Virus record (IMG/VR): IMGVR_UViG_3300022670_000401
Span: 1-38,871 of that record
From: a virus
Taxonomy: Duplodnaviria; Caudoviricetes
DNA: 38,871 nt
Strand: one strand, 5' to 3'
How positions within the stretch are numbered: the stretch's first letter is position 1; each line of letters starts with the position of its first letter. Under the pieces are notes generated by a model. It was not told where the DNA came from. It saw only the letters and a program-made list of their open reading frames with translations, and did not search any database. The position numbers and the translations under genes are program-made. Positions 1 to 38,871 of the stretch are shown here, one piece after another.

Positions 1-144
1 TTATTATGCACCCCTTTATTAGAGGTGCCTTGGTGTTGTTGTAACCATGAATCTTGGGCGCTCAACAAGCATTTTTATTTCGCCCAAATGCCTGATTAAT
101 TGCTTTCTACAAGGATCGTCAATAAAAACTCTTTCGGCCATAGC
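1..144. repeat. Terminal direct repeat, copy 1 (identical to 38728-38871); circular-assembly overlap or terminal redundancy
   Basis: TTATTATGCACCCC...TTCGGCCATAGC, 144 nt, occurs at both ends of the window. Confidence 0.97.
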
Positions 145-321
145 CATTGCTTCTGGTGTTTCGCTGTGGCCATATTCAAAATTATTGAGGGATTTTTTAA
201 TTCGATTCAGCAAAAGCTCTGAATAGTCGTTAAGCGCTTTCTCTACATCATCCAATAATTTCCTATCATCTTCCGCGACATACGGAGGCAATATAACAAT
301 ACTTCCAATTTCGATAGTCAT
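19..321 (-). CDS. Hypothetical phage protein
   Basis: 100-aa ORF with a TAAGGGGA RBS. Confidence 0.7.
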   Translation of the reverse strand: MTIEIGSIVILPPYVAEDDRKLLDDVEKALNDYSELLLNRIKKSLNNFEYGHSETPEAMAMAERVFIDDPCRKQLIRHLGEIKMLVERPRFMVTTTPRHL

Positions 322-334
322 ATCTTTCCCCTTA

Positions 335-607
335 TTAATGACAGTTAACTACATCATCGCCGTGCCAGAATCCCTCAAGACAGTGTCTTAATTCGTGACC
401 TAAGCAATCATGTGAGTAGTAACGCATATCCATTTTAATCGTACATATACCGTCACCTGGCGAGGTTAGCGCCTTAACTGTTTCGTACCCTGGCTTTGTT
501 AGGTTCTCGCTTGGCACAAAACGAAGATGGAACGATGTTTGGTAGATGTCTGGCTTGATTGTTGAGCAGCCTGATAGAAGCAGGCTTATTAGTAGAATTC
601 TGATCAT
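335..607 (-). CDS. Putative lipoprotein with an HExxH motif
   Basis: Signal peptide and lipobox LLSGC; HELRH motif; own promoter and RBS. Confidence 0.7.
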   Translation of the reverse strand: MIRILLISLLLSGCSTIKPDIYQTSFHLRFVPSENLTKPGYETVKALTSPGDGICTIKMDMRYYSHDCLGHELRHCLEGFWHGDDVVNCH

Positions 608-626
608 GTTGCTTTCCCTTAGTGAG

Positions 627-660
627 TGTTAAATATAGCACTGTAAGGGAGTATAGTAAA
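627..660 (-). promoter_or_regulatory. Sigma70-like promoter (TTTACT-N17-TATATT) overlapping the TGYTA-N4-TARCA operator at 627-640
   Basis: 17-bp spacing; motif shared with the other sites in this genome. Confidence 0.6.
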
Positions 661-669
661 CCTGTTTAT

Positions 670-858
670 TTATACGGTTAGCTCGCTGAAAGTAAACCAG
701 CCCGTCAAATCACCATCAATCACAGAGGTTCCATAGACCTTATACTTTGGCTCCCGACCTTTGTCGATACGCATACCAATACATTCGACAATCTCGTAAA
801 TATCATTACGAATAACCTCATCGCCTATTTCTATTTCAAATGGGTTATCCATTACCAC
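670..858 (-). CDS. Hypothetical protein
   Basis: 62-aa ORF overlapping the upstream stop. Confidence 0.55.
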   Translation of the reverse strand: MVMDNPFEIEIGDEVIRNDIYEIVECIGMRIDKGREPKYKVYGTSVIDGDLTGWFTFSELTV

Positions 859-1103
859 TCAAGCCCCGTATTTGCGATTCGTGCGATTTCATTCTTGGCT
901 TTTATCTCGACATCATGCACCGCCAATTTCTTGTCATGCTCAATTACTACCTTGGCTGTATTTTGTACGATTGGCTCGTATACGTCCTTATGGTTCTCCA
1001 TCAGGCGTATTCTTACCTCCCCATAAACAAGGGCAGTTCCCAGGGCGATTGATATGCCCAGGACTTGCTTAACCTGGGTTAGAGTTACACTTAATTCGGT
1101 CAT
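852..1103 (-). CDS. Membrane protein (TM helix plus coiled coil); possible lysis accessory or holin-like protein
   Basis: Likely start MTELSVT at 1103, ATGA-coupled to the upstream ORF; hydrophobic segment VLGISIALGTALVYG. Confidence 0.5.
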   Translation of the reverse strand: MTELSVTLTQVKQVLGISIALGTALVYGEVRIRLMENHKDVYEPIVQNTAKVVIEHDKKLAVHDVEIKAKNEIARIANTGLEW

Positions 1104-1255
1104 TTGATAAATATCATGACAATATTTGATAATCCGTACAGCGGGACGGCGATACCCATCATTGAAACAGCCGTTAAAATAGCTAATCCTTTCATGTGCG
1201 CGCCTGTGTTTTGTTCTGGTTTGATTGCATGACTTGTAGCTTGGGCGGTGTTCAT
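1100..1255 (-). CDS. 51-aa membrane peptide (MNTAQATSHAIKPEQNTGAHMKGLAILTAVSMMGIAVPLYGLSNIVMIFIK), not in the ORF track
   Basis: Translated by hand; GGTG RBS; stop overlaps the next ATG. Confidence 0.5.
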   Translation of the reverse strand: MNTAQATSHAIKPEQNTGAHMKGLAILTAVSMMGIAVPLYGLSNIVMIFIK

Positions 1256-1518
1256 ATATCACCTGCTTTTTGTTTGTTTTCCATATTATAGGTTTTGGCC
1301 AGCTCCTTAGCCAGCCTTATCAATTAACTAGAAATGTTCGTTCCTGACTTATCTGTTAAAACCTTGCCAGTATCATAATTGACCGTCCTGTAATTATAAT
1401 CATCACCGCCCAGACTGAGCCATGCAAAACGCTCATTACCAAATTTTTGTCCGGTAGACTTCCACTGGATACCGTTCCAATATTCTAATTCAATCATTTC
1501 CCTGCACCCCTTAATTAG

Positions 1519-1716
1519 TTATTTAGTGATCTCAAACCGGCCATCTTCCATTTCACTTTTGCAACGAAGCCAAATCTGACCGCTGGCAATGTCTTCATAC
1601 TCATAGAACGGCTCGTTACTGGCCTCTAAACGCCTATGATCTGGCGTTTTTTTAATGCGGTAATTCCCGCCATTTCTATGAGCTATTCTATCGCCCTGCT
1701 GAAATCTGAAATTCAT
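1519..1716 (-). CDS. DUF1653-like small SH3-fold protein
   Basis: HRNGGNY...IWLRCKSEMEDGRF pattern. Confidence 0.6.
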   Translation of the reverse strand: MNFRFQQGDRIAHRNGGNYRIKKTPDHRRLEASNEPFYEYEDIASGQIWLRCKSEMEDGRFEITK

Positions 1717-1728
1717 TACTGCACCCCT

Positions 1729-2163
1729 CTATCTATTTAATAACTCTGGATTTTCGTATGAATTACCGATAATCACGCCTTTTGTAATTGTTTCCGGCGA
1801 TACGCTAACCGGACTTTCGTAAGTCTTACTAAACCCGCAACCCCCAATCCATTCATCAACAAAACAGGCTTTATTTTCATCATATTTAATTAGCTTTAAC
1901 TGCCCGCAATCAAATTGATCATCAACAATATCCCTTTCGTAAATCTCTACCTCGTTCTTGTCCTTTACTCCCGTGAACCATAAAACAATGTATCGATCTT
2001 GATCTGTGTCATCTTCGAATGTAGGGTCTTTGTAGGAGTCGTACCCACTAGAAACCTCCAGAAAACCGTCAGGCATTAGGTGGAAATCAAACTTCCTAGC
2101 CCTTACAAGAAATTTCTTTTCCTGCTTATCCCATACCTTGTACTTAAATCTTGAATTACTCAT
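1729..2163 (-). CDS. YopX family protein
   Basis: KYKVWDK, FTGVKDKNEVEIYERDIV and IIGNSYENPELL motifs. Confidence 0.9.
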   Translation of the reverse strand: MSNSRFKYKVWDKQEKKFLVRARKFDFHLMPDGFLEVSSGYDSYKDPTFEDDTDQDRYIVLWFTGVKDKNEVEIYERDIVDDQFDCGQLKLIKYDENKACFVDEWIGGCGFSKTYESPVSVSPETITKGVIIGNSYENPELLNR

Positions 2164-2172
2164 AAATCCCCC

Positions 2173-2358
2173 TTAAATAAATTCGCTAACATCACATGGC
2201 ATACCGTATAAATCTTTCATTTCCCTGGCCATTTCATGATCTTCTCTGGCATGGCGTGATTTAACCTTGTGCGCCTCGGCTTGCTTTGCTGCCTGTGAGT
2301 GTTCGCGCTTTGGTGTTGGTGCGCCCGAATTGATTGTCATAGGTTTTAGTTTTGCCAT
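2173..2358 (-). CDS. Hypothetical protein
   Basis: Start MAKLKP after the ACTAAGGGGA RBS. Confidence 0.6.
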   Translation of the reverse strand: MAKLKPMTINSGAPTPKREHSQAAKQAEAHKVKSRHAREDHEMAREMKDLYGMPCDVSEFI

Positions 2359-2426
2359 GTGCTTCCCCTTAGTTTCACCCAGAAACCCCGGCATAGGCCA
2401 GGGTATGGGGACTTAGGGTAGTCGGT

Positions 2427-2645
2427 CTAACAATAGGTTCTGGTTAACCGTTTAGGAGTCCTTCCTAGATCATAAAGCTTATTCCAGATCTTAACGCTTA
2501 CAGGCATGTCGCAATCAGGCGCAAGAGTTTTAACAAGATCGATGTTTTCGCCACGAATACGACGAAATGTTTTCAGACTTACGCATGACAGTGAAGATCG
2601 AAGCTTTGACATTTTGGCTTTGTGAGTGCTTTTTGCTGTGGTCAT
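2427..2645 (-). CDS. Hypothetical basic protein
   Basis: 72-aa ORF directly behind a promoter/operator. Confidence 0.6.
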   Translation of the reverse strand: MTTAKSTHKAKMSKLRSSLSCVSLKTFRRIRGENIDLVKTLAPDCDMPVSVKIWNKLYDLGRTPKRLTRTYC

Positions 2646-2669
2646 ATTGTTTCCCTTTAGTGATGCCTC

Positions 2670-2698
2670 AATATAGCTGTTATATTTAGCACTGTAAA
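2670..2698 (-). promoter_or_regulatory. Sigma70-like promoter (TTTACA-N17-TATATT) with an operator in the spacer (2678-2691)
   Basis: Nearly identical to the promoter at 12666-12694. Confidence 0.7.
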
Positions 2699-2723
2699 CC
2701 TTTATATTTACTTTTTTATTGCC

Positions 2724-3131
2724 CTACCATGATTTCCACCAGTTACTAAGCTTTCTCCAGCCCACTACGCCGCGAAACATCCTGGGTATCTTCCATGTTT
2801 TCACTTTACTTTCCCTCAGCAATACACGAAACACTTTATCTCTCAGTATTCCTCTCCAGCCATTTTCGATACCAAAGTCATGAAACATACTGCCTATAGC
2901 AAATACTTCGTCCATGGGTTTACCAATCAACCATTGCACTGCCCAAGGTATATCAGCACCATTCCATGGATACCCCTTACGGATAACGCCTTCTTTTGCC
3001 TTACATAGACCACCTTCTTCGTAGGTAATTGTGTAGTTTACGTCCTGGTCAAGTACCCACTCATCGCCTTCTTGATGCTTGAGTACGTCAGAATGCAGAA
3101 TTGCCACATCTTTAATTTTTTGCATTACCAC
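2724..3131 (-). CDS. DUF1353 family protein
   Basis: KGYPWNGADIP...SMFHD...RDKVFRVLL...MFRGV pattern; sits next to the endolysin. Confidence 0.8.
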   Translation of the reverse strand: MVMQKIKDVAILHSDVLKHQEGDEWVLDQDVNYTITYEEGGLCKAKEGVIRKGYPWNGADIPWAVQWLIGKPMDEVFAIGSMFHDFGIENGWRGILRDKVFRVLLRESKVKTWKIPRMFRGVVGWRKLSNWWKSW

Positions 3132-3496
3132 CTCTCATTTTCTGCTCTAACGTCAATATGGGTAAAGCTGGAGTATCTGCCAATTCCGTATTTACCGTCA
3201 AAAAATCGACTCAGGAATAAATACACGTTGCCAGGGTCGATATCTTTAACCCGAATATCTGCGGCAATACCTACAAGGTGCTTGCTGCCCTTGGTTTTAT
3301 CTTCTGGATTACTAGGTTTTCCGCCCACAGCTTTGTTGTGGTCTGGGCATCGGCATGCTGAATTGATATAAACCGGTTTATCGAAATGATCCCTTACAAA
3401 CTCCAAAACACGTAAAAGCTCGGCATCTACGGCGGCAAAACCACACCCGCACTTACACTCAAATTCCGATCTTGAGAAATTCTTGCTTATTTTCAT
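3125..3496 (-). CDS. Peptidase M15A-family endolysin
   Basis: NFSRSEFECKCGC, SACRCPDHNKAVGG, SKHLVGIAADI and FTHIDVR Zn-peptidase motifs. Confidence 0.92.
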   Translation of the reverse strand: MKISKNFSRSEFECKCGCGFAAVDAELLRVLEFVRDHFDKPVYINSACRCPDHNKAVGGKPSNPEDKTKGSKHLVGIAADIRVKDIDPGNVYLFLSRFFDGKYGIGRYSSFTHIDVRAENERW

Positions 3497-3885
3497 TCCT
3501 TCACTTCCTTTGGCTTAGATTCCTCAAACTCTTTCTTAACGATCTTCAGAATCGTCTCAGTTATCCAGCTTATGAGATACGCTACAGATTCGTTATCCCT
3601 TAAGGTAGGATTTAGCCCAACAATATCACCGACATACATTGCAGCATGAAAAGCCTCGTGCGCCAGGCCGGCCAAAACAACGCAGCCATCTTCATGCGGC
3701 ATATGGATTGATACCGTCATAGACCCTTGCTTGTGATAGCAGTATCCGCCGAAATCCATGCAGTGATGGGAAAGTTTGTTCTTAGCATCCATAGCCTTAG
3801 CGTTCGAACAGTACTCAAGTGTCACCGGATACAGCGGGAAAGGAATCTTGTGTATCTTTGCTTTAATCTCTCTTTGTTCGGTCAT
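3493..3885 (-). CDS. Hypothetical protein with an HExxH (AHEAFH...NE) metallo-motif
   Basis: LAHEAFHAA and NESVAYLI. Confidence 0.7.
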   Translation of the reverse strand: MTEQREIKAKIHKIPFPLYPVTLEYCSNAKAMDAKNKLSHHCMDFGGYCYHKQGSMTVSIHMPHEDGCVVLAGLAHEAFHAAMYVGDIVGLNPTLRDNESVAYLISWITETILKIVKKEFEESKPKEVKE

Positions 3886-3898
3886 ACCTACCCCTTAG

Positions 3899-4204
3899 CT
3901 ATGAAAAATATACCTGCGTAACTTGGCGCTCTTTTCTTTCCACAAACTTGGCTTCGTCCAAATCATAGGAAAGGTCCATATCCTCCATACAGTCATCACC
4001 GGTGATTATGTAATCAGTGTATTGGATAAACTTGCCTTCGATCTCAGTAACACGCTCTTCAGCTATGTACCGTCGATGCTCATCCTGCTCGCCCTTATGA
4101 ATAACTTTTCCGTAATCCGTTAGGATTTCAGCCAAGCCATTGTCATCAGCGTCCCAACCCTCTTTATTTGCGATGGCCGTTAAAAACTTTCTGATATCAG
4201 TCAT
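3899..4204 (-). CDS. Hypothetical acidic phage protein
   Basis: 101-aa ORF with an AAGGGGA RBS. Confidence 0.7.
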   Translation of the reverse strand: MTDIRKFLTAIANKEGWDADDNGLAEILTDYGKVIHKGEQDEHRRYIAEERVTEIEGKFIQYTDYIITGDDCMEDMDLSYDLDEAKFVERKERQVTQVYFS

Positions 4205-4264
4205 ACATTCCCCTTATATTTAACCTTTAACGTGTTTAACGCCCTGTGGTAGCGGCGCTTGTTA

Positions 4265-4510
4265 TCAACCTACATCTACCCAATCTTCTGCAAGCATATC
4301 GGTTTGAGACGCTAGCCAGGGTACGAGGCTTTTTGGCGCCGCTTCGTTTTCTGTCTGAAGTCCTGTTGTGTCGATGTAAATGTAGGGGCTTGTCATCTTA
4401 CTGTTCACATCAGGACGCTGAATCTTGATAAAAATACCCTTACCATTCCAGCCAGACCGGGCAATCTTACGCCCCGCCTTCAGTTCATGTAATGCTTGTC
4501 CAAAATCCAT
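4265..4510 (-). CDS. DUF2829 family protein (Tad2-like signalling-nucleotide sponge, anti-defence)
   Basis: MDFGQAL..LKAGRKIARSGWNGKG...PWLASQTDMLAEDW is the DUF2829 signature. Confidence 0.85.
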   Translation of the reverse strand: MDFGQALHELKAGRKIARSGWNGKGIFIKIQRPDVNSKMTSPYIYIDTTGLQTENEAAPKSLVPWLASQTDMLAEDWVDVG

Positions 4511-4603
4511 AAATCACCTCTAACTAAATGAGCCAGTAAAAGTACAAAAGGGGCTGGCTCGATAAACCCCTTATTTGTTATGCGCCCATAGAGCGCGGTG
4601 GTG

Positions 4604-4876
4604 TTACCCGAACTCTCTAAGAAGGTTCGATATTCCAAGCGCATCGGACGTCATTATTTCTTTATTGCGCCTTACCGAATAAGCCATGCCTTTAGGTACG
4701 ACAGATAAATCCTTATCATTAAAATAGTTAGAAAATATCCCTGCAATCTGGGCCTTTGTCGCTCCTTTGTTTACTGAGGATGGCCCTGACTTATCCGCGC
4801 TATCAAAAATCTCTTTTAGCTCGCCCCATGTTCTTGTATTAGTCTGAGCTTCTTTTTTTGCTTTTGCATTATTCAT
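4604..4876 (-). CDS. Hypothetical protein
   Basis: 90-aa ORF with RBS. Confidence 0.65.
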   Translation of the reverse strand: MNNAKAKKEAQTNTRTWGELKEIFDSADKSGPSSVNKGATKAQIAGIFSNYFNDKDLSVVPKGMAYSVRRNKEIMTSDALGISNLLREFG

Positions 4877-4898
4877 ATCTATCCCCTTAACCTGTTAA

Positions 4899-5102
4899 TT
4901 ATTTTCCAAAATCCATGTAGCCAGTGAAAGCACCGACAAAAGGTATAATTCCAATACCATGCATTACTTCAGCCTTATATGGTGCCTCAAAATCACAATT
5001 TGAAAGCTTGTATAAATTCTTACCCCATCCAATGGCAGATATAATCGCCACCAAAATCAGTACAATAACAATATTCGATAATTTCATATCAACAGTCCTC
5101 AA
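4899..5102 (-). CDS. Small membrane protein
   Basis: Hydrophobic N-terminus; CDFEAPYKAEVMHGIG motif recurrent in phages. Confidence 0.65.
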   Translation of the reverse strand: MRTVDMKLSNIVIVLILVAIISAIGWGKNLYKLSNCDFEAPYKAEVMHGIGIIPFVGAFTGYMDFGK

Positions 5103-5377
5103 TATATTGGTGAATAGTGTTCGCCGGTTGTGCGCGTTACCGTTTTGATTATCCGGCTCTTTACTGCCCGGCCGAAGTTTAATATCACCAGCCGGGCTTC
5201 AAGCAGCTCATCGATAGGTGACAATGACTCAAGCTTAATGTTTTTGTCCTGGCACGGAGCCCAGCGGCCTTCTGAATTTGAATCTTCAACCCAGATATAA
5301 AGCTTAAAATTATTCAGCTTATGAAATATGGGCTTGCCATTTGTCATTGCAAAGCTTTGTGCGTCTTGTGGTTTCAT
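5099..5377 (-). CDS. Hypothetical protein (true start probably MKPQDAQ at 5377)
   Basis: AAGGGA RBS before the ATG at 5377; the longer ORF call overlaps ssb. Confidence 0.55.
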   Translation of the reverse strand: MKPQDAQSFAMTNGKPIFHKLNNFKLYIWVEDSNSEGRWAPCQDKNIKLESLSPIDELLEARLVILNFGRAVKSRIIKTVTRTTGEHYSPIY

Positions 5378-5426
5378 GCTTTTCCCTTTTAATAAGCTAT
5401 AAACATAGCACTGCAAAATTATTCCT

Positions 5427-5945
5427 TTAATAGACTGGAGGTGCCACACCTTTTTCCCACCCAGGATTGCCTTGGTTTTTGTAATAAGCGGCATCATCCA
5501 GGCACATTTCTTCGCCGTTAGGGAACCAGTACCCAGTCTGAGTCGGCGCTTTCGGGGCTTGTTGTGGGGCTGACTGATATGTTTGTTGAGATGCAGCTTG
5601 TTGTGCTGGCACCGCCTGTTGCGAATGTGGCACACCATCTGAATGAACATAGCCAAGCTTTGAATCCTGAATAACCAGCTTTGGCTTGTACTTCGGGTCA
5701 GTCTGGTCTTCCATGATAATGCCAGTGCCAGATACTTCGATAATGGCACCCTTAATCAGCACATCATTGTAATACTGGATTTGTCCATCTTTTGCGAACA
5801 ATGCGGCCTCGTAATTCGTGTACTCGTTTTCCTTGGTTTTATAGTTAAAATTCTTCTCTCCAAGGCTTACAAAGAAAGTGGTTCCGGTATCGCCTGCGTG
5901 CTGTCGTGCATCGTTATTCAATTTACAGGTTACTGAGTGTGTCAT
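5427..5945 (-). CDS. ssb: Single-stranded DNA-binding protein
   Basis: OB-fold pattern (KGAIIEVSG) with a Q/A/P-rich tail; follows the recombinase and Gp157 genes. Confidence 0.75.
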   Translation of the reverse strand: MTHSVTCKLNNDARQHAGDTGTTFFVSLGEKNFNYKTKENEYTNYEAALFAKDGQIQYYNDVLIKGAIIEVSGTGIIMEDQTDPKYKPKLVIQDSKLGYVHSDGVPHSQQAVPAQQAASQQTYQSAPQQAPKAPTQTGYWFPNGEEMCLDDAAYYKNQGNPGWEKGVAPPVY

Positions 5946-5971
5946 AGTGTTTCCTTTACGGTTATCCGCTG

Positions 5972-6460
5972 TTATTTAATTGTTAAGCCAGGCTTTGATT
6001 CGCCTATTGTGGCGCCAGGTATTTCAGTGCCGGCTTTAAGTGCAGTCAATGCCGCCTTTTTATCGATTGAATCAACAACCTTAATTGACCTGTATTCGTC
6101 AGGAATCAATGATTCGTCAGTGATTTTTAGGACTGGCTTCGGCTTTGATAGGCTGGCCGATTTAATGCCGCCGCTGATTTTCTTCAGTTTCATGGCTTGC
6201 ATGTTGTAAACCAGGTATTCCTCAAGCTTTGCCTTTGATTTCTCAATTGCTCGCCTGCGATCCGAAAGGCGTTTTTCTTCTGTCTTGAATGCTTCAATGT
6301 CGCCGCTCAAGTTTGCCAGCAAAAACAGAATGCTCTCGCCCTTGCTTTCAAAGTCGCCTTTGATCATATCGATTGTGTCGGCAAGCTGATCTTCTGGCAC
6401 TCCGTCAGAAATCATTGTTTCAATTTCTTTCATGCTTCCTGTGATTTCATACAGCTTCAT
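5972..6460 (-). CDS. Siphovirus Gp157 family protein
   Basis: MKLYEIT, EEKRLSDRRRAIE, DESLIPDEY and IDKKAALTALKAGTEIPGA. Confidence 0.9.
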   Translation of the reverse strand: MKLYEITGSMKEIETMISDGVPEDQLADTIDMIKGDFESKGESILFLLANLSGDIEAFKTEEKRLSDRRRAIEKSKAKLEEYLVYNMQAMKLKKISGGIKSASLSKPKPVLKITDESLIPDEYRSIKVVDSIDKKAALTALKAGTEIPGATIGESKPGLTIK

Positions 6461-7203
6461 GCTTTATCCTCCAGCTTCTTTTTTGCTTCATGGTACGCGG
6501 CGTCCAGTGTCTTTTTCTCTTCCTCTGGCTTTAGCCCAAGGATAGGCGCTTCTCGGTCAATCTTGCCGGATGCCATGCCGTACACGCTGCCAACAGCCTC
6601 CATGTTTGGAACCATTGCAATTGCATCAACCTTGTCAGCAACAAATGCCCGCAACTCTTTAATCTTTAAGGTGTACTGCTCGTCAGCGTGGTCAGCTTTC
6701 TTCAGGTCATTCTCAAGTTTGGCTTCCTGCTTGTATCCATGATCATCAAATTCGCCCATAAATACATCGGAGCAAACACCTAATAGGCTAAGGCACTTTT
6801 TCATTGCATCGGTAACTGATTTTTTAGCGTATTCATGATCAACATAAATCTTTCCGTTGTTGGTCATGTATCGGTATTTAGTGTGGCCATACTGCTGAAA
6901 TGAATTGTCTTTTGTTCCAGCCCACATTTGAATTAAAAGCGTGTGCGTCTTCTCCCAAACAAAAGCGCCGTTATCCTTCATTACCTCATTGTTTAGCATC
7001 ATTGGCTTGGTATCGTCCATACGCTCGCTAATGATTGAGTAGCCCCAGCCTTCGCCTATTGGCCCCAGAACCTCGGTTGCCAGCTTAACCATGTACACGC
7101 CATCCAAACTTGTAAGCTTGTTACCATCAACGTTAGCGGCCTTTGTGTACTTCTCGTCAGTCTTTGGAAACTGATTCCAAATCTTTAATCCCGTGTCGCT
7201 CAT
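6457..7203 (-). CDS. Rad52/Sak-like single-strand annealing recombinase
   Basis: ATEVLGPIGEGWGY and AKKSVTDAMKKCLSLLGVCSDVFMG motifs; start at 7203 after CAACTAAGGGG. Confidence 0.75.
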   Translation of the reverse strand: MSDTGLKIWNQFPKTDEKYTKAANVDGNKLTSLDGVYMVKLATEVLGPIGEGWGYSIISERMDDTKPMMLNNEVMKDNGAFVWEKTHTLLIQMWAGTKDNSFQQYGHTKYRYMTNNGKIYVDHEYAKKSVTDAMKKCLSLLGVCSDVFMGEFDDHGYKQEAKLENDLKKADHADEQYTLKIKELRAFVADKVDAIAMVPNMEAVGSVYGMASGKIDREAPILGLKPEEEKKTLDAAYHEAKKKLEDKA

Positions 7204-7220
7204 ATGTTTCCCCTTAGTTG

Positions 7221-7465
7221 TTATTTGCCAAAACTGTACTTTTGGCACTTACTTTCCATTTCAGATCCGCTTTCAAAGAATCCATAAGCCCAGTAATCAT
7301 TATGGCCACACTCTTCGCACGTTGTTTTAGTCTCGTAAACCCGCGCTCATCATAAGCAGGATTTATAAGCTCGTTTTTCTCACCGCAGGCATTACAAGAA
7401 TCCATGCAGTGATATTGAGTTGGCTCCCTCGTTTCTTTTGGGTGTATCGGTTTTTCTTGTTTCAT
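7221..7465 (-). pseudogene. Zinc-ribbon protein split by a -1 frameshift near 7335-7342
   Basis: Frame 0 gives CNACG; the -1 frame gives YETKTTCEECGHNDYWAYGFFES...K* ending just before the next RBS. Confidence 0.6.
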
Positions 7466-7488
7466 GATTTTTCCCTTAGTGAGCACAC

Positions 7489-7530
7489 AGTATAAACGCT
7501 GTTATTTTTAACATCAACCTATTTTTAACA
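7489..7530 (-). promoter_or_regulatory. Leftward early promoter (TTGATG-N17-TATACT) with tandem operators at 7500-7513 and 7517-7530
   Basis: Palindrome TGTTA-TTTT-TAACA lies between divergent genes. Confidence 0.7.
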
Positions 7531-7573
7531 CTGTTTTTCGTGTATGCTGAGTTTTTTACATGAGGACTATATT

Positions 7574-7807
7574 ATGGCTGCACCAGCTAAAGAAGAATTT
7601 GAACGCACATCAAGCCTGCCTAAATGCTTCGAATTGGCATTTAAGAAAACCGGCCTTAAGGTAAAGGATTTTGCCTACTTTATGAACATTGATACTGCTC
7701 GAAGCTGCCGGATTCGAAAGCAGGAAAACATGCAGACAGATACAGCACAGAAGGCAGCCGCATTTTTTGGTATGCCTATGTCTGAGTTCATTAAGTTAGG
7801 CGAATAA
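7574..7807 (+). CDS. XRE/Cro-like HTH transcriptional regulator
   Basis: GLKVKDFAYFMNI...TAQKAAAFFGMPMSEFIKLGE; GAGG RBS before the ATG at 7574. Confidence 0.8.
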   Translation: MAAPAKEEFERTSSLPKCFELAFKKTGLKVKDFAYFMNIDTARSCRIRKQENMQTDTAQKAAAFFGMPMSEFIKLGE

Positions 7808-7831
7808 CAATCAGCTTCGGGAAAAGCAACT

Positions 7832-8107
7832 ATGTGTAACTGCATGACAGAACTAAAAGCCAATATTGCGCGTGATTTGGCAGTTGAGCACAATGTGATT
7901 GGCGGTGTAGATGCTCGATGGTCAAACACTAAACGAGTGTCTACCAAGGATAAAATGCAGCGTAACCGGGTTGTAGTGGTGCCGTCAGTATCAATCACTG
8001 CAACCTACTCACAAACAACGGCGCTTGGAAAACCGTTTAAAAATGCTACTGTTGAAAGTATTACGATTAAACCTATTCACTGCATGATCTGTGGGAAAAA
8101 GTTATGA
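7832..8107 (+). CDS. Zn-binding hypothetical phage protein
   Basis: MCNC at the N-terminus and CMICGKK at the C-terminus. Confidence 0.7.
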   Translation: MCNCMTELKANIARDLAVEHNVIGGVDARWSNTKRVSTKDKMQRNRVVVVPSVSITATYSQTTALGKPFKNATVESITIKPIHCMICGKKL

Positions 8108-8298
8108 CACATAAAATTGGGATAGGAACTATAGAATATCTAATGAAGTCCCATGTTCCTTGGCAGCCAGGAAAAATACATGTTGGGCCGGTAGAGCTGT
8201 CTAAGGACGATCTCATTCATAGTCCCGATATACATAAGCTTGCATCAATGATGGCATCACTACGGGGTAAAATAGAAAATATGATTGAGCCCATTTAG
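8104..8298 (+). CDS. Hypothetical protein
   Basis: ATGA-coupled 64-aa ORF. Confidence 0.55.
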   Translation: MTHKIGIGTIEYLMKSHVPWQPGKIHVGPVELSKDDLIHSPDIHKLASMMASLRGKIENMIEPI

Positions 8299-8323
8299 GG
8301 TTATTCTTATTATTAGATTTGAT

Positions 8324-8366
8324 AAAAAAGCCCGGCTGGCTAAGGGATAACCAGTCGGGCTTTTTT
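8324..8366. terminator. Bidirectional intrinsic terminator
   Basis: A6-GCCCGGCTGG-loop-CCAGTCGGGC-T6 between convergent units. Confidence 0.9.
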
Positions 8367-8517
8367 GGGTCTGCGTGGATGAGAACAAACCAAGGGTACT
8401 AATCAACTAAGGGGTGCCCGGTACAATTCCTTGTATCCGGGCCTAGGTCACTTCGGGAAAAGCACATGACACTATCAAGGAGATGTTTTAAATCAAGGAG
8501 ACAGGGGCATAACCTGT
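8324..8517 (-). ncRNA. Candidate ~190-nt sRNA with multiple anti-Shine-Dalgarno motifs
   Basis: Promoter TTGTGT-N17-TATTAT at 8522-8550; four hairpins (U-G pairs and a GGAA loop favour the minus strand); terminator; CU-rich loops and linkers. Confidence 0.65.
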
Positions 8518-8550
8518 GGTGATAATAACCTGTAATTATTGGCGACACAA

Positions 8551-8886
8551 CTATGCGCCGTAATGCGCTTTCTCTTTTCTTCCGCTTGCCTGCTTTGTCC
8601 GCCATATATCACAGCGCCTTTCAGCGATAATCATGCGGTATTTAAGCTCTTCACTTTTCTCAGTGGATGCCCTCAAGCCCTGCAGTAGCTCAAGGTATTC
8701 TGGGTGTGAGTATGCGTATGCCTCCCGCTCCTGGCCGGTCTTTATGCCGCCGGCCTGAGCCTCAACCATCAAAATAGCTTTCTTACTCTTGCGAAATTCG
8801 GATAAATACACCGTCTCAGCCTTTGCGCTGGCGTACTCAGATACGTGTTCTCGCCAGGCGTGTATCAGCTTTTCAATGTCTTCCAT
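8551..8886 (-). CDS. Conserved helical phage protein (possibly UvsY-like)
   Basis: EREAYAYSHPEYLELLQGL...IWRTKQA pattern. Confidence 0.7.
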   Translation of the reverse strand: MEDIEKLIHAWREHVSEYASAKAETVYLSEFRKSKKAILMVEAQAGGIKTGQEREAYAYSHPEYLELLQGLRASTEKSEELKYRMIIAERRCDIWRTKQASGRKEKAHYGA

Positions 8887-9244
8887 TGGAATTTACCTCA
8901 AACCAAAATACGACCGGACCGAACTTTTCTTGAATTAACCCGAAGCGTTCTGCTGTCCTGAAATTTACAGACGACTTACGCCCCCGCTCAACCTGAAGTG
9001 ATATCTCATTCCTGAATTCCTCTATGGAATATACCGACTTAAACAGATTGCATGGGGCGCAGGCAGGTACCATATTTTCAATTGTGTCGTTCTCGGGCTT
9101 ATTCATAGAGCCGTTTGACCGATAGACAGCATCCACATGATCGGCGTGCCAGCCTTTTTCAGGTAGTCCGCAGCCGCAATACCAGCAATGACCGTTAGAC
9201 TTTGACCTTACTTCTGCCCGCTCCTTTTTTGTTAGTGCCATCAA
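8873..9244 (-). CDS. HNH endonuclease
   Basis: CWYCGC...WHADHV...NMVPACAPCNLFK. Confidence 0.9.
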   Translation of the reverse strand: MMALTKKERAEVRSKSNGHCWYCGCGLPEKGWHADHVDAVYRSNGSMNKPENDTIENMVPACAPCNLFKSVYSIEEFRNEISLQVERGRKSSVNFRTAERFGLIQEKFGPVVFWFEVNSNGRH

Positions 9245-9430
9245 CCTTTCCCCTTAACCCTTATTTATGTAAATTATCTATCCTAGAATCAACTTTCTTG
9301 CTCTCTGCCTTGAGATAGGCTTTAGTCATTTTTATTCCAAAACCAGGATGAACTAATGACCAAATACCAATTACAATAAACCAAGAGAACAGCCAAATCC
9401 TTAATTTCACCCTTCTAATTACTTTCGGCA

Positions 9431-9625
9431 TTATTTACCCTTAACCCGATTAAGCTCTTTTCGTAACACCTCGCGCCTACCCTCCGGAATACCCGCCAAA
9501 TACTCCCGTATCCGATCAGGCTTCCAGCACTTAAGCATCGTGGCGGCATCCTCTCGGTACTGTAATGTGCAGGCGTTTGTCGTTTGCACTGTTATACCGT
9601 TTATTGTGAGTGGTTTACTATTCAT
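9431..9625 (-). CDS. Hypothetical protein
   Basis: Coupled 64-aa ORF. Confidence 0.55.
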   Translation of the reverse strand: MNSKPLTINGITVQTTNACTLQYREDAATMLKCWKPDRIREYLAGIPEGRREVLRKELNRVKGK

Positions 9626-9902
9626 TGATTGCGCAGATAACCTGGCTTAATGCTGTCCTGGTTGCGCCTCCAATGTGATTGCTAAGGCTAACTGAGTGAT
9701 TTGAAGATATGACATCAAGAAACCCACTGACGGTAACAAGTGTATGCTGCCGCTTTTCCTTCAGTCTTTCGCTCTCTGCCTTTAGCTCTGCTATCGTATT
9801 TACAAGTAAATCTACTGCCAGCTCTACATCCTCTGGCTTCGAGTACTTTCCTGCAGACTTGGTGTAATCAATAAGTATGTTTTGAGCATCTTCAGTATTC
9901 AT
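9618..9902 (-). CDS. Hypothetical coiled-coil protein
   Basis: 94-aa ORF with a TAAGGGGA RBS. Confidence 0.6.
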   Translation of the reverse strand: MNTEDAQNILIDYTKSAGKYSKPEDVELAVDLLVNTIAELKAESERLKEKRQHTLVTVSGFLDVISSNHSVSLSNHIGGATRTALSQVICAINE

Positions 9903-9918
9903 CCTGCCTTCCCCTTAA

Positions 9919-10110
9919 TTACCAAGTAAAAATATTTCTCAAAATAGGATCTTCGCATTCATGATGGTGCCTCATTGATATTTTGCCATCATCAAGATTA
10001 ACCACTCTTACGCCTTTCTCATCATCAAAAGTGTTGTCGTGAAGTTCCAGAACGCAAGCCCTGAACGAGCTTTATCCATGCGGAAATGCGTCTAATATTT
10101 GGCCTTTCAT
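9919..10110 (-). pseudogene. 63-codon gene interrupted by an in-frame TAA at 10072-10074
   Basis: RBS TAAGGGGAAGGGA-ATG at 10110; 50 more sense codons follow the TAA and end at the next RBS. Confidence 0.4.
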
Positions 10111-10257
10111 TCCCTTCCCCTTAATTGGATTTTTGCCCGAATTTTCAAAATGCTGATTGACAATGTAGGTAACCGCCTTATTCAGCGACCACATTCTTTC
10201 GTCTGCAAACTTCTGCAGCTTTTCTTTTTGCTTATCGCTAGGTCTATATGATATCAA
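10072..10257 (-). CDS. Ribbon-helix-helix (Arc/CopG-like) DNA-binding protein
   Basis: ISYRPSDKQKEKLQKFADERMWSLNKAVTYIV fits the RHH pattern; AAGGAG RBS before a TTG start. Confidence 0.75.
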   Translation of the reverse strand: MISYRPSDKQKEKLQKFADERMWSLNKAVTYIVNQHFENSGKNPIKGKGMKGQILDAFPHG

Positions 10258-10334
10258 GCCTATACTCCTTATTTGATTTTGTTTGACATATTATTATTCA
10301 TATTGATTGATAAGGCAATATTTATATTCACCTA

Positions 10335-10363
10335 TTGATACCCGGGTAATTCATGCCTATAAT
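10335..10363 (+). promoter_or_regulatory. Strong sigma70 promoter (TTGATA-N17-TATAAT)
   Basis: One mismatch to consensus, ideal spacing. Confidence 0.85.
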
Positions 10364-10369
10364 TCGTTT

Positions 10370-10840
10370 TGTTGTTAGGGCTTCGCCAGGGCCTGGGTAA
10401 ATAAGTGGAAACAAGAGGTTTTTGTTCTGTGTGGGTTAGGTTCCGAACTCTGGCGAGTTTTCTACTTTCCCTATCGCACATAGAACAAAGGCCTTTTTTT
10501 TCGCCTATCATTTCTCCTCCTGGCTTAGCCCTTCCAATAATGGGAACGGGTATACCAAAGGGCACCATTCAAAAAACGCCGTCCTTAGCAATAAGGGATT
10601 GTGGTCAATAACAATCTGCAAAACCGTTTGAATAAATCACTGGCTCTGACCTACCCACCGTCAACCAGAAGAGGAATCCTTTTTTATTCGTAGGATTTCA
10701 GGTCACATATGAGGAATCGCACATCGGTGCAGCTTAGTACACGGCCAGTAATGGCTGGAGATAGCCCGACAAGCCAAGCAGTAATAGGCATTGTTTTAAG
10801 GTTACCTCTTAGTGGAAAGGTGGGGGGATTGTAACTTAAA
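10370..10840 (+). ncRNA. Candidate large structured RNA: attenuator-like leader plus a ~290-nt multibranched domain and a 3' G-rich hairpin
   Basis: 21-bp helix 10413-10433/10477-10497 whose non-Watson-Crick pairs are all G-U on +; nested long-range helices; GCAA and GAGA tetraloops; no credible ORF. Confidence 0.7.
10413..10501 (+). terminator. Long leader hairpin followed by U8 (terminator/attenuator)
   Basis: Helix ends in TTTTTTTT at 10494-10501. Confidence 0.65.
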
Positions 10841-10854
10841 TATAGGAAATAATT

Positions 10855-11127
10855 ATGGAAAGTAACTTGAAAACAATTGATACAGCACCTAAAGACGGAA
10901 CGATTATTATTTGTTTTCGTTCGTCAGAGTTTCAGATTTGGCAGGGTAAATCACTAGTTGTTTGCGCCTGGTACGATGATCTTGAATGCTTTACATGGCC
11001 GGATGACGATTTTTATAACGAATATGATTCCAACAAATTTTGGGAGCTGGTTGAAGCAGGGTCATATCATGACAATTCATTTACTCATTGGATGCCACTA
11101 CCTAAAGAACCACTCAATGAAGGATAA
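10855..11127 (+). CDS. DUF551-like protein
   Basis: IDTAPKDGT...THWMPLP. Confidence 0.8.
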   Translation: MESNLKTIDTAPKDGTIIICFRSSEFQIWQGKSLVVCAWYDDLECFTWPDDDFYNEYDSNKFWELVEAGSYHDNSFTHWMPLPKEPLNEG

Positions 11128-11386
11128 ATACAAGCTATACGCAATAAGCACAGGCAATCGAATCAAGATAGTTCTGAGTAAGCGCATTGATAAGACGTTT
11201 GATTCTATGCTGAAGGGGTACGAGGGTCATTTAGAGGTGTTATTGACCTATCATGTAGGAAGTGATCCAAAGGCTGCAAAAAGGGAACACAAGCGCTTAC
11301 TGAAGTTCTGCCGTAAGTACTTCTTAGAGAAGGATTGGTTCGATATGGCTGTAATGGATAAGATCAAAGAGTTCAGGGTTAAATAA
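11117..11386 (+). CDS. Degenerate T5orf172/GIY-YIG-like protein
   Basis: LYAI..GNRIKIVLS...KDWF resembles VYFI..IKIG.S...GEWF with key residues changed. Confidence 0.5.
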   Translation: MKDKYKLYAISTGNRIKIVLSKRIDKTFDSMLKGYEGHLEVLLTYHVGSDPKAAKREHKRLLKFCRKYFLEKDWFDMAVMDKIKEFRVK

Positions 11387-11396
11387 AGGGAAAGTT

Positions 11397-11681
11397 ATGG
11401 ATATTGAAAACGAGATAAGAAGACAGGTTATTCGCGGAAACTCCGGAGATATCAGGGATTTATTAATTAACTCGTCTCAAATTGGTTTATTAGGCGGCAT
11501 AGGAAAAGGGACTATTACAAGCAAGCAGTTGTCAGACATTATTGATGTAAGCATTCAGAACGCCAACGGAAAGCTTGAGCGACTAAGGAAGGCTGGATAC
11601 CTGAGAAGGTCTAATGTCGGAGACCCAACAGGCGGCGATATGTATGTCTATGAATGCACGCCACTTGTTCTAAATAACTGA
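11397..11681 (+). CDS. Winged-helix DNA-binding protein
   Basis: TSKQLSDIIDVSIQNANGKLERLRKAGYLRR...GGDMYVY. Confidence 0.8.
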   Translation: MDIENEIRRQVIRGNSGDIRDLLINSSQIGLLGGIGKGTITSKQLSDIIDVSIQNANGKLERLRKAGYLRRSNVGDPTGGDMYVYECTPLVLNN

Positions 11682-11722
11682 GTCTAAATGCTCTTAGGGT
11701 TAACTGTAATAAGGGGAAAGGT

Positions 11723-12379
11723 ATGATCGAATTGCACAATATTGACTGTATGGAGTATATGCGCGGACTGGCTGATAACGCTTTTGAACTCGCGATCGTG
11801 GATCCACCGTATGGCCATGGCAATAATTTGATAGTTAAAGGTAATACGCGATCGAAGATAGCGACTGCGGGCCAATTCAAGGCTTACGACAACTCTAAAT
11901 CTCCCGATCGCGAATATTTTGACGAGCTGATGAGGGTGTCAAAAAACCAAGTTATATGGGGCGCAAACCATTTTGCCGGAAAATTCGACTCTTCTGGATC
12001 CGCATGGATAGTCTGGGACAAGCACACGACTGGTGATTTCTCTGATTGCGAGCTGGCATATTCATCATTTGGTACCGCGTGCCGAAAATTTGACTACATG
12101 TGGAATGGAATGCACCAGGGATCCGCGGGCGGGAACATGAAGCTGAACGAAAAACGGATCCACCCGACACAGAAACCGGTGAAGCTATACCAGTGGATCC
12201 TAGAAAAGTACGGTACCAGTGGCGATAAAATACTAGATACGCACCTTGGCTCTGGATCCAGCGCGATCGCGGCACACTATGGTGGGTTTGATTTTGTTGG
12301 CTGCGAGTTGGATCCTGATTATTTCAAGGTCACAAAATCAAGAATAGAAATCGAAACATCACAATTCGATATGTTTTGA
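11723..12379 (+). CDS. DNA amino-methyltransferase (N6-A/N4-C, beta class)
   Basis: DPPY precedes HPTQKP and ILDTHLGSGSS. Confidence 0.95.
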   Translation: MIELHNIDCMEYMRGLADNAFELAIVDPPYGHGNNLIVKGNTRSKIATAGQFKAYDNSKSPDREYFDELMRVSKNQVIWGANHFAGKFDSSGSAWIVWDKHTTGDFSDCELAYSSFGTACRKFDYMWNGMHQGSAGGNMKLNEKRIHPTQKPVKLYQWILEKYGTSGDKILDTHLGSGSSAIAAHYGGFDFVGCELDPDYFKVTKSRIEIETSQFDMF

Positions 12380-12415
12380 TCAAGTTATTAATCGGCTTAG
12401 GCCTGGGAGTAAGTA

Positions 12416-12637
12416 ATGGAACAAGTTGTAATCGCGTTTACGGGTGTTATTGCTATATGGCTAACCCAACAGAACAACGAATCATGGAAGCGCTATGCGT
12501 GCCTGTTTGGGCTAGCTGGCCAGCCGTTCTGGTGTTACTCGGCATATCATGCTGATCAGTGGGGTATTCTGATTCTGTCAGTGTTTTATACCTACGCCTG
12601 GATGATGGGCATTTGGAATAATTGGATTAATAAATAA
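12416..12637 (+). CDS. Small multi-TM membrane protein
   Basis: Hydrophobic; GLAGQPFW...QWGILILS motif. Confidence 0.7.
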   Translation: MEQVVIAFTGVIAIWLTQQNNESWKRYACLFGLAGQPFWCYSAYHADQWGILILSVFYTYAWMMGIWNNWINK

Positions 12638-12665
12638 CCCAAATCCACAGCACTAAAGATAATCC

Positions 12666-12694
12666 TTTACAGTGCTATATTTAGCAGCTATAGT
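12666..12694 (+). promoter_or_regulatory. Sigma70 promoter (TTTACA-N17-TATAGT) with an operator at 12673-12686
   Basis: TGCTA-TATT-TAGCA palindrome in the spacer. Confidence 0.75.
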
Positions 12695-12719
12695 TTGGTT
12701 TCACTAAGGGGAAATGATT

Positions 12720-12848
12720 ATGTTCAACAATATAGAAATCCGCACAAACTCAGACAGATGGCCATCATTTAGACTTGTGGTTGATGGGGCTATGGTTTCG
12801 TTTGGATCGTTTGGCCCTAGTGGCGTTAACTTTTGGTATGTTGATTAA
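12720..12848 (+). CDS. 42-aa peptide (MFNNIEIRTNSDRWPSFRLVVDG...), not in the ORF track
   Basis: First ORF after the promoter; ACTAAGGGGA RBS. Confidence 0.5.
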   Translation: MFNNIEIRTNSDRWPSFRLVVDGAMVSFGSFGPSGVNFWYVD

Positions 12849-12880
12849 CCAATCAGCCCCTCTATAAGGGCATAAGGGGA

Positions 12881-13312
12881 ATGAGTGTGGAAGCAATAAA
12901 AGAGTTTAGCGGTGATTACCGTTGGTTGAGTAATTTTTGGTTATGCCCGATATGGGTGGGGGAGCATGTTTATCCATCCACAGAAAACGCATATCAAGCA
13001 GCCAAATACCCAAAGTCACAACGACAGCAATTTACAGCATGTTCTCCAGCTATGGCTAAACAGCTTGGCCAGAGAATACAGCTCCCGAAAAACTGGGATA
13101 CAGAAAAACTAGCTGTTATGCGCAAAATCACATATCAGAAGTTCAGGAAAAACACGTTCAATTGCGGCCTACTTACTGGAACTGTTGGTGCCGAGATAAT
13201 CGAAGGCAATACCTGGGGTGATACGTTTTGGGGTGTATGTGATGGTACCGGCGATAACAATCTCGGAAAGATATTGATGGAAGTTAGAGCTGAATTGCTC
13301 GAAAGTTTTTAG
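12881..13312 (+). CDS. NADAR (YbiA-like) family protein
   Basis: WLSNFW, YPSTENAYQAAK and IIEGNTWGDTFWGV...GDNNLGKILMEVR. Confidence 0.93.
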   Translation: MSVEAIKEFSGDYRWLSNFWLCPIWVGEHVYPSTENAYQAAKYPKSQRQQFTACSPAMAKQLGQRIQLPKNWDTEKLAVMRKITYQKFRKNTFNCGLLTGTVGAEIIEGNTWGDTFWGVCDGTGDNNLGKILMEVRAELLESF

Positions 13313-13335
13313 CGGCTTAGGCCATAGGGGATGAT

Positions 13336-13749
13336 ATGAATAATATTGATAATATGAACGAATCTGAAGTGAAAGCGATTCTTAATGAGATTTGCGTTGG
13401 AATGGGCGGATCAGCAAGAACTGCCTCTGTGATATTAACTTGTGTTAGGAATGCCAGTAGAAGAAGTGGCTGCCTATCAAGAATAGAGAATTATCACTCT
13501 ATTCTTGTTGATGATGAAGATGGAGGAGAACAATCTGAAGAATGGCTTTTGAATTGGGGTGAAGATCCTGATAAATATATTGAAACCTATAAGTCCGTAA
13601 TTGCACATAATCCGCTAACAGAGCGCGTTAAGGTGCTGGAGGATGCCATTAAGGGGTTCATCGATATGGATTCGAGAACCCATAAAGAGACGGACGAGTA
13701 TCTGTTTGGAATATCAGATTTAATAGAAGCACTAAAGGCGGACAAGTAA
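13336..13749 (+). CDS. Hypothetical protein
   Basis: 137-aa ORF with RBS. Confidence 0.65.
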   Translation: MNNIDNMNESEVKAILNEICVGMGGSARTASVILTCVRNASRRSGCLSRIENYHSILVDDEDGGEQSEEWLLNWGEDPDKYIETYKSVIAHNPLTERVKVLEDAIKGFIDMDSRTHKETDEYLFGISDLIEALKADK

Positions 13750-13961
13750 TGGCTATTGAGCACGTAGGTACAGATACCGATATCACGAAGAACAAGATCG
13801 TATACTGGTTTATGGTCAACGGCAGCAAGTTTGGGCTGAAGATACAAGACCTTGATGTAACAGTTGTGAATGAGGAAGGCGACGAACTAAAAGGCGTTAG
13901 CGGACCCTTTATCAATGATCTGATGAATGCGCGTGATAAGGTTCTGGAGGCTGAATCATGA
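13749..13961 (+). CDS. Hypothetical protein
   Basis: Coupled ORF. Confidence 0.6.
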   Translation: MAIEHVGTDTDITKNKIVYWFMVNGSKFGLKIQDLDVTVVNEEGDELKGVSGPFINDLMNARDKVLEAES

Positions 13962-14245
13962 ACAATACGACACAAGACATCACAATCGAAGTGTGCGGCC
14001 ATGAGATGGACGCAACGGTCAATGTTAGCTATGAGCCTGGCGAGAAGGCTGTGACTCACTTGGCGCCAGAGGATTGCCATGAGGGTATCGATGAAGTATG
14101 GGAACTGGACACTCTTATTGTTGATTATCGTGAAGATGATTTGCCAATCCCAAAGCATTTTGATCTGTCCGGGCTTCTGGATATTCGGCATGTTCATGAT
14201 TCTATTTTGAATGACGTGAAGGAGTTGATGATCGATGGAGGATAA
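13958..14245 (+). CDS. Hypothetical acidic protein
   Basis: Coupled ORF. Confidence 0.6.
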   Translation: MNNTTQDITIEVCGHEMDATVNVSYEPGEKAVTHLAPEDCHEGIDEVWELDTLIVDYREDDLPIPKHFDLSGLLDIRHVHDSILNDVKELMIDGG

Positions 14246-14725
14246 ATGGCTAGGTCTTGCAGGGTTCTGTCTGTTCGTGGCAGCAGATATTTTTATTGTA
14301 CTTGTTTTGCTGAAATATTATGAAGACGAATCTGAAATTAAATGACTGGGAAAAGCAGTCAATCAATCAAAAAGTCGATCGGGACTGGGAAAATATATGT
14401 GCGTTTTTCGCTGGATTAAAAGTAACACTTACGAGGCTTCGTGCTGGCTTGCGATTTTATGCTTTATTGCTGGTGCGGCGATTTTCGAATACTCGATGAG
14501 TCAGCGGCATATTGAGCACATGATGAGCGAGGTTAGGAAGTGAAACAAAAGTTAACTGCCAGGCAGTATCTAAGTAGAATTAAAGACCGGTTAGTGCACT
14601 TGATATTTTATGGAAAAAACAGATCGGTATGTTCTTATGATCAAATTCGTTCGTGCAAATATTGCAAAGAACAATTCAATGAATGGAAAAAGGGAAATAA
14701 ACCAAGTGAGCGAGGTTAGAAAGCA

Positions 14726-14908
14726 ATGAAGAAAATCATGTTTGTGTTTGTTCCTAAGGGTGCACCAATAATGGACAACTACACTTTGCACGATACGGCA
14801 GACGAAGCCTGGGAAAAGATAGAAACTAAATCAGGCAACCCGAGAGACTGGCTAATGGGTCAGGAGCATAGGGTAGTCCGGTGTTATTTGGATATGATTG
14901 AATATTGA
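14726..14908 (+). CDS. Hypothetical protein
   Basis: 60-aa ORF with a GAGG RBS. Confidence 0.55.
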   Translation: MKKIMFVFVPKGAPIMDNYTLHDTADEAWEKIETKSGNPRDWLMGQEHRVVRCYLDMIEY

Positions 14909-15110
14909 GGGGAAAGGTGTGGATGATTTGAGCGAGCTTTCGTGTGATTGCGACAAACAAGATTTAAAGTTTAAGGTGTCTATTGGCGCTTATAATGACC
15001 ATTTTGATCTTATCAAATGCGAGAATTGCAAAAAGAGAACTAAAGCGTTTTGGAGAAAAGACGAGGCTGTTAATGCGTGGAAGAACTCAGAGTTCTTTGA
15101 AAGAAAATAA
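14898..15110 (+). CDS. Lar-like (restriction alleviation) Zn-finger protein
   Basis: CDC...IKCENC...DEAVNAWKN resembles the Lar C-terminal AI.AWN motif. Confidence 0.5.
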   Translation: MNIEGKGVDDLSELSCDCDKQDLKFKVSIGAYNDHFDLIKCENCKKRTKAFWRKDEAVNAWKNSEFFERK

Positions 15111-15131
15111 CGAAAAATAAGGGGAAAGAAT

Positions 15132-15383
15132 ATGGCGGCACTTACAGGATGTGAAGTAGGCGATGTGATAATTAATCACAACTACAGAAACGATAACCCA
15201 AAACGCTTAGGTATTTTCGTTGAAGAAAACGAAATGATGCACCTTATTGATGAGAATGGTTATAAGTGGACTGTTCCAAATGATAAGGGCGCAAATCTTG
15301 AGGTGTTTCGATACACCAAATTCAAAGATTATATGCAGGAGTGTCGGGATCAATTGGCTGCTGTTAAAGAGGTTATCAAGTAA
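15132..15383 (+). CDS. Hypothetical protein
   Basis: RBS plus 83-aa ORF. Confidence 0.6.
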   Translation: MAALTGCEVGDVIINHNYRNDNPKRLGIFVEENEMMHLIDENGYKWTVPNDKGANLEVFRYTKFKDYMQECRDQLAAVKEVIK

Positions 15384-15661
15384 TGAATATAGAAAGCATA
15401 AAGAAAAATAAAAAATCAAGCCATGACTGGACAATTATAGAGACACTGCAACAACTCATAAGAGATCTTGAATCTGGTAATTGCTCATATAATAAGTGCT
15501 TTATCAGTCTGCTTTCAGATGAAAATGAGGGAGAATACACGACAGGTTTTAGAATGGTTAAAATGAGAGGATATGAGGTTATATCTCTACTAGAAATAAT
15601 GAAAGGTGATCTTGTAAATGCAATAAATGGTCTTCCTTCTGAATTTGAGGCTGAAGAATAA
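15383..15661 (+). CDS. Hypothetical protein
   Basis: Coupled ORF. Confidence 0.6.
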   Translation: MNIESIKKNKKSSHDWTIIETLQQLIRDLESGNCSYNKCFISLLSDENEGEYTTGFRMVKMRGYEVISLLEIMKGDLVNAINGLPSEFEAEE

Positions 15662-16221
15662 TGGTCAGACGCTGCAAGTGTGGGTGCAAAACCGAACTAA
15701 TGTCAGCCGCTAAGTGCTCAGATTACTTTGAGAAAAAAGGCTATGTAAATGTTTCGCATATGGCACTGCATGGACTAGCTAAGTCGGCCAAGAAAAAGCA
15801 GCAGGACCAGAAGTCTAAAAACATATCTTTCAAAAAAGAGTTTCAAAAGTCAGACGTAAAAACAAGGAAGGCTGCAGCCAAAGAATGGTGTCATCGATAC
15901 ATAAGGATCAGGGACCAGGGAAGACCTTGTATATGTTGCGGTAGGCCTCTTGGTGAAAAGTATGACGCCGGCCATTTCCTTGAGTCTGGCAACAACTCAA
16001 TACTGCGATACCACGAAGACAATATTCATGCCCAATCCGTTTACTGCAACCAATACAAAGGCGGCAACAGTGACGACTATGAAGGCAGGCTTAGAATTAA
16101 AATAGGTGATGAAAGGGTTGATTATCTATTGGCAAATAAAGGCGGACCAATAAAACGAACCGCTGACGATTACAAAGAAATAGAAGATTATTACAGGGTT
16201 AAAATAAAGGAATTGGCGTGA
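15661..16221 (+). CDS. ninG: NinG/Rap family recombination endonuclease
   Basis: YIRIRDQGRPCICCG...YDAGHF...LRYHEDNIHAQ...CNQYKGGN...KIGDERVDYL. Confidence 0.92.
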   Translation: MVRRCKCGCKTELMSAAKCSDYFEKKGYVNVSHMALHGLAKSAKKKQQDQKSKNISFKKEFQKSDVKTRKAAAKEWCHRYIRIRDQGRPCICCGRPLGEKYDAGHFLESGNNSILRYHEDNIHAQSVYCNQYKGGNSDDYEGRLRIKIGDERVDYLLANKGGPIKRTADDYKEIEDYYRVKIKELA

Positions 16222-16322
16222 CTCCAGATCAGCAGTACGCGCAACGGCAAAGGCAGTTTAGGGAGTATTTGAGAATGGAGGTTAGGCGGGATGTGAAGAA
16301 GAAAACATTTAGGCAGAAGTTG

Positions 16323-16344
16323 AGCGGGCTAATTAAAGCCCGCT
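16323..16344. terminator. Hairpin between the convergent early and late units
   Basis: AGCGGGCT-AATTAA-AGCCCGCT; U-tracts are weak. Confidence 0.65.
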
Positions 16345-16349
16345 AGACT

Positions 16350-18230
16350 TTATACTGCAGTTAAGCCTACTTCAAAAACAACGCCTGACAACCTTATCCT
16401 TACTGATCCAGCGGCAGTTACGTAAAGAGCGCCTGATACGCCTGTAACTTCTTGAATTACTAAAACCCTTGGCACAAAATCGGTATACCTGTCACCGGTA
16501 TTTCCGAATGACTCCAGGCGGCTAAAGTCTTTCTCGGATACTTGCCCGTTTCTTGCACCCTGGGTATGAAATGCGCCCGCCGATTTTTCATAGTAATATG
16601 CGTCATCATCTGTTTCGGACACATATGATCGGCGGTACAGGTTCGCTGCGGTGTTTATTTTTCTTTGCTCTGTATCGGCCATAAGCCTCAAGCCAGTTGT
16701 TACGAAGTCATCTGCCGCAGGAGATGATAAGTTACAACCGCCCCACCTAACTTGATTTCTGGCTACAGTTGGGATTAGGTTAGTCGAAAGAATGGCTGGC
16801 GTCATATCTATCCAGTTAAAGCTAGCGTCCGGGTTGAATACTTTAGTTGGCCCCAGCACTAAGTTAATTACGGACGCGCTCAGGTATATGTCAGAATGCA
16901 GCTTAGCCGGATCGCCGCTATGAGCTGAAGACCTCGCACCAACTTTTATTATCTCATTGGTTCCATGAGTAATGTGTATATTTACGTCACAAGCCTCTTG
17001 ATGTAAATTTGATATATGAAGTCTACCTATATTTCCAACTCTAATCCCCTCTCCACGGTTTGCAGGAATGGCCTGTGGAGTCCCGCCCTGTATGGTTGAG
17101 GGATTTTCTATAAAAAGAGATTCAACGTCAATTAGGCCAATGGGGCCTGACGCGACATTTGTCTGGTCTATTTCCCAAACAGCCCTGGAGCCGACAACGC
17201 AGCCATTAATCCAAAGTAAACCGATTTTATAATCGTAATTATACTCGTTAGAAAGTCCAGGGCCGAAATTGTTTAGAATGAATATATTGTCTAATACGGT
17301 TCCTACAAATACGCCCCATAGAGCGATAGCCTCAGCCAGCACTGTCTGGTTATCGCGATTACCGTTTATTGTTATTCCTTCAATTACGAAGTAATGCGTA
17401 TCCACATCAAGGGTTGGAGTGAACCATTTAGGCGTAGCTAGGACTGGAGCATCCATATTGTCGGCTCGCTTAATAACTGTCCCTGACTGGTCGTCGATTG
17501 TAGAGCCGCCCCTTATGGCTACACCCCGTTTTAGGGGTATGGTGTCGGTTATTGTTAGCTCTCCTCCGTTAGTTGGCAGCCATAACGCGTCATATCTTGC
17601 GGCTTCAGCAGCATCATATGCCTTTATAATTGCTGAAATGTTATCCGCGAGGGATTTATCAACACCAAACCACTCCGCAAGAAACATATCTCCTAGCGGG
17701 CGTTTCCACCGCTTATCGCCAGGGGTGACAATTATGGTTCCGTCATTGTCTGCACTGGTAGTATCAGAAGCATCAAAGAAGAAATCGCCGCCGCCTATCC
17801 CTGGTGTTGTGTGGCCAAGTAGGCTTGCTTGTTGGCCATCTACCGTAGGCTCAAATAATCTCAATTTATCAAGATTGCCAATTGAGGAGACGCCACTAAC
17901 CTCGGTAAGTGGTACTCCATCATTTACATTGGATTGCTCAAGAGCAAGATTTCCACCGCTATCATTAACCCTAATTGCGTAATTGCCATCAACTAATAAG
18001 ACAATAGGGCTTCCATTGAATACAGGGTATCCGCCTGAGTTTGTTGATACCGGCTGAGGTATATTGACCTTTGTTCCGTCTTCCTGCTTTGCGGTGACCT
18101 GTTTTTGGTTGGCTACAATAGTTGGATCTAAATCGGGCTCGCCAACAAATATCTGCCCGTTGAATATAGGGCGACCCTGGTTTCTTGCGTTGAAGTAAGC
18201 GTATGGATTGCTTACGAAATTTTCAGCCAT
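16350..18230 (-). CDS. Tailspike: P22-type head-binding domain plus a beta-helix receptor-binding domain
   Basis: VSNPYAYF...NGQIFVGEPDLDPT...QPVSTNSGGYPVFNG; GGGDFFFD...DNDGTII; beta-helix-like repeats. Confidence 0.9.
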   Translation of the reverse strand: MAENFVSNPYAYFNARNQGRPIFNGQIFVGEPDLDPTIVANQKQVTAKQEDGTKVNIPQPVSTNSGGYPVFNGSPIVLLVDGNYAIRVNDSGGNLALEQSNVNDGVPLTEVSGVSSIGNLDKLRLFEPTVDGQQASLLGHTTPGIGGGDFFFDASDTTSADNDGTIIVTPGDKRWKRPLGDMFLAEWFGVDKSLADNISAIIKAYDAAEAARYDALWLPTNGGELTITDTIPLKRGVAIRGGSTIDDQSGTVIKRADNMDAPVLATPKWFTPTLDVDTHYFVIEGITINGNRDNQTVLAEAIALWGVFVGTVLDNIFILNNFGPGLSNEYNYDYKIGLLWINGCVVGSRAVWEIDQTNVASGPIGLIDVESLFIENPSTIQGGTPQAIPANRGEGIRVGNIGRLHISNLHQEACDVNIHITHGTNEIIKVGARSSAHSGDPAKLHSDIYLSASVINLVLGPTKVFNPDASFNWIDMTPAILSTNLIPTVARNQVRWGGCNLSSPAADDFVTTGLRLMADTEQRKINTAANLYRRSYVSETDDDAYYYEKSAGAFHTQGARNGQVSEKDFSRLESFGNTGDRYTDFVPRVLVIQEVTGVSGALYVTAAGSVRIRLSGVVFEVGLTAV

Positions 18231-18260
18231 GATTTCACCTTTTGATTTTGATTTATGGTG

Positions 18261-20294
18261 TTATTGTGTTTCTGGTGTATTTTCCTGGTCTATTGCGCCA
18301 AGCATTGAAGGAATCAATCGATTAAGAATATCTATTTCTTCTTTACTTCCCTTCGGTGTATTGGCTAATTTCAACAAGGCATTTCTTACAAATTTACTTT
18401 CATAACCTTTTGCAGCAGATGCCAAAGTTCCTGCAGTTAAGAATGTTGTCAGAGGTGCCTGAGTAGCTGCACCAGTTAAAGCAACGGGAACTAAGGCTTG
18501 GCCTGTGGCTGTTGCTACTGCCGCCTGCTGCGCCCTTCTTGTTGCATCGAGAAGCCTGGTCAATCCTTCTATCTGTTTTTTATCAGCGCCCTTAAAAAAT
18601 ACATTAATGGCCTTTTGTCTAGCTGGCTTTTGCATCGCGGTAACAAAACGATCAGGATTTACATTGCCTGAGAAGAATCCACTTTCGGTTAATGCATCAC
18701 GAATAATCGAGGCTTTTGCCGCCTTTCTTCCTTCTGGACCAATAAATCTTTCAAGTCTGTTGAGTTCGCTAGGTTTTCCACCCTTAAGTATAGAGCCAAC
18801 AACCTCAGGGGTTTCTGTTCCCTTCGTTAGCAGTCTTTTAAGTTCTGTTTCTTTTGCCTTTCTCAACGGATCAGCGAATAATTTATTGGATCTTAACCAT
18901 TTAGCGGCCGCCTGCCTGTCATTGTCTTTTGCGAATGACAATAGCGTGTTATCAAACGATTTTTTAACAGCTTGAAGTGGAGCGGCAGCCTTTGTTGGCA
19001 ATGCTTCCCCTTTATAGGCCGCATTTACATCATCAATTAGATTACTTCTTAGATTTTTTATGAAACTAAAATCAGTCCTATCTTTAGGGACTCTTGTTTG
19101 AGTTATCGGGTCTATAACCTGTTTTGTTGATAATGAATCTTTTAAGCTGTTTAGCTTTGAAACTATTGCGGAATCAGCTTCTCCTCTAAGACCTCTTTGG
19201 CGAGATAATTGTTTGTCGATAGCATCAATTATTTTCCTTGTTGGAACATCGCCAAAAGTATCTAAAGCATCAACCGCTTCATTTCTTATGGTGGCAGCCT
19301 TATTTAATCTTTCTGCAATGCCTTTTTCCAAGCTTTTAACAATACTGGCTTCAAGAGGCGAATCTAAGGCAATTCCAAATTCTTGCGCAACATTCTCAAC
19401 AACTTCCTGCCTGGCCTTTTGTTGAGTTGCTCGCTCACCGCCAGTTCCAAGCATTGGACCAAGTTTTTCACCGAGCTGTTGAAGTGATTTTCCTGCAAAA
19501 GTTTCAGGCGGAATAATGTCTGAAGTAAGAATTTTTAAGCCAGCCTCTTCTCCAGATTTAATAAGTTCTTTTGCTGCGGCAGGGATTTCCGTTGCCGCCG
19601 CTCTTCTTGCAGTACTGACCAAGGCCGGTATTGCCCCGCCAGCCAATGGTGCAACCACGCCGCCAATTAATTCACCTGGTACACCACCAACTTCTTTACC
19701 TACTGCAGCACCAGCGCCAGATAGCGCGCCCAATGCAACATCGGCGACAGGTCCAACCTTGCCTGTTTGCCTTAATATCCCCCTAAGCGCGCTTTCTGAA
19801 GCTTGGGCCAATGGAGACAATTGAGCCGCCCCTGTTCTTAATGCTTGGCCAAATCCAGCCGCCATACCGGCAACTTCACCAGCACCACCAAGTATTTCAC
19901 CAGGCAAACCCTCAACGAATTGGCCTTTTTCGGCACCAAGTTCACCAGTGAGTGTAGGTATGCGTTTTTCGCTTCCACTTAACTCGAGTATTGCGTTGAT
20001 GTTATCGGGGCCAAGGAAATCAAGCGCGCCCAATATCGACCGGTTAGCACCGGCCGCAAATTCGGCAAGACCCATGGCGCCAGGGATCTTACTCAATGCG
20101 TCATCAACATCTTGAGCAATAGCGCCCTGATCTTCAGTTTGCGCAGGTTCGGGATCCTGAATTGGTTCTTCTCGGCTGACTTCCTGATCGTCAAACTGGT
20201 CGAATAGATTGCCCGCTTGCTGTTCTGGCTTGTCTCTGGGCTCATCTATAGCCCTTTGTTCTGGCCGGTCAAATTGATCAAATACGTTAGCCAT
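18261..20294 (-). CDS. DNA ejection protein (P22 gp16 position)
   Basis: NVFDQFD/NLFDQFD repeats; Gly/Ala-rich hydrophobic helices; gene order. Confidence 0.8.
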   Translation of the reverse strand: MANVFDQFDRPEQRAIDEPRDKPEQQAGNLFDQFDDQEVSREEPIQDPEPAQTEDQGAIAQDVDDALSKIPGAMGLAEFAAGANRSILGALDFLGPDNINAILELSGSEKRIPTLTGELGAEKGQFVEGLPGEILGGAGEVAGMAAGFGQALRTGAAQLSPLAQASESALRGILRQTGKVGPVADVALGALSGAGAAVGKEVGGVPGELIGGVVAPLAGGAIPALVSTARRAAATEIPAAAKELIKSGEEAGLKILTSDIIPPETFAGKSLQQLGEKLGPMLGTGGERATQQKARQEVVENVAQEFGIALDSPLEASIVKSLEKGIAERLNKAATIRNEAVDALDTFGDVPTRKIIDAIDKQLSRQRGLRGEADSAIVSKLNSLKDSLSTKQVIDPITQTRVPKDRTDFSFIKNLRSNLIDDVNAAYKGEALPTKAAAPLQAVKKSFDNTLLSFAKDNDRQAAAKWLRSNKLFADPLRKAKETELKRLLTKGTETPEVVGSILKGGKPSELNRLERFIGPEGRKAAKASIIRDALTESGFFSGNVNPDRFVTAMQKPARQKAINVFFKGADKKQIEGLTRLLDATRRAQQAAVATATGQALVPVALTGAATQAPLTTFLTAGTLASAAKGYESKFVRNALLKLANTPKGSKEEIDILNRLIPSMLGAIDQENTPETQ

Positions 20295-21559
20295 TATGAA
20301 CCCTCTGGGATATAGCCATATTTATCTTTAAACTGTTCTGCCGCTTGAGGATTGGCACTCAAAAAATCTATGGCTGATTGGGGCGCCTGGTCTTGTCCGG
20401 TTTGATCCGCCTGCCTGCCTCTAGCACGATCTAGCTTCTTCTTCTTTATCCAGCCAACTTTTGTATTTCCCGGTGTTCCAAGATAAATAGCTGCAGACTC
20501 AAGGTAATCGGCAAGCTTCTCTTGCACTCCTTTCTTCTCAACCATCCACTCTCTAAGTTCTGGACCATCTAGCGCGGTTGGCAATGCTGTAGACATGGCC
20601 ATGGCAAGTTCGCCAGCAGACAATGCCCCAAACGTGGTGTTGCTAACCACATCTAGCCCTAGTCTATTTGCCAGGTTATCAAGTTTAATGCTTGCAGTTT
20701 TAAAGCTCGGAAACATCTTCTCGATTCGTCCTGACCCTGCACCCGCATCTATTAGCGCTATACCTTCATCATAAAGGGCTATTTTTTCATTAATGCTCTC
20801 GATCTTGTCGAAGGCTTTTATTGATGCTTTGGCAGCCTCAACTTGGCTAATTACGCCAGCATCAACTTCACCCTTAAGGTCTCTATCAGCCTCAAGAGTT
20901 GCAGTTCTCTTTTCGCCTGCCGCCTTACGTAGATTTGATACTTTTTCAGCTCTAGCGACCTTGATAGCGTCTGCTGCGGGCTGTCCTTTTAATCTTTCTC
21001 CGGTTGGGCCAAAAACGACTGGTCCTGCAGAAGTTGATTGAATTATTGTCCCGTCCTCAAGTATTTCTTGAGCCCCAACTTTTGCGGGCGCGCCAGCGAT
21101 ACCAAGCTTGCTAATAGCATTAATTTGCTCAGGTGTACCAGTTTGAGCCAATGTTATTTTGGCGATTCTTTGTTGCTCTTCTGGTGATTTTCCAATCAAA
21201 CTAAGGGTTCCGGATGGATCGCCGCCTTGTTGAGATGTGAAGGCCGCCCTATCTCTTAATGCTTCATCTGCATTTTCACCCTTTAGAATACGAAATGCTG
21301 TATCGGCTGCATTCTTTCTTGTCTGCTCACCTGAAAATTCAAAAGCACTCTCAATACCTTGAGCCATTTTGGGGTTTGCCACCATGAACTGAGACATTTC
21401 TTGTATGTCGCCTCGCAGAAACACACCTTGCGCCTGTTTCTGCAATTCCTGTTGCTTGGCCGTCTGTTCCTGCCGCAATTCGCTCTGACCATACGCCTGA
21501 GCAATTTGCCCCAACCCCTGGAGACTTGCAGGCTGAACAAAAAAAGGATTGTTAGGCAT
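20294..21559 (-). CDS. DNA ejection protein (P22 gp20 position)
   Basis: Helical, Q/A-rich; TFGALSAGEL; gene order. Confidence 0.75.
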   Translation of the reverse strand: MPNNPFFVQPASLQGLGQIAQAYGQSELRQEQTAKQQELQKQAQGVFLRGDIQEMSQFMVANPKMAQGIESAFEFSGEQTRKNAADTAFRILKGENADEALRDRAAFTSQQGGDPSGTLSLIGKSPEEQQRIAKITLAQTGTPEQINAISKLGIAGAPAKVGAQEILEDGTIIQSTSAGPVVFGPTGERLKGQPAADAIKVARAEKVSNLRKAAGEKRTATLEADRDLKGEVDAGVISQVEAAKASIKAFDKIESINEKIALYDEGIALIDAGAGSGRIEKMFPSFKTASIKLDNLANRLGLDVVSNTTFGALSAGELAMAMSTALPTALDGPELREWMVEKKGVQEKLADYLESAAIYLGTPGNTKVGWIKKKKLDRARGRQADQTGQDQAPQSAIDFLSANPQAAEQFKDKYGYIPEGS

Positions 21560-22400
21560 TTAATCTCTCCTCAATATCTGACTTCAGTATTCTCTTGTAA
21601 CCATCATCGCCTTCAATAACATAATCAGGCCAAACCTTTTCTACTTCCTGGGCCAAATAGCCACTATCAGAACCGGTCTTACCTGATTCCTGTTTCCAGT
21701 CCCAAGTGTATTTGTGGATATCTGGATGTGATGTGCCACCGGTTTTAACGATATTATCCTTTAGCCGGACGTCAGACATCAGATAAGCAGAGCCAATTTG
21801 GCCACCAAGTTTTAACATGTTTCCGAATCCTTGTTGCTGAGCCTGGGCGCCCGCTGTAATGCCTTGGGCCTGAGTTTGACCTATCTGGCCATACTGCTGG
21901 GCAATCTGAGGGGCTGCGCTTGGTAATTGTGCCAGATTCTGAATTCCGCCTAACTGCTGCTGATAAGCTTGATTCAATAGATTTTGTTCGTACCCGACAA
22001 TATCTGATGCCGTGCTTCCGCCTCTGAATCCGCCCTGGCCAGATCCCAGCCTGGCTGTAGCCTCCCGACCCGTTTCGAGCTGAGATTGGAAAAAAGGAGA
22101 CGCCTGGGCCCGATCTATAAGCTGCTGCTGAGATCCGAATTCCTCGAATCCAGGAAGCCCGGCAATACCGCCGAGCTGCTGCAGTCCTGCCTGCCTAAGA
22201 GCTTGAGGTATTTCCTCAGTTTCTTTTAGGTAATCAAGTCCTGCTTGTTGACCGGCTGCAGCTTTATTTGCAGCGTCTTTTGCAGCGTCTGCTGCAGTCT
22301 TACCTGACAAATCTTCATACAAGGATTCGCCAGCCTCAAAAAATCTAGCTCCGCCACCAAATATACTGCTGCTTCTAGTTGGGTCTAATTCTTTACACAT
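21552..22400 (-). CDS. Ejection protein (gp7-like) with a C-terminal peptidase S74 / intramolecular chaperone domain
   Basis: AADAAKDAANKAAAGQQAG, Q/G-rich body; SDVRLKDNI...GYLAQEVEKVWP. Confidence 0.8.
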   Translation of the reverse strand: MCKELDPTRSSSIFGGGARFFEAGESLYEDLSGKTAADAAKDAANKAAAGQQAGLDYLKETEEIPQALRQAGLQQLGGIAGLPGFEEFGSQQQLIDRAQASPFFQSQLETGREATARLGSGQGGFRGGSTASDIVGYEQNLLNQAYQQQLGGIQNLAQLPSAAPQIAQQYGQIGQTQAQGITAGAQAQQQGFGNMLKLGGQIGSAYLMSDVRLKDNIVKTGGTSHPDIHKYTWDWKQESGKTGSDSGYLAQEVEKVWPDYVIEGDDGYKRILKSDIEERLNA

Positions 22401-22815
22401 AATAAACCGCTCCTATTTTTTTAAGATCCAGTGACTCGGCCATCTTATTAAATTCCTTTTCATTCACGCCTGTTGTTTGACCAAATGAAATTTCAACTGA
22501 TCCCAATTCTTTCGCCCACTTTATAAACGATTTTACTGCAATCTTTGCCAATCCCTTACCTCTGGACCCTTTAAGGGTATATAGAAGCGTGTCAGAAGCG
22601 CATATATCATCACTAAACCAAGGAGTAAAAACATTTCCCATGAGAAGACACTCACCATCAAAATAAACAAAACCAGTATTAAGGCGATCTTTTATCATCT
22701 CTATGATCTTACTTTCATTTGTTGTGAACTTTGAGTAACCAGTCGTTTTATGCATATCCATAATGACAACATAAATATCCTGAACTAATTTTTGCTTTAA
22801 TTCTTGATTGTTCAT
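22393..22815 (-). CDS. GNAT-like acetyltransferase-fold virion assembly protein
   Basis: LLYTLKGSRGKGLA...FIKWAKELG. Confidence 0.75.
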   Translation of the reverse strand: MNNQELKQKLVQDIYVVIMDMHKTTGYSKFTTNESKIIEMIKDRLNTGFVYFDGECLLMGNVFTPWFSDDICASDTLLYTLKGSRGKGLAKIAVKSFIKWAKELGSVEISFGQTTGVNEKEFNKMAESLDLKKIGAVYYV

Positions 22816-23387
22816 TATGGCACCATTTGTTTAGCGTTTTTATTAGCCAATAAGAGGGCATTCAATTGGGATATTGCTGCGTTAACATCAATAACCAGTT
22901 GATTTAAATCGGCTTTTGTTTCGTTTGCAAGAGTTATGACAGTAGGCAAATCTGTTGCATCTGGGCTATCCACTGACACGGTAGAAGCAGTGGCATCAGC
23001 GACATTTACCGCTATAAAAACAACCCCTCCTACTGAAGCCTGTGCAAAATCACCGGTACCAACATTATTTCCCGTTACTCCATGCTGTGAATTGCTAGCG
23101 TTGTGAGTGTTAAAATTATCTGTTACCGATGTTATGTTTGTTGCATTGGTCGATATATTGGTTGTATTTGTTGAAATGTTCGTTGTGTTTGTGGATATAT
23201 TTCCCGTGTTGACACCTATCTGATCTGTCTGACTATCGCTAAGGCTGGCAATATCATTTATGTTGCTTTGCTTATTAAACAGATCCTGAATAAGAATTTC
23301 AGGGGCTTTTGGTAAAGCGTCCCTTAAAACCCTGTAACTAAGATTTAACGCCTGCCTAGCGACCGCTTGAACTTGTTCATTAGCCAT
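22815..23387 (-). CDS. Tail needle (P22 gp26-like)
   Basis: Heptad repeats NTTNIST; HGVTGNNVGTGDFA...GGV; gene order. Confidence 0.8.
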   Translation of the reverse strand: MANEQVQAVARQALNLSYRVLRDALPKAPEILIQDLFNKQSNINDIASLSDSQTDQIGVNTGNISTNTTNISTNTTNISTNATNITSVTDNFNTHNASNSQHGVTGNNVGTGDFAQASVGGVVFIAVNVADATASTVSVDSPDATDLPTVITLANETKADLNQLVIDVNAAISQLNALLLANKNAKQMVP

Positions 23388-24808
23388 TAGCTTGCCTCCA
23401 CATTTAGAAGGCCAAACGCCATTCTGTTTCGGCTTGCGCCCCTGAACTTAAACCCCATCCAGTGCCGAACGTAGCCAAAGCGCCTAATGTAGAAGCGCTG
23501 ATTGTATTGCCACTGATCGCCATACAGCCGGGTCCATTCCTGACCATGTGTTCTGCCGTCATCGGTACGACTTACAAATACCGTTGCATCCTCAATATCA
23601 TTAACAATGCCTGGAATTGTCTCTATTTCAAGTTGATCGATAGATAGCGTCTCAAGCTTCAGAAATGCGGTGAATAACAACCATTCCGCCACCTCGTCGT
23701 AATGTGTGGCCACTGACTCATCAAATATGCCAATGTTGGAGTTTCGCTTGTCACCGACGATCCACTTGCCGATGCGAGGATCACGAACAAAATTTCTTGC
23801 CCGGTAGGTTAAATCGCCGGTAACATCTGTTTTGATCTTCGACCAGGCGTTATCGACACCCTGGGACTCGGCAATAGTGGCATTGAATAGGTATGTATCA
23901 TTAGGGAAATGATAGAAAACCAGTTTGATCTTGTCCAGGGTAAGAGCGTCAACTGTAGTCGTTGATAACTCATCATCCGTATATTTTTTCAGAACCTGCT
24001 CAATTTCCCGGGAGGCTATCTTTTTAGCGCTGCCGGCTGAATATGTGTAACAGGATGGCGCAGTCTCTTCTCTTCGGCCAACGGTGTACCAAATGCCCTC
24101 AAGCTCACTCAATGATTTTGTGCCGGATACACCAAGCTTGCTGGCCTTACGATCCAGGGGTGTAAATGCGAATCCAGATTGAGCTCCATTGAATATAAAG
24201 TGTTCTGTGGAAAATTTGCAAAACGGAACAAGCTCATTATCTTCATTCTTCTTGAGCGCCAAAGTTCTGTCAGGTACAAACTCTGCCACTGCCTCATTGT
24301 TTGGCGGAAAGGATTCCTCATCCAGTATTTGCGAATGGTAAATCCTTTGGCCATCAGTTAAAACAACGAATTGGGCCACAAATACAACGCTTATTGGTTT
24401 GCCAACCAGGCCGCCATCAGTAATTTCTCTGAATCCGGCTGTAGGGTTGAAATAGAACAGCTGCTTATTGCCGACGACAATCACGTTGTTGAATGTGAAT
24501 GTGAAGACGCACTGCTCGGTACCTGGGATAGTTCCAAGAATGGTTTCTACGCCAAGACTGTCAACTGATATCATATTTGTACCAGATACCCGGTACTGAT
24601 CCTCAAACCCTTCTGCGCTGCACCAGATGCCGCCCCTGTCGATTCCTGACGCGGTTCCATGCAAGGTTAGCCCAGGCATTTGGTACATGTACCCGTTTGA
24701 CCCCAGGGTGTTTCTGAGAATTCCGTACATGTTGACGGGAATTTTGTCCCTATAATCAACCACATCAGGATCAAATCCATCACCCTTTATGAGCGTCACT
24801 GCTGGCAT
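23387..24808 (-). CDS. Tail hub / packaged-DNA stabilisation protein (P22 gp10-like)
   Basis: 473 aa; DYRDKIPVNM, PGL...DRGGIW and RRFGYVRHWMGFKFR. Confidence 0.92.
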   Translation of the reverse strand: MPAVTLIKGDGFDPDVVDYRDKIPVNMYGILRNTLGSNGYMYQMPGLTLHGTASGIDRGGIWCSAEGFEDQYRVSGTNMISVDSLGVETILGTIPGTEQCVFTFTFNNVIVVGNKQLFYFNPTAGFREITDGGLVGKPISVVFVAQFVVLTDGQRIYHSQILDEESFPPNNEAVAEFVPDRTLALKKNEDNELVPFCKFSTEHFIFNGAQSGFAFTPLDRKASKLGVSGTKSLSELEGIWYTVGRREETAPSCYTYSAGSAKKIASREIEQVLKKYTDDELSTTTVDALTLDKIKLVFYHFPNDTYLFNATIAESQGVDNAWSKIKTDVTGDLTYRARNFVRDPRIGKWIVGDKRNSNIGIFDESVATHYDEVAEWLLFTAFLKLETLSIDQLEIETIPGIVNDIEDATVFVSRTDDGRTHGQEWTRLYGDQWQYNQRFYIRRFGYVRHWMGFKFRGASRNRMAFGLLNVEAS

Positions 24809-24817
24809 TTATAACTC

Positions 24818-25378
24818 CTATAATGGCCGCTCAAGGCCGTGATTTTTATGGTAGCTGTATTTAATTTCAGCTTCTTTTCTTGCTTTAATGGCGTTAATTA
24901 AATCTTTAAAATAACCAATAAATATACTTTTTCCCATGGATCCTATCTCAACCTTCCATGAGTTGCTTCTTTTGCTCCAATGCACGCCCGTGCATCCAGA
25001 TGTGTTATTTGATTGAAACCTACAATTTTTTTGGTTTTCGTACTGATCAACATCCCTAAGGTTATAAATTCTATTATTTTCACCATTCCCATCAATATGA
25101 TCTACTTGATCTAAAGGCCATTTTCCGTATACCAGAAGCCATATAATTCTGTGCGATAGATATCTTTTATTTAACACGCTGATTCTATTATAAGTTTTCT
25201 CGCATTTAGTCCTTTTAAATGGTTGTCCGGCTATCTTTCCTGAAAATTTACCATTCCAAACATTCATTGCATGGTCTTTATTGAACCACTTCCTATCTCT
25301 TTTATTCCAGGTCAAAACCCCTGTTTCCGGATTGTAATCAAGGAGTTCTTTCAATAATTCTTGTGTAATCTCAGTCAT
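24818..25378 (-). CDS. HNH-AP2 homing endonuclease
   Basis: ELLDYNPETG, HRIIW, VDHIDGNGENNRIYNLR and NNTSGCTGV AP2 domain. Confidence 0.93.
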   Translation of the reverse strand: MTEITQELLKELLDYNPETGVLTWNKRDRKWFNKDHAMNVWNGKFSGKIAGQPFKRTKCEKTYNRISVLNKRYLSHRIIWLLVYGKWPLDQVDHIDGNGENNRIYNLRDVDQYENQKNCRFQSNNTSGCTGVHWSKRSNSWKVEIGSMGKSIFIGYFKDLINAIKARKEAEIKYSYHKNHGLERPL

Positions 25379-25409
25379 AACCGCGTCTCAGTTATTCGTC
25401 AATAGAATG

Positions 25410-25456
25410 GCAGAAGGCAGTGACGTGCTGCTTTTCGGGTTGCATTCCCTATCTGC
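25410..25456 (-). ncRNA. c4-antisense-like three-way-junction RNA upstream of the HNH gene
   Basis: GCAGA/UCUGC closing stem; GGG/CCC and GCAG/CUGC hairpins; loop CGUCA complementary to UGACG at 25397-25401. Confidence 0.5.
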
Positions 25457-25483
25457 GCAATTTAAAACATCCTACACAGACAT

Positions 25484-25526
25484 AAAAAAACCCATGATGA
25501 ATGTTTTAAATATTCTACCATGAGCT
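25484..25526 (-). terminator. Intrinsic terminator
   Basis: AGCUCAUGGU...AUCAUGGGUU stem followed by a U-tract. Confidence 0.6.
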
Positions 25527-25546
25527 TCATTTGATTACACTTTGAT

Positions 25547-25654
25547 CTAATAGCCCGGATTTTTCTTCTTTTTCATCGGATTCTTCTTAGCCGGCTTACG
25601 AGTCTTTTTATTGGTTTTGGCTCTTTCGCCGCGGCCAGGTAATTTATGTACCAT
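25547..25654 (-). CDS. 35-aa highly basic peptide
   Basis: MVHKLPGRGERAKTNKKTRKPAKKNPMKKKKNPGY after a GAGGG RBS. Confidence 0.55.
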   Translation of the reverse strand: MVHKLPGRGERAKTNKKTRKPAKKNPMKKKKNPGY

Positions 25655-25655
25655 T

Positions 25656-25823
25656 TTATTTCCCTCTATATCCTGAAGCGTAAGCCGCCTCACCTTGTTT
25701 GCCTGCCTTTTTACGGGCAGAATTTCGGCTAGAGGCATCTCCGGCCGTGTATCGGTATTTCTTACCTTCGCCGCCCCACTGCATGAACGAGCCTTTACTG
25801 TCTTTTCCTGAGCTTACCGGCAT
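25656..25823 (-). CDS. 55-aa basic protein (MPVSSGKDSKGSFMQWGGEGKKYRYTAG...QGEAAYASGYRGK), not in the ORF track
   Basis: Translated by hand; TAATG coupling to the upstream gene. Confidence 0.7.
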   Translation of the reverse strand: MPVSSGKDSKGSFMQWGGEGKKYRYTAGDASSRNSARKKAGKQGEAAYASGYRGK

Positions 25824-28800
25824 TACAGCTCCCTATCGCCTGACCTATTTTTGAATATTACAGTTCCAGCGATAACACCCGCCTCAAGATCTGTAACCGT
25901 TTCTTTAACCAGTATTGTACATATGTAAGATATATCTCTGGTGGTTAACAACTCGGGATTTTCACCTTCAAAGCCGGCCTCCGCATCCGCCACATTTGCG
26001 TAAGTAGTAGTGCCGTAATAGATGATAATGTCCTCAGTCCCGCATGCCTGAAAAACGCGTTGAGCACTAAAACGATTAGTTGGTACAGTCACTATCGTTC
26101 CGCCACTATTGAATTTACTGGGATCAATAAATGGAGTAGCAGAGTTAGATATAAATGCGTCAATAACAAAACTCCCACCTGAATCAGCATGGACAAGGAA
26201 TAGGTTGCCTGTCGTACCGGTGAAGGCAACTTTCGCCCTCGCCTCGGTTTCGCATAAATTTGGCGAGTTAGGGTCCGGAAGCATCCCCCTACCAATTTGA
26301 TGATGGCTACCCGGGGTCACGCCAATAGATAAATCGGCTCCGCCAGGGGATAAAATAGATCCCTTTGTTTTATGGCCTCCGCCATTAATTAATTCCGCTT
26401 GTCCATCAACAGACCCAGTATAAGCAACAACCGGAGTGAACACAGCAACGGTGATAACTCCCGCAGCCATGACTGACTTACCGATAAACGTTTCACCGGT
26501 CACTGAGAATGACGTTGGCTCGTCGGTTCTGAATTCATGCACGCCCTGATTATTGATATACGTATTTATTACTTGATCACCGCCACCGGTTATTACGTGA
26601 TCTATTTGTGGTAAATCAAAGAATGTCTGTTTAGGAAGTCTAGTGTTTAAAGATCTATCTACTATCACTGATTTAAGAGTCTCAACCCTAAATGTCGTTG
26701 CATTTAGAATTGACATTCCTTTAGGGCCACCATTATCGCCAGTGGATATTAAGCCAGAGTGATCATAGATTATGTCTTCTTCGGATTCAAATTCGCCTAG
26801 GTATACATTCCCAACTTCCAAGGTGTTAATAAAGCTAATTGGAGCTCTGGAAATTACATCGATTACAAGCTCATTGAGTCCGTTAAACAGCGACTGCGGG
26901 GCAGCGGTGTTTTCAGTTTTTAATGTTAACTGGGTTCCTGCGCTCCCACCTATTAAATCTAACCGGTTACCTAGATTACTAGGATTGCCGTCAGGAACGA
27001 CCACAGTGTGGTTTCTCTTTCCTTCTGGTCTAAATATTTGTCTTATGTCTGCCGCCATAGTTCCTGCAGATAGTATTTTTACTGAACCCTCCTCGTAAAT
27101 GGTTACACCAAAACCCACGAAGTAGAATGTGGTGGACCCTGAGGAGGACGAGTTCGCAACCGATACTTCGTCATTCACGGCGTTATTTGAGGACACAATG
27201 CCGCCAACTACTACCTTCTTATCGTTCACATATAAAATAGCCGCCCCGAAACTAAGCCCGGAATCGGGTGACGGATCGCCAAAAACCTCCCAATCGAAAT
27301 AGGTATCTATTGGAACTAACGGTACCCCAGCAGTGCCATCGAGGGCTATAGTCGCCTGACCATCCAATCTAATCGTCGTATTTGTTCCATCTTCGCTAAT
27401 AAAGATACCCACTCGGCTCTGGATAGAGGATATGCGGGGGTCGTTGGTGCCCGAGAACCCCATTCCTGAAAATATCGATTGAGTATTAATATCCTCAGTG
27501 ATCCGACACCTAACACCCCTGAACGAGAACCCGTTAATTAGGTTATTCCCCCAGTCCCCCGCCGATAGCGCTATCCTTGATTTTGTTACATCCAAATCAC
27601 CCGGGATATTATATTTAACGACATCCGTTTCAACGCCGAAAACGGTATCTGTAATTAGCGTTATAGTACCTGCGCCTGTCTCGGTATCAGTCCAGCCCTG
27701 CGCTGACGGCAAACCTAATTCAGCGTCAAACATCGCGTCCTTAGAGGCGAATGTTTCAGATGCTATAATCGGAACATCTGAAGCATGAGCCAATTGATGG
27801 AATGTGATAGGCGACATATCGCCCTCGCCGTGTTGCGGCGTTCCATCAGCTGCCGAACGCCAAACCGATGGAATGACTCTTGTTATGGTGCCCGAGTCCG
27901 TGCCGGCCACAAATTGATCAAGGGTAAAAGTCTCTAGCATTGCCCCGGTACCTACACCGCGCACTACAAGGTCCGTGCCTATGTGCGAACCAACTTCATA
28001 GAGGCCGTTATTCTGTTTAAAGCCACGAAATAAGACGAACTGATTTGTTGTGAAAATTCCAGACCCGACTGTAGTGACCGAAGGATTGCTGACCGCGTCT
28101 ACACCGGGGATAAATACGCCGCTAGCCACTGTATCGTTAAGCCCGTCAGCCACGTATATATCCACGCGATCTACGTTAACAGGTGTCGTTGAGGTCTGGT
28201 CAGCGTTTTGAATTACGACCTGTGTATCGAGCAATAACTTCTCAGCATCGTTAACCAGCGTGTCGACTTCTAAACCTTCCTGGATCAGCTGAGTAAGAAA
28301 AGGGATATCCGTGACCGTACCCTTGAGACTCATCGAGTCCGCTTTAAGCTCAACATCTAACTGCTGGCCTGCCCGTAATTGAAATGTAGACAAGCCTATA
28401 TTGAATACGCCCGGCGTACTGTCTTCAACACTGACAAAATCAACAATGTTATCACCAGTTATGAAGGGCAAGCCTGGATTTGCAGCAACTTCTTCAGGTG
28501 TAACCGCATTAAAAGCGGCCTCATTTGGTATAAATCGGATCACTACTCCGCTGGCATTATCCGTGATTTTCGCCACAACATTAGCCATTGGAGCATCTGC
28601 GCGAAATGTGACCTGATTGGTCTGGCGAACCTTAGGGGCCTGAACACCGCCTATAATGACGAAATTTAACGGGTTGGTGGTTATTACCTGGGTGTCGTCA
28701 GTCTGCAGAGGGTTAAATACCTGAGTCTTAAGATCAACATCCTTAGACGCGAATGATCCAGTTTCATCAAAATCTGTGGTTTTAACATAGCCATGGGTAC

Positions 28801-29050
28801 CATCAACATTATTGCTTATGGCTAGCTGCTTAGATGCTTCGGACAGTGTTGATGCCGGCCCAAGATCTAAAGACCCCGAACCAACGTCAGCACCATTATC
28901 AAATTTCGCCTTACCAGTTGAGGGGTTGACCGTCGCGCCAGCATAAATCAATTTACCAGTCGCATCAGCCTTAGCCATTTGGCCTTCGGTTAATGTGGTA
29001 AATAGAGGGTCAGAACCACCGTTAAAACCAATGCCTGGGGGATATGGCAT
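25823..29050 (-). CDS. 1075-aa multi-domain beta-rich structural protein (fibre/appendage-like)
   Basis: G/T/S/V/D-rich; located in the morphogenesis operon. Confidence 0.7.
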   Translation of the reverse strand: MPYPPGIGFNGGSDPLFTTLTEGQMAKADATGKLIYAGATVNPSTGKAKFDNGADVGSGSLDLGPASTLSEASKQLAISNNVDGTHGYVKTTDFDETGSFASKDVDLKTQVFNPLQTDDTQVITTNPLNFVIIGGVQAPKVRQTNQVTFRADAPMANVVAKITDNASGVVIRFIPNEAAFNAVTPEEVAANPGLPFITGDNIVDFVSVEDSTPGVFNIGLSTFQLRAGQQLDVELKADSMSLKGTVTDIPFLTQLIQEGLEVDTLVNDAEKLLLDTQVVIQNADQTSTTPVNVDRVDIYVADGLNDTVASGVFIPGVDAVSNPSVTTVGSGIFTTNQFVLFRGFKQNNGLYEVGSHIGTDLVVRGVGTGAMLETFTLDQFVAGTDSGTITRVIPSVWRSAADGTPQHGEGDMSPITFHQLAHASDVPIIASETFASKDAMFDAELGLPSAQGWTDTETGAGTITLITDTVFGVETDVVKYNIPGDLDVTKSRIALSAGDWGNNLINGFSFRGVRCRITEDINTQSIFSGMGFSGTNDPRISSIQSRVGIFISEDGTNTTIRLDGQATIALDGTAGVPLVPIDTYFDWEVFGDPSPDSGLSFGAAILYVNDKKVVVGGIVSSNNAVNDEVSVANSSSSGSTTFYFVGFGVTIYEEGSVKILSAGTMAADIRQIFRPEGKRNHTVVVPDGNPSNLGNRLDLIGGSAGTQLTLKTENTAAPQSLFNGLNELVIDVISRAPISFINTLEVGNVYLGEFESEEDIIYDHSGLISTGDNGGPKGMSILNATTFRVETLKSVIVDRSLNTRLPKQTFFDLPQIDHVITGGGDQVINTYINNQGVHEFRTDEPTSFSVTGETFIGKSVMAAGVITVAVFTPVVAYTGSVDGQAELINGGGHKTKGSILSPGGADLSIGVTPGSHHQIGRGMLPDPNSPNLCETEARAKVAFTGTTGNLFLVHADSGGSFVIDAFISNSATPFIDPSKFNSGGTIVTVPTNRFSAQRVFQACGTEDIIIYYGTTTYANVADAEAGFEGENPELLTTRDISYICTILVKETVTDLEAGVIAGTVIFKNRSGDREL

Positions 29051-29077
29051 GAAAACACCTCATAAATAATTATAATA

Positions 29078-29470
29078 CTAGGCACGCCAGAAATAGGCCA
29101 CTGCACTGGCTACACCAGTGATACCGGAAAAAGTAAGACGGCCTGCACGAGCCGGTCCAGGGAAAACTGGAATTGTATAGGTTGCTGATCCTGCAATAAC
29201 AGCAGTTGCATTAATAGTTGTATCGCCACCACCCGATCCCTGCCACTGTCCTTCAATGGGCGACATCTCAGGAACAATGGTTCCACCTGTTGGGGTGGCT
29301 GGATCACCGTTAGCGTCGTAGAAAGCGATAATAAAAACACCTGACTCAGTGCTAATATCAATATCGCTTCCGGGCTGATCAAAGGTTGTCAGAGTTGCAT
29401 CAGCAATGGGTAGCTGAGTGTTACCGGACCCATCACTCACATAATAAATTTTTGCCATTATAAACCTCAC
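29078..29470 (-). CDS. Small beta-rich virion-associated protein
   Basis: Composition and position in the structural operon. Confidence 0.65.
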   Translation of the reverse strand: MRFIMAKIYYVSDGSGNTQLPIADATLTTFDQPGSDIDISTESGVFIIAFYDANGDPATPTGGTIVPEMSPIEGQWQGSGGGDTTINATAVIAGSATYTIPVFPGPARAGRLTFSGITGVASAVAYFWRA

Positions 29471-30207
29471 ACGGTATTAAAAGTTAAGCCTTGATCTTCA
29501 CAGTGACGAATCACAAAGTTTTTGCGCTGCGTGATCACCTCATTAGAGTTTGTTTTAGTCGCCTTAATACAAACCGTATAACCGCCTGCCAAGATAAAGG
29601 TTAGGTCTGCACTTGCTTCTGTGTCTGTAAAGGTTTCATTTGAAACGGCTAAGCCATTATTGCCAACCTCCCAAACTACGTTGACTAATGTTTCGTCAAC
29701 CAGCCACTGCTGGAAATCTTCGGTGTGATTGAACACATCACCAACAAATCCATAGTGAGCGTCATTATTAACTGCAGGCTCTGCATAGAACCGACGATCA
29801 TTGTAATCCCACTCATTACCTGATCCAAATGGAAGGGTAGGTGGATTCTGAGCAATCGGAACACTGACCACAATATTCTCTAATGCTCTCATGCCTTTAT
29901 TGGCAATTATGCTGAGCGTAGGGGTTATCTCGCGACCAAAAGCTAAAACCAATTCAACCATTAACAGCTTCTTGAAAGGGCCGGCCATTTCAATAGTCAG
30001 GCCAGAGTTGTCAGCGGGGTCACTTCTGCCGTAATCGCTAGGCTCTTGCCATTGAAGGTCCAGGCCATCACCTTTTAGCTCTTCAGCATAATCATCTGCG
30101 ATACTAAGGGCCAAGGTAGTATCTTCTGGGGAAGGGTCAACAGTTAGCCCTGATATACGCATCAAGGCATAAGTTCCGGATACTACATCACCCTTGGTCA
30201 CTATCAT
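29467..30207 (-). CDS. Head-to-tail adaptor (P22 gp4-like) with a C-terminal beta extension
   Basis: TKGDVV..., PPTLPFGSGN motif of the gp4 family, then about 90 extra residues. Confidence 0.85.
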   Translation of the reverse strand: MIVTKGDVVSGTYALMRISGLTVDPSPEDTTLALSIADDYAEELKGDGLDLQWQEPSDYGRSDPADNSGLTIEMAGPFKKLLMVELVLAFGREITPTLSIIANKGMRALENIVVSVPIAQNPPTLPFGSGNEWDYNDRRFYAEPAVNNDAHYGFVGDVFNHTEDFQQWLVDETLVNVVWEVGNNGLAVSNETFTDTEASADLTFILAGGYTVCIKATKTNSNEVITQRKNFVIRHCEDQGLTFNTV

Positions 30208-30376
30208 CAGTTTCTACCTTTTTGGGCTTGGTAATGCGCTTTTTTGCCAGTCTGTCGAAGTTATCAACAAAGCCCATCCCCATAAATTCATCAATGTACT
30301 CACTACTAATAACACATTGAACATAGCCGCGGCTATTAGCGGACTTCTTAAACATTGAAACATGCTTGTGGGTCAT
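30188..30376 (-). CDS. Small hypothetical protein downstream of the coat gene
   Basis: 62-aa ORF; position as in P22-like phages. Confidence 0.6.
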   Translation of the reverse strand: MTHKHVSMFKKSANSRGYVQCVISSEYIDEFMGMGFVDNFDRLAKKRITKPKKVETDDSDQG

Positions 30377-30398
30377 TTTAACACCTTAGCAATATATG

Positions 30399-30421
30399 AA
30401 AAAGGGGCTGTTAAGCCCCTT
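30399..30421 (-). terminator. Terminator after the major capsid gene
   Basis: AAGGGGCT-TAAC-AGCCCCTT then TTT on the minus strand. Confidence 0.85.
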
Positions 30422-30439
30422 CTTAATCTCAGCTCACTA

Positions 30440-31729
30440 TTAAGTGATGCCGTGCATCTTGACGCCCCATGCAGGGTTGAAGGTTGCAAAGGTTGGAAGC
30501 ATATCAAAACGATAGCGGTTCTTGTTGGCCACGCCATCTGAGAACTTATGGATTCGGATAGACATGCCCTTGTGATTCATAACCATGGACTCTAAAGCGT
30601 GCAGCTTAGGCAGCACCACAGAACCCATACCAACGAAGCCTTCGCAGTAAGCAAGGGCTGGACGGTAAATAGCGCCTGCACTTGATTCAAGCACAGTAAC
30701 AGCATCACCAGAGGTAAGGGCGCGGTTAACAGTGTTGAATGCTGAGTTAACTCCGTTTGTACCGGTCACATCAAAGATAGCCGCACCAGAGATAGTAACA
30801 GTCAAATCACCAGATCCATCAGCGGTTCCACCAACTAATATTGTGCCTGTGAATGGAAGACCAACACCATCTTTGCGCAGCTCTTTATGGTTACGCATAT
30901 TAGTCAGCAACGTGGCAGGGAATTCTAATACCTGACCAACTAACAAAGTTGCACCAATGCCCAGGCCAGTTAAAGCCAGTGTCATCTGATAAGTATTTGC
31001 ATAAGTGATGTACGTAGCCAATGGAGTAGACTGGATGGTAATACCAGCCGAGGCAGTACCAGCGGTGTATTCAGGCAAGTTGTTGGTGGTTAACACTTCA
31101 TTAAGGCCACCAAAGTTACGCTTGATTACAGCGCTGTCCCAGGCAGTCATAACTTCAGGGTTAACGGCCAATTGGGTTTGCAGATCGGCAAGCGTGGTTT
31201 GTGTGAAGTTGTTCACAACGCCATAGCGCTTCCCGGTAGGCGAACCGATCTCTTTAAGAAACGCGCCTGCGTTGGCAACATCGGCCCATGTAGCAATAGG
31301 GTTGTCGGGGTCACCACTAATCAAAGAGGCATTCTTGGCCATGTACAAGGCAAGCTCGGTTTCAAGCTCGATCACCATATCTTCAGCGATAGGGTTTAAT
31401 AGCTCTTGTAACTGATCGGTTTCCAGGGCTTCTTCTACCTGCTCATTCTCAACAAATACAGTGATGTAGTCAGATACTTCAGCCTGGACCTTACCGGTTA
31501 GGATTGGGTTAACACCTTGACCCACCATATTACCGTCAGGTGTGCGCTGCGGAATGTACTGAGGTGGGCGCTTCATGCTTACCTGGCCAAAATCACGGCC
31601 AGTTGATGCATCGAAGTCGTTAACCAGTTGCTTTGATACCGTATTAGTCAGTACCGTGCTGGATTCGAAGCTTCGAGCAAACTGCTTTAAAAGCTTCTTG
31701 TTAATATTATTCTGTAGTTCGTTAGCCAT
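30440..31729 (-). CDS. Major capsid protein (P22 gp5-like coat)
   Basis: 429 aa; VSMKRPPQY...RYRFDMLPTFATFNP; follows the scaffold gene. Confidence 0.93.
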   Translation of the reverse strand: MANELQNNINKKLLKQFARSFESSTVLTNTVSKQLVNDFDASTGRDFGQVSMKRPPQYIPQRTPDGNMVGQGVNPILTGKVQAEVSDYITVFVENEQVEEALETDQLQELLNPIAEDMVIELETELALYMAKNASLISGDPDNPIATWADVANAGAFLKEIGSPTGKRYGVVNNFTQTTLADLQTQLAVNPEVMTAWDSAVIKRNFGGLNEVLTTNNLPEYTAGTASAGITIQSTPLATYITYANTYQMTLALTGLGIGATLLVGQVLEFPATLLTNMRNHKELRKDGVGLPFTGTILVGGTADGSGDLTVTISGAAIFDVTGTNGVNSAFNTVNRALTSGDAVTVLESSAGAIYRPALAYCEGFVGMGSVVLPKLHALESMVMNHKGMSIRIHKFSDGVANKNRYRFDMLPTFATFNPAWGVKMHGIT

Positions 31730-31740
31730 TAGGGCTCTCC

Positions 31741-32532
31741 TTAAATGAACTCAGTGCCAGGGAACTTTCTTTCGAAGTCATCCTTCTCAAGTGTTCCGCC
31801 ACCTGAAATATTAGGCAGTGGGTCTGGCGCGTTAGATACTTTTGGCGTAGTACTCAGGGCCTTCGCTTTTATGTCGTTGGCGATCTTAATACTCGCATTC
31901 ATCGGTGATAAGCGTAAAAGCTCATGCATTTCAGCAGGGTTGTTATACAGGTATTCAACAATCTTACCTCCATTTGGATCATCAATAATATGCTGACCTA
32001 ATGTAGGATCGATACCAGCATTGGTTAATGCCTGTTCAGCAGCTTGCAATACTTCAAGGTCTACACCATCACGCTGAGCGTTAGACACATAACTTGATAC
32101 CGCTTCTTGCCGTTTACTTTCCTGCGCGGTCTTAGTGGCCGCATCTTGCTGGTGTTCATATGCGCTTTTACCTGCCGATTCAGCCATCTTTCGATTATAT
32201 GCAGCGGTATCGGTGTGATACTTTCGCATGGCGTCTTCGTCATAAAAGTCATCAGGCAATGCAGGGGCGTCTTCAGTATCAACGACAGGAGCTGGCTTAC
32301 TACTCTCCACTTCCTTTAGTCGCGTCTCTGCGGCATCTGCTCTGCGTTCAGCTTCATAACGTTTAGCGGTAAGTTCATTGATTCGCTTATGAACTCCATC
32401 TGTTTTTTGTTCGTGGTTTTCTCCACTATCCGGTGATGATTCGGCTTTAACCTCGGGTTCTTCAGCGCTAATGGCCCCAGCTGAGGGCGGTTGCACTTCT
32501 AAATCTTTCGGTTCAATAGCATCTATGGTCAT
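31741..32532 (-). CDS. Scaffolding protein
   Basis: KRINELTAKRYEAERRA coiled coil; SNAPDPL C-terminus. Confidence 0.9.
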   Translation of the reverse strand: MTIDAIEPKDLEVQPPSAGAISAEEPEVKAESSPDSGENHEQKTDGVHKRINELTAKRYEAERRADAAETRLKEVESSKPAPVVDTEDAPALPDDFYDEDAMRKYHTDTAAYNRKMAESAGKSAYEHQQDAATKTAQESKRQEAVSSYVSNAQRDGVDLEVLQAAEQALTNAGIDPTLGQHIIDDPNGGKIVEYLYNNPAEMHELLRLSPMNASIKIANDIKAKALSTTPKVSNAPDPLPNISGGGTLEKDDFERKFPGTEFI

Positions 32533-32586
32533 TCAAGGCGTCCTTTGACGAAGTGTAAAACGTAGTTAGGCCACGAGCCATAATGT

Positions 32587-32615
32587 ATTTTAACCTAATA
32601 GGCAATAGCTTACAA
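32587..32615 (-). promoter_or_regulatory. Promoter for scaffold/capsid (TTGTAA-N17-TAAAAT)
   Basis: 17-bp spacing, immediately after the cassette terminator. Confidence 0.6.
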
Positions 32616-32655
32616 ATTAGAGGGGTTTGATAGGGTTTTGCTATGATGCAGGAAT

Positions 32656-32681
32656 AAAAAAGCCCTCACTGGGAAGGCTTT
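32656..32681 (-). terminator. Terminator closing the portal-scaffold insertion
   Basis: AAAGCC...GGCTTTTTT on the minus strand. Confidence 0.7.
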
Positions 32682-32696
32682 AAATTAACAGCGGCA

Positions 32697-32858
32697 TTAT
32701 TGAATCTCTACCTCATCTATATCGAAATGATTATACCCATTACTATCGTCAATAAGCTCTGCAGACTTTAAGGCCTCGTCTGCAGCGGCCTTTGTTGAGT
32801 ATGCGCCGACGATCTCTGAAAGTTCATGAGGGTACGTTTTTAATAAAATGAATATCAT
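32697..32858 (-). CDS. 53-aa acidic protein (MIFILLKTYPHELSEIVGAYSTKAAADEAL...), not in the ORF track
   Basis: Translated by hand; GGAG RBS; abuts the upstream stop. Confidence 0.6.
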   Translation of the reverse strand: MIFILLKTYPHELSEIVGAYSTKAAADEALKSAELIDDSNGYNHFDIDEVEIQ

Positions 32859-33110
32859 TCACTTCTCCCTATCCGTTGGCCATATCTTGCTGGCATTATC
32901 TGCCATAACCTGGCCCAGCGTTCTTATCTCTCCTTTCTCTGATTCCTGATACAACTGCCATATAGCCTCATGATTGTTTGGAAGCAATATAAACTCCTCG
33001 ATCACCTCCCCGTTAGTCCGCTTTTGCTGAATGATTGCGCCACCTTCCCGGGCTGCTGCGAATACATCGGCTGGCTTTTGTGATAGCTGGGTGGCGTTAA
33101 AGGTTTTCAC
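32859..33110 (-). CDS. Phd/YefM-like antitoxin-domain protein
   Basis: MKTFNATQLSQKPADVFAAAREGGAIIQQK resembles the Phd N-terminal DNA-binding fold. Confidence 0.6.
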   Translation of the reverse strand: MKTFNATQLSQKPADVFAAAREGGAIIQQKRTNGEVIEEFILLPNNHEAIWQLYQESEKGEIRTLGQVMADNASKIWPTDREK

Positions 33111-33357
33111 TTGTTGCTCCTCTATCTAATCTTAATTTGAGCTCTTCTTTAGTCATCATTACAATCGGAGATTTATTCGGCATGATTGACGATGATTTCC
33201 AGTCGCTAAATGTGGCGATAATGCTGTTTCCGGAAGACCTAAGAACTAGCCATTTATCCTCTATCTTTACTGATGAGACACTACCGTATATGCGCGGCGT
33301 TCCCTTGGAATCCACTACCTCGTATGTTTCGGTATGGACCTCTAATTTGTTATTCAT
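33097..33357 (-). CDS. Hypothetical protein
   Basis: Coupled 86-aa ORF. Confidence 0.6.
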   Translation of the reverse strand: MNNKLEVHTETYEVVDSKGTPRIYGSVSSVKIEDKWLVLRSSGNSIIATFSDWKSSSIMPNKSPIVMMTKEELKLRLDRGATSENL

Positions 33358-33764
33358 TTGTCGTTAAGCTCCATCATCTTCTTGAAAAACTCGGCCTGAG
33401 TTATCGCTCCGGCCTGAAGCTCTGCAGTCAAAGCTACCATTACGTTGTTTTTACGCTGCAATCTTCTTTCGCCTGGTGAGATTGGTGCTTTTCTCCCTGA
33501 TAATGCTTGGTATCGATCAACGTCCTTTGCCTCGTCCATTTGTGATTTTAGCTTTATCTGCATAGCGTCATGAAATTGCTTCTCTACCTCAAGATTAATG
33601 GAAGGTGATTTCTTGGTTACTTTGTAATCAACCTCATAAACCTCTAAAGGCTCTCCTGTATCAACAACACCAACACACCCCATACCAACTACTTTTTCTA
33701 CCTCTTCAACCTCAAACCCCATCGCATCACACATAGCCATCAAAAGCTTCATTTCGTTAGTCAT
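33354..33764 (-). CDS. Hypothetical protein
   Basis: Coupled 136-aa ORF. Confidence 0.65.
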   Translation of the reverse strand: MTNEMKLLMAMCDAMGFEVEEVEKVVGMGCVGVVDTGEPLEVYEVDYKVTKKSPSINLEVEKQFHDAMQIKLKSQMDEAKDVDRYQALSGRKAPISPGERRLQRKNNVMVALTAELQAGAITQAEFFKKMMELNDK

Positions 33765-34188
33765 TATTCACCTCCTTATTCTCAAACATCACCGACTTCA
33801 TCACTCCGCCATCCATCACATAAATACCGACCTTTGTGGCTACAATTAACTTGCCGTCATACTGCTCAATTCCCACAATTTGATATCCGCATGGTGGTGA
33901 TGAAGAAAACTTGGCACCTTTAGTTTTATCGATACAATTACCAACGTCTTCAAGTACCTGGTTGGTTTTTGTAAGGTCGAACTTAGGGCGATCCTGTTTG
34001 TTTTTTACTTCATCATCCCAATTTTCGACACGTTTGAAGAACTTCTTATCATCCGCCTCCCTATCTTTTCGTTCCTTTTCTAGCTGATCATACATAAAGC
34101 CAATAGCCTGCTCATTCTCCCCTTCAACAACTTTTTCTGATTGTGATTGCGACCAATAAGCCTTTGTTTTCTCATCAAACATAACCAT
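33757..34188 (-). CDS. 143-aa protein containing a portal-N-terminus-like segment
   Basis: NWDDEVKNKQD-RPKFDLTKTNQVLE aligns with portal QWEDNIRRQLDSQKRPRYTFDKVTPVIE. Confidence 0.7.
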   Translation of the reverse strand: MVMFDEKTKAYWSQSQSEKVVEGENEQAIGFMYDQLEKERKDREADDKKFFKRVENWDDEVKNKQDRPKFDLTKTNQVLEDVGNCIDKTKGAKFSSSPPCGYQIVGIEQYDGKLIVATKVGIYVMDGGVMKSVMFENKEVNND

Positions 34189-34212
34189 TTCCCCTTAATA
34201 GAATTAATCCTA

Positions 34213-34241
34213 ACAATAGGCCGAATAAAAGGACCGGTCAA
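34213..34241 (-). promoter_or_regulatory. Promoter of the inserted cassette (TTGACC-N17-TATTGT)
   Basis: 17-bp spacing, directly after the portal stop. Confidence 0.65.
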
Positions 34242-34253
34242 GGCCCTTAGGTA

Positions 34254-36389
34254 TTACTGCGCTTGTGGTGATAGCTTCTGAAGGTTATCAATCTGCTGGC
34301 CTACGTTCTGGGTCGTTAATCCCTGCGTCTCAGCCTGCGTCTTGATTGTGTTGGCATCCGTGTTTCTGATGTCAGAGATAGCTTTGGCCTGGTCAACATT
34401 ACCCTTCTGGCCGGCTAATCTTGCCTTCTCTTGCAACTCCATAAACTTAATCTCTTGTGCCTGCGCTTCAAGCTTCAACTTACCTTGCTTAAGCAGTAGC
34501 TCTGCCTCCTGCACTTGCGCCTTCTTCATTTCAGCCTGGGCGAATACCATGTTTGAATCTGGCTGCTTAGGCTGTTGCGCCGCCTGCTCAGCCTTCTCTT
34601 TCTCCTCGTCGGTCATTTGCTCTGGGGGAATCATTCCGGCCTGCAGCATCTGCAATCGCTTTCTCTCTGCTATCTGGTCAACTAATGGCGCATCGATAGC
34701 CTTAAGCATAATGTCGCCGCCCTGCTGCACTACAGACGGGTCAATGGCCGCATACTCAAGTAACGCATTCAATCCAGCTTCTAGCTTGTTGGCAAAGGCT
34801 GGGCCTGCATCACAAACCACCTTGTACTTGCCGGCATTCAAGTTGTTTTTCTTGATTAGCTTCTCAGACTGTTGATCGTAAATCTCCTCATTAAGTATAA
34901 CCAGATCCTCTGTGCCATCCATGCCAGTAATAGAAAACTCTCGCTTGGTGTCATATACAACTGGAATAGTTTCAACCAGAACCTCACAAGTCCGGCGGAT
35001 ACCATTGATCAAGGCATTCACCCACTTGCGGGTAGCGGCGGTGCCTCGGTCAATCTGCATTTTAACTGTGTCCTCTGACATACGGCCTGCAAAATCACCC
35101 TGCATAGCACTGAACACGCCGGCCTGCTCTTTAATGTCTGCCGCCATCTGATTGCCCAGAAGACTCAAGGCCGGGTTAACCTGGGCTGTCTGTGAATAGT
35201 AAGGGGCTACCGCTTCACCATCATACGTATAGAACTGCACAGGGTCAGCACTGATATTCATTCGAGCTATCTGGTTTTCATGGCCTTTAGCTTGCTTCTT
35301 AGTCATCCACCACTTAGAGCGAGGAGCAAGGGCTCCCTCTTCAATCTCACGGCTCTTGGCGTAGTTGTGAACCCGTTGAGCATCCATTTCCTTTAGCACT
35401 ATACCGCTATAGGTGATCTTTGAGTTCTGGCCTAAGTGCTCATAGTTGCCATACACAGTAATAACAGGATTGGATTTGAATACTGTCTCTGTCTCATCTT
35501 GAAGAATGCCGCCGCCGTCAAATATGGCATAACACCAGTTAAAGTCTTGAATGGTCTTGGTCTTGACTTCAGTGATACCACTTAGGGCCAGCTCGTCTTT
35601 GATCTTTTTATAATCATCATTGACCTCATGCACTTCCCCATTGCTCATCTGGGCTACTTCAATCTTCTTCTCCTTTCGGTAGTAGCGCTCAGCAATGGTT
35701 ATAACTTCAGGCTGATAGTTATCAAAGTTATCATCCTCGTCATAGTCATCAACGCTAACGCCTGAGCCTTCTGGCCACTTCTCTTTATACGCTGTCGGTG
35801 ACATTGAGCTAAGCACATAGGCCACTTCTGAATCTGAGCTGTCAGCCTTTGTCGATGTGTTATCTGTCCACACCCGGTTAATAGCGTTGGTGATTGGCTC
35901 AATAAATAGATCCTGCTCAAAGCTCCAGGCGTCAGCGTACTTTGCTTTAATGATCCAGGCATCGAAGCCACGGCGCATTAATCGGCGGCAAGCATCACGA
36001 AATATGGAATCTGAACGGGACATATTCTGAATGGTTCGAATCATACCTTCATAAGTCAGAGCCAGGTCTTTATCTGCACCACTACCGGAAGGCTTAACAT
36101 TGCACCCAAAATCCATGTCTTCTATATCGGCCATCATTGACTCGATGACAGGCGTTACCTTGTCGAACGTATAGCGGGGGCGCTTCTGACTATCTAGCTG
36201 GCGTCGAATGTTATCTTCCCACTGCCCATCCTTCTCCAGCAAGAATCGGTCAGCATCGCGGGCATTCTCTCTTTGGTCTAAATCGGACTGCTGGAACTCC
36301 TGCAGTTCCTTGATCCAATCTCTGTATAGATCACTGTTCCGGTCTTCTTTCGTGCTCCGGCTTTTCTTTTTGCCGCTGTATTTAGCCAT
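34254..36389 (-). CDS. Portal protein (P22 gp1-like, with C-terminal barrel)
   Basis: 711 aa; GQW...RP..TFDK; Q/E/K-rich helical C-terminus; follows the terminase. Confidence 0.95.
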   Translation of the reverse strand: MAKYSGKKKSRSTKEDRNSDLYRDWIKELQEFQQSDLDQRENARDADRFLLEKDGQWEDNIRRQLDSQKRPRYTFDKVTPVIESMMADIEDMDFGCNVKPSGSGADKDLALTYEGMIRTIQNMSRSDSIFRDACRRLMRRGFDAWIIKAKYADAWSFEQDLFIEPITNAINRVWTDNTSTKADSSDSEVAYVLSSMSPTAYKEKWPEGSGVSVDDYDEDDNFDNYQPEVITIAERYYRKEKKIEVAQMSNGEVHEVNDDYKKIKDELALSGITEVKTKTIQDFNWCYAIFDGGGILQDETETVFKSNPVITVYGNYEHLGQNSKITYSGIVLKEMDAQRVHNYAKSREIEEGALAPRSKWWMTKKQAKGHENQIARMNISADPVQFYTYDGEAVAPYYSQTAQVNPALSLLGNQMAADIKEQAGVFSAMQGDFAGRMSEDTVKMQIDRGTAATRKWVNALINGIRRTCEVLVETIPVVYDTKREFSITGMDGTEDLVILNEEIYDQQSEKLIKKNNLNAGKYKVVCDAGPAFANKLEAGLNALLEYAAIDPSVVQQGGDIMLKAIDAPLVDQIAERKRLQMLQAGMIPPEQMTDEEKEKAEQAAQQPKQPDSNMVFAQAEMKKAQVQEAELLLKQGKLKLEAQAQEIKFMELQEKARLAGQKGNVDQAKAISDIRNTDANTIKTQAETQGLTTQNVGQQIDNLQKLSPQAQ

Positions 36390-36398
36390 TGCTTGTAC

Positions 36399-38093
36399 CT
36401 AGAATATGGATTGAAAGTTGATTTCTTCAGTGTTTATTAGGTTAATTATACTTGCTTTATCAAAAGATAGCACCGCAGCGTCAAACAGGTTTGGCGATGG
36501 TATTACGAGTCGACTACCGTCTGGAAGGGAAATTCCCCTTCTAAGCTCTTCCTTGGTATAAAACTTAACTGTATCACCTGGCTTAATAGGGGTCTTGCAG
36601 GCCTCTGCCTTCATCTTCTCCATCATCTGAGGACTGATACCGACCTTTGTTTCTGGGTCGTATGCCTCAAAGCTAATCAGTGTGTCAGGGTCATGATATT
36701 TTCCCTCTACTACAGCCTCGTATGTTCTGAATATCCGCTCTGCTATCCCGATGATATTTTGGGCTTTCTTGTTATGCAGTACATCTTTGTTAAGCAATAT
36801 TTCCTTTCTGTTTGTTAGGCCAGCAGTCTCACTTTTGAATTCACCCTTTGGGTCATGTATCTCGCTTGAACCCTTGTAGGCGTATATATTCACATTCTTA
36901 CCGCTAAACGCCCCATCAACATTATCCCTTAGTGTTGCACCCAAGCCGTCAGCATCATATCCGAACGAGTCACAACCATGTGATATGGCAACCTTGCACG
37001 CCTCGTCCATCTTACGGTTACCGTTTTCACCCTCAATCTCTCTGATGTCGAAAAATATAACTCCCTGCCTAGATACAAACCCGCATGGATCGCTTCCGGT
37101 GTCAGACGGATCGCAGGCTGATGTAACAGCGCCTCTACGCTCAAAGCCCTTCTTTTTATGAGCATCGATACATGCGTTGAACCAATCCTCTTGAATAACG
37201 GAGCTGGCTATATCGTCGTTAAACTTGCCGAGCCAAATACCATCGAATCGTGCCTTTGTCATAATTCCTCGCTTAACCTTTGATTGATCTTTCTCCAGCT
37301 CCTTTCGCAATGAGTCATCGTGCATAAACCAGGGGTTATCCTTATACGTCAACTTAACAATGAGGTGATAATCATCCTCATAAAATCCATCTCTATCAAG
37401 TTCTGCCTGATAGGGGATTATAAATTCTTTGCTCATTGGGTCTTGTGAGCTTCCGGTATTCCATAAATACCATAACTCGGCGCCCGGCGTATCTCGAAGT
37501 GTTGGCCCCAAAATATCTATGGTTTCCTGCTTTGTTCTTTCTGATTCCTCCATCAATAGGAATTTATAATCAGAAGCCCCTTTCATATCAATAATATTTT
37601 TCATGCCACCAAAGGTAAACTTTCCCCTGTTTGCGTTTCTAATTTCCCATTTTGACGGAACAGATAGAAATCCGCCAAGACCGCTTCTTCGTATGTTTGT
37701 TTCAATGCCGGCATATATCGATTCTTTAAGTGAGGTCATACGCTCACGAAGCACATACACCCGACTACCGCATGAATGAACATCGCTCATCATCGCGTTT
37801 TGGGCAAATCGGGTTTTCATTCCGCCTCGGCCACCGAATAGGTTTTTGTATTTCTTGTGCTTGAGTATGAAGGGCTCTAATTTTGGCACCAACAGAACAG
37901 TTGGCTCTTCGTCTGTTGCATGCATATCACCGATGGTACCCTTCCAGCGCCTTATGATGTTTGGAACCAACTCCCCGTCAACCTTGTCTACTCTATCAAT
38001 AATGCCGTATACGGTAGGCTCAAGTGATCCACTTACTGACTTCAGCATGGGCTCGAGTATATCGAGCTTCTTCATTAATGCAGCGCTAGACAT
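36399..38093 (-). CDS. terL: Terminase large subunit
   Basis: Walker A GGRGGMKT; Walker B LLMEE; nuclease motifs DPSD, YDADGLG and SPNLFDA. Confidence 0.95.
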   Translation of the reverse strand: MSSAALMKKLDILEPMLKSVSGSLEPTVYGIIDRVDKVDGELVPNIIRRWKGTIGDMHATDEEPTVLLVPKLEPFILKHKKYKNLFGGRGGMKTRFAQNAMMSDVHSCGSRVYVLRERMTSLKESIYAGIETNIRRSGLGGFLSVPSKWEIRNANRGKFTFGGMKNIIDMKGASDYKFLLMEESERTKQETIDILGPTLRDTPGAELWYLWNTGSSQDPMSKEFIIPYQAELDRDGFYEDDYHLIVKLTYKDNPWFMHDDSLRKELEKDQSKVKRGIMTKARFDGIWLGKFNDDIASSVIQEDWFNACIDAHKKKGFERRGAVTSACDPSDTGSDPCGFVSRQGVIFFDIREIEGENGNRKMDEACKVAISHGCDSFGYDADGLGATLRDNVDGAFSGKNVNIYAYKGSSEIHDPKGEFKSETAGLTNRKEILLNKDVLHNKKAQNIIGIAERIFRTYEAVVEGKYHDPDTLISFEAYDPETKVGISPQMMEKMKAEACKTPIKPGDTVKFYTKEELRRGISLPDGSRLVIPSPNLFDAAVLSFDKASIINLINTEEINFQSIF

Positions 38094-38541
38094 TGGCTAA
38101 TTTCTCAAGCGCATCAATCCTGTCTTTTAGATCGGTACTTTCTTCGATAACAACTGAGTCCTTGATAATGCCGATAACGATCTGACCAACATCTGCAGGT
38201 AATGCACCAGATGATATAGCCTCAACTACTGCCAGGGCTTTGGTTGTTGGCGTGCCATCTGCAGGAAAATTGAACTGAACCTTTTCAAGTGTAGGCTTTA
38301 GCCCTGGGTAGGCCTTTGATAGAAATTCTTTGAGTATGATGTGTGATGCAGGATCAGTAGCATCGAATGCCCTTTTGGCAGCGTGCCCTATGAATGCCTT
38401 TTGAACGGCATCGTCTTTAGCGTTAGATGGCAGATCAAGTAAGGCCTCTTTGCGAATAGCCTCAAAAAGTACGGTCTTGAATGACTTACCCCGGCCCCGT
38501 AGGTTGTCGCCCTTTTTTAGTGTTGTTGAGCTTTTCGGCAC
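38086..38541 (-). CDS. Terminase small subunit (probable)
   Basis: Overlaps the terL start; basic N-terminus; DLKDRIDALE C-terminus. Confidence 0.75.
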   Translation of the reverse strand: MPKSSTTLKKGDNLRGRGKSFKTVLFEAIRKEALLDLPSNAKDDAVQKAFIGHAAKRAFDATDPASHIILKEFLSKAYPGLKPTLEKVQFNFPADGTPTTKALAVVEAISSGALPADVGQIVIGIIKDSVVIEESTDLKDRIDALEKLANV

Positions 38542-38583
38542 AAATAACCCTTATTCTTGCCTTATTTAGCCAAATACTATCAC

Positions 38584-38609
38584 AAAAAAGGCCGCAATGA
38601 ATGCAGCCT
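38584..38609 (-). terminator. Terminator upstream of the packaging genes
   Basis: AGGCTGCA-TTCAT-TGCGGCCT then TTTTT on the minus strand. Confidence 0.75.
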
Positions 38610-38727
38610 ATTGTTTATGATATTTTCCCTACCCTAATAATTGATTGACAGAACTTGAGGCAATCCACATTGCAACGGCAAACCCCACCAACCCACCAAG
38701 GATGAAATTAGCCATTCCCTTTACCCC

Positions 38728-38871
38728 TTATTATGCACCCCTTTATTAGAGGTGCCTTGGTGTTGTTGTAACCATGAATCTTGGGCGCTCAACAAGCATT
38801 TTTATTTCGCCCAAATGCCTGATTAATTGCTTTCTACAAGGATCGTCAATAAAAACTCTTTCGGCCATAGC
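38728..38871. repeat. Terminal direct repeat, copy 2
   Basis: Identical to 1-144. Confidence 0.97.

Follow-up and report, generated by a model that had tools for sequence, protein, structure and literature searches.

We identified, between two convergent operons of a marine P22-like podovirus, a conserved and uncatalogued element that, judged from its sequence, is a candidate phage small RNA (sRNA) with two seeds rather than the eight first proposed. We favour, with moderate confidence, its reading as a trans-acting sRNA whose two seeds are complementary to extended early ribosome-binding sites (RBSs) and which would block translation of the phage's own early genes. The window (the whole stretch of DNA analysed) spans 38,871 bases and constitutes a complete virus record carrying direct terminal repeats, and its portal, capsid, Ad3/Hc3, and ejection genes identify the phage as a P22-like podovirus. 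A search of sequencing runs found the record in a marine sediment run, which may be its source, and listed no RNA run containing it. The nearest named capsids are those of Vibrio phages (69%) and a protein from an Oleispira MAG is 81% identical, a kinship which makes the host probably a marine gammaproteobacterium. A PHROG scan of the 73 ORFs of the window gave no match to an integrase or CI family. The element lies between a leftward operon, which ends at 8551, and a rightward operon (genes at 7574, 7832, and 8104), which ends at 8298, and it is kept in the same slot in three related phage contigs (L224, L225, and L296, the last belonging to record G001) and in two short sample-run contigs, with most relatives carrying a form of 130 nt. 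The features are as follows:

5375–5386, minus: RBS of an early gene (start 5377) for a 92-aa product; complementary to seed 1 over 10 nt
6457–7203, minus: Sak/Rad52-like recombination gene (phrog_7838; Pfam Rad52_Rad22 below cut-off)
7210–7220, minus: RBS of the recombination gene; 11/11 complement of seed 2
7574–7807, plus: 77-aa gene opening the rightward early operon; probable Cro-like HTH
7814–7828, plus: best predicted target, the RBS GCTTCGGGAAAAGCA of the 91-aa gene; 14-nt Watson-Crick match, with the 13-mer kept in 3/3 genomes
7832–8107, plus: 91-aa protein gene (phrog_7033), directly after the HTH gene; four invariant Cys
8324–8516, minus: predicted sRNA of about 193 nt, its start placed from the -10 box; 128–131 nt in relatives
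8324–8366, both strands: bidirectional intrinsic terminator between the convergent operons; UCCCU loop on the minus strand; same place as the last hairpin of the slot in relatives
8368–8391, minus: hairpin 3 with a CAUCC loop; absent from relatives
8399–8605, minus: 68-aa shadow ORF overlapping the 111-aa frame; no family match
8404–8417, minus: seed 2, GCACCCCUUAGUUG, unpaired; relatives have CCCUUUAGUUG or CCCUAUGUUG
8416–8442, minus: hairpin 2, a sequence-variable spacer stem; 2 compensatory pairs among 3 relatives
8447–8470, minus: hairpin 1 with seed 1, GCUUUUCCCGAAG (8463–8451); UCCC in the predicted loop; 13-mer identical in 4/4 sequences
8474–8516, minus: 5' extension found in this phage only, with two UCUCCUUGAU copies (8501–8492 and 8483–8474); no stable fold
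8522–8550, minus: sigma70-like promoter; -35 TTGTGT (8550–8545), 17-nt spacer, -10 TATTAT (8527–8522)
8551–8886, minus: 111-aa conserved phage gene upstream of the sRNA promoter; NinB takes its place in G001

Complementarity to early ribosome-binding sites

The longest match between the RNA and a start region was 14 nt in the window (69 starts), 14 nt in G001 (61 starts), and 13 nt in L224 (14 starts), while matches this long arose in 8, 7, and 4 of 3000 shuffles, respectively, and in all three it fell on the same 91-aa gene, whose proteins are 46–49% identical. Seed 1 forms a perfect complement of 13–14 nt with the RBS of this gene in each genome. In the window the match is UGCUUUUCCCGAAG, 14 nt against the RBS of the gene at 7832, and it was missed by the original prediction, which had listed the UUCCC motif with no link to this best target. 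The pair adjoining seed 1 changes in step, being U:A in the window, U:G in L224, and C:G in G001, which amounts to one intermolecular compensatory change only. When starts were ranked by predicted binding, using a home-made ungapped-helix model with accessibility, the 91-aa gene came first in the window, G001, and L224 (-17.1, -18.0, and -15.6 kcal). As to what this gene encodes, a protein atlas gave hypothetical proteins only (four representatives, two of them full-length), and no function was assignable from a structure comparison with a model of pLDDT 68 (best Z 4.7). The 77-aa gene that precedes it has no family match of its own, and its syntenic homologs in G001 and L224 match HTH regulator families.

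The shorter RBS matches claimed earlier all hold, with 11/11 to the gene starting at 7203, 10/10 to that at 2358, 9/9 to those at 12720 and 3885, and 8/8 between the terminator loop and the genes at 607 and 7465. Most seed-2 matches in the window are to the common TAAGGGG Shine-Dalgarno (SD) sequence, and TAAGGG[G/A] is the usual early SD of this phage (16/46 early vs 1/23 late starts), so many of these matches concern one shared motif.

Gene starts were called by script, omitting calls that scored under 9, and edited by hand (three dropped and two added in the window; for G001 and L224, one corrected start and one discarded ORF each). With early/late borders of our own, motifs picked after inspection, and p-values uncorrected, predicted binding was stronger for early than for late starts both in the window (46 vs 23, p 1.7e-4) and in G001 (35 vs 25, p 1.2e-4), while a control with a 16S tail sequence gave no such early/late difference (p 0.12 and 0.40). 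The early leader consensus is covered in its 3' half by seed 1 and in its 5' half by seed 2. In G001, the complement of seed 1, GGG[A/G]AAAGC, occurs 14 times; 13 of these copies lie at early starts and the remaining one is the back of the seed itself, so that the motif precedes 13/36 early vs 0/25 late genes (p 0.0004); the window has it at 2/46 early starts only. The part of this motif that is not SD, the spacer AA[A/G]GC, stands before 20/36 early vs 1/25 late genes in G001 and 8/46 vs 0/23 in the window, and in Vibrio phage 5P1a the counts are 2/35 and 0/18. Matches of at least 8 nt to the 78-nt core of the window RNA were found at 11/46 early and 0/23 late starts, and at 0/53 starts of Vibrio phage 5P1a.

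Comparison with shuffled controls gave a divided result for the whole 193-nt RNA: matches of at least 8 nt, at 14 of the 69 starts, did not significantly exceed the null of 7.2 (p 0.093), but those of 9 and 10 nt did (p 0.027 and 0.013). The L224 RNA also scores on the outgroup phage 5P1a (3/53 at 9 nt, p 0.013). Upon ranking by anti-RBS matches genome-wide, the element came first of 7078 windows in G001 and third in the window genome at 9-mers, falling to fifth and fourth at 8-mers. The two regions above it in the window at 9-mers, 10001–10130 and 38621–38750, correspond to the backs of RBS-like motifs that precede very short ORFs. Vibrio phage 5P1a has no anti-RBS window by this ranking (best 4 genes).

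The strongest competing explanation, though one we consider unlikely, is a single-target antisense RNA like c4 or sar that represses the 91-aa gene only, with the other matches arising only because the RBSs resemble one another for some separate reason. The predicted lead of the 91-aa gene over the next target (3.8, 4.8, and 1.7 kcal in the window, G001, and L224) is what such an RNA would give, as is the fact that this gene alone has the full 13-mer in all three genomes. However, a single target does not account for the early-gene bias of the AA[A/G]GC spacer in G001, and the second conserved seed does not pair with the 91-aa gene.

The predicted RNA, its strand, and its conservation

The original prediction described about eight anti-SD motifs displayed along the RNA. 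All the listed CU-rich motifs are present, including the two UCUCCUUGAU copies and CCCCUUAGUUG at 8414–8404, but their number is not beyond chance: 7 C-rich motifs were counted, where 3000 dinucleotide shuffles average 6.8 (p 0.58). C runs are nonetheless abundant here, as only 29 of 3868 genome windows reach 7 such motifs. Of the motifs listed, only two, the UUCCC loop and CCCCUUAGUUG, are shared by the three relatives, whose full sequences lack both UCUCCUUGAU repeats, ACCCUUG, and CAUCC, and the motif in the terminator loop costs 5.4 kcal to open. Complementarity to the phage's early RBSs is thus supported, and an eight-fold multivalent design is not. Given that the repeats, ACCCUUG, and CAUCC are missing from relatives, the 193-nt form probably derives by extension from the 130-nt core, and the additional CU-rich repeats seen in this phage were likely acquired later and widen generic SD pairing.

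These generic motifs would be the working parts of a multivalent silencer of host mRNAs, an explanation we regard as improbable. C[C/U]CCUU does occur three times in the element, where shuffles give 0.6 (p 0.015), and early and late SDs alike are predicted to pair with the UCUCCUUGAU repeat; yet these repeats are absent from the three relatives, the total motif count does not rise above shuffles, and the conserved seeds reach into phage-specific flanks.

The predicted fold agrees in part with the one first described. The GCCCGG/CCGGGC and GGUUUGU/GCAGACC hairpins are present, but the 5' ACAGG/CCUGU hairpin is seen in some suboptimal folds only, the 5' part having no stable predicted fold, and the GUCA/UGAC hairpin lies 2.8 kcal above the minimum. 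In the minimum-energy fold of the window RNA the regions of seed 1 and seed 2 are partly paired with each other. Opening the 9-nt seed 1 costs 1.8–2.2 kcal in the fold model, and the opening cost in hairpin 1 of the relatives is 2.8 kcal. In the three relatives all 33 pairs are kept, with 5 compensatory, a result reached by 7 of 500 shuffles for a structure derived from the same three sequences. The best match of an RNA model of these relatives outside its training loci was the window element itself (8477–8387), and it was weak (16 bits, E 0.058). The RNA family is not in Rfam: the window element gave no match at cut-off, c4 was not among its matches up to E 10, and the best relevant weak match was to sX13, over the 3' hairpins (21.2 bits against a cut-off of 50, E 0.24).

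Several lines of evidence place the unit on the minus strand. The claimed TTGTGT-17-TATTAT promoter and the claimed terminator (8366–8324) are both present, the promoter and layout are kept in relatives, and the fold z is -4.1 on the minus strand vs -2.7 on the plus strand, which together support a structured minus-strand unit with its own promoter. A consensus scanner listed neither this promoter nor the terminator, and instead listed a plus-strand promoter-like site at 8285–8313. The overlapping 68-aa ORF, whose conservation as a protein would speak against an RNA, is not conserved, and the codon changes fit the 111-aa frame. Of 13 codons that differ in a related contig, 12 carry silent changes in that frame, and 4/4 changed codons are non-silent in the 68-aa frame; we therefore rejected this ORF, which also has no family match, as a real protein. 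A plus-strand mini-ORF behind the 13-mer was likewise rejected, having 18 codons in the window and no counterpart in G001. We also set aside a role in antitermination of the nut/boxA type, which the element presumably resembles, as no sense gene lies downstream of the terminator.

The motif might alternatively be a protein-binding site, either as DNA or as plus-strand RNA acting as a decoy for CsrA/RsmA or a phage repressor, with the copy in the slot serving as decoy or operator. The plus strand of the window has five GGA and three ANGGA, the promoter-like site at 8285–8313, and a folding energy like that of the minus strand. Even so, we give this explanation little weight, as the original prediction did in preferring the minus strand over a CsrA/RsmA reading: ANGGA is found 0 times in all three relatives, the conserved promoter and U-tail have the opposite orientation, the relatives fold 5–11 kcal better on the sense strand, and a plus-strand transcript would meet the terminator first. 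Sponges of the CsrB/RsmZ type carry many conserved GGA motifs in loops on the transcribed strand; with plus-strand counts of 5, 2, 3, and 1 for GGA and 3, 0, 0, and 0 for ANGGA (window, G001, L224, and L225), such a sponge was rejected.

The promoter (TTG, a 17-nt spacer, and TATTAT) is present in 4/4 full sequences, namely the window, L224, L225, and L296, three of which are close to each other. Its spacer diverges, and it is conserved behind two unrelated upstream genes, in a podovirus and in a long-tailed phage. Common to the four sequences are GCUUUUCCCGAAG, a variable hairpin, a CCC..GUUGAU linker, and the terminator; seed 1 is identical in all of them while its flanks diverge, and two seeds only are conserved. 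L224 and L225, in which the element stands right after the stop codon, were found among seven metagenome loci of an upstream-protein scan, two of which carry it. L296, from a long-tailed phage with NinB upstream, was the one homolog among 44 viral loci matching the seed pattern. The two short contigs hold an L225-like form, with 16 differences over 255 bases and 11 over 151.

Other searches gave no relatives within their scope. Neither the element nor the target operon had a DNA match in a cultured-phage collection, against which the slot of a relative matched by its abiF stretch only. An exact search with the hairpin-2 pattern gave 0 matches, single-protein scans with the recombinase and the capsid gave no relatives, and the double-repeat pattern gave none that was related among 140 loci of an estimated 360, mostly collagen-like repeats. 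None of 120 genome matches to the seed pattern (of about 160 estimated) was related by tblastx, and in more distant records the 13-mer was found in 0/49 and the RNA model in 0/41.

The conservation described above bears on a further and still less probable explanation, that the region has no function and is simply where the leftward operon ends at its 3' side, with a terminator accompanied by duplicated RBS remnants or a recombination repeat. The region does directly follow a gene, and the 13-mer is a direct DNA repeat (7815–7827 and 8451–8463), but the promoter, the 13-mer, and the fold are exactly conserved while upstream genes, spacers, and cargo are exchanged.

Two repeated sequences were noted in and around the promoter, namely CAATAA inside the promoter spacer in 4/4 sequences (8536–8541, minus strand, in the window, and in the relatives) and ACAGGTTA at 8533–8526 and 8517–8510 in the window; both are possible regulator sites. 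A hairpin with an AT-rich tail follows the 8104–8298 gene on the plus strand (8288–8322) and is kept in relatives with an altered loop; it is the probable first terminator of the rightward operon.

Proposed mechanism and comparison with known RNAs

Under the sRNA reading, the RNA would be made by host polymerase from its conserved sigma70-like promoter, possibly with an extra supply by read-through from the leftward operon, and its accumulation would act as a delayed off-switch for early genes. Pairing would begin where the UCCC loop and the unpaired CCC linker contact G-rich early leaders, and would then zip into the flanks. Seed 1 (GCUUUUCCCGAAG), presented in a loop, would cover the SD and the spacer 3' of it, with its fullest pairing on the 91-aa gene behind the HTH gene, and seed 2 (CCC-UUAGUUG), unpaired, would cover the SD and its 5' flank. 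In the infected cell the paired RNA would block 30S entry, most tightly on the 91-aa gene.

A bolder reading, which we put forward tentatively and hold to be possible rather than probable, is that the early genes carry a private address, CAACUAAGGG[G/A]AAAGC, whose halves are read by the two seeds of one sRNA; this would be a timer made of RNA alone, shutting off an entire temporal class of genes at translation and sparing late and most host genes. Early-gene shutoff in phages is mostly explained by proteins and nucleases. If true, an sRNA reading a shared tag on early leaders would constitute a class-wide translational switch, and would account for unrelated early genes sharing bases outside the SD. 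Our search of the openly accessible literature (main texts) gave no description of this RNA, its motif, or a phage sRNA reading a shared early RBS tag, and the available text of a review has phage antisense RNAs acting on single genes or host RNAs (PMC12197685).

With its own promoter and terminator, no conserved ORF, and a conserved seed, the element falls by sequence into the class of trans-acting base-pairing sRNAs. By analogy it would work like P1 c4, sX13, or the cuckoo RNAs, while belonging to none of them. In c4 of phages P1/P7 (RF01695), as described in the available text of the sources, short loops pair with the ribosome-binding region of a phage mRNA, blocking its translation (PMC12197685, PMC8198154, PMC2864571), and the RNA, part of the c4-icd-ant operon, controls an antirepressor for lysogeny (PMC12197685, PMC8198154). 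The element is like c4 in having loop sequences predicted to be complementary to phage RBS regions. Unlike c4, however, it matches no Rfam model, in the window or in relatives; it lies not in the operon of its target but on the opposite strand, convergent with and downstream of its best target; and it has many predicted early targets in a phage whose PHROG scan gave no integrase.

In the part of the literature available on sX13 of Xanthomonas (RF02232), a chromosomal regulator of host genes, stem-loops with C-rich motifs act on G-rich motifs at or near RBSs, and reporters show the repression to be Hfq-independent (PMC3771888). The UCCC loop and CCC linker of the element similarly face GGG[A/G] leaders by prediction, but its sX13 score lies far under the cut-off, and it has seeds extending into a private RBS flank, which that account of sX13 does not include (PMC3771888). 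The cuckoo, or CcsR, RNAs of Alphaproteobacteria carry anti-SD-like motifs on hairpins and are proposed, in the available text, to occlude RBSs (PMC4615179). Unlike these RNAs, which have two to four hairpins each with a CCUCCUCCC loop, the element has two different seeds that match the phage's own early leaders, and CCUCCUCCC is absent from the sequences read.

The sar RNA of P22 and the OOP and aQ RNAs of lambda are encoded in cis. Among RNAs of phages and their satellites, these three lower translation of viral genes, each acting on one gene (PMC12197685), and the satellite-encoded SviR of PLE acts on satellite and helper-phage mRNAs (10.1101/2022.04.08.487710); in the available text of these sources, none of the four is said to recognise an RBS tag common to a temporal class of genes.

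Neighbouring elements and other cargo

The slot of one relative holds further non-coding cargo. An abiF RNA motif was found above the Rfam cut-off of 37 in L296 of G001 (4006–4040, plus strand, 38.4 bits), and another in Acinetobacter phage Acj61 (GU911519.1; 796–832 of locus L433, 58 bits). We found no Abi_2 gene in G001 (rated 50% complete) or in the Acj61 record. According to the available part of one report, abiF motifs neutralise the AbiF toxin in trans (10.1101/2025.04.15.648962), and by analogy those of G001 and Acj61 may be phage-borne antitoxin mimics. The letters of the G001 motif recur at the end of a run X3 contig. Least probable of the explanations weighed is that the sRNA unit is itself an anti-defence RNA mimicking an antitoxin or other defence RNA, like the abiF motif of G001 that lies 110 nt downstream of the sRNA, above cut-off and with no Abi_2 gene found in the record, since the window element has no Rfam match and the conserved parts of the RNA are exact complements of phage RBSs.

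Downstream of the sRNA terminator, L224 (2205–2415), L225 (700–915), and L296 (4050–4268) have a second conserved non-coding element, about 200 nt long. It contains a TGAGAGGG...CACCTGACC motif twice, matches no Rfam family, and is absent from the window; a 382-nt run X1 contig has 80 bases in its place. In Vibrio phage 5P1a, a convergent intergenic region (10066–10323 of L083) folds at -89.6 kcal on the minus strand vs -68.7 kcal on the plus strand and was not ranked as anti-RBS; we regard it as a candidate ncRNA in a cultured phage.

The window phage also carries anti-defence cargo of its own, with a Tad2-like anti-Thoeris domain (4265–4510) and a NADAR domain (12881–13312), both above the Pfam cut-off. 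Its virion module includes a 1075-aa ORF (25823–29050, minus strand) with no PHROG match and no Pfam match above cut-off, and Vibrio phage 5P1a has a 1051-aa gene at a similar position. At the terminal repeat junction lies an unlisted 28-aa hydrophobic ORF (38629–38715, minus strand) behind a doubled RBS-like motif. Finally, a strong early-type RBS and an ATG at 10109–10125 (minus strand), inside the 3' end of the ORF at 10072–10257, open an ORF of 12 codons only, which may be a peptide gene or a remnant.

Follow-up and report, generated by a model that had tools for sequence, protein, structure and literature searches.

In the ColE1 plasmid, RNA II stays hybridized to its template by way of an rG-dC contact, described as essential (PMC4412123), and cleavage by RNase H gives the primer for DNA polymerase I (PMC5043065, PMC4412123). 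The MRB replicon pB1067 has an RNA II of at least 465 nt and an ORF-free region of about 500 bp (PMC3035462). Certain extrachromosomal mycobacterial prophages carry RNA-based origins beside parABS, which function in the prophage state and are dispensable for lytic growth (PMC7157519). A different logic is described for P4 CI and Gifsy-1 IsrK, where short and read-through isoforms act on each other (PMC4825925). The orphan motifs PAGEV, ARRPOF, and GEBRO, structured and 223-349 nt long, are associated with replication regions (PMC5737381). A search of mostly non-subscription literature found no RNA-primed origin of a lytic phage, PMC7157519 being the nearest report.

The locus described here lies in a window of 38,871 nt, which is the entire IMG/VR record IMGVR_UViG_3300022670_000401 (Duplodnaviria; Caudoviricetes). 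The phage genome is whole and circular; its first 144 bases recur at its end as direct terminal repeats (CheckV 100%). Searches with PHROGs and Pfam recognized virion genes of the P22 type (terminase, portal, scaffold, coat, tail-hub, and ejection), recombination-side genes (a Sak/Rad52-like annealase, Gp157, an SSB-like protein at 42% to proteins annotated as OB-fold/SSB, and NinG), and the accessory genes methylase, NADAR, and Tad2. Vibrio phage 234P9 is the closest cultured phage (portal 63%, coat 69%). The Tad2-like anti-Thoeris domain is located at 4265-4510 on the minus strand (Pfam PF11195, E 3e-24), and the NADAR-family protein at 12881-13312 on the plus strand (E 2e-21) is presumably an anti-defence ADP-ribose hydrolase. 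In the virion cluster, a 1075-aa protein (25823-29050, minus strand) has no PHROG or NCBIfam match; 234P9 has a 1051-aa gene in the equivalent position, with no tblastn similarity between the two. Four ORFs without a family are inserted between the portal and scaffold genes (32859-34188, minus strand). A cro-like HTH gene, assigned by eye (7544-7807), and a winged helix (11397-11681) were the only regulator-type genes recognized, and neither an N- or Q-type antiterminator nor a CI-type repressor was recognized in the whole genome by PHROGs or Pfam. At the junction of the cro-side genes and an opposite-strand block, a strong bidirectional terminator-like hairpin (8324-8366, A6 ... T6) is among the top-scoring windows of the genome folding scan. 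The GC skew tracks gene direction, and the skew at four-fold sites is inconsistent across relatives and thus uninformative for an origin.

At 10335-10840 the first-pass annotation had proposed a new class of non-coding RNA. Words of this element are present in six metagenome runs, which by their records are from sediment, cold seep, and seawater with one run unlabelled; one of the six, X1, may be the source of the element, and carrier sequences X2-X5 from four other studies were taken into an alignment. They keep 10490-10825 at 94-98% identity and the flanks stop aligning, no aligned carrier sequence beginning further upstream than 10368. Carrier depths are low (2-5.5), and single differences may therefore be errors. 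A second, more distant X2 contig aligns over 10782-10815 (34 nt, 4 differences) and is either a further homologue or a chance match. In the relatives, the overlapping frames are interrupted by single-base deletions (10490, 10657) and by a stop codon that G10757T creates; a conserved ORF across the element was thereby ruled out, in agreement with the earlier statement that no credible ORF is present. A search of Rfam 15 gave no match at the gathering threshold, including to PAGEV, ARRPOF, GOLLD, ROOL, group I/II introns, RNase P, and 6S, and relaxing the cutoff to E 10 added no more than four matches, of 14-18 bits, that are attributable to chance. Likenesses to RNase P, group I/II intron, SRP, 6S, and CsrB motifs seen by eye were dropped, having neither partner strands nor Rfam support. 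Blastn against phages and plasmids (PLSDB, 72,556 plasmids) gave no match to the element, none was found in 5 IMG/VR and 11 cultured phage records, and protein-anchored scans for homologues returned nothing. Pattern searches at the DNA level hit 41, 0, and 110 loci among viral contigs, 24 among metagenome contigs, and 0 and 23 among genome contigs, all of them chance by blastn, nhmmer, or alignment score. The proposal of a new conserved non-coding RNA is well supported, and we are highly confident that the locus is a real, new, and conserved RNA element.

Table 1. Features of the RNA locus and extents of the aligned carrier sequences
Feature	Positions	Strand	Remarks
Sigma-70-type promoter	10335-10363	+	TTGATA-17-TATAAT; predicted start near 10370
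5' block	10368-10394	+	predicted to pair first with 10448-10457, later with 10519-10540
Long hairpin leading into U8 (10494-10501)	10413-10501	+	predicted intrinsic terminator/attenuator giving a short RNA of ~130 nt
Apical hairpin with UGGC loop (CUGGCG)	10445-10460	+	stem kept in X2
Core of long read-through RNA	10503-10830	+	94-98% identity in X2-X5; several competing folds
C-rich tract CCUACCCACC	10650-10659	+	complementary to 3' G tract
G tract GGUGGGGGG	10819-10827	+	candidate R-loop nucleation site
Ribosome-binding site and first downstream gene (DUF551-like)	10844-11127	+	Pfam PF04448, E 4e-5
Divergent promoter (10318-10290, 9/12) and 61-aa ORF (10072-10257)	10072-10318	-	RHH-like by eye only
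X2	10467-10857		about 98% identity
X3	10495-10810		97% identity
X4	10562-10733		98% identity
X5	10491-10716		94% identity; plus collinear islands 10368-10394, 10802-10824, 11116-11145

The first-pass annotation had further suggested an RNA-based replicon and raised the question of a recognizable initiator elsewhere. No initiator, helicase, loader, primase, polymerase, integrase, par, N, or Q gene was found among the 119 ORFs of 60 aa or more (66 + 53), all of which were scanned against PHROGs, and the same replication, integrase, and par classes were absent from searches of Pfam (68 ORFs) and NCBIfam (30 unassigned ORFs). Translation in all six frames revealed no Phage_rep_O, DUF1376, DnaB_C, or integrase match, and tblastn of the genome with six replication-region proteins from relatives gave a best E of 0.14. 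An iteron array, taken as a three-copy direct repeat, was not found in 7200-16400, nor was a DnaA-box cluster found. Exclusivity with O/P-type genes was assessed in 12 comparator phages, a non-random sample picked through portal, ejection-protein, and early-gene matches (three share early genes only). All 12 have an O-like initiator, of 184-321 aa, and none has the RNA element; the initiators were recognized by Pfam (234P9, G003), PHROGs (H6/1, 1.165.O, 1.247.A), tblastn (BA3, X14, 1.183.O, FGH, 1.178.O, CV-1-33), or depositor annotation only (ctkAd229). This mutual exclusion rests on one RNA-bearing genome, because it is the only carrier whose initiator status was established. The RNA lies near the O slot without occupying it exactly, since two small genes and a 1.9-kb opposite-strand block separate it from the cro-like gene; in G003 the matching block contains O and DnaB. 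The ORF at 11397-11681 (94 aa, with a MarR-like look) is much shorter than the comparators' initiators and may be a small cryptic initiator.

The case for the replicon is circumstantial. The genome is complete and has no recognized initiator or helicase, all comparators have an initiator, and neither iterons nor a DnaA cluster were found, so the element may replace the initiator; its position outside the exact O slot and its single G tract speak against the idea. We give about even weight to the proposal that the long transcript is an RNA primer that starts phage DNA replication, in other words an RNA-primed origin with same-strand attenuation.

The near-consensus promoter noted at first pass matches the consensus at 11 of 12 positions and is the best of 33 found in 1-16500. 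In X5, a TATAAT is in the same place within 1 nt, just before 10368, with a different spacer, and the 5' block has a single difference, whereas the next 96 nt diverge. A candidate second promoter at 10506-11 was rejected on account of T10511C in 3/3 relatives. The previously described 21-bp helix with four G-U pairs (10413-10433/10477-10497) was present in a letter-by-letter check. The hairpin at 10405-10502 has a folding z of -5.4, and the 5' rod at 10370-10545 has a z of -7.7 (other strand -4.8), beating all 878 other 176-nt windows. By folding energy, the claim of dense plus-strand structure was borne out for the 5' rod, where the thermodynamic signal lies, and only weakly for the 3' domain. 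A terminator scan with a loop limit of 8 nt did not flag the long hairpin. Its following T run is kept in X2, X3, and X5, and its arms diverge. In X2, the apical hairpin retains the UGGC loop and all 6 pairs despite changes in 7 of the 12 stem letters; three pairs are changed on both sides in an ungapped alignment read by eye and post hoc, and a gapped alignment shows fewer two-sided changes with the stem still kept. On this post hoc reading of the sequences, the loop hairpin covaries. We take its CUGGCG to be a YUNR-type loop and, together with UUGGCG in X2, to match the target-loop motif of ColIb-P9 copy control, a subject of work cited in PMC10724649 and PMC3753616.

The duplex of the 5' block with 10448-10457 has a predicted energy of -17.9 kcal/mol, and 0.8% of 3000 random segments were as good; with 10519-10540 it reaches -29.5 kcal/mol, equaled by 0 of 2000. 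The first of these helices, 10 contiguous bases (10382-91/10448-57), is metastable, with a probability of 0.82-0.98 at transcript ends 10463-10483 and gone at 10487. RNA polymerase covers some 12-14 nt of transcript, so that the loss of the helix at 10487 approximately coincides with the polymerase being at the U run. After read-through, folding predicts a shift of the 5' block to 10519-10540 in competition with P2, which with P1 forms the domain-closing helices of the core. At equilibrium the terminator fold is favored by 12 kcal/mol (-41.6 vs -29.2), and read-through therefore needs kinetic trapping. In this folding model the metastable helix predicts an attenuator. While the transcript ends at 10463-10483, the 5' block would pair with 10448-57 and exclude the terminator stem until the polymerase is approximately at U8; read-through would yield an RNA of ~460 nt and termination one of ~130 nt. 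The short RNA would expose CUGGCG, which can pair with the 5' block of a nascent transcript, and might thereby favor termination in trans, acting as a brake whose strength depends on dose. The altered loop of X2 could still make 8 pairs with the 5' block of the studied genome. Only weak minus-strand candidates for an antisense promoter were found, and in 3/3 relatives the candidate at 10537 lacks the A of its -10 box, although a promoter away from the consensus may exist. Because no antisense promoter survives the comparison, the trans regulator would most simply be the 130-nt terminated RNA itself, as with P4 CI and IsrK (PMC4825925).

At first pass, the divergent 61-aa ORF had been labeled an RHH protein and considered as the regulator. 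It has no Pfam, PHROG, or PDB match and only a weak NCBIfam match to the TnpB N-terminus (E 0.047), and a profile search with it returned itself and three repeat proteins only. No profile thus confirms the label, and the regulatory role is likewise unsupported, as the ORF lies outside the aligned sequence of all four relatives X2-X5. An exact 14-bp repeat (9907-9920/10113-10126) resembles, on the minus strand, a ribosome-binding site; its second copy is within the 61-aa ORF just before an ATG, a hint of a small overlapping ORF.

The G6 run at 10822-27 is present as noted earlier, and no other G6, nor any C6, occurs in the genome. The suggested pairing of CCCACC (10654-9) with GGUGGG (10819-24) is kept in relatives, and the C tract/G tract pairing has a probability of 0.95 in the full transcript, with a duplex value of -15.7 that was reached by 2 of 3000 random segments. 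In X5, CCCACC is restored 4 nt further upstream by a pair of changes around 10652-57, an observation made post hoc. X2 keeps the G tract whole, and the last island of X5 ends at 10824, exactly at GGTGGG and three G before the end of the run. As the polymerase crosses GGTGGGGGG, the C tract of the RNA would capture the displaced non-template strand, whereby the nascent rG run would stay on the template dC run and the R-loop would persist. If events then follow the ColE1 pattern, the host's RNase H and Pol I would convert this R-loop to a primer and its restart proteins would load the helicase, after which the Sak-like, SSB-like, and NinG proteins of the phage would support recombination-dependent amplification. 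A simpler role for these two tracts would be an RNA pseudoknot, or a helix gating the downstream ribosome-binding site. The full scenario, in which a P22-like phage dropped its initiator/helicase module and replicates lytically from a C-tract/G-tract R-loop primer RNA of a new class, with its own 130-nt isoform controlling dose where other systems use an antisense RNA or a protein, is put forward tentatively, as possible but doubtful in its entirety.

The strongest competitor of the primer is that the RNA acts as a regulatory leader for the early genes transcribed rightward, in which the attenuator and a large read-through domain would serve termination or antitermination and replication would start elsewhere; P4 CI/seqA-seqC, Gifsy-1 IsrK, or a put-like RNA antiterminator could serve as models. 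The promoter, the terminator-like hairpin, and interchangeable CUGGC/GCCAG helices at the head of the operon are what such a leader would contain, the ribosome-binding site follows immediately on the last RNA hairpin, the genome has no N or Q match, and interacting short and read-through isoforms are documented for IsrK and P4 CI (PMC4825925). However, the density of CUGGC/GCCAG (5 copies in 460 nt) is matched by 3% of genome windows, and the downstream gene varies among carriers, X2 matching up to the ATG at 10855 and then differing and X5 skipping the gene, which argues against a gene-specific leader. A leader would also leave the missing initiator unexplained, and 330 nt at 94-98% identity far exceeds what a leader usually needs. 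We consider the leader unlikely, though a serious candidate. An 89-aa ORF at 11117-11386 (plus strand), by eye a degenerate GIY-YIG/T5orf172-like protein without a family match, accompanies the RNA in X5; its relatives are at 89% and 51% identity, the latter on a Logan contig, vs 94-98% for the core.

The core is less well defined by folding than the 5' rod. Its segment 10500-10795 folds weakly (z -1.3), and a core segment has a z of -1.45 vs -4.67 for the ColE1 segment. The six long-range hexamer and heptamer pairings listed at first pass are all present letter by letter, but the bare count of perfect helices of at least 6 bp is near chance (13 vs 10.1, P 0.21). Mutually compatible helices of this kind in 10503-10830 number 8 vs 4.3 +/- 1.1 in shuffled sequences, 0 of 150 of which reach 8. 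The P1 and P2 helices have probabilities of 0.96 and 0.86 if the RNA is trimmed to 10500-10795 and of ~0 in the full transcript, where CCCACC/GGUGGG and the 5'-end helix displace them. The nesting exceeds chance, and the earlier 3' secondary structure is one of several competing folds. Natural changes did not spare its helices: of 21 substitutions, 7 break, 2 keep, and 12 are unpaired (null 6.2 broken, P 0.75), and for an extended fold the figures are 8 broken and 5 kept (null 8.2). One P2 pair is removed by U10525C in 3/3 relatives covering the site. Post hoc, the pair 10674/10698 is G-U, A-U, or G-C in different carriers and a GNRA loop is kept, GCAA becoming GUAA in X5. Single-stranded stretches are conserved as much as helices, 10594-10651 being invariant in 4/4. 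The weak fold, the substitutions that do not validate it, and the X5 match that stops three G short were counted against the primer. An 8-bp palindrome, GGTATACC, at 10549-10556 within the core is unchanged in X2, X3, and X5 and is a possible protein site or RNA dimer contact.

Conserved single-stranded stretches and the retained GNRA loop would also suit a large orphan RNA, structured or catalytic and loosely comparable to GOLLD or ROOL, whose function has nothing to do with replication. The phage would then depend for replication on a small unrecognized initiator, such as the winged-helix ORF at 11397-11681, or on recombination by itself. Other large phage RNAs with no assigned role have been described (PMC5737381), and the 94-aa ORF does have a winged helix. 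Against this, there are no iterons for a protein initiator, the ORF is MarR-like and short relative to 184-321 aa, and the RNA has neither tRNA context nor an Rfam ribozyme match, making this explanation less probable again than the leader. That only the ~130-nt terminated RNA is made and the core is a DNA-level origin or protein-binding site activated by upstream transcription, possibly folded as single-stranded DNA, is very improbable: the U8 directly after a strong stem, the core z, the unspared helices, the palindrome, and the fact that comparative methods also detect ssDNA motifs (PMC5737381) would fit, but the 5' block is predicted to pair beyond the terminator as none of 2000 random segments does, the GNRA loop and G-U-type changes fit the plus strand, and there are no repeats or DnaA boxes.

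The RNA-primed origin, as the preferred reading, can be set beside the known systems. The ColE1 parallel drawn at first pass holds in part. Shared are the absence of a recognized element-encoded initiator, a promoter ~0.5 kb (460 nt) upstream of the G6 run, and, by prediction here, multi-state folding with alternative long-range helices. In contrast to RNA II, to which no sequence likeness was found (score 83 vs 68.9 +/- 8.3), a pre-primer of about 550 nt that ends at the origin, this RNA has a single G6, against two in the ColE1 record (at 928 and 1175); its G tract has a complementary C tract within the same molecule; neither a promoter for an antisense RNA I that persists in relatives nor an Rfam RNAI match was found; and the locus has an internal terminator-like hairpin in a tailed-phage setting. 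With MRB (PMC3035462), the locus shares a marine gammaproteobacterial setting, an ORF-free region of ~500 bp, a long RNA of ~465 nt (predicted here), and, close to the 5' end, an inverted repeat resembling a terminator. In MRB it is the 68-nt antisense RNA I that has the consensus promoter and terminator, whereas here they are on the long-RNA strand. MRB replicons are defined by a 110-bp RNA I core and a 488-bp ori, and the PLSDB search, in a collection without the pB1067 record NC_010733, gave no match to the element. With no antisense RNA I found and a single G6 run, the RNA is probably not a member of the ColE1/MRB group, though it would work like these replicons if the primer model holds.

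With P4 CI and IsrK (PMC4825925), the locus would share one promoter giving a short terminated and a long read-through RNA with complementary same-strand segments, features that are predicted here; it differs in having no Rfam match and in a read-through product that is a 330-nt conserved non-coding core and not the mRNA leader of a fixed gene. PAGEV, ARRPOF, and GEBRO (PMC5737381) are likewise orphan structured motifs, whereas the present element has no Rfam match even at E 10. Even under the competing explanations, the element represents a phage RNA family that is new and strongly conserved and for which a kinetic attenuator is predicted. The mycobacterial prophage origins (PMC7157519) have parABS adjacent, whereas no par match was found here; common to both are a tailed phage without repA or integrase and a non-coding RNA region as origin, a candidate in the present case. 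Because par genes, polymerase, and helicase are lacking, the RNA would here have to serve lytic replication. RNA-started replicons are rare, being represented in the literature consulted by ColE1, MRB, and some mycobacterial prophages. If the primer reading is true, it would explain some complete phage genomes without replication genes by a compact, protein-free origin, and a phage of lambdoid layout with a 0.5-kb RNA in place of the O/P module would extend RNA-started replication from these systems to lytic replication.
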